From Schizochytrium sp. TIO01 (taxonomy: Eukaryota; Protista; Bigyra: Labyrinthulomycetes), in NCBI GenBank assembly GCA_004764695.1, contig SMSO01000005.1, positions 434,001 to 498,000 of the forward strand: 64,000 nucleotides of DNA. The letters run 5' to 3'. The notes under the pieces were generated by a model. It searched no databases. It saw nothing but the letters and a program-made list of their open reading frames with translations, and had not been told where the DNA came from. A program made the translations under genes and the position numbers. This document shows, in pieces, positions 1-64,000 of this stretch; the first letter of the stretch is position 1, and every line of letters begins with the position of its first letter.

Positions 1-2784
1 AGCACTGCTTAATCAACTGCTCGGGAATGGCTAGTTAACCTTGTTTACAAAGATTGAAGCGCGACATCCTCAACGTGCTAATGTGCCTCTATGCAAGTAT
101 GTAGGCTCGGCAAGCCATACGCAACACACACTTTCTATTACCCCTTTGGCAGTGCGCCAAGGGGAGGAAGGTATTTTATAGGCTGACCCTCAACATGCTT
201 TAGCTCTATGTACACTGAGCTGAGAATTATATATACCCACCCCATATAGCGCGGCTGGTGAATTAGCAAGGATCTTAATTTGGCAAAATGCCGCAAAAGG
301 TATTTTGGTACCTGCCCAAGAATACATCCGTCACTCAACGTGATTACCCCTGAGCACCCGATCACTATTTCCCACTATCTCTGCACAAATGCATGCTTCC
401 TGACATTAACCCTCGGCCCTACGTTCCCCATTTTGCCAGTACGACCTTTGATGTTCGCTTTAACGATATCCCTTTGTCAGATTTGTAAACGAATGCCTCA
501 GGTTTGGGGTCTACTTGCCTGTCCAGTGCCGCCGTTATTGTTGCACTTGTGGCGCTGTTGCGCTAACAGTGCCTCGACGATGGAGGGGATGGTTGGTCTT
601 GCACTGAACTCTAACATCGTTATGGGTCGTGTCAATCAGCGGTTCTTCCTATACATCCCGCACAGCCATTTACGCAATGCTGAGAGACTACATTTGCATG
701 TTTGATTTATGTTTCGTGCCAAGCCTCTTCTTTGTTGTCTCTTTGCTCACTTTACGTGAGTTTTGGCGACCCCTAAAATTTATTTCGTTTGCTTATATTG
801 CGTAACTATTGTGACATCTCGCCCCTGTTAATACGAGATGATCCTGAGAATCGAAAGAGTATACTGACTCGTAAAAGCATTCATAAGGGCTACGTAGAAG
901 GACAGTTTAGAGGATTTAGTCAACATTCGCAATGGCGCTTTACCTCTTCTTCCATATCACTGTCTCTTTGCAAGCTCTTCAGGGCAGAGGAAATTGCAGT
1001 TCTGCCAACATATTGATTCTAGTAGTATTCTACTTCGTCAATTCCAACTTCTTCCTCCTGCGCGGTGGTCCTTTCTAAGCTGCAAATTGATATGATTTGA
1101 AGAGCCAATCTTACTGAAAAAAGTAAAAACAAATAGACTCTTGAGTGAAATAGCGAACTATTTGTAGTTCGGTGTTCACAGGCACCGACACACGAGGATG
1201 GCTTGATTGCATTTCTCCTGCTCCTGTCACATACCTTTAGCACACCATAGATAGTGAATGGCCAAGCCCAAGCTTGCTGGCAGCAGTTTCTACAACACCT
1301 CTTCCTGAGTTTGTATTGTGTGGTTCGTTTATTGAATAAGCAGATGCTTGAAAGTCTTGCTAGCATAGTAATATCTATTGTTGGAGCCATCCCTTCATTT
1401 TGCCACCCAGCTGAAGACCCTCAAGCTAACTGATGATGGCTTTCGACGCCCATGTGGATAGGTACCTTCTTATTATTTCTTTCCCTTCTTAATTTTTATT
1501 ATTATAAAATCTCGATCTTCTGACCAAGCTCCGCACATGCAAATTCCAAGTTTCAAAGTTCATGTTAAGTTTATACCGCTAGTCGTGCCAATTCACCAGT
1601 TATGAGATCCAGTTTGTCATTTTAGTTTTAGACAGCAAAAATAGAAGCTGAGGCGCAGCCCCGGCAGCATCCATCAACATTCCCCATTCTTTCATTCTGT
1701 CTGGCCTGTGAGTAGGCGAGTGGGTAGTGGGACTTGGTAAGTGCCTTTCAAGTTGCGACAGTTTCATCGCAAATGCCAGTGGTACTGTTAGTTGCTACTT
1801 TATACCCCCTTGAAAGTGCCCTTTTCTGGCACCAACAGAAGAAAGAGGGAAAGGACGTGACCGGTGGAATTGACTTGTCATGAACTAATGCGCTTTGTTT
1901 TGACTCGTGTCTACTAGGCGCTCGTTTAAGCGCATATCGAACCAAAAAGGGCTGACAAGTATGATGCAGAGGTTAATATTTCAAGTTCAAAAATAGTACT
2001 ACCGAATTTTGTCCAGCAAATCGACAACATTATTGTGGGTGGCAGGCTGGCATCAGCAAGAATTGTGAGAGCATTATAGTAATACTTTCTGCCATCTGCT
2101 GGAAGCAAACAAAGTTCAGTTTCAATTAATAACTGGAAGCTGTAAAAGTACTGCATTTATACTTTCGAGCTGGTAATAACGAGCCCTACGTTGTGTTGGT
2201 GCGCTGTTGTCCATCCTCGGGATCCTTCTTGGCATGGCTCGCCAATGGTAATAATTTTCTTCCCACCTAGATTTAACCCATAACTAATTAACTATGAATT
2301 AGATTGGATGAGCATGCAATAAATTTTGCTGACGCATGCCCAAGCACGTATTAGCCATCTTCGTATTTGTCTGCGCTCGAATTTCGCGTGTAGAGAGTCA
2401 CAAGGAAATAATTGGATGAAGAATTTGTGGTAGGGTGGATAAGTTTAGTTATGTAGTTTTTAAAAAAGGCGGTACTAAAAGTACTAGCCAAGGTCTCTAA
2501 CATGATCAAAAAGGAGATCTAAAGCAACACAATAGACATAGTCAATACAACGTGAGAGGGAATAATGGTGTAAACGATAGCTTTGATACGCCGTATCAAC
2601 GAAGAAAGGATTCCGATCAGGGTGCTTCGAATCACGCGTGGTAGATTCTTAAGTATCCGAAGAGCCGCGCTCAAATGCAATTTTGCGACGCGAAGACCCA
2701 GACAGCAATTCTTGAGCTGACCTCTTGTCGCCACCTCCACTTTGCATGGACATCATACCCTGTCCAGGCCTGCGTCCCAGCGCG

Positions 2785-4708
2785 TCATCCAATGCGCTGG
2801 CCCGGTTGGCGAGCCTCGCCAGACGCCAATGCACTAAAGGGGTCTGCACTAGCCTTTTCAAATTGCACAGGGCCTGAGCGAGTTCCGGCGCTCTCCTCGG
2901 CACCAGCAAACCCACGGGAGGGCCGAAAACGTTCGGTATTGCTCAGTTCTTCCAACTGTTTGTCTGCCGAACCGTACTTGGAGGTTGCAGATTGCCTCGG
3001 GCGGTAGATTTTGTCCATGTCACGGTTGAACAAAGGTTTGGAGTATACATTGTCGTCATCCTCGCCGCCTAGCCCGGAGCCAATGCCACTGGACTGATTA
3101 AATAAACGTGAGTCAAACTGCGCGTCGCCAGCCATCACTGCTGATTTCGGCACCGCCATGCCAAGAGCAATCTTTTCACTAACATCGCGTTCAAGGTCTC
3201 GCGAGAGTTTGCTCTTTTTCCCAGCTGCCTCCAGCCGGAGATCGCGTTCCCGTTCACGCTTCCGTTCGCGGCGAATGCGATCGCGCTCAACCTTGCGATC
3301 ATCTTCATCTTCCTTGTCATCTGAAGACTCAGACATACGACGACGTCTGCGATTCCTCCTGCGCGCCGCTCGTTCTCCGGAGCTCAGAGTAGAGTGCGAG
3401 GAGTGAGATGACGTTGAAGTCTTTGAGGATGCCGCTGAACCTTCTGAGGAAGACGAGCCTGTGGACGCAGCAGAGCCCGAGCGGGCTCGGCGTCGAGCAG
3501 GAGGCATCGGCCGAGCATTTCCGCCAGAGATCTCACGGCTTGTGAGGTTCCCGCCTGACGCGGGTTCTACAGGTGTGCTTGCTGATGATATTTTTGACGA
3601 AGATGATGCGGATGATGAGGAAGTTGTTGCTGACGCAATTGTTTGCCCATATGATTCCGGTTGCTCCGATGAGCGAAGCTCCGTGTCTCGCTCAAGGCGA
3701 GCTGCGGAGGCAAGGTCACGAAGCTCATGTTCGCGCTGCTCCTTGGCCTTCTTGAGAAGAAATTGCTTCTCGGTGTTGCGTGCCTCGACCTCAGCACGAG
3801 CTTGGTTCTCTGCAATATATAATGCCTCTGAGAACTTAGCGAACTTGTCATTGACAGGCGTTTGCTCCAGACCACGCCCATCGGCTGCAAGCCGCTTATC
3901 TAGCGAAATTGTAAATCCATGTGAGTTTTTCCAGCTTGAGATCGATGGCGGAATCTTCCAATCCGCCTGCTCCTGCGCCGTCGGCTTTTTTGCTGGAGCC
4001 TGTAGGATGGGTACGAAATCTTGTGCCGCTGCTCTGGGTTGCTTCTTATGCTTGAACTTGGGCAGATCAAGAGGATCAGTCGGAGCCTCAACCATACGAA
4101 TGACTCTATTCTTACTTCCGTCCTGCCCTTGCGCCCCACTTGGCGTATAGTTGATGTATGTGGGCTTAGCCACGGACTCGTTCGCCGCTCGATTATCAAC
4201 AATCTTGACATTTCGGGCCTCCTCTCGCCTCCTGCCAATAATCGCGTCCAGAGCCTCCTGCGTTTTCCTCGCTGTCTCCGCAGCCGCTTCGCCGGATGGC
4301 TCTCGAAGTGCCTCGTTTGATGCCGCTGTTGAATTTCCTTTGCAGCGTGTCCTCGCGACGTGCGTAAACCAAGTCCGTTGACCCGCGCCCGCCCATGGAC
4401 CGCTTTACGATAGCATCGTACTGGACCTTCCCTTGCGCGTCAGTTGTAAGCGCAAGTGCTCCCCCGACACGAGAGGCTTGACCGTTGCTTGAGTTTCCTG
4501 GACCCTTCTTTCCCATGCCGAGCGGGTACTGCGCCACATGCACCTCTGGAAAAGCACCACCATCACCGTGATCCTCAGGTTTGCGTGGCACGAAGCCTCG
4601 GCGATTACGGTACCTCGGCACACCAGCATTGGGATTTTTTGTCACTGCAGAGACCTCTGCTTCTGCATGTACGACATACTCACGCTTCGGCTTCGGCAGC
4701 ACGAGCAT
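2785..4708 (-). CDS. SNW1: SNW1/SKIP/Prp45 splicing factor, split by a single frameshift near 4340 (~640 aa when rejoined)
   Basis: The 5' ORF (4196..4708) has GDGGAFPEVHVAQYPLGMG and GKVQYDAI. The 3' ORF (2785..4173) has YINYTP, RVIRMVE and WKIPPSISSWKNSHGFTISLDKRLAADGRG, then DVSEKIALG, FDSRLFNQ and RSGPVQFEK. The 3' frame stays open upstream (GNSTAASNEALREPSGEAAAETARKTQEAL) to the junction at ctgcaaaggaaat. Confidence 0.93.
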
Positions 4709-6896
4709 GGTGCCGCCCGCAACCGCGACTGAAGAGTCTGAAGATTTACCTTTCGATCGAACAAGACGCCCGCCCAGTTCACAGCGCCTGCCGGAGAAGA
4801 CGCAACAGCAAATCTAATGAAGGGCGATACAGTATCTGCGTGAAATCCCCCTCCCCAACAGGCCTTCACACGCTGGAAGGAGGCAGCAGGATGGGAGCGC
4901 GCCGGGCGCTTCGAGCTCTGCTGCTTCTTCGTCTTCTTCAACTAGTCTCGGAGAGCGCCTCGCGACTCATTTTACTTAGGCCTTTTATTTGGACCGTTTT
5001 AATAAAAATTCTGTGCATTAGTATGCGTTGTATGTCTCCTACTCTTGAAATTGCAAAGATCAAAAGCCTGGGCTTGGAAATGTAGCGATAGTTTATCAAC
5101 AATAGTCTGATGCGCATATACACTTGAAAGAGTTTTGATGAATAGCTGTCCGTCAGGCCAATTTAAATAGAATTAGATCAACACTAATGATCCTTCAGAT
5201 GTGTGCATACTCGAGCATCGGGAGGAAATGAAAGCACACAGCCCGACTATCAAGGATCTTAATAATTGTATGCTAGCAAATACGGAGCTATCACAGGTAT
5301 GCATTACTTTTCAAAGGTAAGCAGCTTACTTGATAATCTGATTATCGCCGGAATCAGATGATAGATAAAACGGAGCCGTAGAGCGCAAATAACATGAAGA
5401 GCACAACCGAAAGCAAGAAAAGATGAACTCAAGAATCACCAGCCAAAACTTACATGGGCACAACAACTGTGGAAAAATCAAATCTACTTATCATCATCGG
5501 TGTAGGCTCTCTCGGTACCAGGACTGCTTCAAAACGATGTGAGCCTTGTGAAAACCCAGACAAAAGTTTTACGTTTGAGATTCCAACTTCTAAAAACAAG
5601 AACAGCGCAACCGAGGGTTCTTCGAATCACGAGCTGGCGTAAATTGCATGTCTGTTTGATGAAAGCAGTCGCGGGTTTTCTCCTTGTGGGATGGTCTTGG
5701 GGCCACCGATTGACCGATCTTCGCTTCGTCTAATTCTCAAGTTTTTTTACACTCAATCAATTTTCACGATTCCTTTATTTTTTAGTCGTTGTTTCCTTGC
5801 TTAACAAAAAGAGTGTAAATGCATAAAAGTGCATTCATTCCTCTTTTCTTTTCTTCTTTCTGTGAGCTTTCTTTCATTTTCGGTCCCAAATAAGAGGTCT
5901 AAAAAGAGACCTAAGCACCTCCCTTGCAACCCTATTTGCGGGGAAAACTACTACTAACTATCAGAGGCCGTCCAGCAAAGGGGGACTTTGCTCTGCTTCA
6001 CCCGTTATCCCCGTTGCATGCTCGGCTTGCCCTTCCCAATCTGAGGACGTTGGGTATTTCGCCTTCGAATACCTGCCTGGTTGATCGATGGAGCGATTGA
6101 CTGCTTTGATTAACTCCTTTTGAAAGGTTTTCAAAAAGTAGATGAGATTGCCTCAGAAAGAAAGAAAAGAAAAACAAGTTTTGGCTCAAACAAAAAACAA
6201 GAAAACAAACAAGTTTCGCGCGCGCTCTGCCCCTCCTCGCGCCGCTTCTGGACTGGAGGGCCCGGGTCCCCGCGGAATGGGACGCGGGCTCTGCCCTGAA
6301 TAATTCAGGCAAGCAGGCAGGAGAGCAGACACGTAGGTCGGCCCTGTGCTTTACTTCTACAGCTCCTTGGGGTCTCGTAAAATCTTCTTCACCTTGGCTC
6401 TCTTCTTCTATTCGTCCTCTGCATCTTCGTCCTCGTCACCACCTCCGCCTTCTCCTCTGCATCTCGAGTAAACGGTTCATCGAGTGACCTCGGCAGCACG
6501 AAGAGCGTGGACGTAGTTGCTGCGCTAGTGCCGTAGCAGCGCGTGAGAGCTGTGTGAATAGGTTGGAGGAGAAGTTAGGGTAACGATACATAGAAAGACC
6601 GCTACGCAAACTTCTCCTACTACTAGTTCTGGTCTTTGGCGCCTTTAAAATCTTCTTCCACGTGCTCGCTCGCAAACTTAATTATACAACTGGCCTTGCG
6701 CGATTTCAGGCCAAGAGCTTGGCTGAGCTGCGAGCTAAATTAGAAAGACGAGTCCATTCGGTTGCTTGCTTACTTGCTTGTTTGCTCTCTTGCTTTGTAA
6801 CGGAGCCTCGGAGAGCACGTGTACATTGACTGACGCCCCCCTAGTAGTGGATAAGGGGTTACTAGTGAAGGCAAGCGTTAAGTGGGGCACGGAGAA

Positions 6897-9800
6897 ATGA
6901 TTGCAACCGAGAGCGATGTGGACATTAGCATGCCCGAAGGCAATAACAGAGATCAGGATACGCCCAGAAGGAGAAGGAGGAGAGGAGAGATAAAATTTAG
7001 AAACATTATAGAAAAGATTAGGAGTCGAGAGTGGCTACCGTCTAGTGCAAATTGGTTGGAGAAAAACGATCCTCAACAACAAGGAGGACGACGCGGGTCG
7101 CTAGCATCAGCTTATTCCAGCGAGTCTGGTAATGCTCCCCGAGAAATGGACGATGTAGACCCATACTATGCAGGAAAATTTGGCTTTGGACAGTATCCAA
7201 TTGTATTTAGCCCTATTGTTCTAGGCTGTGTGTCACGCCAAAATCCTCTGCGGAGCCTCTGTATTGCCATCGTGCGGCAGCTTGCGTTTGAGGCCTTTAT
7301 TTTGATTATTATCCTTGCCAACACAATTCTCATGGCGCTCTATGACCCCGTTGACGCAAAGCTCGGGATTTCATCACGCGTTAATACTGTGATCAAAGAT
7401 ATGGAATGGCTTTTTATTTCTGTTTTTACTGTGGAGGCCCTCATTAAAATCATTGCACAAGGTCTATTTGTGCGGCCATCAGGCTACTTTAGAGAAACCT
7501 GGAATTGGCTGGATTTTATCATTGCACTCATGGGATGGATTCCTGTCGTTATATCGGCAGTTACACCTGCTAGCAATTCAAGAATTACATCTGCTTTGAC
7601 TGTTTTCCGAATGATTAGGGTTTTGAGGCCCCTTCGTACACTTCAATTCTTTCCTGGGCTACGTAACCTTGTCAAGGCTATTCTTGGAGCTGCAGTTTCG
7701 GTTGGTGCTGTTTTATTACTCTGTGTTTCTATTATGCTAGTTTTCTCGATTGTAGGCATCACACTTTTCAAAGGAAAGCTAAGACAGCATTGCGGAGTCG
7801 AGGTTGACAATCGAACTGGTACTTGGGCTATCCCTGCTGATGAGGTGGACTCATTTTGCTCTCTGAACCCAGAAAATCATGGTAGGGCGTGTCCCGAAGG
7901 TCTAACTTGCATTGTGACTGATTTCAACCCTTCCAATGGGCTTGTCAGCTTTGACAATCTCGGCTTAGCCTTGCTCACCGTTTTACAGGCAATCACCGAA
8001 GAAGGCTGGTCCGATACTATGTACTCCTTGTTTGACACCACCTATCGCATCGTTGGTATATACTTTATCTTGCTCATTCTTTTCGGGAGCTACATCATGG
8101 TGAACCTTCTGGTCTCGGCCTTGAGTGTTAATTATATGCTCGCACGTAAAGAGGATAGACACAACTCAGGCCTAGAAAGTCAACGGCGACACTTCATGCA
8201 AGAGGTCGTTGAAATGGCGGAAAAGAGGAATCAGTCGCTCAAATCTTTCTTACGTCAACCTCTCCAAAAACAAATTAGGGAAATGGAAATGCGTCTGGTG
8301 TACTCTTACGAGGAACATCACCATGAATCAAACTACAGTCTGGTAACAGAAAACATGTACAAACGATACAGTATGCGCAACGTCGCATACTACCCTCGCT
8401 TCCGTCGTCGCATCGACAAAAACTTGAAACAAAGCGCCCTCTTTCGGAATCGTGCCTCCACGACCCAGTACAGAATCCATGAGCTCATACACTCATCCAG
8501 GGCTCTCTCTGCCCAAGAAGATAATAATGATGCAGCAGTTGGGCCTGATAACTCTTCTGTACAGAAGGTGCCCACCATGAGGAACAAATATGACAGTCGC
8601 GAAAACCGTTTTACTCGGTTTCAAGAGACTTATTCATCGCTCCATGACCTTTACCATGACAAGAGCGAAGACGCATTAACTCATCACCAACTTCAGTCTC
8701 TTGATTCTATAGAAGATAGAGAAATGAACATGCTGGAAGATAGGAGCCATGTAGACGAGGAAGACACAAAAAATAATCTGGCTACATCACTAGCAGAAAT
8801 TGAGCTCAGTAAGATCAGTTTTAACTACAATATAGATGACATTGAAATAAGCGAAGAGGAACGCCGAAATCATAGCCGATCTCTCAGCAGCGATATCTCG
8901 AGTATGACAGATTACTTTGACGCACGTGAGCGTGGCTTCTCCCTCGGTTCTGCCCATACTGATTCGGATCGTTTCTTAGATACAAGTGAGCTCCGTGTCG
9001 AGACAAGGTCTCTGGAACAACAACAAAAGAAGATTGAAAATCATATGGATTGTGAACAACAGCAACAACCACGTAGACCACCTCTCAAAGGAGCGGGTGC
9101 CATTGATAGCAGCACTATCTCGAAACCAAGCATTACAGAACCATCTGGGATGCTGAGCCGATCCGCATCTGAAGAAGCCAATCTGAACCCTGATGACCTC
9201 TCCAGCAAACCTGGATGGGTGCCTTATGGAGAAAAACCGAACGCACCCAGAATATGTATCTGGCTTTACAAATATATCGCGAAGCAAATGTGGTTCAAGC
9301 TTTTTGCTCTCAGTCTGATCTTATTGAACACTATTGTACTTGCCTCAGAATATTTTCTCCAGCCCAACTGGCTCACCAACCTCCAAAATATCACCAACGT
9401 GATATTCTTAGTGCTGTTCACTCTCGAAACCTTTATTCGCCTGATTGCTGAAGGTGCACCTTATTACTTCCATTATTGGTTCAATCGCTTTGATTGTTTT
9501 ATCATCTTCATGGGATATATGGAGCTGTTTTTGGAAGGCAATGTGGCCTCCGTCTTTCGTCTAATGCGAATCCTGCGGTTCTTTAAACTCGCACACTACT
9601 GGCCTACATTTCGAGATCTAATTGCATCGGTCGATGAGACTGTGAAGCAACTCTTCCCATTTCTCATTTTCTTTGGCATCTTCCTCTACATATTTACAGT
9701 CTCCGGAATGCAGCTTCTTGGTGGCCGATTGACGATTCCCCTGGAGATCCAAGAAGTGGATTATGTTTATCCTTCCGGAATAGATCCTCCTGCAAGTGCG

Positions 9801-12800
9801 TTGTCACCTATCCAACCAAACCCAGACTTCGATTGCACCAAATTTAAAGGAGATTTTCTTCGAACATTAGATAACGGCACAGAGGTTTGGCATTGCCCAG
9901 AGCGCACAAATTATGACACTTTTCTGTGGTCTTTAGTGACAAGTTTTCAAGTGATTTCTGGTGAAAATTGGAATAGTGTGATGGCGCTTGCTGTGGACCA
10001 AACAGGCCAACCCGCTTTTGTGCTTTATTACGTTTTCCTTATCCTTTTTGGTTCATATATTGTATTGAACTTTTTTCTAGCGATTCTTGTGGACACCTTT
10101 GTGGAAATGCATGTACAGCGAAAAGCATTAAAAAAGCGAAGGCGTCTTATGAAAGCTCTGCGGGCTGCCTCACGCATGGCAGATTCAGAGTATTCTGAGT
10201 CTAATGAAGGGTCTGCAGCCTTACCCACTCCTTCGCCAACCCCGAGGGCAAGTGTAAAATCTCGTGGAAGCCTTTCAACCCCAATTATCACTAGCCCTAC
10301 CACTCCTACTACTACATCTACATCTACGGCATCTGGATCTCTTACAGATATATGTGGAAGTGTATCAACCAATATTTCGACTGCCCCAGCAACAGCGATA
10401 AACGGATCCCTTATTGCAATTGAAGAACACCAGCCCGTCGTGCAAAGTGTTAACTCCCTTTCAGGAGCTGCGCTTCCCTCTCTTGAGGAAGGCATAGTCT
10501 CACTATCACCACTTGGTGAAGACTATAGAAATCAGAGTAGTAGGTCACTTTCTCGGGAGTCAAGCCCAAGTCCATCTTCTCCAACGAATGATAGATTACA
10601 GCCACTGCCCCGCTCTACCTCAGAAAGGCTCGCTCGTACCATCGCGGAGTCACTACGTCTGCAAAGGACTGGATCACATAAGTTTGGTTCAGATGACGGA
10701 ATTGGGTCATTTACAAGTAACACCCCTCGCGTGAAAGCTAAGAAAACCGCTTCGTTGCAGGATGTACTTGAGAAGAAAAACCAAAAGGTTTATAACCTGT
10801 CAGAGGCCGAAGTTGTGGAAATGAAGGCGTTTCGGTACAACTCTTTGTTTTTTATTTCCCCGCAGAACCGACTGCGTGTGCGTATTGCTATTTTGGTTTC
10901 CAAGGCATGGTTCGATTTCTTTGTTCTTCTAGTCATTCTCTGGAGCTGCATTATACTTGCGCTTGATACGCCGACTTCAGACTTGGACGACAAATCACTC
11001 AAAGTTATGAACATCGTCATTACTGCAGTCTTTGTTGTCGAGGCTTTTCTCAAAATTTTTGCCTTTGGATTTATTCAAGGAGAAGGATCATATCTTCGTA
11101 ATTGGTGGAATGTTCTCGACTTTACAATCACAATAATCTCTGTCATCGACATTAGTATCCCCTCAACTGATACTTCCACTTTGCATGTTTTACGCGCACT
11201 TCGTGCAATAAGGCCATTGCGAGCTATTCGCAAGTTTGAAGGTTTGCGCATTGTTTTTACATCATTTACAAGGGCAATCATTCCTTGTGCCCAAGTCCTA
11301 GCGCTCTGTTTGGTATTTTACATTGTCTTTTCTATTTGTAGTACCACGTTCTTCGTAGGAAAATTTCATGCTTGCTACACATGCACATCAGATTCAGACG
11401 ACCCTTTGCTTGAGACCTGTCTACGAAACTTTTCAAGTGCAGCATGCCACCTATATCCAGAATATGATGTTACTGAAGCGATTTGCCCCAAGGAACGTCA
11501 GTGTATGGGAACGATACTTCTGAGTGACGGAACTAATGCGACTCTTCGATGGCTGAACCCCACGTATGGTAGCTTATCAGAATACGACGAAACAGCAAGG
11601 TCGTATTCATTTGACAGTTTTGGAGAATCTCTTCTCCTTCTATTTGAAGTGTCATCCATGGAAATGTGGATGGAACCTATGTACTATGCAACGGACTCCA
11701 CAACAATTGGCCACGATCCTGTACGTGGAAGCAACGACCCGGCGTCACTGTTTTTCATTGTATTTTTGTTTGTTCTCCAATTTTTCATGCTCCAAGTATT
11801 TGTGGCGGTTCTTATTGACACATACTTTGACTCTGCAGATGCAGAACGTGGCGATGCATTCATGACGCCAGAACAAAGGAGTTGGGTGAATTACAACCGC
11901 CGTGCGCTCGCTAGACCCTTCAAGCCTCACGCTAAGCTCAATATTCCTATTGGACACCTGCGCAAACGATGCTATCGTGTAGTCACCAGCGAATCGTTTG
12001 AATGGTTTATCACGATCATCATACTGTCGAATACCATTTTGCTTATGACGGATCATTCCCCCTCATCAGATGCATATGATCTGGCAACGACCGTTTTTGA
12101 CACCCTTTTTGGTATTATCTATATCGCCGAAGCTACAATGAAAATTATAGGTCTAGGTCCGCGGGCCTATTTCACATTATGGAGCAATAACTTCGACTTC
12201 GTCATTGTCCTCGCTGTGATTCTCAATTGGGTTGTTACCTTGGTGCCAACCACTGCAAATGAGGCGGGTCATCTTTTGCAGGCAATTGAAGCAATCAGGG
12301 TGCTTCGGGTAATGCGGTTACTTCAGCGCTTACCACCTGTTCGCCCTCTTCTGTCGACCCTCCTTTACACGATGTATCCATTACTCAATACTCTTGGGAT
12401 CATCTTTCTCTTCAATTTCATTTATGCTATTCTGGGTATTCAGCTCTTTGGAAGTATTGATATTGACGCGTTCCCTGCTGATGATATGCAATTTCTCTCA
12501 AAGTTTCTTAACTTTGAGAACTTCTTGCATGCTTTTCTTACACTTTTTGTGATGAGCACTGGCGAAAGTTGGAATGGAGTCATGCACGACCTTGCCCATA
12601 TTTCACGTCATGCTGTTTGGTTTTGCGTAAGCTACGTTGTAATTATGCAACTGCTTCTCGTAAACCTATTCGTCGCCGTTGTCCTCGCAAGTTTTGCCTC
12701 TCAATTTGAGCGAAGTAAGAAGAACTCAAATGAACATATTGATGAAAATGCCTTAAAGGACTATAATACACAGTGGAATAAGGTTCATATCAGCTATGTC

Positions 12801-13619
12801 AATGATTTGCAAGCACTCTACAAAGCCGAAAGTAAGAAAGTGGGTCCGGATCATCCCCCGACAAACTATGAGAAAATTGCACAGCTTCTGGAACATGCGC
12901 GGAGTAATCCCTTGTTCATACCTGCTACAAAGTTTCCTGATCTTATGTTACGTCTCAAAGCTCCCTTAGGCTTCCGAAAACGCTCGAAAAAGGCAACTTT
13001 CTCTCTTACTGATGTCATGCGGTACGTTCAGGATCGACATATTCCGGTGACCCGTGATGGTATGATCCATTTTCATGCTACTTTACGAGCATTAATTGAC
13101 ATTAATGTTCTTCAAGGTCAAGTCCCTGAAGAGATTGAAAAGTTTTTGCAAATCAAACTGAGCTCGTATACTCGAGGCGTTGATTTTGTCAAGAGTGATA
13201 AGGTGAAACGAGAAAAGCATCGTGCTCATAAGCGGGCTGCACGCAAGATCAAGCAACTCGGAGCTCTATCGCCAGTTTTTAGCAAATCCATTCGAACACC
13301 CACAAGCTTGCCTCGCGACCAAGACAATAGCAGGTTGGGCTCTACACGTGAAGACCCCAATTTCTTTGCTGAAGAAATTTCCTCACAAAGTGATACTCGA
13401 TCGTTTGGCTCGGAACCCTCACTGCGTCGTATTTTAGCTCGAGAGCAGATCAAGAAACTTATTCATAATTATGCCACGTTGTGGCGAATTCGTCAGATGC
13501 GTAAGCATGGTGTAAGTGAAGAGCGAATTCGACTTTTTGTATTAGAAACTGATCGAGAGTTTTCTAAAGCAAATCCACCACAAGTTCCAGGGGTGACCTA
13601 TCCTATTATTGAAACTTGA
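6897..13619 (+). CDS. Four-domain voltage-gated cation channel alpha subunit, Cav-like (EEEE filter)
   Basis: Four 6-TM repeats with S4 motifs (FRMIRVLRPLRTL, FRLMRILRFFKL, LRALRAIRPLRAIRK, IRVLRVMRLLQRL). Pore loops are TEEGW, SGENW, SMEMW and TGESW, followed by a C-terminal EF-hand-like region (LKAPLGF...IHFHATL). First ATG is 6897; the ORF track starts at GTG 6882. Confidence 0.95.
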   Translation: MIATESDVDISMPEGNNRDQDTPRRRRRRGEIKFRNIIEKIRSREWLPSSANWLEKNDPQQQGGRRGSLASAYSSESGNAPREMDDVDPYYAGKFGFGQYPIVFSPIVLGCVSRQNPLRSLCIAIVRQLAFEAFILIIILANTILMALYDPVDAKLGISSRVNTVIKDMEWLFISVFTVEALIKIIAQGLFVRPSGYFRETWNWLDFIIALMGWIPVVISAVTPASNSRITSALTVFRMIRVLRPLRTLQFFPGLRNLVKAILGAAVSVGAVLLLCVSIMLVFSIVGITLFKGKLRQHCGVEVDNRTGTWAIPADEVDSFCSLNPENHGRACPEGLTCIVTDFNPSNGLVSFDNLGLALLTVLQAITEEGWSDTMYSLFDTTYRIVGIYFILLILFGSYIMVNLLVSALSVNYMLARKEDRHNSGLESQRRHFMQEVVEMAEKRNQSLKSFLRQPLQKQIREMEMRLVYSYEEHHHESNYSLVTENMYKRYSMRNVAYYPRFRRRIDKNLKQSALFRNRASTTQYRIHELIHSSRALSAQEDNNDAAVGPDNSSVQKVPTMRNKYDSRENRFTRFQETYSSLHDLYHDKSEDALTHHQLQSLDSIEDREMNMLEDRSHVDEEDTKNNLATSLAEIELSKISFNYNIDDIEISEEERRNHSRSLSSDISSMTDYFDARERGFSLGSAHTDSDRFLDTSELRVETRSLEQQQKKIENHMDCEQQQQPRRPPLKGAGAIDSSTISKPSITEPSGMLSRSASEEANLNPDDLSSKPGWVPYGEKPNAPRICIWLYKYIAKQMWFKLFALSLILLNTIVLASEYFLQPNWLTNLQNITNVIFLVLFTLETFIRLIAEGAPYYFHYWFNRFDCFIIFMGYMELFLEGNVASVFRLMRILRFFKLAHYWPTFRDLIASVDETVKQLFPFLIFFGIFLYIFTVSGMQLLGGRLTIPLEIQEVDYVYPSGIDPPASALSPIQPNPDFDCTKFKGDFLRTLDNGTEVWHCPERTNYDTFLWSLVTSFQVISGENWNSVMALAVDQTGQPAFVLYYVFLILFGSYIVLNFFLAILVDTFVEMHVQRKALKKRRRLMKALRAASRMADSEYSESNEGSAALPTPSPTPRASVKSRGSLSTPIITSPTTPTTTSTSTASGSLTDICGSVSTNISTAPATAINGSLIAIEEHQPVVQSVNSLSGAALPSLEEGIVSLSPLGEDYRNQSSRSLSRESSPSPSSPTNDRLQPLPRSTSERLARTIAESLRLQRTGSHKFGSDDGIGSFTSNTPRVKAKKTASLQDVLEKKNQKVYNLSEAEVVEMKAFRYNSLFFISPQNRLRVRIAILVSKAWFDFFVLLVILWSCIILALDTPTSDLDDKSLKVMNIVITAVFVVEAFLKIFAFGFIQGEGSYLRNWWNVLDFTITIISVIDISIPSTDTSTLHVLRALRAIRPLRAIRKFEGLRIVFTSFTRAIIPCAQVLALCLVFYIVFSICSTTFFVGKFHACYTCTSDSDDPLLETCLRNFSSAACHLYPEYDVTEAICPKERQCMGTILLSDGTNATLRWLNPTYGSLSEYDETARSYSFDSFGESLLLLFEVSSMEMWMEPMYYATDSTTIGHDPVRGSNDPASLFFIVFLFVLQFFMLQVFVAVLIDTYFDSADAERGDAFMTPEQRSWVNYNRRALARPFKPHAKLNIPIGHLRKRCYRVVTSESFEWFITIIILSNTILLMTDHSPSSDAYDLATTVFDTLFGIIYIAEATMKIIGLGPRAYFTLWSNNFDFVIVLAVILNWVVTLVPTTANEAGHLLQAIEAIRVLRVMRLLQRLPPVRPLLSTLLYTMYPLLNTLGIIFLFNFIYAILGIQLFGSIDIDAFPADDMQFLSKFLNFENFLHAFLTLFVMSTGESWNGVMHDLAHISRHAVWFCVSYVVIMQLLLVNLFVAVVLASFASQFERSKKNSNEHIDENALKDYNTQWNKVHISYVNDLQALYKAESKKVGPDHPPTNYEKIAQLLEHARSNPLFIPATKFPDLMLRLKAPLGFRKRSKKATFSLTDVMRYVQDRHIPVTRDGMIHFHATLRALIDINVLQGQVPEEIEKFLQIKLSSYTRGVDFVKSDKVKREKHRAHKRAARKIKQLGALSPVFSKSIRTPTSLPRDQDNSRLGSTREDPNFFAEEISSQSDTRSFGSEPSLRRILAREQIKKLIHNYATLWRIRQMRKHGVSEERIRLFVLETDREFSKANPPQVPGVTYPIIET

Positions 13620-13939
13620 TATATGTTTTATTAGCGGTTCTTCTTGAACGACGTTTTCTTTATTCGAGTAACATGTTGTCAAGTAGTTTGTTTATATATT
13701 TCCACATTGTGATGGTTTTAAAAAAAGTTTTGGAAAATAACCTAAAGAATAAGATCATGAACGTAATAATAAGTAAAGCTATCTTTGCTAGTTTCATACA
13801 GCACATACACCAATTGCTGCGTAGATTGTACTGGCAAGGCATTGCTGTCCCATGTTATTCGCCCAAACGCTCCATGGACACGAATATCTTATTACATGGT
13901 CTTTCCTCTTCACTGAAATCATTCGCGAGAACAGTTTCT

Positions 13940-16900
13940 CTATTGCAAAGACAAGGCGCGCATTATTCCGAATGGTTCTTCTGATACCTCATCTTGCTCT
14001 GCAAAATTGGTGTGATGATTTTGGTGGTGCCCGTTTTTCACACCACGTGGATTGCTCGAAACTATTGGATGTTGATTAGTTGCTTCTGCAAGGTCGCTGA
14101 GTGGATGTGAACTCCGCGACGAAGGCCGAGGAGGCAACCCCGGCGGGACTTTAGGTTCCACGTTTTCCAAACCAGGTGGTGGCGAAATTGGATTTTGCCA
14201 GCTTGGGTTTTGAGGAAGAGATGCCTTCGAACTTTCAATTGAATTACTGGCTCCGCGAGAAATCCCATAAAACCCCTCACCCGTAGATACAGAAAAGTCT
14301 GGCAAGCCAAGGCGGTCATCACCTGAGGTTATTTGGGCTTCATTGTTGTGAGGACTTGGAAGTGGAGTTGAGAAATACGTGGTTGTGTTGTCTGTCTGAA
14401 ATGAAACTTCTGATATAGGATCATCTATCTCCAGACTCGGAAGTAACTGCGGGCCAAAAATAGTGCTCGGGCCCAAAGATGGACTTGATTCTCGATCACT
14501 AAGATGTGAACTTTGTGACGACGAACTGCTCAGAGTCGGTCGGCCTCCATGTGGTGCTTCATAGTCATATTGATATACATTCAATGGATCGTTCTTTGAG
14601 GAGACAGGCGGCAGGGATTGAGTTAGTGGAGGTGTACTGCTTCGAATGGGTGGTACGTGACCTACCCCAGTTGAAAACTGGACATTCTGCCGCGCACTCC
14701 GTCGCCATGACTGCACATCTAAGTCCCATCCAGAGCCTGCAGTCGTATCCATGTTGGATGAGGAATAAGATTTTTGCCATGTGTTTCCTACCCCTCGGGA
14801 ACTCTCTTCGGCACCACAAGTTCTGGTAGGATTTAATGGTGGGCGTTGAGTTGAATTAGAACCAGAATCCCGTTGCGGAGGTTGCTGCTTCCAAGGGGCT
14901 TGCAAAGGTCGCCGGCGTCGTCCACTTCCATCATCGCTTCGGCTTTTTGAAGCTCGTAAGCTGGCAAGTGATGGTGAAGACCACCTTTTCGCCGAGGTTT
15001 CTTCCTTCAAAGGCTGGGAGGAATCTTGACGAACTCGTGAAGGAGGTATCACTGGAGTACCATGCAAGCGACTTTCTCTCACCTTTTTTTGTTTCGAACC
15101 AGCTTGACCTTCCAATTCCTCCGTTGCCGCTGTTGTAGGCAATGATCCTGTCTCTTGCAATACTTTCGTAGATGTGGTAGAGTCACTCGAGTTATGAGAG
15201 GATTTTCCAGATTTTCGCCTCGACTTTCGAGATGAGCTGGCACAAATAACATTTTTTGGAGGTGCACTATCTCCAGACCCACTTGAAGTATTATTTACGC
15301 TCATCGAGGGGTTGATCGCTTCCGGAGATACTGAGTCAATGTCCCCCGGGCGTAAAAGTTTTACAGGGGTACTGTGCGCAGAACTTGGAAAAAAGGTTCG
15401 TTGGTTTGCATCTGGTGTTCTAGGGAGAAGTGGCTGGTCAAAAGTATGCTCCACGGGTTTCGAAGAGGCTAGAAAGCTGAATGGTCGAGACTCTGAACCA
15501 GATGTCGAATGGTTTTCTTTGTATTCGTCACCTAAATTTTCAGTTGTATTTGCACCTTCGTAATTCTGTGATTTGGTGCTAATAGGTTTTTTGACTTTAG
15601 ACTTAACGAAAGCGTCTGCATCTCCATCCATTTCCTTTGGTACGACTGTGCTGCTAATAGCGTCGCTAGTGATAGTACCGTCGATGTTGCTCGTCTTAAC
15701 AGCACCTTCAATTTTTCCATCTGTATCTGTACCTTGTTGGTTAGTAGTATCAACATTCAGTCTATTACTAGACATAGGTATGATGTCTGAATCTTCAGGT
15801 TTTTCCTTATGCTCACTCAGTGGCATTACTAGACCTGGTGTGGTCTTATCACCCTTTTGTTCAAAGCGAACAATATTGCTAGTTCCATTTTCATTGGGCA
15901 GTTCAACCTTAAGGCTTACAGATACTTTCTTTGTCTTTTTCTCTTTGTTTACACTCTTGAGTTCGGACGTGAACTGGGAGACAGAGTCTTCACTCTGAAT
16001 AGTCGATTTTCCTTCTGGTTCGCATTTTCTAGATACAAAAAGAGTAGCAACTGAAACTAGAAGAAGTACACTAAAGAAGCCAAAAAGCAACACGATTGGG
16101 GAACCCTGGAATGGAAAAGAGGAAATTCCCCAAATCAAATCAGACGTCGCAAATGCCTTATTTGAGGTATCGTGCGTTTCGATTGTTTGTTTGTAAGTCC
16201 TCTGTGGTTCCACAGAGCACACGGATACAATCTCGGGGGCCATGTAAATATCCACACCAAAGCGAATTTGATGCTGAGGGTTGACTGCGACCTCAACAAT
16301 ACCCTGTGAGAGAGCAGTGCTACAATTTGCCATAATTTCAACATTAAGGTACAAAATCTCTTGTGGTCTGAGGGTCACAGGTAACTTTGACAGACTACTT
16401 ATATTAACATCGCGCCATAAGTGTCCCCCTGTGATGTGCAGTTCACTAATAGTTACATCTGAAATACCTGTATTACGGATAGCTGAGCGCTTCCTCACCA
16501 CTACAAATACAGTGTTCTCAGAATTTTGAGTATAATTAGAATCAAAATCACTCTCGTAAACCATCACCGTGGTTGCAGTACAGCTTTCAGAAGAACTCGT
16601 CTTTTCGACGCTGCTTGCATCTAATGTGTCGGAGCCTTGAGTGTCCACATTATCTATTTCGTCTTCTGAAAAAGTGTCAAACTCCAACGATGCAAGAGAC
16701 GCGGCGGCTGATATGTGTGTTTCAAGACGACCTGTCAAGTTTGTTTCCAGAATTACTCTAGCAACACTTACTTCCCCAGCGTGTTGAGCCTTTGGGGCAA
16801 AATTGAAGGGCCCAAGTCTAACCGTCTCTAGTGGACTCGCATGCCTAACCAAATCTTTATGGTCTGAAGGAATCGAGAATAGGTCATCAGCACCACCATC

Positions 16901-19648
16901 TACCTTGGCAATCCGAACTTCCATAATTCGATGTCGAGATGGGTTTCGAACATGGACATATTGCTCACTTTGGGTTCCAACTAGGGTTGCGGGTGTGGAT
17001 AGTACCTGTGATATTTGCACCTGGGGACACTCCACCTCTTTCACACTTACTGGAAGGGTAAAGCGCAATCCAGTGAGGTTCGAAGTAATAGTTATTTCTG
17101 GTTGAAAATCAATAACCAGGCTTTTCGATGCATTAGAAAGTTTCTCCACATCAGCGCACAAATGTCTAATCTTTCTACACGCTTGTGCAGAGGTCAATGA
17201 CTGTTTTGTGGGGTGAGGGTCCTCACAGCGGCTCATATTGATTATGAGATCACCTAGCAATGTTGTTGCGAAAGGTGCAAGAATAATTGGCCCGACTTTT
17301 GATAATTCGACACGAGGATCATTGTGCTTATCCCATTCGATAGCGACTGATTCATTAAAACTACTTTCAATTTCCACAGGGCCAAAGCGGACCTCATCGC
17401 CTAGGATTACACTTTCCACAAGCAAAGGTCCTGGCAGGCTTAGTAGTAACTCACCTGGAACAATATCGGCGTCAATCACAATGCGAATAGTGAATCCTTG
17501 GTTCGTTCGAAGCATCCATGTTTCTGATACATGCTCAGTTTCTGGAGACAGAAATTCGCGCAAAAGCAACACATCCAGGTCAACATCAACAACAGAGTAA
17601 GGGGCAATGGTTTCTGGAAAGACTGCCCCTGGAGCTAAGCGGACAACGCTATCTGCGCCAGCATTGACGTGCTCGAGCTTACGCACATGAATGGGAATCG
17701 CATCATCGTTCGCAAATTGCAGTCGAACTTGTGTGCGGGAGTCAAGTGCACATCGGCCTAGACGAATCTCCAACATATTCCAGGTGTTTGTCGCCAGCAC
17801 TTCTTCGTCTGGAAGCCTAATAGCCGATGCACGCAATCGACCGTGGTACAAAATTAATGGAACCTGAACCCTTGTAAGGTTTGTGTAAATGGCTAAATAT
17901 CGCGTTTTTGCTGCACGCGAGCGGCAAAGCACGTCTTTATCCTTAAGCAACGCCATGCGTGCAGCAGAAATTGGGATCTCTGGAAAAGCTTCACCAGGCG
18001 CGATGACTGTGCCAATCACTTGAGTAAGGTTGAAGAAAGGATCAAGGTCAACCCATGCAAGCTTGTGATCGACATACTCATCCGATTCACATGGGCTTTC
18101 CCAGGCATCATCAGGGAACGCATCCTGTGGTGCATATACTTTAACGTCAAGAATGACTATTGGTTCGTGGAAAGAGTTCCATGACTTTAGTGGAGTCAAT
18201 TGACGAGGGCCAGGGTGGCGTAGCATATATGATGTAGGCTGAACATTCACCGATCCAGTTCGAAGTCGGGCATGGATTGGCACACGTATGGGTAATTGAA
18301 GGTCTTCTAACTTTGCACCATCGTTTAAAACCTGTTTGTCTTGCTGACTTTGAAAGAACACGAGCTCTCCAGAAAGTTCACCATCTTCCTCTGCAACACT
18401 TTCCAGGGTCAAAAGAGCAGCAGCCGAGCTCCAGCTACCAGGTTGAATGCGCAGTGGAAGCGACTGCACTAAAATGTTAACTTGATCAAACCCACGAGTC
18501 ATATAACTAAGGGGCGCCTTGCGACGGAGAGAGGCTGTAATATCAATAACCTCAATCATAGATTCTCCATAGTTATGAAGTGCAATCACCTGTCTTGCAC
18601 GGTTCTCAGGAACTACGTATGGAACTGAGGTATTACGGCGCACTAATGTACCGAAAGAAATCACTCGTGGGTGCGCAGATACAACTTCTGGGACAACCTC
18701 AACGCTTATAGGAACAAGAAGACGGTTTGGATGAGGATTGTGGGCAGATGGTGCAAGTTTGATACGAACAAATCCTTGGAAAACTCCGGGGACTAGGGAC
18801 TGAAACGAAAGCGCGGCAAGTGCCTGCGTCACGCCGGGCGGTAATATCCAATTTGCATCTTGCTCCACACGAAGATGCAAAAATCCTTCCGTCGTGTAAA
18901 CCTCCTCTACAATAAGTTCATCTCTTGATGTCTGTGGATTTGTGATTTCCAAGTTTGGCCTCCACAGAACTTGTGTACCAACAATGGCACCAACAAGCGG
19001 TTCCAGGCCGTAGCGACTGGGCACACCATAACCAGTAACACGCACGAGAAACCGCCCTGAAGATGTCTGCAAAAACACTGCTGTCTCCACAGGCCCCGTT
19101 TGCCAGGGCAGCAGCGAGACAGTTATTGGGACTGAATCTCCAGCATGTAGAACATGTCGTGTGAACATGGGTACCTGGACTTGCGGATCTGCAGCTTCCC
19201 AGTCAATGAGCTCTACGGCTTTCTGGCTATTCGCATTTTGCAATTGATCATAAGAAAGAACAATTGTTTTAAGCATAGGCTCGCACAGTTCCACCTCGCC
19301 AAAATCCAAGTCGCCCGTGCTGACCCAGAGTGACTTAAACCTTTGCCTTGCGTCACTTCTTGCCCAATCTTTTGTTTCAATTGCGGCTTCGGACAAGTGA
19401 TCCCCGAGCTCGAAATTGTCTCCATAAATTTCATCTTGGGTGCCTTCGAATTCGCGAAAATCCTTCAAACCGTTTTTCAAACCGCTCCGGAGGCTGCTTT
19501 CGGGCTCGTTCTCACCGCCATGGGTTGCATCTGCCGAAGTTGCGGCCACGTCTTGCGTCCGAGCCTCCACCAGGGCTGGCGACAGACCACAGCACGAGAA
19601 TAACGCCGCAAGAACCAACGCAAACGCCCCCCAGCCACGCCGCATCAT
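13940..19648 (-). CDS. TMEM131-like protein
   Basis: Signal peptide after MMRRGW (19648; the frame is open to 19741). TMEM131 N-domain (LDFGEVELCEP...VSLLPWQTGPVETAVFLQTSSG...GYGVPSRYGLEPL), repeated beta-rich Ig-like segments, one TM (IVLLFGFFSVLLLVSVATLFV) and a long Ser/Pro-rich tail. Confidence 0.85.
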   Translation of the reverse strand: MMRRGWGAFALVLAALFSCCGLSPALVEARTQDVAATSADATHGGENEPESSLRSGLKNGLKDFREFEGTQDEIYGDNFELGDHLSEAAIETKDWARSDARQRFKSLWVSTGDLDFGEVELCEPMLKTIVLSYDQLQNANSQKAVELIDWEAADPQVQVPMFTRHVLHAGDSVPITVSLLPWQTGPVETAVFLQTSSGRFLVRVTGYGVPSRYGLEPLVGAIVGTQVLWRPNLEITNPQTSRDELIVEEVYTTEGFLHLRVEQDANWILPPGVTQALAALSFQSLVPGVFQGFVRIKLAPSAHNPHPNRLLVPISVEVVPEVVSAHPRVISFGTLVRRNTSVPYVVPENRARQVIALHNYGESMIEVIDITASLRRKAPLSYMTRGFDQVNILVQSLPLRIQPGSWSSAAALLTLESVAEEDGELSGELVFFQSQQDKQVLNDGAKLEDLQLPIRVPIHARLRTGSVNVQPTSYMLRHPGPRQLTPLKSWNSFHEPIVILDVKVYAPQDAFPDDAWESPCESDEYVDHKLAWVDLDPFFNLTQVIGTVIAPGEAFPEIPISAARMALLKDKDVLCRSRAAKTRYLAIYTNLTRVQVPLILYHGRLRASAIRLPDEEVLATNTWNMLEIRLGRCALDSRTQVRLQFANDDAIPIHVRKLEHVNAGADSVVRLAPGAVFPETIAPYSVVDVDLDVLLLREFLSPETEHVSETWMLRTNQGFTIRIVIDADIVPGELLLSLPGPLLVESVILGDEVRFGPVEIESSFNESVAIEWDKHNDPRVELSKVGPIILAPFATTLLGDLIINMSRCEDPHPTKQSLTSAQACRKIRHLCADVEKLSNASKSLVIDFQPEITITSNLTGLRFTLPVSVKEVECPQVQISQVLSTPATLVGTQSEQYVHVRNPSRHRIMEVRIAKVDGGADDLFSIPSDHKDLVRHASPLETVRLGPFNFAPKAQHAGEVSVARVILETNLTGRLETHISAAASLASLEFDTFSEDEIDNVDTQGSDTLDASSVEKTSSSESCTATTVMVYESDFDSNYTQNSENTVFVVVRKRSAIRNTGISDVTISELHITGGHLWRDVNISSLSKLPVTLRPQEILYLNVEIMANCSTALSQGIVEVAVNPQHQIRFGVDIYMAPEIVSVCSVEPQRTYKQTIETHDTSNKAFATSDLIWGISSFPFQGSPIVLLFGFFSVLLLVSVATLFVSRKCEPEGKSTIQSEDSVSQFTSELKSVNKEKKTKKVSVSLKVELPNENGTSNIVRFEQKGDKTTPGLVMPLSEHKEKPEDSDIIPMSSNRLNVDTTNQQGTDTDGKIEGAVKTSNIDGTITSDAISSTVVPKEMDGDADAFVKSKVKKPISTKSQNYEGANTTENLGDEYKENHSTSGSESRPFSFLASSKPVEHTFDQPLLPRTPDANQRTFFPSSAHSTPVKLLRPGDIDSVSPEAINPSMSVNNTSSGSGDSAPPKNVICASSSRKSRRKSGKSSHNSSDSTTSTKVLQETGSLPTTAATEELEGQAGSKQKKVRESRLHGTPVIPPSRVRQDSSQPLKEETSAKRWSSPSLASLRASKSRSDDGSGRRRRPLQAPWKQQPPQRDSGSNSTQRPPLNPTRTCGAEESSRGVGNTWQKSYSSSNMDTTAGSGWDLDVQSWRRSARQNVQFSTGVGHVPPIRSSTPPLTQSLPPVSSKNDPLNVYQYDYEAPHGGRPTLSSSSSQSSHLSDRESSPSLGPSTIFGPQLLPSLEIDDPISEVSFQTDNTTTYFSTPLPSPHNNEAQITSGDDRLGLPDFSVSTGEGFYGISRGASNSIESSKASLPQNPSWQNPISPPPGLENVEPKVPPGLPPRPSSRSSHPLSDLAEATNQHPIVSSNPRGVKNGHHQNHHTNFAEQDEVSEEPFGIMRALSLQ

Positions 19649-21871
19649 CCGCAAGGCCTCTCCGCGAGGCGTTGGGGGCTTGCTTCTTTCTCTCCACGCG
19701 CTTCCATGAAATACATAACATCCGCCATAATTCAAATACATATTCTAATTCATACGAATTTCATAACTCAAATACAAAATTTAAAACACCTATAGTACCT
19801 GCTACCTAACTAAGAAGAAGGAGGCCTATAAAAACAAATTCATTATTCACAGTTCATAATTCATACTATCTAAAGGCTAGTGCCTGGTACCTACCTTCCT
19901 ACTTAATAGTCATCTTTCTGTTGTATCTGAATATGGTGCCTTTACTACAAGAAAGATAAAATGAAATATCTATATAAAATTATTTTGAGGGGTCCGGTAA
20001 TAACAGCATTGACCAGGTCTTTTTTGAGACAGGAAGTTCCTAAAGTTCCTATAGAAGGCGGTTTAGAGTCTTTCAAAAGCTCACTTGGGATTACTACTAG
20101 GTAATAAGTAGAGTATGTATTAGCTGACACCTCTTGAATATACAAAATAGTCGCGGTTGGTCGGCGGGGACCTTGCTTGGCCGAGTGCTTGCAAGTTTAG
20201 GCGTGAGGACTTTATCGAAACTTGGATTGTTTGGGGTGTGGTGTGGGACTCTGTGGAGATCTCTTCTTCATCTGTCGTGCAAAGTCGAGACATAAGTTGA
20301 AAACCGATGTGAAACTTTGGACCCCTCACAACAAGGCAGATGAGTTGCATATGCTTGGCAATCATCTCTATGAGACGTTTGTAGAGAAGAAGATGTCGAG
20401 GTCAACTACTTCTCGTAATTTATCAATGTTTTTCGAAGGTGCGTGCATCGTAGGCGTGCGAACCAGGCTCAGCTTCTTCTCTTGGCTTCTGTTTTGGTCT
20501 TTGGAGTTATTCAATTCAGGGTTTAGGGTCCGGTTCAAGAGGAACTCTCTATGCTGGACACCGATTACAGTCCTAGTTTGTCGCCTCTCTTTCAAAAAAA
20601 GGATCATCTAAGAGATTCTGCAAATTCAAATACTACTTTAAAATTAGTTGTATTCCAACTACAATTACAATATCCAACGGGGGGGGCTCTCAAGATAATC
20701 CTATGTTATTTTTCTTTTATACACGCTACATCATGGCCCAAATGACCAAGGCTTTTGCGAGAGCAATACCCAGGCTACTCGACAGTAATTGATTCATGCC
20801 ACAGAGAAAACAGCAGATATTAAGCTTCACACAATAGCCCAACTCGCCCCCCCACCCCGAAAAAGAAGAAAGATTTCCGGGCTTTGATAACTTTCATTCA
20901 TACCACTCGAGCGAATAAGTCATTCAATGATTATTCTTCAAACCAAGTTAAAGGTTTGATTGAAAGAATCAAGAGGGCTTCAATTAATACCATAACCAGG
21001 TATCAAGTACAGATGTCCTATGTCTTATGCTAGCTGCAACAGAAAAGAAGACTAGGAAATGGATTGAAGAGTATCATGGTATGTTACAAAGTAGCAAATA
21101 CAGAATTTCAAAATGTATTTTTACCACTTGAAAGAGTTCCCTGATTATCCGTAGCTCATACAACGGTCATAGCTTTAGCTCCTCAGAATATTAAAATTTG
21201 CGAAACCTGGCTCTGGCATTATCTGTTGCCATTCTCATCCTTAGTTTTAAAAATAAGATCATTTTAGCTCACTCCTACTAAGGTACCCACTGCCCAAAAG
21301 TTACTTTCAAGCCATTAATGATTCTTTTGTCTTGAGTTTGACCCAAATTAAAGGATTGATATGACAAAAAAAATCGAAGTGGAAAGAACATATGGAACAA
21401 TAAGAACAATAGAAATCTGCTATATTAGGAACATATGGAACTTAACGGATCGCTCGAGGAGACACACAGTAGGATGTAAGTAGGCACCTACCAACCTACC
21501 TGTCAAATGCACAAACAAACGATCGTGAAAGTTTTGAGTTCTGGTTCTAGTTTATTTGTTGAGGAGGGTGTGCTAGATAAAGCCTCAGAAATTACCCTTC
21601 TTGGGAAAGACAGTGTCAAGGTCTCTGAGAAAGCACTGTAGATTCTGTATGCTTGTTTGCTCCAGTGTAACTTGAGCTTGTTCCTTCCAAAGAGCAGCAT
21701 TGAAGAGCAGCATCGGTGTCATTGTCTTCGGAAAGTTGCTTTAGGTTGGATAATAGACACAGAGACCGATAATTCAACAAAGAGATACAAAGGATAGGTG
21801 AACGACCGTGGAACTTCAAAGTTCAATCAGAGACGTCGCTCACCAACAATCTTGCTGTCAAAACTTCTGAC

Positions 21872-24577
21872 ATGTCACACCATGAGTCTGTCCAGGTTGC
21901 TATTCGCGTGCGGCCTATGATTGGCCGTGAGCAACTTCGTGGTGGGGGTAAGAATCGGAGCCGTAGTGTGGTGTCTGTGGAAGAGCAAACAGCAACGGTG
22001 CAGGTATGTAACTCAGATTTGGCTCAATCGGAAGCATCTCTGTTAGATTCTGAGCGTGCGGAAGATATTAATCAGCACCAAAGCCAAACTACATTCCAGC
22101 GCAAGCATCGGTTCAAAGAGCGAAATCTGAGCTGTGCATATGATAAAGTCTTTGGTCCTTTAGCTACCCAGGAGGATGTGTATTTCGCAACGGTTGCTTC
22201 TTCTGTCCGCTCTGTTGTTGAAGGTATCAACTGCACAGTGTTTGCCTATGGGCAAACTGGTACGGGGAAAACATTTACAATTCTGGGCGAGGGCCCCGAA
22301 GTCCAACGTGCATTGCCAGGTGCTGAACAATCAAATGGAGGTAGTGCTGATATCGCAAAAAGAGGTATCATTCCTCGCGCAGTCAATCAGCTTTTTGATA
22401 TTCTTGAAGAAAAGCGTGAAGAGGACGCTCCCGATGGCCCTGAGCAAGAAGAAGAAGAGGAGCATGGCAAGCTTATTTCAAGTACTGTGTATTGTTCATA
22501 TTTGCAAATCTATAATGAGCATTTATATGATTTGTTGCAAGACCAGAAGCGCCAATTTCCGCTCAAGATCAGATACACTAAGAAGAAGCAAACATATGTT
22601 CAGGGTCTCTCTGAGATCCGAGTCTCTGGGCTTACCGATATTTTAGAGGTTCTTCAGCGTGGCGCCAGGAATCGCGCAATTCGGGCAACAGCATATAACC
22701 AAGCAAGTAGTCGCAGTCATGCAATTCTTCAGCTTCGAGTGGAAACTGAAGAACAGATTGGGGGAATCTCAGAGTCTCGCGTTCTCCGCTCTGCTAAGCT
22801 TAATTTTGTTGACCTTGCGGGCTCTGAGAAGTGGGAAAACGAACAGCAAATGTCTGAAAAGCATCTCAAAGAGATGGCGCGCATCAACAAAAGTTTGTCC
22901 CACCTTGGAAATGTTGTACAAGCTTTGGGTGAAAAGAACCGCCCTCATGTTCCATATCGTGATTCTCAGCTCACAAGACTCTTGCAGGATAGTCTTGGAG
23001 GAAATACACGTACTACTATTATTTGCACTCTTTCACCTGCTGCAGACTGCATCGAAGAAACTGTATCTACCCTTCAGTTTGCAGACCGTGCTAAGCAGGT
23101 TATGGTTCACGTAAAAGCTAATGAAGTGGTAGACGATTCTATTCTCCTAGCTCGAGCGCAAGCAGAAATTGCAAGGCTACGACGTCTCCTTCGAGAGCAA
23201 ACAGAAGCAACCGACGGTCCGATGGGTGAAATGAGGCAAGAAAATATACGCCTGCAGCGATTGGTCGACTCACTTCGTCTTGAAAATGCTGATTTACGTG
23301 CGCAAATTGCAGCATTTGCTTCTTCAGGCATATTCAAGAATCAAGAAAATGAGATTGAGTCTCATCACGAGATGAAGTCTTCTCAGGAAAACAAAGAACT
23401 TAAATATGACTCTAGTAATGTTGAGGAACACACACTTGTGGAACCTGAGCATAGTAGCCCACGAGACCTCAATCCACAGAAGAGCGAGCACAAACAAGAC
23501 AAAACAGCAAATCCTCACGAAGATGCAGAATCTCTTGAAGCAAATGTAGGACTTCATTCCAGAGGTGGAGACCAACTGAGTTTCCAGCCTGCGCCAAGTG
23601 ACATCACACGTGCTCTTAAGGACGACCTCGAAGAAAATGCGATCCTTGACGATGAGGATGATGATGAAAATAACTATGGATCTGATGGTGAAGATGTTTG
23701 CGAGGCTGGCGACAATGTCATGGAAGATAATAAGTCTCATGCATCAGAAATAAAAACCAAAGGTGATCATGTAGTCACACATGCTGAAGAGTATGCAGCC
23801 GTTCATGAGCAGGAAGCAAAGGCAGATCTTCACGCCCGAGAGCTCCGTAAACTTGCTGCGGAAGAAGCAAAAGCTAGGGACGAAATGCAACAGGAAATAC
23901 AACAACTAGAAGATATTCAGCGTGAGAGGCGCAAATTAGAAGAGGCCATGCGTCTTTTGCGCACGCGCGCACCTAAAAAGCGCGCAAAGAAGACCAACAC
24001 ACCCAAGAAAGCTTCAACATTGAAGCCAACTCCGCCTCAGGAAAAACTCAACTTCAGTGGACAAGATATTGGGCGCTCATTAAGCTTGTACCAATGCCGA
24101 GTTGACGCATGGTACGAAGTCACAGTTGTAGGGTTTGATGGCAAATCTGGAATGCATTTGGTAAAATACGAGGACGATGGGACAAAACAATGGCATCAAA
24201 TGGAAGGACGTAAATACACGTTTTTGAACTCTACTTCAACCATTCCAGGAGGTTCTATTCAGAAAGACCCTATGCTACGACTCAGTAGAAGTCAAGGGTC
24301 AAAGAAGCCACGAAAGAAAAGTGCTGTGAACCGTGGCCGAATTGCAGGAAAAGTAGCCGCCGTCCGTTCTGTGTACGGATCTTCTAGTGCTCCTAGCAGC
24401 TCATCTGGCGTCAATCATGTAGGTGACCATTCACCAGTGATGAATGCTCAAATGCGAAAGTCCATTCATCAAGAGATTGTACACGATGCAGAAGAGAGCC
24501 GGGTTGAAGGACCAGAGGATTCTGATATCCTTGCATCCTTACAGCAAGAAGGATTGGGATACACAAATCAAGAATAG
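21872..24577 (+). CDS. Kinesin motor protein with coiled coil and C-terminal Tudor-like domain
   Basis: VQVAIRVRP, P-loop AYGQTGTGKT, switch I NQASSRSH, switch II DLAGSE and HVPYRDSQLTRLLQDSLGG. C-terminal IGRSLSLY...WYEVTVVGFD...HLVKYEDDG is Tudor-like. Confidence 0.96.
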   Translation: MSHHESVQVAIRVRPMIGREQLRGGGKNRSRSVVSVEEQTATVQVCNSDLAQSEASLLDSERAEDINQHQSQTTFQRKHRFKERNLSCAYDKVFGPLATQEDVYFATVASSVRSVVEGINCTVFAYGQTGTGKTFTILGEGPEVQRALPGAEQSNGGSADIAKRGIIPRAVNQLFDILEEKREEDAPDGPEQEEEEEHGKLISSTVYCSYLQIYNEHLYDLLQDQKRQFPLKIRYTKKKQTYVQGLSEIRVSGLTDILEVLQRGARNRAIRATAYNQASSRSHAILQLRVETEEQIGGISESRVLRSAKLNFVDLAGSEKWENEQQMSEKHLKEMARINKSLSHLGNVVQALGEKNRPHVPYRDSQLTRLLQDSLGGNTRTTIICTLSPAADCIEETVSTLQFADRAKQVMVHVKANEVVDDSILLARAQAEIARLRRLLREQTEATDGPMGEMRQENIRLQRLVDSLRLENADLRAQIAAFASSGIFKNQENEIESHHEMKSSQENKELKYDSSNVEEHTLVEPEHSSPRDLNPQKSEHKQDKTANPHEDAESLEANVGLHSRGGDQLSFQPAPSDITRALKDDLEENAILDDEDDDENNYGSDGEDVCEAGDNVMEDNKSHASEIKTKGDHVVTHAEEYAAVHEQEAKADLHARELRKLAAEEAKARDEMQQEIQQLEDIQRERRKLEEAMRLLRTRAPKKRAKKTNTPKKASTLKPTPPQEKLNFSGQDIGRSLSLYQCRVDAWYEVTVVGFDGKSGMHLVKYEDDGTKQWHQMEGRKYTFLNSTSTIPGGSIQKDPMLRLSRSQGSKKPRKKSAVNRGRIAGKVAAVRSVYGSSSAPSSSSGVNHVGDHSPVMNAQMRKSIHQEIVHDAEESRVEGPEDSDILASLQQEGLGYTNQE

Positions 24578-25497
24578 ATATGCAATCGAACCTTTGCAAA
24601 TATCTTCTCCTGATCTACAGGAATCCTTAAGATGCGTTGTGAAGTCCCTCTGTTGACATACTTTCCGAGTATATATTTTTAACTGATATACTGTTAAAGT
24701 TTTGATGAATGTACAGATTTAGTTTTCCGGGAATAGTTTCAATTAAGAAAAAACGACAACGCTGTCCACAATCTTAGCAATCACACATATAACTTTCTGA
24801 AGCAAATTGATGAAGTGAAGATTCAGAATTCCTCGAAAATCTGATTTTTATTTTTATTTTTGTCTAATATTTTAAAACACTCTGGGTAGCTAACCTGAGG
24901 TACCTACGTAGTATGTTGATTGAAAAAGAAAAACAAACATAGAATTAGAAGAGCGCACATGGCCATCGATGTAATTACGAAGAATTCGAATTAAATCATG
25001 AATGTCCCTACCCATATCTTAGTTGGGCGCATTTGTTTACGAAGGGACACACTAACCACAGATGCATCACAAAAGATCCCCGTGCCATTCTCCGCAACGT
25101 ATGGATTAAAGGTGTGAATGAGCAGACCTGGGAGATTTAGTCTCAACCTCGACCGACCAAACACGTTCCAGGAAAAGCAAATAGGCGGAGGATGTATCAA
25201 TATTTCCAGGATCGATATTCGTGACACGATCATCACTGAAGTTATGCCACACCTGAGTTCGCACATGTCGAGCATTGGCTATGTAATAGCCACCAGACAC
25301 AAAGTCCATGTGGTTAACCATGCCAAAGAGTTCATACTCGGGGAGCTCGGCGGCGAGACCCTTGTGGCAATACGGGGATATGCCCAAAGTGCTTTCCGGA
25401 GGAAGCTGAAGCCTCGTCTGAAGTTTTTCTGCTGCAGTGGAGAAACCTGTGCAAATCGCTTCAAATCAAAACCACAAGCATATCCGTAATACGAAAC
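23093..25497. repeat. Left copy of a diverged direct segmental duplication (kinesin 3' part + intergenic + USP 3' end)
   Basis: 23093-23180 aligns by eye to 35568-35655, and 24651-25497 aligns to 35663-36468. Shared blocks include gttaaagttttgatgaatgtacag, aacatagaattagaagagc and atcaatatttccaggatcgatattcgtgacacgatcatc. Confidence 0.92.
25106..25497 (-). pseudogene. USP (peptidase C19) 3' remnant, paralog of 36077..38164
   Basis: Near-identical C-terminus (RHVRTQVWHNF.DDRVTNIDPGNIDTSSAYLLFLERV) but 5'-truncated. It is frameshifted in an A-run (~25425), and the catalytic His box GGHYTA has become GGYYIA. Confidence 0.92.
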
Positions 25498-25547
25498 ATG
25501 AGAGTCAAAGCAGGCCGGGAAAGAAGAGAAAAGAAATCACACCAACA

Positions 25548-26669
25548 TCACCTGGCATAAACGACATTGCCGCGAACAGAAAATATCTGTCCAGAAAGGC
25601 TACATTGCATCGCCGCTGAGATCTCATCCTGTGCCTTCTGCGGAATTTCACCATACCTAGTAGAATCAGTAAACAAACTGACCAGACGAAGCTTCGAGTT
25701 CTCATGCTTCAACGCAGCCACAATACGCTCATAATCAGCTTCATCAGAATTGATAAGAAACAACGAAACGACACTATGAAGGAACTCAGAAGAAGCCGCT
25801 GTGCTCCCCAGAGTAGTTGCCTCAAGGATCTTGAGACATGCAAAACCCGAACTCTCCACGAAGAAACGATCCACGCCCATACTCTCGGCATCTAGGACCT
25901 TGATCTTCCGCAAGCTCTGCGGATTCTTCTTCTCCAGAAGACCATCAAAAAAGCTCCTCGCAGCAAAATGCTCCCTTATCGCATGACGATCAATAATCAA
26001 CTGGCTACTAATCGAAACCTCCCACGCATTACTGAGAGATGCACCAAATCGTATCATGGCGTCCTTTAAGTCATTCAGATCATTGCTGGTTGCTTGGAAA
26101 CCAGCGTACTCCCAAATCTCGCCAATAAAAAGCTCACTGAAGCAAAAACCTTCCGGATCAGAGAGTATATTGATAAGAGACTTATATGTTGGCAGAACAT
26201 CAAAAGAATATGACTTTGCATTGAGAAGAGCATTGCTTCCATTAGACAGAACGCAACAAACAGCAGAGTAAAGGTTTTCGAGCAACAAGTAAAAACGGAC
26301 GTCACGAAAACTACCTGAACCATTAATAATGTTTAAAGCAGACTTAACGCGTTCTGTATTGAATCGGAACTTTACATGCAGTAAGTCTGGGTCTATATCA
26401 TCGGGGAAAGCTTTGAGGAAAGTCCCCATACCAGGTTTAAACTGGTCCACATTATCAAGTTCGAGATAGATCGGGCGACCATCCATGCCATCCATAACAG
26501 GGAACTTAGTGCTCTTGAAAGTAGCAATAGGGTAGCTACAATCGATAGTGTATCGGTGGCTTAATGAATCAGTCTCGAGTGTGAACGGAGCTGAAGAGCT
26601 TTTACGCTCCGCCCCTTCGAATTGGCGTGAACCTGATAGACGTCGAAGCATATTTGCAAGAAAAGACAT
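25548..26669 (-). CDS. Hypothetical protein (373 aa); may end at 25505 through a frameshift near 25608
   Basis: Long ATG-initiated ORF with globular composition and no motif I recognise. The adjacent frame continues NVAFLDRYFLFAAMSFMPGDVGVISFLF, which reads like a natural C-terminus. Confidence 0.6.
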   Translation of the reverse strand: MSFLANMLRRLSGSRQFEGAERKSSSAPFTLETDSLSHRYTIDCSYPIATFKSTKFPVMDGMDGRPIYLELDNVDQFKPGMGTFLKAFPDDIDPDLLHVKFRFNTERVKSALNIINGSGSFRDVRFYLLLENLYSAVCCVLSNGSNALLNAKSYSFDVLPTYKSLINILSDPEGFCFSELFIGEIWEYAGFQATSNDLNDLKDAMIRFGASLSNAWEVSISSQLIIDRHAIREHFAARSFFDGLLEKKNPQSLRKIKVLDAESMGVDRFFVESSGFACLKILEATTLGSTAASSEFLHSVVSLFLINSDEADYERIVAALKHENSKLRLVSLFTDSTRYGEIPQKAQDEISAAMQCSLSGQIFSVRGNVVYAR

Positions 26670-27470
26670 TGCAATAACACAACGAACGAGAGAACAATAG
26701 GTGTTTTACTCTCTACAGGCAATCTCCCCACGAAGCTTGAAGCTGCTTGGTAACAAATGTTCGAAGAATTAGGCACAGCGAGTTAGGTTTTTGTTTTCTC
26801 GAAAGTTTGCTATAGTGTAGTCATGGGGGTGTAGGTACTGGTTTTATACTTAGTCATAATGATGCGAGGAAAGGAATACCCCCTTGTGGATGAAGAGGAG
26901 AGAAAGACGTGCATAAGATCGCACAGACCAGCTACGGGCTGGATCTTCTTCACTTGCAAATGAGCCCTGGACATTTGAAAATGAACTTTCTTCCAAGAAA
27001 ATAGTGTGCACTATATGATGATTATATAAGATTTATTTATATGCTGGCTATCAAGTAAGAAGATCTCGCTCGTTTGTATTGTTTAGTCTCTCACCTCCTC
27101 TCCTTTTCCAGTGAGGGTACGCAAATAAATGTAGAAGAAACTATACACCTAGTTCTTTTTTGTGCCGCAGTTGTCTTTATAAGCCACAATTCCACCTTCC
27201 AAGTCCTTGCCCGCTCCTTAAAATGAACACATTTCATTTCGCTCTTTAATTTTAAAATAAAAATGAAAATTCATTTAGATAGGGAACCTAGTATTTCATT
27301 AATATTGTTATTATTATTGTTATTTGTAACTAGTCCCAGTCATGTTTATTAGCATGAAAACAAATAAAATATATTTTAACTGTCGTCACAGCATAGACAT
27401 ACCCAGTTTTGGTCATTCAACGAAACTATTGAGAGGTCAGTGATTTCCCAATGGCCCGGCATACAGCCTT

Positions 27471-27990
27471 TCATTCTCTTGAAAGCAGGTCTGCCATCAA
27501 GCCAAAAGCATGCATGGTCTCTGGAGAAAGGAATCGATACTGATTCACAAGCCTGGTTAAATCCAGCACATACCTGCTTTGCTCATTGTGATGGTTTTGT
27601 GATGTAAAATTCGCCAGGATCACAAATACTTCGGAGTTTTCAACGTCCTTTTCGAATGATTTTTCAGATGAGCGAATCACGATTTCCTCATATTGGAAAA
27701 TGGGTTTCCAAGTCGTTCTTTACAGCATGGCGGAAGAAGTGGGCAAGTCTGCAAATTTACTGGCAATGATTGTCATCAGGCATCATATTTGCTGTTTGAT
27801 CTTTCAGTGATACAGATGAACTGGTTTCCAGTGGTGTTACGAAATTTAATCGTGAGAAGTCAGTAGCAATAGAGGAGTTGTTTAATTTGACGGATACACC
27901 ACTCCGTCTCAAAATATCCAGACCTTCATTCGTGGGCCCAGCAAACACAATAAAGCCCTCCAACCGCTTCTTTCTCTTCCTACTATCCAT
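27471..27990 (-). pseudogene. Decayed ORF of unknown family
   Basis: Two collinear short ORFs (27757..27990 and 27471..27680) can be joined through one frameshift and one stop (LMTIIASKFADLPTSSAML*RTTWKPIFQYEEIVIRSSEK). Confidence 0.35.
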
Positions 27991-28167
27991 GTATCCTTCG
28001 AAAAAACACTAAGCGCGGTGATTGTTCTCCTCACACGCTCGCCAGAGCAATGATTCTGAATATTTACGGCTCTAGCACTCCATCGGTAGCTTCGTCGCTG
28101 TTCTCTACGCTGTCATTGGGAAACGCATTTTCTCTTTTACCTTTCTTTTTCTTTAATTAAAATAAAC

Positions 28168-29130
28168 TTAATCTTGAGCAGTATAACAGCGTCGTATTTT
28201 AATCTGTGTGATAATGGCTGGATTGTGAAGAATCGTGGAGACATGGACATTCGTACCTTGTTGTAGTCTGCCAGTGTAGAATAGCCTCTTCTTTAGTTTG
28301 AATTTCACGAACTTTTGGCCAAATGAGGCTTGTCCATTGTGGGTGAGTGAAATTTTCACGTGTTTCTGCATCACCAATTGTTTGTGTGCCAAATGGTCAT
28401 CACATTCATTTAAACGAAGCAGGACGGAATGCAATTGCTTATTACCGGGTCTGCTCGCTCGGTTGAGGAGAGGCAAAATCTCCGTTTGTAATATCTGCAC
28501 TGACTTGGCAGATTTTGTAGAAATGTAGACTTAGTACTTCCCGGATGTCTTACGACGATGCAGACTGCTCTATTTCTGTGGTGAAGAGGGCAAGACCCTG
28601 TTTGATACACAAGGCTGTGCTTAGCCTTCTTCTGTTTCGTCTTCATATGTCTTATATGGTGGTCAATCTGATGGTCGTGCTTTGTTTGGCCCTCATGACA
28701 TTCTCTTTGTGATGATGGCTGGCCTTTGTCTTATAGTGTCTGTATAACTTGTTGTGCTGATGGTTTTTCTTGTCGTCGTGGTGCTGCTGTGCTTCTTTGA
28801 GTGCTTCCCTGTAACTTTTTGTTGTTGCTGTTGTTGTTGGCAGTATAGCGATGCTCCTGATAATGCCTCTTCCTGTTCTTGTGATGAAGTGGGGCCGCTT
28901 TTCTAGGTGACCTAACCCTCCTCTTGAGGGTGTGGAGTAGCTAGGCTTACGACAAGGGGTGTGTGTGTTCTCCCGTCCCCATGACTTAACAGCGATGTCG
29001 TTTCTGTAATCGTCTCCGTTAACGTCGAAATCGCCTCAGTCTTCGTCGTGATGGTCTACATTGTGTATGTGGTCCCTACGCAAGGGGCATAGCTGGCCTC
29101 TGTGCGTACCACGGTAGCTCACAAGCGTTA
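28168..29130 (-). pseudogene. Decayed His/Lys-rich gene directly downstream of the primase-helicase
   Basis: Three overlapping open segments can be chained with one stop and two frameshifts: HNVDHHDED*GDFDVNGDDYRND...QQHHDDKKNHQHNKLYRHYKTKASHHHKE, then HDHQIDHHIRHMKTKQKKAKH..., then VQILQTEILPLL...IKIRRCYTAQD. The probable start codon reads ACG (~29128). Confidence 0.45.
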
Positions 29131-29199
29131 AAAGAAAAGGAGCACAACCTAATTTATTGTTCAGGCTTATCTACAATAATCTAATGATGTAATTTTATT

Positions 29200-32100
29200 T
29201 CAGGCAGGATTATGTACGTCCCCACGTCGGAATAGGTTATCGATTTCTCGCTTGCGGAACTCAATCATTTTGTTTATCTCGGTCTCCATGATCCTTTTAC
29301 AATGAGGCGAGATAATTTGGTCGTGGAACCCGATAGGATCCAGTTCTGTTGGGTTGATTGGCAAAAAAGGAGCTTTTACTGCACCCCACAACTTTTGGCG
29401 CTCTTCTACGAAAGTTTTGGCACGGGAGAAAGCAACTTGACCCTTCCGGCGATGCTTGAGAATGTGAGTGCTGTGAATAGACATAAGGGTCCTGGAGCGG
29501 TCGTCGCTAAGTGCATTGCCGCCAACGCTGCTGCTGTTATCGTTGCCTCCCTCAGTTTGACCTCTCTCTTCAAGCAGAGTTGCTGTAGCATCATTGTGTT
29601 GCTCCTCGTCTTCTTCGTTATTTAGATCAACACCATAGGCATAGTCGCCGAAAATGTAGTCGTCGTAGCCGCCTCCCTCTTCGTCTCCGTCTGACTCAGA
29701 GTCTATATCCGCAATCGTGTTGCCGTCTGCTATCGTGTGGTCGTCTGCAATCGTGTTGCCGTCTGCTATCGTGTGGTCGTCTGCAACCGTGTTGCCGTCT
29801 GCTATAGTATAGTCGTCCGCAACCGTGTTGCCATCTGCTATAGTGTGGTTATCTGCGTCGTTGGCTTGCTGAGGCTGGTACATGGGTTCTTCTTGATGTT
29901 GCTTAAGTTGTTCTTCTTTGCTTAGAAGCATGTTCATGAACTCACTGGGGTGCTTGATCTGGTTCCGGATGGCAGTGAGTTTGGCGCGCACCGTCTCCAG
30001 CTGTCGGTCTTGAAGCTTGAGGTCGGTGGCACCCTCAACAAAGACGCGAGCATACATTTTTTCAACCATGAAGCACAGATCATCGTGACCAACACTGGCA
30101 CAGCGGCAGTAAACGGTTACTTCCTTGCGCTTCTCTGCGTCCAGGTAACGGAAGGTATGCCTGGCGATGCACTTTCCAGGATCTCCCTCTTCTTCACAAG
30201 TATGCCCCTGCTGTTGTTGTCCATTCTCCTGCTGCTCTTCACCTCGGTTTCTGCTACGTCGAGAGGTGCGTTCGCTCACGAAATTAATGTCGAAATGGGT
30301 CTCAAAAAACATCTTCAAGATAACGTAAACGTTCTTCCACGTGAAGTCTGTAAATTCGCCGCCTATTCCGATTGGTGGTAATGTGTTCTTCTTCTGAGGA
30401 ATGCTGAAAGCCTTGAGGCGCCGTGCAACGACGTCTTTCAGCCACCGTTGCAAAGCCCTATCTTTGATGAGTCTTTGCGCAGAGAGTGCAATGTGCAGCT
30501 TGAAGGCACTAAAAAAATCTGTCTCAATCATCTGAAAGTCTGCGCCGCAAGCGTAGAGCAGAATCTTCACCCAGTGTTGTTTCTCGAAGTCGGTTGGCAT
30601 TGTCTCCTCGATCATTCGCTGACCCAAATCATTGTAGCTGAGGACCTCCGAGTTGGAATGTGATGCATTGATGACAGTGGCAGTGATGAGGTGTGAGTCC
30701 CGGGCCAGCTGTGCCAGATCCTGCATCCCCAAGAAGAGAATGCGGATGGTATCGTCGATCTTTGCAAAATCTGACATTTTGTTTACATTCAGTTGCGCAA
30801 TGAGTTCTTTGAACACCTTCGGTTCAACACCGGGTTTTATGGCAAAGAAGCGTCGGATTGTGTTATCGTCTACTAACGCCCCCACCTGGCTCTCCTCGAC
30901 CTTCATTCTCTTGTCCATTTGTAACTTTTGCAGCGTATGCTGGTATGCGCGTTTATTCATGACTCCACGAGTAGAAATCTGTGTGACGCAGCGCTTTCGC
31001 TCTTTGCTTTGGATCTCTGTCATCAGAACTCTAAAGTCTATATTATTCCGTACGACGCACTTATCGTCAAAGAGGTACTTCACGTAAGGATCTCTTGCCT
31101 GCTGTAACTTCACCCACTCCATGCGCAGGTTGCCGAATGAGCGATGATTTTCTGCAGCATTGTAAGCCTGAATCTCGAGGAGGTGTTTGTCAATGAGACT
31201 GCGAGAGAAAGAGACAGTATCCTGTTGCGCCATGCCCTCCTGCGCAGATCCCAAAAGATAGGCACGTCGATACATCACCAAATCTACGAGTGCAGCCGCA
31301 GGAGTGACGGGCAGCTCTTCAGTTTTATCTGTGGACGCACTTATGTAAACATGACAGATACCGGATTCAATACGCCGCACTCGGTCTCTCATCTGGTTAA
31401 TGGCTCGCGCACAGCAGGATTTGTTGGTGGCATAGCAGAAGGACACGTGGAAATGTTCTTGCAAAAAGTCGACTCCTGCACCCACGGTGGGGCTGATCAG
31501 CAGCACCTTGGCTTCCTTCCAGGCTTTGTTGCTGTGTTCCATGCGGGCTTTCTCTGTGTTCGTAGATTTCGACGTGATCGTGTGAATTGCACCGTATAGT
31601 TCCTCAATGCGCCTGACATAAGGACTAGCATCCACCTGTGCGGTCACGAAGCCGTTCTCTTCCTGCAGACACCGTCTGTAGCGGTCCATGATCTCTGTCA
31701 GTCGCATGTGCAGCCAGGACTTCAGGCGTTCAATCTGGTTGATAGAATTGGACACGACGAGGCAGTTAAAATTCTCCATGATTGCGCAGCGCAGCAGCTC
31801 ATTTGCCCACTCCCACTCGCCTGCGTATTCGATGAATTTTGTGCGGATGGGAACTCGCCGATTGTAATGGTAGTACAGATTGGGGATCTCCACCTGATCC
31901 ATGGAGGGAGACATCTGCCCCCTTGTCATCCGCAGGAAGCGCTGTTCGCGTGGGCCCAGGTCTGCATCGCTCACAATGAGGATCTTAGCACATTTGATGA
32001 TTTGAAAGAAGATGTTCCAGATGTCGCTCAGCTTGGTTTTGAGTGTGTCTGAGTTTAGGTGGCTCAAAAGGGAGCATATCTCGTCACAAAAGACCACATC

Positions 32101-34098
32101 GTGGCCACAGACGAGTTTAGAAGTTATCTCCTCGTCGTCCGTGACTTCCAGCAGCCGCTCGAGAGAGTCTATCTGCAGTGCGAGCTCACGCACGCCAGCA
32201 AGATTATGCGATTGCTGGTCCTTGTAGAAGCTCAGCCCGAGTCTCTGGCTTGCCTTGCGGGCGAGCATGACCCTAAAGGAGATGGAGAGGATGCGCGGCT
32301 CAGTTCTCCTGGTTCTCAGTCTGTTCAGCAAGTCCTTTACTGCGGTAGTTTTGCCTGTGCCCAAGGACGCGTGCAGAGCATAGGTCATTTTCACGTCTGT
32401 AATGGGTTGGCTGTTGTCTAGGGGTAGGTCATCAATCTCCTCGGGGAGAAGGAGCTTACGTTGGAATCGATCATCGTATTCGATTACATGAGGTGCTATT
32501 TCAGGCGCAAAGTCTCGTAGAGGTGCTACTCCGGGTCTCACTTGATTGCTGTCCTGCTGAATGGGGCTCTTGAAGATGATGCGCTTGCCCTCGCAGCCGC
32601 GTCCGTGACAATAGTAACCGATAGAGAAGTCATTGAACATGTAGATGACGACTTGGTGGTTGCACTGATTGCACCCGAGGTAGCAGAACCTTAGGAAACC
32701 ATCATTGTCTGTTCTCGAGATGCCTTGTATGTATGGCGTCAGCCTTGCTTTGAAGAGCCATGGCGTTGGCGCTGTGTGTACAAATGAGCAGTCTATTTTG
32801 GGGTTACAGAAAGGATGGATCCCTTCCAGGAGGTGCTTTAGCACGAGAAGCCCTACTGAGTAGTAGTCCTCCCAGAAGGCTGGTACATCACAGATATTGG
32901 CTGCGAGTCTCTCACAGATGCCCCGAGAATCCTCAGACATAAGACCCATCAGCGCTTGTAAGGGGACCTCCGATGCACTGCCTGGATCAGCAAGCGCGGT
33001 ACCGATTATGTCATCTACGATGAGTTCGGGATCGTTTGCGACCACCGTTTGTTCAGGTTGTTGTTGTTGTTGCTGCTGCTGCTGCAACATTGACTGCTGT
33101 TGGTTGGACTGGTTGATCTGGGTTTGTAGGTTGAGGTTGGACACGCGGGCAATTATGTTGCGTTTGCGGATGAGTCTGTGCCAGATGCCTCTTGAGGCAA
33201 ACTGTGCAGCTTCTTGGAGTTGATCCTGGGTAAGGGAGATCTGCTGGTACCGCCCGGGGTGTTTGAGGGCATCGTAGAAGGAGATCACAAAGTCTTTAAG
33301 AGGCCTATTCTCTACATTTTCTGCTGGTACGAAAACGCGGGCGCTCTTCCAGGAGAGGCCTTCTTGGAATTTGGAGTTGATTTTACAGCAGCCGATCATG
33401 CGCATCATACGTTGACTGCAATCGTAGGCAGAATAGTCTACCATTGTTTTGCGGTCGTCTATGACGTACCAATCCTTGAACTTTGGGTCGACTTGGGCCT
33501 TTTCGTGCATGAACATGGCCATGAGTGCTGCTGCGGTGTGCGAAATGATGCAGCCATCGAAGTAAGGCCCCTTTGGTGTGCTGAGAATGACGCGTGCAGA
33601 AAATTTGGCGCCGGGTTGACTACTATAGGACACCACGAAATCGGATTGTCTGGCAGTATGTACGTGCAACACGTCTTGAACGAATTCGAGTAAGTATGAG
33701 ATGAACTTTTCTTCGAAGACGCGGGTGATATTTTCCAGCTCGGCGCGTGATTCAGCTCTTGTTATGACGTGTTGCGAGGAGAGATCACGCTCCACGTCAA
33801 CATAGAATTTCTGAGGCGTGTTCTGAAGAAGAAGCTCCTCCATGTGGCGATCCGCAAGTCCAAGTTCACTGTAGAGCCGTGCGAGTTGAGACCAGGTCTT
33901 AATGACTGCGTAAATGCGGGTTGTATCTCCGTTTTTAATGTAGCGGACATTTTCGTAACCCCGAAGGGGGTCTCGCCGCACTGCGAAGCTCGCGTGCTGC
34001 CCCCTTGTAGAACTATCGCCTTCGCGGTTGCCGGTTCTCCGATTATTGTTTTCAGCCGGTTTCCACCTAAGGGAATAATTACAAATGAGAGCTACCAT
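29200..34098 (-). CDS. AEP (PrimPol/UL52-type) primase + Zn finger + UL9-like origin-binding SF2 helicase fusion
   Basis: AEP motif I KFYVDVE (33790-33810), motif II KFSARV (normally SxH) and motif III VDYSAY...RMMRMIGCCK. Zn module RFC...H...YYCHGRGC. Helicase Walker A HASLGTGKTT (~32344-32373), Ia SISFRVMLA, QIDSLERL, II FCDEICS, III SDADL, V SPTVGAGVDF and VI QMRDRVR. AATAAA lies ~40 nt after the stop (29153-29158). Confidence 0.88.
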   Translation of the reverse strand: MVALICNYSLRWKPAENNNRRTGNREGDSSTRGQHASFAVRRDPLRGYENVRYIKNGDTTRIYAVIKTWSQLARLYSELGLADRHMEELLLQNTPQKFYVDVERDLSSQHVITRAESRAELENITRVFEEKFISYLLEFVQDVLHVHTARQSDFVVSYSSQPGAKFSARVILSTPKGPYFDGCIISHTAAALMAMFMHEKAQVDPKFKDWYVIDDRKTMVDYSAYDCSQRMMRMIGCCKINSKFQEGLSWKSARVFVPAENVENRPLKDFVISFYDALKHPGRYQQISLTQDQLQEAAQFASRGIWHRLIRKRNIIARVSNLNLQTQINQSNQQQSMLQQQQQQQQQPEQTVVANDPELIVDDIIGTALADPGSASEVPLQALMGLMSEDSRGICERLAANICDVPAFWEDYYSVGLLVLKHLLEGIHPFCNPKIDCSFVHTAPTPWLFKARLTPYIQGISRTDNDGFLRFCYLGCNQCNHQVVIYMFNDFSIGYYCHGRGCEGKRIIFKSPIQQDSNQVRPGVAPLRDFAPEIAPHVIEYDDRFQRKLLLPEEIDDLPLDNSQPITDVKMTYALHASLGTGKTTAVKDLLNRLRTRRTEPRILSISFRVMLARKASQRLGLSFYKDQQSHNLAGVRELALQIDSLERLLEVTDDEEITSKLVCGHDVVFCDEICSLLSHLNSDTLKTKLSDIWNIFFQIIKCAKILIVSDADLGPREQRFLRMTRGQMSPSMDQVEIPNLYYHYNRRVPIRTKFIEYAGEWEWANELLRCAIMENFNCLVVSNSINQIERLKSWLHMRLTEIMDRYRRCLQEENGFVTAQVDASPYVRRIEELYGAIHTITSKSTNTEKARMEHSNKAWKEAKVLLISPTVGAGVDFLQEHFHVSFCYATNKSCCARAINQMRDRVRRIESGICHVYISASTDKTEELPVTPAAALVDLVMYRRAYLLGSAQEGMAQQDTVSFSRSLIDKHLLEIQAYNAAENHRSFGNLRMEWVKLQQARDPYVKYLFDDKCVVRNNIDFRVLMTEIQSKERKRCVTQISTRGVMNKRAYQHTLQKLQMDKRMKVEESQVGALVDDNTIRRFFAIKPGVEPKVFKELIAQLNVNKMSDFAKIDDTIRILFLGMQDLAQLARDSHLITATVINASHSNSEVLSYNDLGQRMIEETMPTDFEKQHWVKILLYACGADFQMIETDFFSAFKLHIALSAQRLIKDRALQRWLKDVVARRLKAFSIPQKKNTLPPIGIGGEFTDFTWKNVYVILKMFFETHFDINFVSERTSRRSRNRGEEQQENGQQQQGHTCEEEGDPGKCIARHTFRYLDAEKRKEVTVYCRCASVGHDDLCFMVEKMYARVFVEGATDLKLQDRQLETVRAKLTAIRNQIKHPSEFMNMLLSKEEQLKQHQEEPMYQPQQANDADNHTIADGNTVADDYTIADGNTVADDHTIADGNTIADDHTIADGNTIADIDSESDGDEEGGGYDDYIFGDYAYGVDLNNEEDEEQHNDATATLLEERGQTEGGNDNSSSVGGNALSDDRSRTLMSIHSTHILKHRRKGQVAFSRAKTFVEERQKLWGAVKAPFLPINPTELDPIGFHDQIISPHCKRIMETEINKMIEFRKREIDNLFRRGDVHNPA
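29708..29856. repeat. Coding minisatellite: eight 18-bp units alternating A/B (four 36-bp higher-order units)
   Basis: tc(c/t)gcaa(t/c)cgtgttgcc(g/a) alternates with tctgctat(c/a)gt(g/a)t(g/a)gt.., encoding (ADDHTI-ADGNTI/V)x4. Confidence 0.95.
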
Positions 34099-34592
34099 TT
34101 CATTGTTGTTGTTGCCATTATTTTCTGCCAGGGCCTCAGGACGTGAATCCCTCCAGTCCAGGGAGTAGAGGATATTGTGTTTGTGCTCAGGGTGAATAGC
34201 TCACTCCGGCGCTGGCTATCTGAGCTCCAGAAGGAGAGGTCACCACTGCATCGGGAGAACCAATTCAACCCAAAGACATTTGGAGTGAAAGGTTGTGCAG
34301 TGTTGAGAGCGCATTTGTTATTGTAATCCCTCTTCTGACTGCATGCGAGTATGCGATCAATGAAGTAGAAGTTACAATGCAGGCTTACTGCCTTTTCAGG
34401 ACAGACTGCTGATTGATTCACAGGGATCAGTTCGGACGAATCGTCCCTGAAAACAGCCCAGTCACTTGGCCGTTGTAGTTGCTGCTGTTGCAGTTGTTGC
34501 TGTTGCAGTTGCTGCTGTTGCAGTTGCTGCTGTTGCCATTGCTGATCTTGGCGTCGCAATTTATTTTGCTGTGCAAGATGATATGTATTCAT
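34092..34592 (-). CDS. Probable N-terminal part of the primase-helicase gene, separated by a 1-nt frameshift near 34200
   Basis: Starts MNTYHLAQQ. The frame of the long ORF is open upstream of its first ATG (AIHPEHKHNILYSLDWRDSRPE...) up to ~34200. Adding one base at agt-ga[g]-gct joins both into one 1797-aa protein. Confidence 0.6.
   Translation of the reverse strand: MNTYHLAQQNKLRRQDQQWQQQQLQQQQLQQQQLQQQQLQRPSDWAVFRDDSSELIPVNQSAVCPEKAVSLHCNFYFIDRILACSQKRDYNNKCALNTAQPFTPNVFGLNWFSRCSGDLSFWSSDSQRRSELFTLSTNTISSTPWTGGIHVLRPWQKIMATTTMKW
34474..34540. repeat. 15-bp tandem repeat encoding (QQQQL)x4
   Basis: gttgctgctgttgca-type units on the + strand. Confidence 0.9.
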
Positions 34593-34710
34593 CCAGATCT
34601 TCCTCTTCTTCTTTTTTCTTTCTTTCTTCCTTTCTTCGCTGTGAACAACGCCGCACGCTCGGCCCAATTCCGCTATTCCCTGCTCCTGCTGCCGCTCCTG
34701 CCGTCACCCG

Positions 34711-35128
34711 AGTACGCGCGTACTGAAACGTGTTTGTACAAAAGGTAGTAGGCCCTAGATCATATTTAGAATTAAGATTTACTTAAAATTGAACCCATAA
34801 AATTTGCAAAACTTGCATTTCCTATGGTGACAAAGTGGCGCTAAGGCCCAACCGCGAGTTTTTCTCAAAGACAATTCTTTAATCATGTCCTTGAATAAAT
34901 AGCGCAAACGGATGCCTCTAAGGGCGTAGATATATATCACGATCCCCTCCGTGTGTGCATAGATAGAGGTACGTACGTACGGTCAGTGCTGCGTTAGTCG
35001 CGGCTGCCAGAATCAACCGCAGCCATAGGTGCCCTCATCCTCGTCACCTGCGTACATGCGATTACCTCCGGGAAAGCGCTTGAAGGGCACTTGCTGAGGC
35101 GTAAGACTTCTGGTTGAAGTACTTCAAC
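34711..35128. promoter_or_regulatory. Palindrome cluster upstream of the primase-helicase (candidate origin or regulatory region)
   Basis: Perfect palindromes agtacgcgcgtact (34711-34724), gatatatatc (34929-34938), gtacgtacgtac (34969-34980) and gttgaagtacttcaac (35113-35128), plus GC-rich stems at 34988-35092. The function is inferred. Confidence 0.4.
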
Positions 35129-35567
35129 AGTTTGAATTGAAGGTTTGCTTCAGTTGTAGTGTTCGGAGCTTGGCAGTTCCTTGGCCATTCCAATTTCTTA
35201 CCTCACCTCCACTCCTTAACAAAGACCTAAATAATTACTATATATTATCTAGAGGGAATAATCAGTTCATGAGACAATTGTCCCAAAAGTTCTAATTCTT
35301 CCTTTAAAAATAAAATAAAAAATTGCGATTCTAAAAATAATACTAGTTAGGTAGCTAACCAAATACTACTTTAGTGTGAAATTGTGAAGGTCAAGATAAA
35401 CACCATTTGAGAAGAGTGAAGAACACTAGACTCAAGTTTAACAAAATGGATCACCAGCTGTACAGCAGGATACTTAGCAAGAAAGCATTGCACCTTAAAG
35501 CAGATGCAGATGCTCAGAATCGCGAAGGGGAAGGGCAGGGGTGGTCTCGCTAAATCATTTCGGAACC

Positions 35568-35655
35568 AAGCAGTTCATGTTTCACGTAAACGATGATGAG
35601 GTAGTAGACAACTCTACTCTCCTAGCTGGCGCGCAAGCAGAGACAGCTCGGCTGA
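35568..35655 (+). pseudogene. Kinesin remnant (neck region), paralog of 21872..24577
   Basis: KQFMFHVNDDEVVDNSTLLAGAQAETARL versus KQVMVHVKANEVVDDSILLARAQAEIARL. It is then joined directly to sequence matching the kinesin 3' flank, implying a ~1.5 kb deletion. Confidence 0.88.
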
Positions 35656-36468
35656 GTCTATTTGTTGACATATGTTCAGGTATATGGGTATATGCTCGAA
35701 CTGATATGATGTTAAAGTTTTGATGAATGTACAGGTTTAATTTTCTGAGAATAGTTTCAACAACGACAAGTTGGATTTCAGCTAAAACTTCAACAATCAC
35801 AGATGCGTTTTTCTGAAGCGACTTTAATGAAGTGACGATTTAGATTCCTTAGAATTCTAGATTTTTAAGTATAACGAAAAAAATATATTAGCTGAAAATA
35901 AGAACGAACATAGAATTAGAAGAGCACACATGACCATCGATGCAATCTCGAAGAATTCGAATTGAAACATGAACACCCATACGCATACCTTAGATAGACG
36001 CATTTGTTTACAAAGGAGGCACGAGGTGCATCACAAAGGGTCCCCATGCCTTTCTCCGTAACGTGATCTAGATGGATTAAAGATGTGAGTGTGCAGTCCT
36101 GGGAGATTTAGTCTCAACCTCAACCGGCCGAACACGTTCCAGAAACAGCAAATAGGCGGAGGACGTATCAATATTTCCAGGATCGATATTCGTGACACGA
36201 TCATCATTGAAGTTATGCCACACCTGAGTTCGCACATGTCGAGCATTTGCTGTGTAATGGCCACCAGACAAAGAGCCCATATGGTTAACCATGCCAAAGA
36301 GTTTATATTCGGGACGCTCGGCGGCGAGACCCTTGTGGCAATACGGGGATATGTCCAAAGTGCTTTCCAAAGGAAGTTGAACCCTCGTCTGAAGTTTTTT
36401 CCGCTGCAGTGGAGAAACCTGCGCAAATCGCTTCAAATGAATCACAAGCACATCCGGAGCACGAAATA
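35568..36468. repeat. Right copy of the direct segmental duplication
   Basis: Collinear with 23093-23180 plus 24651-25497. Confidence 0.92.
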
Positions 36469-38164
36469 TCTCCAGTCTTCGCGTCGAGGGCTGATGAGAG
36501 GTGCACTTACGACAGTAACAAGCGTTATCCCCGTCTAGAGTCTCCTCTTCGACCATCTTTTGCAGGCACTCTTCTAGGCCTACTCGCCCAGATTCTGGGG
36601 AGGCAATTGGAACTGAGAGATCGAGAACTGGATCGAAAGCACGACTTTGATTACCACACGTTTTGCAAGTTACCAATGAGTACAGCTGCCCAGCAAATAC
36701 ATCTTTTACATGGGAGTCGTTACGTTTTTCATAATGAGACCACCAACGCTGAGCAGTGTCTTCTACAGACTCATTGTCAATATCAACGATTTCTTCGTAA
36801 GGGACCTTTTCTCGAATGCGGTTCACATCTTCGTGAACAGCATCCAAGAGACATCGGAGAAGCTCCTGTGCGTCGTGCTGTTCATAACCTTCAAAGTAAC
36901 TTGCAACTGCACCCATGACCTTTTTAATCTTACTCGGGCGAATTGCTTGTAGGCTATCCTGAGTCCACATTGCGTTAACAAGTTTACCATATGTCTCTGC
37001 CATTGCTCCTTTAGCACTGATATTGTCTCGGTTGAGATCTTTCATATGTTTGTTTTCAAGAAAGTATTCAGCAAGTGGGCCACACTGGCCTAAGCACTGA
37101 AGGCATGCATTCATGTAGCACGTATTTCCTAGGTTACGTAGCCCCCTCTTACCATTCGAAAAAAGTGTAAAGTCAAGTTTGCTGTGCAGATGAAGTTGTT
37201 TGTCCAAGGCACGTGCTAGTTCTGTGTCAGTGTCTAGGTCCATGCGTGACTTTTTTGCATTACAGTTCTGGGGGGACAGGTGAACAGGGTTCCGCTTTTG
37301 CGAGCTGTTTGGCCTGGCTTCCGGGGAGCCGAGAGTAATAGGTGGCAGCGTTTGATGTTTATCTTCGCTTGACTTGTTGTGTCCTGCAAGAGAGGCTGCT
37401 GGAATTTGGATTCCTTTTTTTGCAACATTTTCTTCTTCATCGTCGTCAGATTTGGATTCTTCGTAATCCTCCTTGTGTATACCAGCTTCATCTGCTTCTT
37501 CGAGATTATTCGAACTTCTTCTGTGCCATTCGACAGAGTCTTTTTTGAGTCCCTGGTATTCTTTCTCTTGTTCGTGGTACTGCTGTTGCTGTTGCTGTTG
37601 CTGCACACGATCCGCACGACTTACGCGCTGCCCGGGACGGCTATCCTGCTCTGATAGAGGACGCTCGATAGGGGAAGTTGGTGACAAAAGGTTTCCACTA
37701 TCTGGTACCACTGCAGGAAGCGAGATTGGCGAAAAAGGTCCAATTGAACGCGGCGTTGTAGTCGACCCAGTGCCCACTGACGTCATTAAAATGCTGGAAG
37801 GCGATGCTGGCATTTCTTGATGGCCCAAAGAAGGTTTGGGTTGTGCTAAATACGATTGACTTACGTCTTCTGAATCTAGCGGGACATTATTAGACTCAGG
37901 GTTGTTGTGCGCAGGATCGGTGCGATCCAAGGAGGCCAGTCGAGCCCCAGCAGGTGGCATGTGCGATAGAACAAAGATCAACAAGTATACACCAAAGACT
38001 CCGAGACGCAAGTTGTCTTGCCACCACTCCTCTGTCGGCCTTCCGTGCAAAAGGGTTCGTGCTTCGTCCGATAAAGTGAGATGCGTTTGAAGCAGCTTCG
38101 TAATAGGATGCTCTAAGTACTCCGGCGAAAGAATCCCAAGAACTGGGTCCTGCTTATGGTTCAT
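36077..38164 (-). CDS. Ubiquitin-specific protease (C19; USP2/8/21-like)
   Basis: Cys box GLRNLGNTCYMNACLQCL, QHDAQE, two CxxC pairs, VIHLKRF, His box HMGSLSGGHYTA, WHNFNDD and AYLLF. Confidence 0.96.
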   Translation of the reverse strand: MNHKQDPVLGILSPEYLEHPITKLLQTHLTLSDEARTLLHGRPTEEWWQDNLRLGVFGVYLLIFVLSHMPPAGARLASLDRTDPAHNNPESNNVPLDSEDVSQSYLAQPKPSLGHQEMPASPSSILMTSVGTGSTTTPRSIGPFSPISLPAVVPDSGNLLSPTSPIERPLSEQDSRPGQRVSRADRVQQQQQQQQYHEQEKEYQGLKKDSVEWHRRSSNNLEEADEAGIHKEDYEESKSDDDEEENVAKKGIQIPAASLAGHNKSSEDKHQTLPPITLGSPEARPNSSQKRNPVHLSPQNCNAKKSRMDLDTDTELARALDKQLHLHSKLDFTLFSNGKRGLRNLGNTCYMNACLQCLGQCGPLAEYFLENKHMKDLNRDNISAKGAMAETYGKLVNAMWTQDSLQAIRPSKIKKVMGAVASYFEGYEQHDAQELLRCLLDAVHEDVNRIREKVPYEEIVDIDNESVEDTAQRWWSHYEKRNDSHVKDVFAGQLYSLVTCKTCGNQSRAFDPVLDLSVPIASPESGRVGLEECLQKMVEEETLDGDNACYCRKCTSHQPSTRRLEIFRAPDVLVIHLKRFAQVSPLQRKKLQTRVQLPLESTLDISPYCHKGLAAERPEYKLFGMVNHMGSLSGGHYTANARHVRTQVWHNFNDDRVTNIDPGNIDTSSAYLLFLERVRPVEVETKSPRTAHSHL

Positions 38165-40089
38165 GAAGTCTTTCCACTACTTCGCTGCTCTTTGGACACC
38201 GCAATTGTGTTGTTATTGAGACAAAGAGCCAAGCGAGAAGACGACCAAGGTGGCTAGCCCAATTGGGTTTGGTCAATAGTTCTCTTTAACGGAAGTTCTC
38301 GTTTCGTAGCCCTCAGGAGCTGCGAACCCTTCAGTAGAAAGCCTGCGAAAGATCCAGATGCCTGATCTCGAACGCTCTCCAAACGAGACTTGCCAGCCAA
38401 AGAAGCACTGGGGCCCTGCACTATCTGCACCTGAATCCTTCGCCAATAATCTTCCAGTTTTTCAAGGTTTGCCGAGTTTCAATCGCTCGCTTTCAGGTTT
38501 GCAAGCTCGCTGCAGAAGCTTCGTTCAAGCGCAGAGAACTTCTGTTCTCTTACCTAGCACCGTGGTCGCCCTAAACAAGTTTGCTAGGGTTTATGATATA
38601 TGTCCTATAACTATACCTCCTAGCTGTCTAGCTAGCCACTGAGCTATGAACCTTCACTCTCCTCCCTCGCTCGTTCTTTCCACGAATTCCCTGCCCACGG
38701 CCGCTGTCGCTCTCCTCTGCCAGCTCGCTCAAAGTTGGCTGCTGCTGTCTCCCTCGCTATAGGGCAGAGTTCTCCAAGTCACTGCCTTCGCTAGAGCTTG
38801 CCGTCTCCAACTTCAAGATGATCTCTTTGAAATATGCGCTCCCACAGATCACTCGATCGTTTCACTCACAATTATTCTGTCTTCACTTCAACTCGACTCG
38901 CCTGCGCGCCGCTAGGCCAAGGCCTTGCGCGATCTGCAGCAGCAAGCGGGCTGTGCACTGCTGGGAATGGTTCTCTTGAGCGGCCTGCGATGGTGGCGAG
39001 GCGCCCAACAAAGCCGAACTGGAGTCGGGACTTGCCGCGTGCGAGGAGGCTCGCTGGTTAGGGCGAACTGGACTAACTGGACTCGGCTCCGCGCTAGGTA
39101 CACAAGTCACGGGGACACTTCGGGGACCCAGATCAGGTCCCGCGGGACCCTGGCCACGCTCTGAACGCCATAGCAGCTGTTCGCAGGGATCGATCGTACC
39201 CTGATCAGAGATTGAGAAATAGCGTCAGTGCGGCTGAGAATGTGTGTATCTTGTTCATACGCGAAAGGGCTTTGGGCAGGCATCTGTGGTCATGTCATGT
39301 CGATCTTCTAACTATTTTCTTTTTCTTTTCTTCTTAATTATAAAAACAGAAAAGAAAAAAGAGAAATAAGACTTATAGTATTGTCATTTAGGGATTAGAT
39401 AAGACCTGTCTATTCATATATAGGGCTCTCTCTCTCTTGTTTTATTCAAATAAATAAATAAATAAATTGAATCTGTGAGAGAGAGGCTAGGCAGGTATCA
39501 TTCTCTGCCTCTAACATAAAATTCGCAAGTGCAACACGAGAGAAGCGTTTGTGTTTAGAGGTTTTTAGTTGGCACCTGCAGGAATAAGACCAGACAGTTT
39601 GGTTGAGAGAAAAACTGTAATGGGGAGAAAGGCAGAACTAAGATACTGTTAACGGTAAAGGAAAAAGTTACCTGGAAGGGACTGGAAATTCAACACGTAC
39701 ATGTTGCTGAAGAAGCCGACAAGACCGTTGTGGCCTGCTAATTTGCACACACGCGCTTCCTGACTAGTAAGGCAACAATAATGTGCTAACGACCATGCGA
39801 CAATTGAGCCGGACTATTCCACAGGAGACAAGTTGTATCTGCTCCATAGTTCTGAAGAAATTAAAAACCAAAACGAGAAAACTGCTTTAACAGTTCAGTT
39901 CTCCTATATATTTCCAAGGTGATTGAACAATATAGCAAGCGAGAGTTCAACTGCACAGAAAAAAAAAATGAGACCGTGTACAGTTGTTCAATTTATGTTA
40001 TTGCTAGATTTAAAACGCGACACGCATGACATATCGTAATAGCTAGCAGCTGAACTTGACATTAAGAGGCAAATCATTTCCGGAACATT

Positions 40090-41028
40090 CTAAAGTGCTG
40101 GAAACTGTTGGCCAGGAGGGTACTGGAGCCAGTTCTTTGGGCTCCAAGTAATGCCACGTGTTGGCCCTTCAATAAGGTGCAATTGGAAAGTATGACGCTG
40201 TTTCTCAGAAGTGTTGCGAAGAGAAAGATGCTCAACCTGGCCATGAATCAATACCAAGTCTCCGGCCTTGCACTCAACGAGCACAAAACCTTCCTTCCGT
40301 AGACGCTCTTGCGTCTCCTCACCCACATCTTTGAGAGCAAATCCCTCCAAAGGAGTCATCTCTTCATCTTCGACCAGCTGGAGGAAGTTCATTCGCGTCT
40401 CGCCATCGTCCCCTGTGATACGCTGAAAATGCCTGCGAACGGGCTCCTTGTGTGAGCCAGGACGAAACCAAAGGGCACCATTTTCTAGTGTAGCATCATC
40501 CAAGGCAAGCCAGAGACCCAGGCAAGTGGGCTTTGGCGTAGTGTATAGGAAAGTAGAATCCTGGTGAGCTGTGACCTCTCCGCCAATCTTGGGGTTCTTT
40601 AAAATGTACATGCTCTGCGGAAGTACCGGTGCTTCCCAGCCAAGCTCACGCACAAGTTTAGCAACCTTCTCGCTTTCAGAGTATGTCTTGAACACTGGGT
40701 CTGTGACGTGCAAACCGTGGCCGATCTTGTTAATCTTGCGCATTGTCGCGGCCGGGTCATCCTTGCAGACAGTCTTGTCAGAATCGCTCTCCCAAAAGCA
40801 GCGAATTTCACGAGCACTGCTGATGAAATAATCATCACTACCTTGGGCTTCTGTTTGTCCCGCGTCCGTGCGAAACTCCGTCGTAGTTTTGCCATCCCAA
40901 GCCGCCACGAGCTCCAGCGCTCGGGCCTTCATGGCTTCCACCTCCTCGACGCTTGCGAACTGCTTCACTACCGCGCATCCGTCGCGCCAGAACTCCTCGC
41001 TCGCGATGCTCTTGCCGTCGGACGTCAT
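40090..41028 (-). CDS. Phytanoyl-CoA dioxygenase family protein (PHYHD1-like)
   Basis: INKIGHGLH, QSMYILKNPKIGGEVTAHQDSTFLYT, GLWLALDDATLENGAL...PGSH and GDLVLIHG..EHLS..NTS...R. Confidence 0.93.
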   Translation of the reverse strand: MTSDGKSIASEEFWRDGCAVVKQFASVEEVEAMKARALELVAAWDGKTTTEFRTDAGQTEAQGSDDYFISSAREIRCFWESDSDKTVCKDDPAATMRKINKIGHGLHVTDPVFKTYSESEKVAKLVRELGWEAPVLPQSMYILKNPKIGGEVTAHQDSTFLYTTPKPTCLGLWLALDDATLENGALWFRPGSHKEPVRRHFQRITGDDGETRMNFLQLVEDEEMTPLEGFALKDVGEETQERLRKEGFVLVECKAGDLVLIHGQVEHLSLRNTSEKQRHTFQLHLIEGPTRGITWSPKNWLQYPPGQQFPAL

Positions 41029-41712
41029 CGTTGTTTGAAAGGTCGCCTGGTGAGGCTAGCTTAGTCGAAACCTCGACCTCCACCGCAACTCTCCTGCGGA
41101 TTTGACTCTAGAGAATTAGATTTGCACAATTTAATTTGATCACATTTTTTAAGTTCTTTCCATTTTCTTTTATGCCTCAAGGACGCTTCCACTTCAATAC
41201 ACCTAGTACCTACGTAGAATGTCTAGAGCTAGATATTGCGCATTGAAGTTCTGAGTAGCCGGAAACTCTCTGAGAAGATTATTTCACAAAAAGCCTTGGA
41301 AACAGGGTAGGTACTCATAAGTATATCTAGAGCTACAAACAGCCGGGGCGGAAGATATGTTCGTCATTTAAAATGATTCTCATCTCGACGAGGTGTGAAA
41401 AATACAATTGCTGTCAGTAGTAGCAGCGACAGAAGAAGCTGGTTGATGTTGGTGTGTTAACTAGTGAAGATGAAAGCGGAGGGAATTTGTGCCAAAAGAC
41501 GCGTTTTAAAGGTTGATGAGAACTGACATGAATTATTGAAGTAATCTTACTAGGGAGTCAGAGACGTTTCTCTTCTGGAGAATGGAGAAAATAGAAGCAA
41601 ATTGGGCTATAAAATAACTATGATCATACTACTAACTATAGAAACAGAAGGGAAAAGAAGGAGCGACAACAAGGACATTTCTAATCTTGCCGTGGAAAAT
41701 TGGGTTCGCTCC

Positions 41713-43164
41713 TTATTCGAGATTATTTTGCTCAAACCACGTCTTTAAACGTTCGTCATCTCGGTCGAGAGCGAAAACAGGATAACGATGACCCAAATTG
41801 AGCTCAAGCAAGGCTCGCAAGTTGAGAAGCTTACTCGGGGTTGGGGCAAAGGTACCCGAGTTATTGTCGATGATAAGTGCCGGCAACTTTGTACGATGAA
41901 AACGCTCGCTGTGTAAATCAATAAACATTTCACCGGCATAAATCACCTCTTTGCTACAGTTCGCATGTAGTGCATGCTTGGACAGCAAATCTTGTCCTGT
42001 CTTTTTACTTGTTTCTGAAAAATGCATAATACCGTCAGGCATAATTACATACGTATAGCGAACAGAACGACCTTCAACTCTACCATAATCAAGGACTCTA
42101 AAAAGCTCCTCCATTCCTTCTACATGATAAATGTGAAAGTAGCCGCCCTCGCTGTCATTCTTGGAGTAAAGCCAACGATGCTGCATGCGAATGCCTGCGC
42201 GCACCATGGCACAAGAGAGGCCTGGTCCATAGATCCGCTGGCCCTTGCGGTAAGTTTCGCTCCAATTACAAACAGAGTAATCAAAGACAGCATTAACCTC
42301 CCATAAATTAAGTTGGTAGGTATTAAATGTATGAAAATGTGAATGATCAAGGATTGTCCGCAAAAAACCCGCCCTGTGGTTGAAATTAGACACGAGACGT
42401 AGTTTTGGAATCGGAAATGGTTGAATGTTTCGTAACGTGCGGCGAACATCATCGTCCACAGTATCCGGCCATTGGTAGTCCTCATACCAAATTTCTAATA
42501 AAACTACTCCTCCCTTTTTAGGACGATTTGTAAATGTCCCGAAACGAGTAAGTTCATACCAGCCCCGACTCTTGTTGATAGACGTCGCACGTTTGTATAC
42601 TGCTGGCTCTGGCGCACAAGTACCGAGAAGGTCGTCCTTGGTGTAAGTGTCATGGTCAATCACTGACACTAAGAGGCCAGGAGCATCCATTGAATGAGCT
42701 GGAAATTTGGCCTCCCAGTTCAAAACCACCTCGCTTCCAGCCTCTCGATGAACCTTGGAAAAGCTGCAGTTTTCTCCGACCCTTATCATAACGTAAGGGT
42801 CATTTTTGGATACGTGGTCGCGGTCAACAAGTTCTCTGGCCTCAATCGCTTTCACACATAGCAACTTTCCAGGTTTATTATTTACGATCGCACCGTCCAG
42901 AGACATTGCCTGTTTAAAGACATTTTTCCCATGCGACTTTCTGTAAGGATTCGGGTTTACCTCATCTAATATTGAGTCTTCTTCGTGTTGCAGCATTTGC
43001 CCGAGGTTCTGCGCTGAGCGCACCTCTAACACGCCATCATTTTCATCCAGGCCCAGCCTACTCTCAGCACTCTGCGTAACGTATTTGATCGGCTGGCGAG
43101 GGCCCTCCGCCTTGAACGCATCCGACGGCACGCCCCCAGCGAGCCCAGGTCTCGCAGGCTCCAT
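41713..43164 (-). CDS. C2-domain protein with conserved uncharacterised C-terminal domain
   Basis: C2 motifs (LCVKAIEARELVDRD..SKNDPYV, VIDHDTYTKDDLLG). C-terminal motifs YTYVI, FSETS, SKHALHAN, VIYAGE and IDNNSGTFAP. Confidence 0.85.
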   Translation of the reverse strand: MEPARPGLAGGVPSDAFKAEGPRQPIKYVTQSAESRLGLDENDGVLEVRSAQNLGQMLQHEEDSILDEVNPNPYRKSHGKNVFKQAMSLDGAIVNNKPGKLLCVKAIEARELVDRDHVSKNDPYVMIRVGENCSFSKVHREAGSEVVLNWEAKFPAHSMDAPGLLVSVIDHDTYTKDDLLGTCAPEPAVYKRATSINKSRGWYELTRFGTFTNRPKKGGVVLLEIWYEDYQWPDTVDDDVRRTLRNIQPFPIPKLRLVSNFNHRAGFLRTILDHSHFHTFNTYQLNLWEVNAVFDYSVCNWSETYRKGQRIYGPGLSCAMVRAGIRMQHRWLYSKNDSEGGYFHIYHVEGMEELFRVLDYGRVEGRSVRYTYVIMPDGIMHFSETSKKTGQDLLSKHALHANCSKEVIYAGEMFIDLHSERFHRTKLPALIIDNNSGTFAPTPSKLLNLRALLELNLGHRYPVFALDRDDERLKTWFEQNNLE

Positions 43165-44224
43165 CTCTCCTTAAAACTCTAGCGACCTCTTCGTTTCAAG
43201 CTCTAAACTCGCCTCCGTCTACGTACAAGCTCTTCCGGCTCTCAGTGAGCTAGACTAGACTTTTTGCTATCATAGACTATTGAATTACTGGTCCCGAGAT
43301 CTGGGATACGGTGCTCCTCTGTCCCATCATGATTGCGCTGTCTTCTCAACAATTTGAGCTGCTAAAAGTGATTTTTGTGTGTGGGAACTTGAAGGCTGAA
43401 GACAGAAGGTTTGGTGGCTTGCATAAAAGGGAACTCGGATCAGATGAGCTTCTTTTAAAGATTTGGGAAGAGGGAGGACAGAAGTCAGAGCAAGTCAAGC
43501 GACGGGTTTGGAAAAGCCAGAAGAGGCGTTCCCAGGTCTGGCTGCAGAGACACTGCTGGGAAATTGGTGTAGTACATGTAACCTCGGCGATGGTTCTACC
43601 TTAGAGAACCATGGCTCCCTAAGGTAGTGTAGTAGTACTTGGCTGACGATTTGTTCGGGGTAGTTCATGATTTCTATATCATATTATTACGTTTCAGATG
43701 TCTGGGATTCATTAATGAAGATTTCGCAAAGGTAAGCAGGCTAATCCTCATAGTCACAGCTACGAGGAAAGAGATATGATATCAATGTTCGTCTCTTTTA
43801 AAATCAAAGGTTATATTATCGTTGGAAAGGGCATCCCCCATGTGCGAGTGCATACATGCTTATGTAAATTAGGGTGACTCACATTTTGTTCCTGCCGGAA
43901 ACTAAGGTTAGCCACTTCAAGTTTGTCTATTTTTATAATAAAATTAAAGGGAAGAAAAAAAGAAAAGCCTTTGCAAGCCTAAGTGTTTCAGTAGTGTTGT
44001 TATTGTTTAGTTTAGTTTAGTTTTGAAATCCCAAATGACTACTTCCCAAATTAAAATCTTATTTCTTTAATTAAATGTGTGAAGATTGACGCAAGAACTC
44101 AGAATTAAGCCACCGAAGCCGGGGTACGCATAAATGGAGTATACCTGAGGTGCCGTCACAAAAACAAAATGAAAGAAAAAAGTGCGCCTCAGATTATGGA
44201 GTTTCCCCACCTAACTAGTTATTC

Positions 44225-47200
44225 TTAATACGTTGTATACTCCGGCGAAGCAGTTACGACACTATCCTGAGAAACTCCTGGTGGAAGTTCCCACATTGTC
44301 TCTCCTGTTATGGTGTCATAATAATATTGCAATTGATGCTCTTCATCAAAGTGCATCGTGTATCGACCAGGTTGACTCACTTCCGAAGTACTTGCATTTA
44401 CATCCGATACACTTGCAGCTGAAAGTGTCGAGGTACCCAGGGGTTCAACGATATCATGATTTGGACGATTCTGTAGATAGGCAATGCGAACATGTCGAAA
44501 CATGACCCAGGTATCATAGTCAGGGTCATAGATCTGAATGTTGGTTTCGTCTTCTTTAAAATGTAGCCATACATGGTCTGGGTTAAACGAGGCTGCAATG
44601 TACTCATAAAACTCTACACGATGTTTCTGCTTCTTACGATTGTAGCTTGCAACTAATCCTTCACGCCATTTTTGTAATGAAATATCAAGAACTCGTACAA
44701 AATGTCCAACTAAGGATTGCTCGAATTCATCGTCAGCAAACTTATCCCACGAGCGAAGATTTCGGCTAGGCGAGAAGTAAAAGACACGTTGGTTTTCTGG
44801 ATCCCAATGTTCTTGCCAATCGTCATCATCATCGCTCTCTACATATCCGCCGAGCTCACGGATATGCTCGTCTCCTGACGCTGAATCACGGTCAAGTCCA
44901 AGTTGACGAAGATACATTCGGCGTACCACCATGGTCTGCGACTTTTGATGTGCATCATCACTTCGAGATTTAACCATATCTCGAACCATTTGAAACCGAA
45001 GTTTGCGCCATGGAGGTACACGCTTGGATCGTATTAAGCTTTGAATTTGGGTGGCAGCAGCAGTACGACGGAGGTGTTCTTGTCGACGTAATTGGAAAGC
45101 AAGTCGACCCAAGTAGCCTCTACGCATGCGCTGGATATGACATGCTGCTGCACGCAAGCGCTCCTGCTCTAAAGCGTACTCTCGCATGCGATCACGATAG
45201 ATCCGTCGACCAATCATGCCGCGTGCAATCCGCTGAATTGCTGTAGCAGCTCGTAATTGCTTTGCGTACTTGCGCTTAAAGCGTTGTTGCTCACGAAGCA
45301 TGCGTAAATATGCCAAGCGGCGGCGAACGACTGCTTGAATGTGTACACTTGCATATTCCATATCTCGGCTACGTTGCTGCAACTCTTCTCGTCGAGCAGC
45401 ATTAAGAACATTTGAAATACGACATCTCACGACAGCTTGAATACGAACTACTGCTGCACTGTTAGCCTCTTCCCAGCGATCTTCCTTCAATTGAGCAATA
45501 ACTGCAACGACTTCTGGGTTAGCTTCTCTGGTCTTTGCTCCTCTGAACGCAGCTTGTATTTTGACTGCATACTTTGTATTTTTCCTCTCCCAATCAAGCT
45601 GAGCGAGTCGTACTGCTCGTATTAGTCTTGCTGTGTGGCCACGCCAAACTCGTTGGACAAGCAACGCAGCTTGAAGTTGCTGGCGATGAAGCCACATGAG
45701 TACATATGTTGCTCTTCCGAAACAACCCCGAATCCACCGTTGGATGAGAGACGCTGCATTGAATTCTAAAAGCATCCTTGCCTCTCGCTTCAAGCGCAAG
45801 CGCGTTCCGTGCGCGCGAATAAATGCACTAATGCGGCAAGATGCATCATCTTGCACAATCTGTAACTGTGCATCAAGTTTGAGTTGTGCAGCCTTACTTC
45901 GAGGCTTAAACCCAGTGTAGCTTTTGGCTAGCTCTACAAATTGCAAACCTCGGAGCATCTGTTGCAGTCCTTCCTGGGAGATAAGCTCGCAGCCAGTTAC
46001 ATTGAGAATTTGCAAAGCTTTGTTATTACGCACAACAAAGTAAATACCCATTTCAGAAACTTCGATGCAACCAGCAAGGTTAAGGGCCTGTAGCTTTGTC
46101 GCATCCTGGCAGAGAGCTCGTAGCCCCTCGTCGGTGATACGGCTACATCGCGAAAAGTTAACAGACCGTAATTTGATACATGATTGACCCAAAGCTCGCA
46201 GAGCTGCATCCCCAATCTCTAAACACGCAGCTGCATGGAGTACACGAAGATTATGACATCCTAGTGCGAGTCCTTCAAGACCTCGATCTGTAACTTGTAA
46301 GCAGCCGGAGATATTTACATATTGCAAACGCTTACATTGCTGTCCAAGAGCGATTAAGCCTTTGTCGCGGATCCCAGCACAATTCTCTACGCTAATGGAC
46401 TTTAATACTGCGCAAGCACTGCTAGCAGCTCCTGAAACGCCTGCAATCCACATGAGGGCATCTTCTGTCATGACAGGGCAATCTGAAATGTCTAAACTTG
46501 TCAATGATCTGTGCGTACCGACAGCAACTGCGCGTAAAGCTCCATTGGTAAGCTTTTGGCAATTGCGAAATACTAAATGCGTGAGACAGAAAAATCTTGC
46601 TGTGAGCATGGAGACCATTTCATCGTCTAGTGGACTATCGGAAAGGTCAATCTTAAGCAGCCGCTCACCAAAGCCTAAGGCTACAGCCCGCAAGCTAGCC
46701 ACAGAAACACGTTTCCATCCGGATAAATTTAATGATACAACATGAGGGCACATTTGACCAAGCTCCCATAAGAGTTGATCTTTGGCTTTATTAATATATT
46801 TGTGCAAATCAAGCTCAGAAGGGTTCACCTGTTCAGCTCGTAAAGCCTTGTATGCTTCCATAGTTTCTCTCTGACTTAACATTTGAGCTCGTTTCTTTTC
46901 TTTCACTGTCATATAAACCGATTCATTTGCAAGGTTCGTGACCTCTTCACGAACTGAGAACTCTTCACGTTGACTCAACGTGTATCTTCGATCTACACTC
47001 GAGCTCTTTTCCGGAGACAAGTACCCTGATCTCGCGCGTTTTCTTCGTACACGTCTGCCATTCTTACCAGGACTTGAGGAGCCACCACGTGAAGTACTTG
47101 CAAGTGACGTATTATCCCGACCTAGAACCAAGGAATCAAACTCTGAAACTTCGCTTTCATCTAGCACTCCACGGGCTAAATGGATAGCCAGTTCTCGTGA

Positions 47201-47248
47201 CCTACGATCGGTTGGTCGTCGTGCACGCTCGTACGCAGCAAGCTCCAT
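44225..47248 (-). CDS. Cys-containing LRR (FBXL/AMN1-type) + multiple IQ motifs + WW / Tudor-like / WW protein
   Basis: LxxLNLSGCxxITDxGL repeats, many IQxxxRG motifs, WW-like WQEHWDPENQRVFYF...SW and YYYDTITGETMWELP, and a Tudor-like VGHFVRV...WREGLV.SYN....HRVEF. Confidence 0.88.
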   Translation of the reverse strand: MELAAYERARRPTDRRSRELAIHLARGVLDESEVSEFDSLVLGRDNTSLASTSRGGSSSPGKNGRRVRRKRARSGYLSPEKSSSVDRRYTLSQREEFSVREEVTNLANESVYMTVKEKKRAQMLSQRETMEAYKALRAEQVNPSELDLHKYINKAKDQLLWELGQMCPHVVSLNLSGWKRVSVASLRAVALGFGERLLKIDLSDSPLDDEMVSMLTARFFCLTHLVFRNCQKLTNGALRAVAVGTHRSLTSLDISDCPVMTEDALMWIAGVSGAASSACAVLKSISVENCAGIRDKGLIALGQQCKRLQYVNISGCLQVTDRGLEGLALGCHNLRVLHAAACLEIGDAALRALGQSCIKLRSVNFSRCSRITDEGLRALCQDATKLQALNLAGCIEVSEMGIYFVVRNNKALQILNVTGCELISQEGLQQMLRGLQFVELAKSYTGFKPRSKAAQLKLDAQLQIVQDDASCRISAFIRAHGTRLRLKREARMLLEFNAASLIQRWIRGCFGRATYVLMWLHRQQLQAALLVQRVWRGHTARLIRAVRLAQLDWERKNTKYAVKIQAAFRGAKTREANPEVVAVIAQLKEDRWEEANSAAVVRIQAVVRCRISNVLNAARREELQQRSRDMEYASVHIQAVVRRRLAYLRMLREQQRFKRKYAKQLRAATAIQRIARGMIGRRIYRDRMREYALEQERLRAAACHIQRMRRGYLGRLAFQLRRQEHLRRTAAATQIQSLIRSKRVPPWRKLRFQMVRDMVKSRSDDAHQKSQTMVVRRMYLRQLGLDRDSASGDEHIRELGGYVESDDDDDWQEHWDPENQRVFYFSPSRNLRSWDKFADDEFEQSLVGHFVRVLDISLQKWREGLVASYNRKKQKHRVEFYEYIAASFNPDHVWLHFKEDETNIQIYDPDYDTWVMFRHVRIAYLQNRPNHDIVEPLGTSTLSAASVSDVNASTSEVSQPGRYTMHFDEEHQLQYYYDTITGETMWELPPGVSQDSVVTASPEYTTY

Positions 47249-48029
47249 GCTTGCTGCGTTGGACTGCTAAGCCCAAAGATGATGACTACTTTTAGCCGAT
47301 TATTGAGCTCATGTACCTCACGAGGATAGAAACTCACTGTAGGTGCCTGAGTTGTTATTTCATGTGTAATTTATTTCTGCTTAATATATTTATGATAAAG
47401 TTCTTATTAGACACCCTAAGTACACACCTTACGAACGGCTAGCGTTAATTTAAATCATAACTAGATCAATAATAGGCGGGTCCTAAATACCTACTACTAA
47501 TGTATTTACTACAGAAGCATTATTTCTATTTTGCACTGTGAAAGGTGATCGACAATATTGGGATTGGTCAGCAAGACGGCGAGGTTTGCCTGAGTCAATG
47601 CGGCTCAGGAGAAGGGATCAGGTTAAATAACATTTTCCTGAGGTTTTGCAGTAACTTTTCAAGTTCTGTAGTGTTTCTGATTAAAGAAGCATTTACTCTA
47701 TATAAATAAAACCATAGCTATTAGTATGATGATCTCCTTTTCTTCAAAGATAATGGTAACTTTAGATGCTACTTTCATCTTTTCTTTGAAGACCCTTACC
47801 ACCGCTTGGTGACCTTCCGCGGTAAATATTGCGCGATTGTGTGATCAGCTGTTCTTTGAGATTCTTTTGTCACCACACTCCCATAAGCAGTTAGTTTTTG
47901 GAATCTTTATTTAAAAACAAAACAAAAAAACTCTTCAAGTTGTTTGTCTGTTTTATTTTTAAATTATATGTATAAAACCTCCGTCAAAGCTAAGCAGCAT
48001 ATTCTAACTCGTGATGTTGCACGATGCAT

Positions 48030-48440
48030 CTGCAACCCTGGCGCCATCTTCTTTCCATGGTTTCCCTCCATCCCAGTCCACAGGCACCAATCCATTCTCC
48101 TTCGCCAATGTCGCTTCCCAAATGTGTCCGTGCCACTCACTCTTTTCAAAATACTCCGCCACGCTCTCCACCTAAGCCATCCACATTTGTAGGAACGTGC
48201 ACCATCAGTCGAACTAAGCACCCTCTGGCGCCTCCAACAATCCTCACGCAAACTAAACCCCCCAAACCAAGTTGCCCAAGCGTCAACCAAGGTTGTTCTA
48301 TCGCTGCATCGGCGGAATCCAATCCAATTCACCTCCATTATCGATTCTTCATCAAAGCTGTTATCATGATACCAGAGTGACAATCGTGGCTCCTGCAAGC
48401 ACTCCAACGCGAGCTTGAACTTCAACCCGGACTCCAAAGC
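48030..48440 (-). pseudogene. Possible decayed MORN-repeat gene
   Basis: Frame-hopping fragments LWYHDNS, DGARSYKCGW, GKRH/GEGEWIG and WKEDG resemble MORN consensus pieces. Confidence 0.3.
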
Positions 48441-50457
48441 ACTGCCTCCTGCAAGTGCGACGCGAGTCAGTGATTAGATTAGATACCTTCTACTTCATCA
48501 AGATTGCCAGCATGCATTGGCGACGATATTCTTCATCCTGAAGGCACTTCCTTTCGCGTGAGAAACACGAATCAAGTCCATGCGCGAGTCCGTTTCATAC
48601 AAGTCTGTCATGCCCTCATTCCTTCTACTCCCGCCTTAGGCCCCTTCTAGCGACGAGATTGCACTGGTCCCCACCAGCAACCGCTCTCCCAGTGTTGTTC
48701 CCTCCCTTCCCCTCTACGCTTTTTATATCCCCCTCTGCTGCAGGGGGGCTTCAGGTCATACGATTTGAATTTCTCTGCGAAGCTTTCCCTCCTATCCCAC
48801 TGCCACCCCTCCACTGACCGCGCCCCATTCACCTTTTACCTTCCAGTGCCTAGTGACGGTTGCCTCTCACGTCACTGGGAACTTCTCCAGTTTCCTTGAG
48901 AGGACGTTCATAACTGGAGCTCCTCACATAAGAGGGGGCCTCCATTCGCGCCTCCGTCTCCCTGGCTGGCAGGCTCCTATTGGTCCCCTAGCTGGTCCTA
49001 CTCGATACAGAAATAAGCAGCGGAGCGGCAGTTAGGCGGCGGCATCCATATCCCTAACTAATAACAAGCAGCGCCGTGGTCGTTAGGTCGCCCGCGCCGC
49101 CTCGCTTCGCCGCTTCTCCTCGCCGCTTCGCTGCCTCTGTTGCTCGCTGCGCCGAGCCTGCTGCTGGCCGCCCTGTGCTGCCTCGCCGCCGCCTGCTCGC
49201 CTCCCCTCCAGCCTGCTGGCTAGCTCTGCGGCGGCCTCTCGTCTCCTCGGTCTCGAGCTCCACGGTGGTTGTCGGCCATCGTTAGGCCAAACAAAGGCAA
49301 GCTGCCCTGGTAGGAGCTACTTAGCAGGGACTAGCCCCCGGCTAACGACCGCCTCTCGAGGAGTTCGTTAGGCGCACCTCCTACAGTTTGGGGTAGCTGG
49401 TGCTAGTGTCCGCGCCCATAACGACGGATACGCCAGAGCTCCTTAGGACTCCCTATAGCCCTTGTTGCTCCTGGATCCTACTGTTTTGGGTAGTGGGGGG
49501 TAGGAGAGAAGATACTTCACTTCTGCTCAAAATCACTCTTAATTCTTTCTCCGTCTGTTAGAAAGAGCCCCTTTATAAATTGCTATATAAAGGTCCAATA
49601 TCTGAGACATCAAAAGAACAGAGACGAGGGATTCTGGGCCTGCGTGTGCTAGAGTATTGTGTAGTTAAGCTCAGCCGCTGGTGACTTCGCCAAAAAGCGT
49701 GTGGCGGGACTCGCTCGCTTCGATTGAGCTTTGAAGAGGAAAGCAGCCGCCAAAGACGCGACAGCAGCCTCACGAAGCTCTCTCTCCGGTAGGTCTGTTT
49801 TTTCGACCTGCAGCGCTGCTTCATCCAGTCCATCCTCTTGGCTTGCTTGAATTGTTTGCTTGGCGTTCTGCTTGGCGTTCTCTTTCATAGGTGTTCTTTG
49901 TATCTGGGCTATCTTTTATTCGTAGCTAGGGTCCCGTTCTTTCTTTCTGTTAGGATTATAGAAGGAGAGAGAAAGAATAAGAAACAAGAAGTAAGACAAG
50001 ACAGTAAGACAGACCTCGAAGAGGAGGCGCCAACGTTCACGTGAACGTTGGCGAGCTCGCTTTGGGAGACAGGGCGCCTGCGTCTGGCAGGGTAACTCGA
50101 CCGGTCCCACGCATACCGGGATCGTCCCTATCATCAGGTTTCTACCGGTCTTCTAGTTTGCCAAGCATCGCATCGCAGACCGTTGGCTCACCATCAATCA
50201 ACTTGACTTACTCACTAAATCAAATCCATCCATCAGCCTGACTTTCAAGTTTACTACGCTGCACCGCACGTTGTGCTTCGCTCCGTGTTCTCAGAGGATC
50301 GCGGAGCTATTTGGAGGTAGGAGAAGACATTGCGTGGAAAGGGCTAAGTTAGCTAGCTAAGGTGATTGATTTCGGTTGATTGCAATTTATTGATTGTCAG
50401 TTATTCGAAATTTGTGATTGCCAACAGCTTGCTTGGAGATTGAGTGATCTGCCAAAG

Positions 50458-53400
50458 ATGTCGGCGAGCGAGAACAGCAATGGGTGGGAAGCTCGCGAGA
50501 GGCTGAGCAGCTTTGCAGCCATTGCGTCGCAGACACCGCCAATTGAAACAAGCAGCATGAACGCGAGGCTCAGGTCTGACCTCTCACCATTCATGGCGAC
50601 GAACCAGGCTTTCGTGAATTCGCCACTCTTCTCAGAGGGTCAACCAATGTCGCCTCTGTGTATGATTAGACACTCACGCTCACCTGGCACGAGCCTACGC
50701 AGGAACCTCGCAAGATCCAATGCCCTACAAAGCATCACACGCGCAGAGTCATCGTCATCCTCGAATTTAGGTGATGGTAGCGAAGACCTGAAGTCATCAT
50801 CTGCCAACGCAAGGCGGGCTTCCTCAGAGTCTGAAAATGATGCCGACGATGGCAATGCATCTTCGGACCGCCAAGGACGGAAAACCAAAGTCCGGCGCAT
50901 ATCAGGACACGGCGCTAGCGCAAGCTCACAGCCCTCGGGCGCGTCATCCTCCGCAGCGGTGCCAACGGCGAGTGCTGCGACTGCAAATCCCCATGGTACA
51001 CGGGGGTCTATGAAGTCAAAACAACGTGCTAGCGGGAAATCCTCAAGCAAAAATCCATCGGGTGCCACCTATGATATCCCGGCTGCTCCACGAACGACAA
51101 ATGGCCCTCGCACAAAGTCCCTCAAGAACATGGTTACTAACATGGCAGAATCAGGCCGGCGATCCCAAAACCGCGGTCAGTGGACACCTGAGGAAGACAA
51201 ACGCCTTATTGCATTGGTACGTGAGAATGGCGCAAACGGCTGGACGCAGATCGCAGCTGATTTAAATACAGGTCGAAATGGTCGACAGTGCCGTGAGCGA
51301 TGGTCAAACCAGATTAATCCGAATCTTGTGCGAGCCAAGTGGTCTAAGGAAGAGGATGAGGTGATCCTGCGAGCGCATAGCGAGGTAGGTAACCGCTGGG
51401 CAACGATTGCAAAACTTTTGCCGGGTCGCACGGACAACATGGTTAAGAACCGATTCAATGGATCGCTGCTGCCGAAACAAGTTCGCAAAGCGCGCGAGAG
51501 CGGAGAGGAGCCTACAATTTTAAAGAAGTCCAAAGAGCCTGTACCAAGGAACCCTGATCGTAAAAAGAAAATAGAGTTCTCAGACGAAACATTGGCATTG
51601 GCAAACCAGCTTCAGGAAATGGAAAGATCAGCGCCGCTGCTCAAAGCTTCCACTCGTGGCTTGCCACCATCCGGTGGTAGCGGATCAAATTTGAACTCCG
51701 GTTCTCCATCGGCAGATTCTGATGATGGAAATGATGGTCATCTGACACGTACTGCTTCTGGATCATCTGCAGGAGTGTCTTCGATCACCAGTAGCAATGC
51801 TGGAAAGCTTCCCAAATCCGACGCTCCAATTTCAGCTCCCATTCGGAGGCCTGCCGTACCTTCTTGTGTTCCAGGTAGCATGGCGCAACCTACGAGCACC
51901 AGCAAGCCTAAGCCACGAGTTGGAGGCTCTGCCTTCAGTACCGCCTCGATTAACAGCAGCGGGAGGTCAAGCAGTAGCAGCAGCAGCAGTGATCGGTCGG
52001 AAAGTGCAGGTCCTAAGCGAGGAATTAAGCGCCGGCCGACGAAACAGCACTCTGATAGCATGACATCCGACATGGCCTACAACGATGATGTAATGTCAAG
52101 AGTTACCAAGGAGCTCCCAAATACTAGCAGCGCCGCGTACAACCCTGCAAGCTTTTTCTTTGACAGCAGGAGCACTGTGAATGATTTGGAGACCCCTAAG
52201 TCGCCACCTGAACGTTTCTCTGGGCTCTTCAACGCCAGCCCCGGTAGCCTTGCTAATGCAACACCAGGTCAAACGTTTGGACTTGATATGTCAGAGACTT
52301 TTGTTGGCAGTAGTCGTGAGCTCTTCAAGGGCAATAATGATGTTCCTCCGTCTCCCATGATTAATTTCAATTTGTTTGCTTCTCCCGTCATAAAAGTCAG
52401 CGAGAGTCCTGCTCCGACTCAACAGATGCTGCGTGAGAACATAACAAACATGCCAGCCAAGCGTCGTTTGAATTTGCTTTTCGCCGACAACATGGATGCG
52501 ATAGCCGACTCAGATAAGTCTAAACGATTGGTTCCTGGTCAGCAAAGTCCGGCTCCAGACGACCCTTTTTCAAGAAGCTCACTTAGTACCCCACGTGCTA
52601 GCTCGAGTCGTGAATTCGCTTCTACGCCCATGACAGTTTCATCTGATTTTGAGAATGTTTTTCTCAACAGCCTAGCGAAGGGTGGTGACATGGAGGATTT
52701 TATCCACCAACTCGCTCTTAGTTCTGTGAAACGAAGCCCTAATGGACCAGATGCAATGAAGGGTCTTCGTGATCCATCAGGCGTGCGCCGAGCTTTGGAT
52801 GGGTCTTCTCCTGAAGCAACACCTTTGAGTAAGTTTGGAAAAGATACTCCTCAAGAATTGGCAAAATTGCGCTCTCACAAGCTTGATTTACTAAGCTCTC
52901 CTAGTAAAACGGCCATCAGCAGTAACAACACTGGAAACACCTTGAGCCAATTAGCTAATTCCTCATTCCTCAACGGACCTGTGCGCCTTGGAGAATCACG
53001 ATACTCCAAAGTCACATCAACCGGATCTACTAGTGGAAACCCGGGAAACGGGTATGAGGCGGGTTCTCAGGATCAACACTTGAATGCTTTTACCGCTTTG
53101 AAGTCAGAAGACGTCGAGCATCCTTCGAAGAAGCTTCAAGTGCTGGAGCCCGCCGCACAGTCAATTCACTCTCCAAACAATGACGAAGATCATGACGATA
53201 ACAAGATCAACAAAAATCATGATCATGACAACGAAGATCATGATGAGGACGATGAAAAAAAGTCCGATCGCCCCGGTTCAAGCCAACTGACCGATGACGC
53301 CGGGGCCGCTGAAACTTGCTCTCGGTCAAGTGCGTCAAGTCCAGAACCTTTGGACTCTACGCATACAGGCAAGGAAGTTTGGGAGGTCAGCAATGACCTT

Positions 53401-53883
53401 CCGTGCAAATGCCGTCGTTCTAAGTGCCTCAAACTCTATTGCACTTGTTTCGCTGGTGAAATGCATTGTGGTGATTTATGTCTTTGCTTAAATTGCTCCA
53501 ATCGTCCAAACAATGACCGCTGGAGGAAGGCCGCGCAGTTTGCTTCGGAGAAGAAAGTCTCAGAAGCTTCTCCTATTCAGTGCCGCTGCCGCAACTCTCA
53601 GTGCTTAAAGAAATACTGCGATTGTTTTCGTGCCTCAGTTAAGTGTGGTTCTATCTGCAAATGCACAGATTGCCACAATACTGAGGCAGGCCAGCACCTG
53701 CTTGATCGCACGGATGCAGCATCACTGGAGTCGTCCTGTACTGAAGACTCAAATAGCCGTGAAGCGTTGGAATCCTTCCGTAAACAAACAACCCCGCTCA
53801 GCGCAGATCGGGATTTCGCCACGAAGAATCTTGCCATGCTGGCTTATGAAAGTCCTCGCGGTACGGCGATGACGGGCATTTGA
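50458..53883 (+). CDS. R2R3-MYB transcription factor fused to two tesmin/TSO1-like CXC (CRC) domains
   Basis: MYB repeats RGQWTPEED...QCRERW and KWSKEED...[24 protein letters not shown] (~51170-51470). CXC domains [17 protein letters not shown]...C...CLC..CSN and [16 protein letters not shown]...C...CKC.DCHN (~53400-53680). First ATG is 50458. Confidence 0.93.
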   Translation: [1141 protein letters not shown]

Positions 53884-54863
53884 AAATCATTCTTGGCCTA
53901 TGTAACAAAACTTTTGAAGAAAAGTCGCAAATATGTCCCCTTTTCTTTCTATGAATGTGCATCTACTTTTCTCTCATCCTTTCTTCTTACTGTACTCCCC
54001 TTCTCAATGTTTTGTCAGCGAAAGTAGGACTTGCACTTTGTCTTTGTTGCAACTTGTCGAAACACTTCACAAGAAAATACTCTGCTTGCTTCCTCTGTAG
54101 CGAATAGAGGAGTCTCATGTGTGGCATTTCAGTCAATCGGCAATTTCTTCTTTTCTCATTTCATTGAGGCGCTCGCCGCCAAAAGGAGAGCATCAGCATT
54201 ATTTCAGACGCTACATCTACTCCATAACACCTAAATGTCCCTGCACCAGAAAAAAAAAAAAAAAAAAAAAAGAAGCGAAGGAAAGAGACAATTCAACTCC
54301 ACCTGCTCTGATACGATTCGCTGACCTGCACTACATCACTTCGTTTTATGACTCACGCATGACACAGTCAAATAGCTCTACGAAAAACTATCTGGCTTGT
54401 GTATCGTTTGCATGTGAATCAAAGTTAACCCCCCTTTTGGTCCTTCCATCACATCTTTTCCGTATTTCTTTAAATCTGGTAACTGATCCTGTTTTGTTTA
54501 TATAATTTTTCAAGTTCCTGATGTCGTTGACTACCTTTAATTACTCTATTACGAGGGGTGTCTATGTAAACTTTCAGCTGGAGAGGCGAAATTATGGCAG
54601 CCGACTAACGCCGTTTCCAGATTATTTTGCTTTAACGGCCAGAAGCTCCACTGTTGTCCTCTCTGGAGTATATATATAGGCGCTGTATGTATAGTATGTG
54701 GAAATATTTTGCTAAACAAATGAAGCTGATTATTTTTTAAAAGAAAAATATTGAAATGGGAGATATCGCTTAAGTAAATACCTCTTACTATTCTATTGCA
54801 AATATGAATTAAATCATTCTGAGTTTAAAATGGCAATTACAGCAAAACATCGGGACGATCTAA

Positions 54864-55745
54864 TCACCACGACTGCCAAGGTGCAGGTTCTCTAACATTC
54901 AAAAGGATGAACTTTTTGCCTGACTGCCGGTTCTGCTTGGCAAAAAAGTAGGCCTTTACACCAGTAAAATGCTCCTCGCCCTTTCCAGCAATTGATGTTG
55001 AAACTGCGTGGCGGATCTCATCATAACCAGGCATGTCAGGATGAATAAATGTCGATTTACGACGGTCCTTATCATAAGCAAGCATAGGCTGAGGCGTTTC
55101 GGTAACAGGCATAGCAATCTGTACCTTTAAAATAGTAGCACCCGGGACATTGGCGGATACTGAAGGGTCATCGGTACTTGCGACAGTCTGGCGCATTTTG
55201 ATGATAGCTTGGTGTTCAAGCTTACCAGAGCGATCACCTGGTACATCAAGCTCTACAGGGATCCATCGTCCGTTGCTTAAGTCACCCCCCTGGCTTAAAG
55301 TAGAGTTTGTGTTAGGAGCTTTTGCGTGCACATGTGGTCGAGACGCGTCTCCTACAGTATACATTTGAATGACACCTGCGCGTTTGTTATCTTCCTCAAG
55401 TTGGCTTTGCAAAAGTCCATTCTTCTTCATAACTTTGCGAAGCTTTTGATCTTTTAGCTTACTGTATGGTCCACCGAGCTTCTGGATTTCCTTGAGAATC
55501 TTGTTAAAGCCAAACTCCGGGTGCTGAAATTTAATGCCCTTGATGTGCACAAGCAGCTCTTCAGTGTCGATACCATTCCCCGTTGCTACTGATGGTGGTG
55601 GCACTGCAGGTGACGAAGTTGATGTTGACATCTTGTCAGAGGATGCTGGTGTTGGCGCTGTTGCGATGGTTGGAGCTCCTTCCGTTACCTTGGGTTTCTC
55701 CTCTGCCGTGGCTTGCACGCCTGGATTTACCGTCTTCTCTGCCAT
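54864..55745 (-). CDS. Hypothetical protein with HTH-like segment and a conserved-looking C-terminal domain
   Basis: 293-aa ATG ORF with HPEFGFNKILKEI...KLRKVMKKNGL. The C-terminus reads LKVQI...PMLAYDKDR...GVKAYFFA...PWQSW. Confidence 0.7.
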   Translation of the reverse strand: MAEKTVNPGVQATAEEKPKVTEGAPTIATAPTPASSDKMSTSTSSPAVPPPSVATGNGIDTEELLVHIKGIKFQHPEFGFNKILKEIQKLGGPYSKLKDQKLRKVMKKNGLLQSQLEEDNKRAGVIQMYTVGDASRPHVHAKAPNTNSTLSQGGDLSNGRWIPVELDVPGDRSGKLEHQAIIKMRQTVASTDDPSVSANVPGATILKVQIAMPVTETPQPMLAYDKDRRKSTFIHPDMPGYDEIRHAVSTSIAGKGEEHFTGVKAYFFAKQNRQSGKKFILLNVREPAPWQSW

Positions 55746-58282
55746 GCTTGCAAAGGTCTACCAACTCAACTTGTATGAGCAATCAATTTCAGCTCCAAGG
55801 AGACTTACTCGTACGATCAACACAACCAGGGCGTAATTGTCTCACCCCAAGACAATATAAAACGTGACTTGTGAGTGAAGGTTCTTGAAGTCTGCCTGCG
55901 CAACATGACTCATGCTAGCTAGAGACAATATCCATCAAGTCAGTATCGTCTCCGACTATATGGCGCTAACAGTAGGTAGTAACAATAACTACCTAGCTAG
56001 ATGGAGTAGCTGGAGCACTCACCTCTCACAAGTTTCCAGACGCTGGGTCAAGAGAAGTAGGGAATTATGATGGAGACCAAGTCAAGTCACTAGATTCACT
56101 TTGCTTTTTCCCATCGCCACTGCTTGGGCAATGCAGTATGATAGAGAGTCATTGAAATAAATAGGCATGCATCTTATAGCTTTACTAGGTAGATGTAAAC
56201 TTATGATGCGAATCTGGCAAAGTCGCTGTTGTACTTCTCTATGAAAGAGACTTTGTTGGACTATAACTCTCATCAAAGGGAAACGGAGCAGACGTGGGTT
56301 TTCACTCAAAAGCTTCGTTTAATCAAAAGACAGAATCGCGTGACATTTCGTTTCCAAGGCGCCAAGGATCTGCAATCTGCTATAGAGAGGTGCCCTACTT
56401 ATATACTACCTACCAAATTTATCGATTGCTACTGGGTACCACATATGTACGGTAGTATTACTAAGGATGTTCGTACAAGCTGCGAGTACTTTTCTTCTGC
56501 TTGGTTCTCAAATTAATCAGCCATTGAATACTCGCAAGCTGATACTCAGTGTTTCTGTTGCAGTATCTTGAAACTGGACTTCTATTGCCAAGGTGTCTCG
56601 CCAAGGGGGCTTGAACAGCGCTCCAAACATGCTGTTATTCAGTGGGCGAGAAAACAGCCAATGCTTTCTGTATCGTCTTCAGCAGCGACGTTTTGAGATG
56701 AAAGAGCTGAGTTTCTGGCTGCCGTCGGGATGTCAGCCCTGAAATCCCAACCGCTAATACTAGCTTCGTCTCATCTGGCAGCTGACATTAGCTATTTTAC
56801 TTTTCATCTTAATACCAGCACAATGCAGGTATTATTCGAGGGTTTATACTCAAGTAGTGACACCCAAAAGGCTTCCCTGCACACTCAATTCTCAAGGACT
56901 TATTGTATGATAGCCAGCTTAAACGCTGCTCGCTTCCGAGCTGTGTCACCACTATTCCAAGAATAAAAAACTAATTTTTAATTAAGCAAGAAGCACCCTA
57001 CCTGTACTCGATGCTTCACCCATATTCTCTTGTGCTCAGAAAAGCACATATCTATTCACTACCCTCTGCATTGACTCAAATATAGAGAGCCCAATCCAGT
57101 CCAAGCCTTCAAGTTCAACTTCGTACACGACAATCTCATCGAGTTCTTCTAAAACCAAAGCTCATCCGCAATCTCTCACGAGAGCTAATGGGGTAGGAAC
57201 GTAGTATCATCATGATAGTGCTAACCTAGAAACGTAATCTATCCGCAGTCCTATTGAGAATTCTTTCCTGCTTAGCCGCCACTTAAATCCACAAGACTAT
57301 GTAGTCCACATTCTTCTACTACTACCTAACAGCTTCCATGTTATTGTTTGCAGGCCTGTGCCCCATCAATCTGCACAACCCATTTTCCAATATTTGGTAA
57401 AAGAGGCGCTTCTCATGTGGATACCTTTACCTTTTCTGGCCGTGGCCTTCCATTTTCACAAGGCGGCCCAAAAAGAGGTCTAAAATGTGCGGCCGTGACG
57501 CCACGCATAACCCTACCCTGGAAAAGAGACCCAAGGCGACTGGCGATTTCACGCCTCGACAGGCAGGACCCGATCGATTCGCGCAAAGTCTGCAGGTAGG
57601 TGCCGCGACGACGCGCTGGGCGCTGCTGCATGGCGCAGCTGCGCAGCTGAGGCCTACGGCCTCGACCCCGCTTTCGCTAGCTTCACTCCACCACCGCTGA
57701 CACTCGGCATGTCGCGATGGCGTTGTGGATGGGAACACTCATTGCTGCCATGGCTTGAAACCAACTCAAACCAGTGCCGTTCAGGGGCTACTGCGAAGCT
57801 CAACAGCACAGTTCTACGTGCCTCCTGGGATCAGCGATACCGAGCTTGATACAAGGCCTACACAGTCTTTGTCATCATCACCCTTTGGCGCACGCGTTTA
57901 TCTGGCCATATGTTCACTCTTTAACTTGGCTTTTGGACCATACATTTACTTTCCATATAATGAATGGAAACAAAGAGATAACGAATAGTGACCACTGCAG
58001 AGGGAGGAGCTCAAGACCAGAACAACAACATCATTGTAGCAGCAGAATTGCATTACTGTAGTCGCTGCAACAAAGTTGGACGCTGTTGAGGCTATTGACT
58101 GATTGAGTGGGTGTAGAAGGCTGTGTACAGGACTGGTTGTTTCTCGCTGGATAGCAGCATATAAGAGCAATCCGTAGCGGCGATGGATTACAGCAAAAGA
58201 ATGTAAATACAGTGCATGAGAACGGAGGAACTGACTGAGTGATAATTTGTTTGTGATTGTACGTGAATGTTAAACAGAAACC

Positions 58283-58813
58283 ATGGCGGAGCCGTCCGGT
58301 ACGACCGTGAAGGATGTGCCTGCCCAGGCATTTATTGAGAAGTATGCCCAGCACCTGAAGCGTCAGGGCAAGATGGAGATCCCCAAGTGGGTCGACGTCG
58401 TCAAGACCGGTACCCACAAGGAGCTCGCCCCCTACAGCGCCGACTGGTACTACATTCGTGCTGCCTCTATCGCTCGCCGTGTCTACCTTCGCCCCCACTC
58501 TGGTATTGGTGGCCTCGCCAAATGGTACGGTGGCCGTGAACGCCGTGGTGTCAAGACCGAGCACTACCACAAGGCCGCCTCTGGCCTCATCCGCCACATC
58601 CTCGCCCAGCTCGAGCTCATCAAGGTGCTCGAGAAGGACGGCAAGGGCCGTATCATCACCCGTATCGGCCAGCAGGATCTTGACCGTATCGCCGGCCAAT
58701 TGAAAGAGGAAGAGGTCGAGGAAGACGAGGACGAGGAGGATGATGATGAGGACGAAGACGAGAGCGAGGAGGAGAGCGAGAGTGAGGAGGAGAGCGACGA
58801 GGACAGCGACTAA
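58283..58813 (+). CDS. RPS19: 40S ribosomal protein S19 (eS19) with acidic C-terminal extension
   Basis: TVKDVPA..FI..YA.HLKR.GK..P.WVD.VKTG..KELAP...DWYYIRAASIARRVYLR, GR.IT..GQQDLDRIA, and strong C-ending codon bias. Confidence 0.98.
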   Translation: MAEPSGTTVKDVPAQAFIEKYAQHLKRQGKMEIPKWVDVVKTGTHKELAPYSADWYYIRAASIARRVYLRPHSGIGGLAKWYGGRERRGVKTEHYHKAASGLIRHILAQLELIKVLEKDGKGRIITRIGQQDLDRIAGQLKEEEVEEDEDEEDDDEDEDESEEESESEEESDEDSD

Positions 58814-60105
58814 AGCAACCCTTATCTGCATTTCAATAACTCGTGAGCTTATCGGTTTGTGCCGGCCCGTGACCTTTTTTTCTTTTTAGTTCAACCCTCG
58901 TGGCTGACACTGCTGCTTCCTTGCCTGTTTTTCTTGTGCCTCTCAGCTTGTCTGTCTTGTATCTGGTAACATCGGAATCAGATCATTTCGTTCCTTGATA
59001 GATTCAAGTTCTCTATTGTTGGTTATCCACCTTTTTCCCTATTAAAGAAATGTGAAACCATCTGCTTCATATAGCTTTTGTTTACGCTCTTGATTTTAAT
59101 ACTTGTTGACACAATTCCAGGTTTCTCTTGGATCATGGACTTTCGTTGGGCTGTGATACGAGACTGATCAGCCTCTTCATTTCCGAATCTAAAGACCTCG
59201 CTTAGTGCTCTATCTTAGGTGTTTGAATAACTGTGTGTTATAAAAGCAATCCTTGTGTTGATATGTGTCATGCCAGTATAAAGCTACAAACTTTCTTTTT
59301 ATATACTCATGTGTCAACATTACTTTTTACTTGTAGAATACTTGTTTTCCGATTTAGGAACAATTAATCCTGAGATTGGTTCAGAAACTTTGCAAAGCGC
59401 ATAGGACTCTTGCGTACTACATTTCAGAACGCACCCAATTGCACTAGGCCTGCTCGGAGTCTAGTATTGGCGCCTTTCGTACTTTTCAAAAGGTCGTGCA
59501 GTGTTCGTCAACAGCAATTTAAACCCAATTGATGTCTTGTCAATTGACAAAAAGCAAACCAAATAAAACTCGGCAATAGGAGACATTCTTGAAATACTGA
59601 TTTCTAGTTAATTCTCCAAATCCATGATCCAGGCTTCTAGGAGCGAAGTTCTTGCGTATCATGGTATGAATTATCCTCCAAATGTAGTGGTTATCATCAG
59701 CAATGTCACTCGCAACAGTGATTCTTCTCACAGCTGTTGCTTGGCCAATGCTCTTATCCAAATTTAATCAAATTCCTCGCAAATGCAAATATTTACAAGT
59801 CTACTCATGCTGGATGTAACCTATTTTTTACTAAATAATTCCCATATAATATAAAGGAAAGAATAATAACAATACTATCGTGTAATAGAAACGAGCACCT
59901 AATTCCTGTTCTCTAACCTGCTCAAGCCCCTTTTGGGAGGCCGGGGAGGTTTCGAGGGGGGGGAAGGGGGCAACAAGTGTTACGGGCCCTTCTCGTTCTT
60001 ACCCTACCGCCCTACGCGGTCTTTTGCTCGTGCGGCAATCTTTTGCTTGGTCTACTTGGGGGTTTATCCCAAATTTTGTTTACCCTGCTTGATCGGCTTC
60101 GCCTC

Positions 60106-61023
60106 ATGTCGTTCGGGAGTGCTGACAGACAACCTCTAGGGCCAGGGCTACTCAGCAGCGAGCCTCGGCACGCAGATTCCCCCCCTGAACCCGCTGCTTC
60201 TCGTGCTCTCGGCGCTTCAAGGCGGTCCCGAATTTTCGTTAAAACGCTCGACACGACTATTGCCGTAGAGGTGGACCCCGAGACTACCGTTGCAGACCTT
60301 CGCAGGAGACTTGTACAGAGCGAGCTTAGATCATACACGGTGGGACGAAAAGTTCGTTTTATCTACTTAGGTTTCCTGCTTAGTGACGACACCGTGCTTG
60401 TGAACCGTGTGCCGCAGGATGGAGTCATCCACTGCGTTATCTCAGAGCATAATGGTCTGGAAGGATACGAGAATAACCCCGAAGGTCGAACAGTCCCACT
60501 GGATCTCGAGGCTCTTATGGACGAAGACAGGCGTCTTGCAGAGATCTTGGAGCGTGGAGGCGAGATTGATATTGATGATGCTGGGAATGTAGACATATCT
60601 GGATACCGATCGACCTCAAATATGTCTGGAACAATGCCAAGGAGAAGCGGAGAGCGGGGTCGCCGGAGGAATGGTGGTGGCCCGGGGGGCGCGCTTGACA
60701 GTGATGGAACGATCAGTGAGGGCAGTGGAGGGTCTATTTATGGGTTTCTGCTGTCGTTTGCGTTTGGGTTCATATTTGGGTTCTTTAGTTTACTCTTTGT
60801 AAATAGGCTGGACCGTCGCCAATCTGTCGGTTTGATGCTTGGCATATCGCTCAACTTTGTTCTTTCCGCCGTAGGCCAAGCTAGTGCAGAGACCCGTCAC
60901 GCAAACCGCGCGGGATCCTTGCGTGGATCCGCCGCAGAGATAACTGTGCTAGACCGCTTTGGCAATGAGCGAATTTTCCGAGAGACTGACTTTTTGGACA
61001 GCAGCGCCCAAATCAGTCATTAA
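60106..61023 (+). CDS. Ubiquitin-like domain + C-terminal TM hairpin protein (DSC3/TMUB-like)
   Basis: UBL segment IFVKTL...VDPETTVADLR...VRFIYLGFLL.DD...VIHCVIS and two C-terminal TM helices. The start is uncertain: first ATG is 60106 and the frame is open from 59977. Confidence 0.75.
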   Translation: MSFGSADRQPLGPGLLSSEPRHADSPPEPAASRALGASRRSRIFVKTLDTTIAVEVDPETTVADLRRRLVQSELRSYTVGRKVRFIYLGFLLSDDTVLVNRVPQDGVIHCVISEHNGLEGYENNPEGRTVPLDLEALMDEDRRLAEILERGGEIDIDDAGNVDISGYRSTSNMSGTMPRRSGERGRRRNGGGPGGALDSDGTISEGSGGSIYGFLLSFAFGFIFGFFSLLFVNRLDRRQSVGLMLGISLNFVLSAVGQASAETRHANRAGSLRGSAAEITVLDRFGNERIFRETDFLDSSAQISH

Positions 61024-61587
61024 TCTTTGTTGTACTTTCAAAGGCCATGTTCTGATTCTCTTTGCAGGGATGCTTAACTTGCCAAACTATAGTCTTGTGC
61101 ATATGCTATGACTCGCTTGCCACATAATTTGTATGTATGTCTTTGCAGCATGAAAATACCTTAAACACAGAAGTACCATTTTCATTTTAACTGATTACTT
61201 TTCTTACTTGTTCGTAAAAGGACACGGTGCTGGCTTATAATTCGATGTGAACATGTGCAAACGGTTTTATAATAAATCAAATTGGAGAGGAAACAGAATA
61301 TTTATTCAAGCTCTTTTCGTTTAAAAGCAAAACAAAACAGAAATACACTGCCGGCGTTCTTTTGAAGTGCAATTCCAGTATACTAACCACCTAAGGCACT
61401 CGTCATGTGAGATATCCAGTACTCTTAAGCTGTTATATATGTGTCTATCGATAAGTTTGAACGGGGAGAGATTTAGCCGGTGACCTGACGAATTGATAAA
61501 GTCTGAGGACATCAAAGTTATGTACACCCATCATGCATTCTATAAGGACTAGACACAAGAATATTATAACAACTGTTGTCTAGAGTG

Positions 61588-64000
61588 TCAGTTCCAATTG
61601 GAAACATCAATGCCGAAAGTCGTTTGCAAAGCTTCATTGTAAGGAATGTAGAAGCTCTGTAAGTCTGCACGCAGTTCATCAGGTATGGGTGACCTGGACG
61701 CGGCTGATTCTGGTGCCGCATTGTAATTTCGTGCAACGGTTGACTCCACATCCATGACACTTGGATCAAGCCCGATAAAGATGAGTGACTTGCGAAGGGT
61801 TGCTGCAGGGTCGGCAAGAAAGTCTTCGCTTTTCAGGACCAAAATTTGGCTTGCCGGGTAGTGCTTCATCCATCGTGTCAAATGCACAATGTACATTCCA
61901 GACCACACTCCATTAAAATAGTCTTGCTCGTATAAGCAAGGTATATTACCTTCACTATCTTCCTTGGTCCACCATTGCGGATCTGTGGGAATCGCCTCCC
62001 TAATGCTGGTGAGATCATGACGAATAGACTCCTGAATAGTGAATCCCTTAACAGCTTTTTGCAAACGATCTCGCATCTTATAATTGGATATAATTCGCTC
62101 AATAGGGTTTCGTACAAGATAGATGAACTTGATGCGCGGGTTTACACCACATGCTGCGGCAATCTGTGCAGGGAGTTGGCATGCAGGGCCGTATGCTACG
62201 GTGCTCTCACCGGTTCGTGCAGCACCGCGGATAATGTCGTCCATCCAATTTGAATCATCCCCCTCCTGAGAGCCAAAGCTCACCTGTAACTCTTCTGCAA
62301 AACGGTGATTATACTTCTTGCGAAACGTTTTAGAAGACATGGTGCGTTTCAAATCAAGAAGGTGTGCGTAAAGTAGTTCGCCACTTTGCGATTTTTTATC
62401 GAGAAGGACTCCGTAGAATCGAGGATGGGCACTGATGTATTCGTAAAGCGAAGTTGTACCACCTTTCCTTGCGCCTAAAATGAAAACAGAGGGAAGACAG
62501 GTTTCTAGACTTTGAAGCGCAGTTCGAACTTTGAATGGTAACTTCAATTTGGTTGCCAGAGAAGCGCCTTTCATATTATTTTGGGCCTTGGTTTCGACCT
62601 CTGTTTCATTCTTTTGAAAGGGGGCCCTGACATCAGTACGCCAGCAACCTTGCTTTGGGGAACAAAGTTGCATCTCTTTTGCTTCGCCTTCAGATTTGAA
62701 ATGAGCCAAAGGATCATTTGTGAGCGGCCACGCTTTTTCAGTAGAGTTTTTATTCCAGCAAATCTTCTCTTCATCACAAACAAAGGAGAACGGCTTATAA
62801 AAGGGGTCGCGCTGGTTCAATCTCATTTTAGCGACACGCGATCTGAAAAGTTCCTCGGCATACTTGTATAATTCAATATCTAAGTTGTTGTGCTTCTCAA
62901 GTACTGCTTTTGCGTGCGGACTAAGGTTCTTATCATATTCATTCAAATTGAATGTCGGAACGTAATGTACAAGATCTGTTCCAAGAACATAGCTGAAAAG
63001 CTGTAACGACTCTGTCCATTGCTCAAGAATACCAAACCATGCCATATCCTCAAGGCGCTTTTTCGCCAGAGCCAACTGTTCTCGCGAACTGTTTTTAGTC
63101 GTGGGTGCCAGGTATTTAGTCATGATGTTGAAAGCTAAGTCACAGTTCTGGCGCTCGTCATCAGGCAAACGCGCCCAGTCTTCAATCGTAAAGTCAACCT
63201 GTTGCATCGCCTGCGATGCTGCCGAACCTGGTCGGCAGAAGAAATGCGAATCCCCTTGAGCCCCCGTTCCCCCAAGGATAGCAGAACGCTTCTGAACAGG
63301 ACGCCGACCAGACACGGTGTTGCCTTTTCGGCCAGTCATAGTGTAAAATGCCGATAATACTCGACTAATTGGTTCACGAAGAGTATAGATCCAACGTACA
63401 CAGAGTTCTGGGGTGGTTTTTTCACAGGAGCGTGCCAGGCCTTGGGGAACCGGCAGACAGTGTTTTGCTCTGGCGAGGGCCGGGTAGGTGCGGTGGTAGC
63501 TGTACATGGAAAACTTATGTGTCTTGGACCTCGGCTCCGCCGACACGTGTCTGTACCTCGGGTCTTTCCCAATATCGTCGAGGTCAAAGAACGTCGCATC
63601 TACTGTACGCCCTCCCCCTTTATTTAGATGCGGGTAGTACAATTCTACCTTTGAACCTGCCGGGCATCTCCTTCGAATGTCCTCAGGGTCCTGAGTTATT
63701 TCCAAATTCTCGCTTGCGTCATTAGATTCTACATCCTCAAAAGTCTTCGCAGCATCGCCATTCTCGTTTTGAAATTCAAACGAGTTCACCGCATTCGTCT
63801 CCTCTTTGTCCTCTATACTCTTTAAGGTATTTTCAGTATCAGATCCTGGTCTGCCAAGGCCACCATTTGGCACAGACTCCATGGAATCCAAGATGCTCAT
63901 AATTGGAGTCTCCCTCTGTACGCCGTGGTTTACGATGAGCATAAGGATTACACCAGCAATTACCATGGCCGCCCAGAAGAAGATCTTTCGCTTGGCAACG
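61588..64000 (-). CDS. Type II membrane protein with two different sulfotransferase domains (5' end probably outside the window)
   Basis: N-terminal TM. Domain 1 has YPHLNKGGGRTV, TLREPISRVLSAFY, WFGILEQ..ESL.L and NNLDIELY (Gal3ST/HS2ST-like). Domain 2 has LPSVFILGARKGGTTSLY, LVRNPIERIISNY and YIPYNEAL (HS3ST/NDST-like). The frame is open to the window edge. Confidence 0.9.
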   Translation of the reverse strand, partial: VAKRKIFFWAAMVIAGVILMLIVNHGVQRETPIMSILDSMESVPNGGLGRPGSDTENTLKSIEDKEETNAVNSFEFQNENGDAAKTFEDVESNDASENLEITQDPEDIRRRCPAGSKVELYYPHLNKGGGRTVDATFFDLDDIGKDPRYRHVSAEPRSKTHKFSMYSYHRTYPALARAKHCLPVPQGLARSCEKTTPELCVRWIYTLREPISRVLSAFYTMTGRKGNTVSGRRPVQKRSAILGGTGAQGDSHFFCRPGSAASQAMQQVDFTIEDWARLPDDERQNCDLAFNIMTKYLAPTTKNSSREQLALAKKRLEDMAWFGILEQWTESLQLFSYVLGTDLVHYVPTFNLNEYDKNLSPHAKAVLEKHNNLDIELYKYAEELFRSRVAKMRLNQRDPFYKPFSFVCDEEKICWNKNSTEKAWPLTNDPLAHFKSEGEAKEMQLCSPKQGCWRTDVRAPFQKNETEVETKAQNNMKGASLATKLKLPFKVRTALQSLETCLPSVFILGARKGGTTSLYEYISAHPRFYGVLLDKKSQSGELLYAHLLDLKRTMSSKTFRKKYNHRFAEELQVSFGSQEGDDSNWMDDIIRGAARTGESTVAYGPACQLPAQIAAACGVNPRIKFIYLVRNPIERIISNYKMRDRLQKAVKGFTIQESIRHDLTSIREAIPTDPQWWTKEDSEGNIPCLYEQDYFNGVWSGMYIVHLTRWMKHYPASQILVLKSEDFLADPAATLRKSLIFIGLDPSVMDVESTVARNYNAAPESAASRSPIPDELRADLQSFYIPYNEALQTTFGIDVSNWN

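Follow-up and report, generated by a model that had tools for sequence, protein, structure and literature searches.

A fragment of giant-virus DNA appears to have been captured in a thraustochytrid chromosome together with a duplication of the surrounding host genes, and the reading frame of its primase-helicase gene, which carries three changed residues, was likely kept open by selection. We give this combined reading a probability of about 0.5. The window is the whole stretch of Schizochytrium sp. TIO01 DNA that was analyzed, 64,000 nucleotides in length. The duplication and divergence of the host sequence, the viral identity of two adjacent genes, the decay of one of these (an A32-type packaging ATPase) beside the open frame of the other, the residue changes, and the presence in many sequencing runs are established.

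Structure of the locus

An intact kinesin gene and a remnant of a ubiquitin-specific protease (USP) gene had been described as separated, by about 10 kb of cargo, from a kinesin remnant and an intact USP gene. Self-comparison of the window confirmed this order and its coordinates: intact kinesin, USP 3' remnant, 10-kb cargo, 86-bp kinesin piece, and intact USP (Table 1). The copies of the duplicated unit share three colinear blocks: 23093-23178 with 35568-35653 (79% identity), 24681-24850 with 35699-35867 (73% identity), and 24924-25499 with 35895-36469 (86% identity, E 5e-177). The unit had been claimed to cover at least 2.4 kb, intergenic DNA included, in diverged copies, and indeed the left copy spans 2.4 kb and the copies differ by 9-24%. 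A deletion of about 1.46 kb (corresponding to 23179-24642) has left just 86 bp of kinesin sequence in the right copy. Homology past the ends of the unit, which would indicate a larger original duplication, was not above the level of shuffled sequence.

The reciprocal gene loss proposed in the first-pass annotation is unneeded, because any direct duplication that ends inside two convergent genes yields the same pattern; the truncation of both genes follows from the position of the duplication ends. The geometry is therefore not diagnostic of the integration of a circle.

Table 1. Features of the duplicated locus and its cargo, in window coordinates
Feature	Position	Strand	Remarks
Host kinesin gene, intact, 901 aa	21872..24577	+	Pfam Kinesin 1e-104
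Left copy of duplicated unit (kinesin 3' part, intergenic DNA, USP 3' end)	23093..25499	.	
USP 3' remnant (left)	25106..25499	-	Frameshifted near 25430
Junction heptamer	25508..25514	+	Identical to first 7 bases of the unit (23093-23099)
Orphan ORF, 373 aa, possibly LRR-like (lead only)	25548..26669	-	Host-like codon use
Decayed viral A32-type packaging ATPase, missed by the first-pass annotation	28173..28589	-	2 frameshifts
Virus-derived AEP primase + UL9-type SF2 helicase gene, about 1,797 aa	29200..34592	-	Open frame in independent runs
In-frame 18-bp tandem repeat in 3' part of helicase gene	29672..29869	.	Absent from 8 closest homologs
Dispersed host repeat, many diverged copies genome-wide	34781..35240	.	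Depth, loose ends, deletion joints
Right copy of duplicated unit (86-bp kinesin piece, 1.46-kb deletion, intergenic DNA, USP 3' end)	35568..36469	.	
Host ubiquitin-specific protease (right USP), intact catalytic domain, tentative 5' exon structure	36077..38176	-	Pfam UCH 2e-69

The host is a thraustochytrid. The closest named protein to the kinesin is from Hondaea fermentalgiana, and the two align over their full length (1-901 with 1-932, 62% identity). The UCH domain of the right USP is complete, and the left USP is the frameshifted 3' end of this gene, with 2 indels in 394 bp and a dS of 0.19 and dN of 0.066 relative to the intact gene. Intron patterns were counted 10 times across the contig and 6-21 times in shuffles, so there was no excess.

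Six bases of the junction heptamer also open the right copy at 35568. The probability of such a repeat by chance is 0.0014 (strict) to 0.016 (loose), for a match noticed post hoc at eroded junctions. The repeat hints that one repair event both produced the duplication and captured the viral DNA, and it fits insertion at the duplication joint better than capture followed by a single crossover.

At least half of the sequence words of the locus were found in 20 of the 24 listed runs, from 10 studies. Short-read contigs bridge both cargo junctions in independent runs, and the depth of cargo and flanks was alike in three of four runs (in X16 it was 7-10 in the cargo and 5-6 in the flanks). These contigs break in 38-42-bp perfect matches common to the two copies (25223-25353, 36194-36324) and thus cannot phase the whole locus. 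Strain differences are about 0.1-0.3%. There is very little doubt that the insert is chromosomal.

Among the joints listed, from contigs that do not phase the stretch common to the copies, none restores an empty site. A joint that skips the cargo (21343 to 34792, runs X3 and X6) was rejected as repeat-derived because one of its sides covers just 24 letters and it terminates in the dispersed repeat, and the joints 37448 to 25924 and 22464 to 24228 were rejected likewise. Two scans of metagenome contigs with the kinesin tail and USP found neither a relative nor an orthologous locus, and hence no empty site, and we therefore infer the ancestral state. No run that contains the locus is listed as RNA. 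Among the loose ends listed, the USP contigs of two runs guessed to be RNA (X18 and X20, from two studies) stop at 35862, and those of X13 continue.

Viral origin of the cargo genes

A replication gene had been noticed in the cargo, and it proved to encode an archaeo-eukaryotic-type (AEP) primase fused to a UL9-type SF2 helicase. The start was corrected to about 34592, for a length of 5.4 kb; a frameshift of one base near 34188 in the window's version of this gene is absent from four of four independent runs. The family profile matches HSV UL9 (1e-21) and human PrimPol (8e-6). In Foldseek, the predicted model (pLDDT 79) had its top matches in HSV-1 OBP, PrimPol, and NCLDV origin-binding proteins, and HSV-1 UL9 ranked first in the PDB. 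X18 and X20, the two runs guessed to be RNA, also have contigs over the 5' end of the gene, which together with their USP contig ends is a weak hint of expression.

Across 99% of the searched region, the eight closest homologs show 41-45% identity to the window protein, which groups as sister to all eight (support 1.00) on a branch not longer than those of its viral sisters, in a single-gene FastTree phylogeny (midpoint root, 52 sequences over 1,100 aa, fragments and weaker matches left out). One close homolog is 96% identical to a gene on the viral contig IMGVR_UViG_3300020185_000043, which carries an NCLDV capsid gene and is 18% complete. When viral contigs were searched, the window protein alone found none and an alignment query found one locus. 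In the accessible text of a preprint (bioRxiv 10.64898/2026.07.28.741200), this contig is named with skiavirus gene hits and is not accepted as bona fide, and the skiavirus core genes include Herpes_ori_bp and A32. Both are present in the cargo, the Herpes_ori_bp-type helicase and, as a remnant, A32. The protein of the described D. trenchii-associated skiavirus (CAK9034970.1) has only 26% identity and falls in another clade, and the donor therefore belonged to a separate lineage.

The A32 remnant was detected by tblastn with an E value of 7e-9 among 321 viral ORFs, with 42 of 138 residues identical and an alignment score of 100 versus a shuffle maximum of 45. It fell in a Pox_A32 cluster of the ESM Atlas (0.93) and had no Pfam match; its Walker A motif is altered and Walker B unrecognizable. 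The other ORFs of the related viral contig, including its MCP, had no match in the window, and searches for further skiavirus contigs with A32 or MCP returned the same contig and one 21% match. Neither of the donor marker genes MCP and VLTF3 was found in the cargo, which is a fragment. A32 is a packaging gene of the Varidnaviria, and because the related contig in addition has an NCLDV capsid, a mirusvirus donor was rejected. The cargo almost certainly contains nucleocytovirus DNA related to the Skiavirales/'Ariadnavirales'.

Two further parts of the cargo may be host-derived. Codon use of the orphan ORF correlates with the host pool (r=0.57); homolog searches matched only the ORF itself, with nothing in the related viral contig, its nearest named ESM Atlas clusters were LRR/F-box at 0.83-0.85, and its predicted fold was unusable (pLDDT 40). 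Over 34444-35771, around the dispersed repeat, summed depth is 3-7x background, with many loose ends and internal-deletion joints. A 16-bp motif of this repeat recurs at 27090 and 35202, flanking the two viral genes, and had 0 matches in viral contigs. Searches of the cargo revealed no capsid gene, no integrase, and no terminal repeats. A comparison of 41 spacer frames with Pfam for extra viral genes gave one weak low-complexity match only, tblastx of the spacers against sequence L001 gave no match, and the four Rfam matches for structured RNA were all far below cut-off. With its dead packaging gene, host-like orphan, and host dispersed repeat, the cargo is a mosaic and not a replicon.

Residue changes, decay and selection

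Three of the 35 residues invariant in 51 homologs are changed in the window primase-helicase, each by one base: His170 of AEP motif II to Arg (33592-33594; His in 51 of 51), Met580 preceding Walker A to Leu (32362-32364; Met in 51 of 51), and Gly906 of SF2 motif VI (QxxGRxR) to Asp (31384-31386; Gly in 51 of 51 and in HSV UL9). The Arg base is also found in run X16, which has 0 differences over 33093-34527, and the Asp base in run X3. AEP motifs I (DxD/E) and III (hD) are kept as FYVDVER and MVDY, as are GxGK of Walker A (GTGKT) and DE of Walker B. Pfam Herpes_ori_bp matched all eight homologs and did not match the window protein at E<=0.01. Two other homologs also deviate at 2-3 invariant columns. 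From the sequence, the three changes are predicted to impair catalysis; this stays a prediction because DR0530-like AEPs naturally have Arg or Lys in place of the motif II His (PMC5862659).

Disruption of the A32 gene is comparable to that of the duplicated host gene: A32 has 2 frameshifts in 417 bp and the USP remnant has 2 indels in 394 bp. For the helicase frame, the neutral expectation for the age of the duplication is about 12 stops and 20 frameshifts (about 12 and 22 at d=0.066), and in simulations at d=0.05-0.07 only 0-1 of 400 copies remained stop-free. The best joint probability under recent neutral decay was 0.0006-0.008, and that of both frameshifts landing in A32 by chance was 0.005, while the A32 gene might already have been dead before entry. 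We think it somewhat probable that selection retained the helicase frame. Nineteen strain differences were classed among those listed (40 of 105 and 40 of 91), and 8 of the 9 within the helicase gene alter the encoded protein, compared with 5 of 10 in its neighbors (p 0.14); the polymorphism of the helicase gene looks neutral today. The gene is single-copy by read depth, and its codon use (GC3 0.59) correlates with that of the viral orthologue (r=0.62) rather than the host pool (r=0.09), which also fits a recent arrival.

Origin of the insert

In the reading that we favor, a break-repair event would have duplicated 2.4 kb of the kinesin/USP junction in a thraustochytrid chromosome. Repair synthesis would have re-copied the segment, taken up foreign DNA at the joint, and left the 6-7-bp repeat, with no integrase and no homologous crossover involved. 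The viral DNA would be about as old as the duplication, host selection would have held the helicase frame open for most of that time and may now be relaxed, and the dispersed repeat, perhaps with the orphan ORF, would be a host-derived part of the mosaic. Capture without a homologous crossover is likely, and in transgenic animals duplications beside randomly integrated DNA are common, according to the accessible part of one report (PMC12111812).

It is possible, if unlikely, that there were two steps: an old tandem duplication, then viral DNA that inserted at or beside its joint and duplicated 6-7 bp of the target. The insert would in that case be an ordinary decaying relic, with a helicase frame that is open because it is young or because recombination with a persisting viral episome refreshed it. 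The heptamer can be read as a target-site duplication, but an independent later insertion must fall within about 10 bp of the joint. Unameliorated codon use, ordinary branch length, and neutral-looking polymorphism (8 of 9 non-synonymous among the differences classed) suit such a relic, as do the Acanthamoeba viral insertions, which are chimeric, transient, and colonized by host repeats in the available text on them (PMC12210455). However, the adjacent A32 is as decayed as the USP remnant, and under neutrality a 5.4-kb frame that gains changes at three invariant sites but neither a stop nor a frameshift has a joint probability of at most 0.008.

According to the first-pass annotation, the kinesin/USP junction was captured by an extrachromosomal replicon, which would here be a circular viral episome, and one homologous crossover then returned that replicon to the chromosome. 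Part of the cargo does derive from an extrachromosomal replicon, namely nucleocytovirus DNA. The junction capture and crossover agree with the geometry, but this is no discriminator because tandem duplication or insertion with target duplication gives it equally. In the accessible text of two preprints, skiavirus genomes in cultures have circular maps, carry a gene for a YqaJ recombinase, and swap genes with the host nucleus; however, that text describes no skiavirus integrant and has one non-committal mention of integration. The model would require two events and the later removal of about 95% of a 200-kb genome, and neither kinesin nor USP sequence was present on the one related viral contig examined (18% complete), which makes this route improbable.

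Still less credible is a transposon-like origin, in which the dispersed repeat family would have mobilized a unit that has its ends near 27090 and 34781-35240 and in which the primase-helicase would be the enzyme or a passenger. The repeat is multicopy with internally deleted variants, and its 16-bp motif lies on either side of the viral genes, but read depth gives a single copy of the helicase gene, searches of 41 cargo frames and the long ORFs turned up no domain of a transposase, HUH, or integrase type, there are no convincing terminal inverted or long direct repeats, and the similarity of the putative ends is 40 versus a shuffle maximum of 38. The defining gene, terminal repeats, and multiple copies of an autonomous DNA transposon (Helitron, Polinton, or TIR type) were not found. 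An assembly artefact, from an empty chromosome and a separate circle or from mis-joined haplotypes, would agree with the contig breaks but is very improbable given the bridged junctions, the like depth in three of four runs, the excess of copy divergence over strain differences, and the dead A32 gene.

Comparison with known systems

In Campbell-type single-crossover integration, direct copies of the target flank the insert and genes are left 5'- and 3'-truncated. The cargo is likewise flanked by direct target copies and truncated genes; unlike in such an integrant, the copies are 9-24% diverged, and duplication-associated capture could give the same geometry.

The Skiavirales/'Ariadnavirales' are proposed only in 2026 preprints (bioRxiv 10.64898/2026.08.29.747986; 10.64898/2026.07.28.741200). 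In their accessible text, SmDNAV and the 'Ariadnavirales' correspond to the 'Skiavirales' and have an AEP-UL9 primase-helicase, with mimivirus R8 and ASFV pF1055L named as relatives; related skiaviruses reportedly occur in thraustochytrids as episomes with circular maps, and no integrant is described. The window gene shares with these viruses the N-terminal AEP fused to a UL9-type SF2 helicase, the thraustochytrid host, and the adjoining core gene A32. Unlike that of SmDNAV, it sits in host DNA between eukaryotic genes, and substitutions have removed its motif II His, the Met at Walker A, and the Gly of motif VI, whereas the available text reports the AEP motifs of SmDNAV as intact. Its protein is 41-45% identical to an environmental clade versus 26% to the described D. 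trenchii-associated skiavirus protein. The insert is a fixed chromosomal record of infection by a lineage near this group and would be a chromosomal integrant of viruses so far described as episomal or lytic.

With a 5.4-kb viral gene open beside a dead one, co-option of a giant-virus replication gene becomes testable in a cultured protist, which could bear on quiet viral persistence in some thraustochytrids versus lysis in others, and the gene was possibly kept for a new job. Impaired origin-binding helicases, such as dominant-negative derivatives of HSV-1 UL9, can block replication of their own virus (PMC3185506); those derivatives are engineered truncations, and the likeness of the window protein is one of predicted fold. 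By this analogy, a domesticated primase-helicase might act as a dominant-negative inhibitor of viral DNA replication, which we regard as doubtful. If true, it would be an inherited antiviral defense built from a giant-virus replication initiator; our literature search found no report of a domesticated giant-virus primase-helicase in protists.

Protist genomes are already known to contain endogenous fragments of giant viruses, so the insert represents no new class of object. Like the NCLDV insertions of Acanthamoeba, as given in the available text (PMC12210455), it is a partial giant-virus chunk with pseudogenized genes, host repeats, and local duplications; unlike those insertions, which are transient and mostly strain-specific there, it is common to runs of 10 studies and has one 5.4-kb frame open beside a dead gene. 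It resembles the integrated mirusvirus AurliV-2 / LE-Chr15 of Aurantiochytrium (PMC12606086; 10.1101/2023.06.15.545109) in that DNA of a large virus lies in a thraustochytrid chromosome between duplicated stretches of the host. AurliV-2, however, is an entire 269-kb genome of the Duplodnaviria flanked by subtelomeric rDNA/repeat sets, whereas the window insert comprises about 6 kb of Varidnaviria DNA, as marked by A32, in a gene-dense region.

Viral origin of the replication gene

The window is gene-dense eukaryotic DNA with genes including TMEM131, kinesin, USP, PhyH, C2, and LRR, and its host can be identified as a thraustochytrid because the named protein nearest to the kinesin comes from Hondaea fermentalgiana (62% identity over the full length). 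This Hondaea orthologue, P0173, sits on a 191-kb contig. Between the two copies of a duplicated kinesin/USP unit lies a cargo of about 10 kb, in which the replication gene, an AEP primase with a UL9-type SF2 helicase, is viral. Its protein alone had no Pfam match at E ≤ 0.01. Eight full-length homologues (41-45% identity, on contigs of up to 220 kb) all matched Herpes_ori_bp, and the family profile matched HSV-1 UL9 (1e-21) and human PrimPol (8e-6). For a structure model of residues 1-967 counted from the Met at 34101 (pLDDT 79), the origin-binding protein of HSV-1 ranked first in the PDB and NCLDV origin-binding proteins ranked first among viral models. The window protein was sister to the eight homologues in a tree of 52 sequences, with support of 1.00 and an ordinary branch length. 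Codon use of the gene correlated at 0.09 with pooled host genes and at 0.62 with the viral orthologue. The helicase part of the protein also matched NCBIfam CyRepA1, a cyanobacterial plasmid replication protein, at 8e-38, below that family's cut-off, which may explain the plasmid-like appearance of the gene.

A single viral contig was found, IMGVR_UViG_3300020185_000043, which encodes an NCLDV capsid and a protein 96% identical to P0006, a clade member among the eight homologues. It is named as having skiavirus hits in a preprint (10.64898/2026.07.28.741200, Latimer) that describes skiaviruses as circular-mapping episomes exchanging genes with host nuclei and counts both Herpes_ori_bp and A32 in a core set of 17 genes. 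That preprint includes 15 complete skiavirus genomes. A second preprint (10.64898/2026.08.29.747986, Yutin) reports intact motifs in the AEP-SF2 fusion found in SmDNAV. By contrast, CAK9034970.1, from a D. trenchii-associated virus (212-kb contig), is only 26% identical to the window protein and falls in another clade, so the donor is related to the described families but may lie outside them.

A second viral gene and the remaining cargo

When the 321 ORFs of the viral contig were compared with the window, the helicase was matched and, in addition, the contig's A32 packaging ATPase matched the cargo at E 7e-9 (score 100, shuffle maximum 45). A frameshift-aware alignment extended the A32 match (42 of 138 identical, two frameshifts). 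Its downstream part, taken by itself, scored 48, whereas the highest of 25 shuffle scores was 36. Walker A was altered and Walker B was unrecognisable. The piece had no match in Pfam and lay near Pox_A32 clusters in the ESM Atlas (0.93; family on 29% of members). Judged by its sequence, the A32 remnant is a second viral gene of the cargo, now dead. Searches of the cargo turned up neither a capsid nor an integrase, a transposase, or terminal repeats; it is a mosaic relic and not a replicon.

Features of the locus (window coordinates unless the viral contig is named)
Feature	Position	Remark
Colinear block 1	23093-23178; 35568-35653	left; right copy
Colinear block 2	24681-24850; 35699-35867	left; right copy
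Colinear block 3	24924-25499; 35895-36469	left copy, holding the USP remnant; right copy
Orphan ORF	25548-26669	373 aa; host-like codon use
A32 remnant	28589-28413, reaching 28173	
Replication gene	~34592 to 29200 (-)	~1,797 codons
CyRepA1-matching protein	29203-34101	
Dispersed repeat	~34781-35240	a motif of it recurs at 27090; numerous other copies, diverged and with internal deletions
38-base strain insert	34959	runs X6, X16, X13, X18
24-base strain insert	35265	runs X13, X20
8-base strain deletions	27897; 35679	
A32 gene, viral contig	4844-6803	7 introns, 8 exons
Antisense ORF, viral contig	5531-6061 (-)	176 aa, Cys pairs; inside A32 intron 5536-6092

Beyond the end of the orphan ORF, 49 bases on and on the same strand, lies the USP remnant; the ORF's transcript may now take its end from the duplicated 3' end of USP. 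The dispersed repeat was very deep in the runs guessed to be RNA, and had neither terminal repeats nor an Rfam match.

The open helicase frame

In four independent sequencing runs (X3, X6, X11, and X16), compared across 20500-40400, one extra base relative to the window was present within 33093-34527 (listed at 34188 in three, deduced from record length in X3), so the window's frameshift is either an assembly error or private to it, and the full length tabulated holds for the gene. The window disagreed with three or four of these runs at one-base indels at 20772, 21095, 34188, and 35418, which suggests that indel errors are present in its assembly.

Decay has gone as far in the A32 remnant (two frameshifts in 417 bp) as in the USP remnant (two indels in 394 bp), which suggests that they are about equally old. 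Given a minimum neutral distance of 0.066 for the remnant, the helicase gene would be expected to carry about 12 stops and 22 frameshifts, and none was observed; stop-free copies made up 0-1 of 400 simulated at d = 0.05-0.07. Of the 35 positions at which 51 homologues never vary, 3 are altered in the protein, by one base change each: the AEP motif II His, the Walker A Met, and the Gly of motif VI, a motif that contacts ATP (PMC12543377). If the gene were in recent neutral decay, the joint probability of finding these changes in a still unbroken frame would be at best 0.0006 to 0.008, depending on the assumed indel rate. The data therefore favour selection on the frame, with predicted relaxed or altered catalysis. 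Against this reading, among the 19 strain differences classed from those listed, 8 of 9 in the helicase gene were non-synonymous, compared with 5 of 10 in neighbouring genes (p 0.14), and the gene keeps its viral codon use. In addition, two further homologues deviate at 2-3 invariant columns, and the motif II His is replaceable by Arg in DR0530-like AEPs (PMC5862659).

A dominant-negative UL9 derivative blocks HSV-1 replication (PMC3185506), and three papers on UL9 transdominance are cited in the reference list of PMC13458718. By analogy, an impaired host copy could block skiavirus-like infections, a role we regard as rather unlikely.

The locus in independent runs

Of 24 listed runs, 20 (from 10 studies) contained half or more of the words sampled from 29200-38200; one of these runs is possibly the window's own source. 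It is unlikely that these represent an empty site plus a circle instead of a chromosomal cargo. Contigs do stop at 25223-25353 and at 36194-36324, in perfect matches of 38-42 bp common to the two copies, but both cargo junctions were bridged by contigs in independent runs: the left by 25353-29740 (X6, X11) and 25353-28339 (X3), and the right by 34957/34960/35266-36194. In X3, X6, and X11 the cargo was covered about as deeply as the flanks, and in the low-depth X16 more deeply.

The duplication and the entry of the cargo

Comparison of the window with itself gave three colinear blocks. In global alignments of the left and right copies, the kinesin piece showed 18 differences out of 86 and the distal intergenic DNA 49 out of 204. 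The USP 3' flank showed 29 out of 175 and the USP coding sequence 36 out of 392, and the final 107 codons of the remnant and intact USP gave dS 0.19 and dN 0.066. The duplication is accordingly dated by sequence as old, because strain differences are far below this divergence (run X11, to take one case, has 6 in 4.7 kb and another 11 in 4.4 kb). About 1.46 kb was lost from the right copy afterwards, and past the ends of the unit homology was no better than in shuffles.

The first-pass annotation described this arrangement mostly correctly, and the content of the cargo has proved more specific. Its reciprocal gene loss is unnecessary: any direct duplication with ends inside two convergent genes would leave one gene whole on the left and cut on the right, and the other cut on the left and whole on the right. 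Nor does the geometry diagnose circle integration, since tandem duplication or insertion with target duplication gives it equally.

The first seven bases of the duplicated unit recur eight bases past the end of the left copy, and six of the seven also open the right copy (chance 0.0014 strict, 0.016 loose; noticed post hoc). This looks like a duplication joint with foreign DNA taken in there, which could have come about through template switching or together with a short duplication of the target. Because the insertion is so near the joint, a single coupled event is suggested. Duplications are common beside randomly integrated DNA in transgenic animals (PMC12111812). A homologous crossover by a viral circle is improbable, as it requires prior viral capture of the host segment, of which no trace was found in the one partial viral contig checked.

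Introns in the viral A32 gene

The A32 gene of the viral contig is split by spliceosomal-type introns of the form GT..CTAAC/CTGAC..AG, with micro-exons of 7, 11, and 12 nt and probably an eighth intron upstream. Spliced, the frame is open and the sequence typical of A32. Yutin et al. report that they detected no invasion by introns in 'Ariadnavirales' (10.64898/2026.08.29.747986). The introns may be confined to few genes, since the pattern count across the contig was not above shuffles. The antisense ORF within one intron had a weak match to DUF7685 as its sole match, and we take it to be a candidate passenger of homing-nuclease type.

Comparison with known insertions

Neither the literature searches nor the examined text of the two preprints yielded an account of a skiavirus-type integrant or of a retained primase-helicase; homologues 'either integrated or co-sequenced' are, however, mentioned by Yutin et al. 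(10.64898/2026.08.29.747986). The cargo belongs to a known kind, the endogenous large-DNA-virus insertions. Acanthamoeba has degraded NCLDV insertions of the same kind, with host repeats and duplications (PMC12210455), and in Aurantiochytrium a whole mirusvirus is integrated (PMC12606086; 10.1101/2023.06.15.545109).
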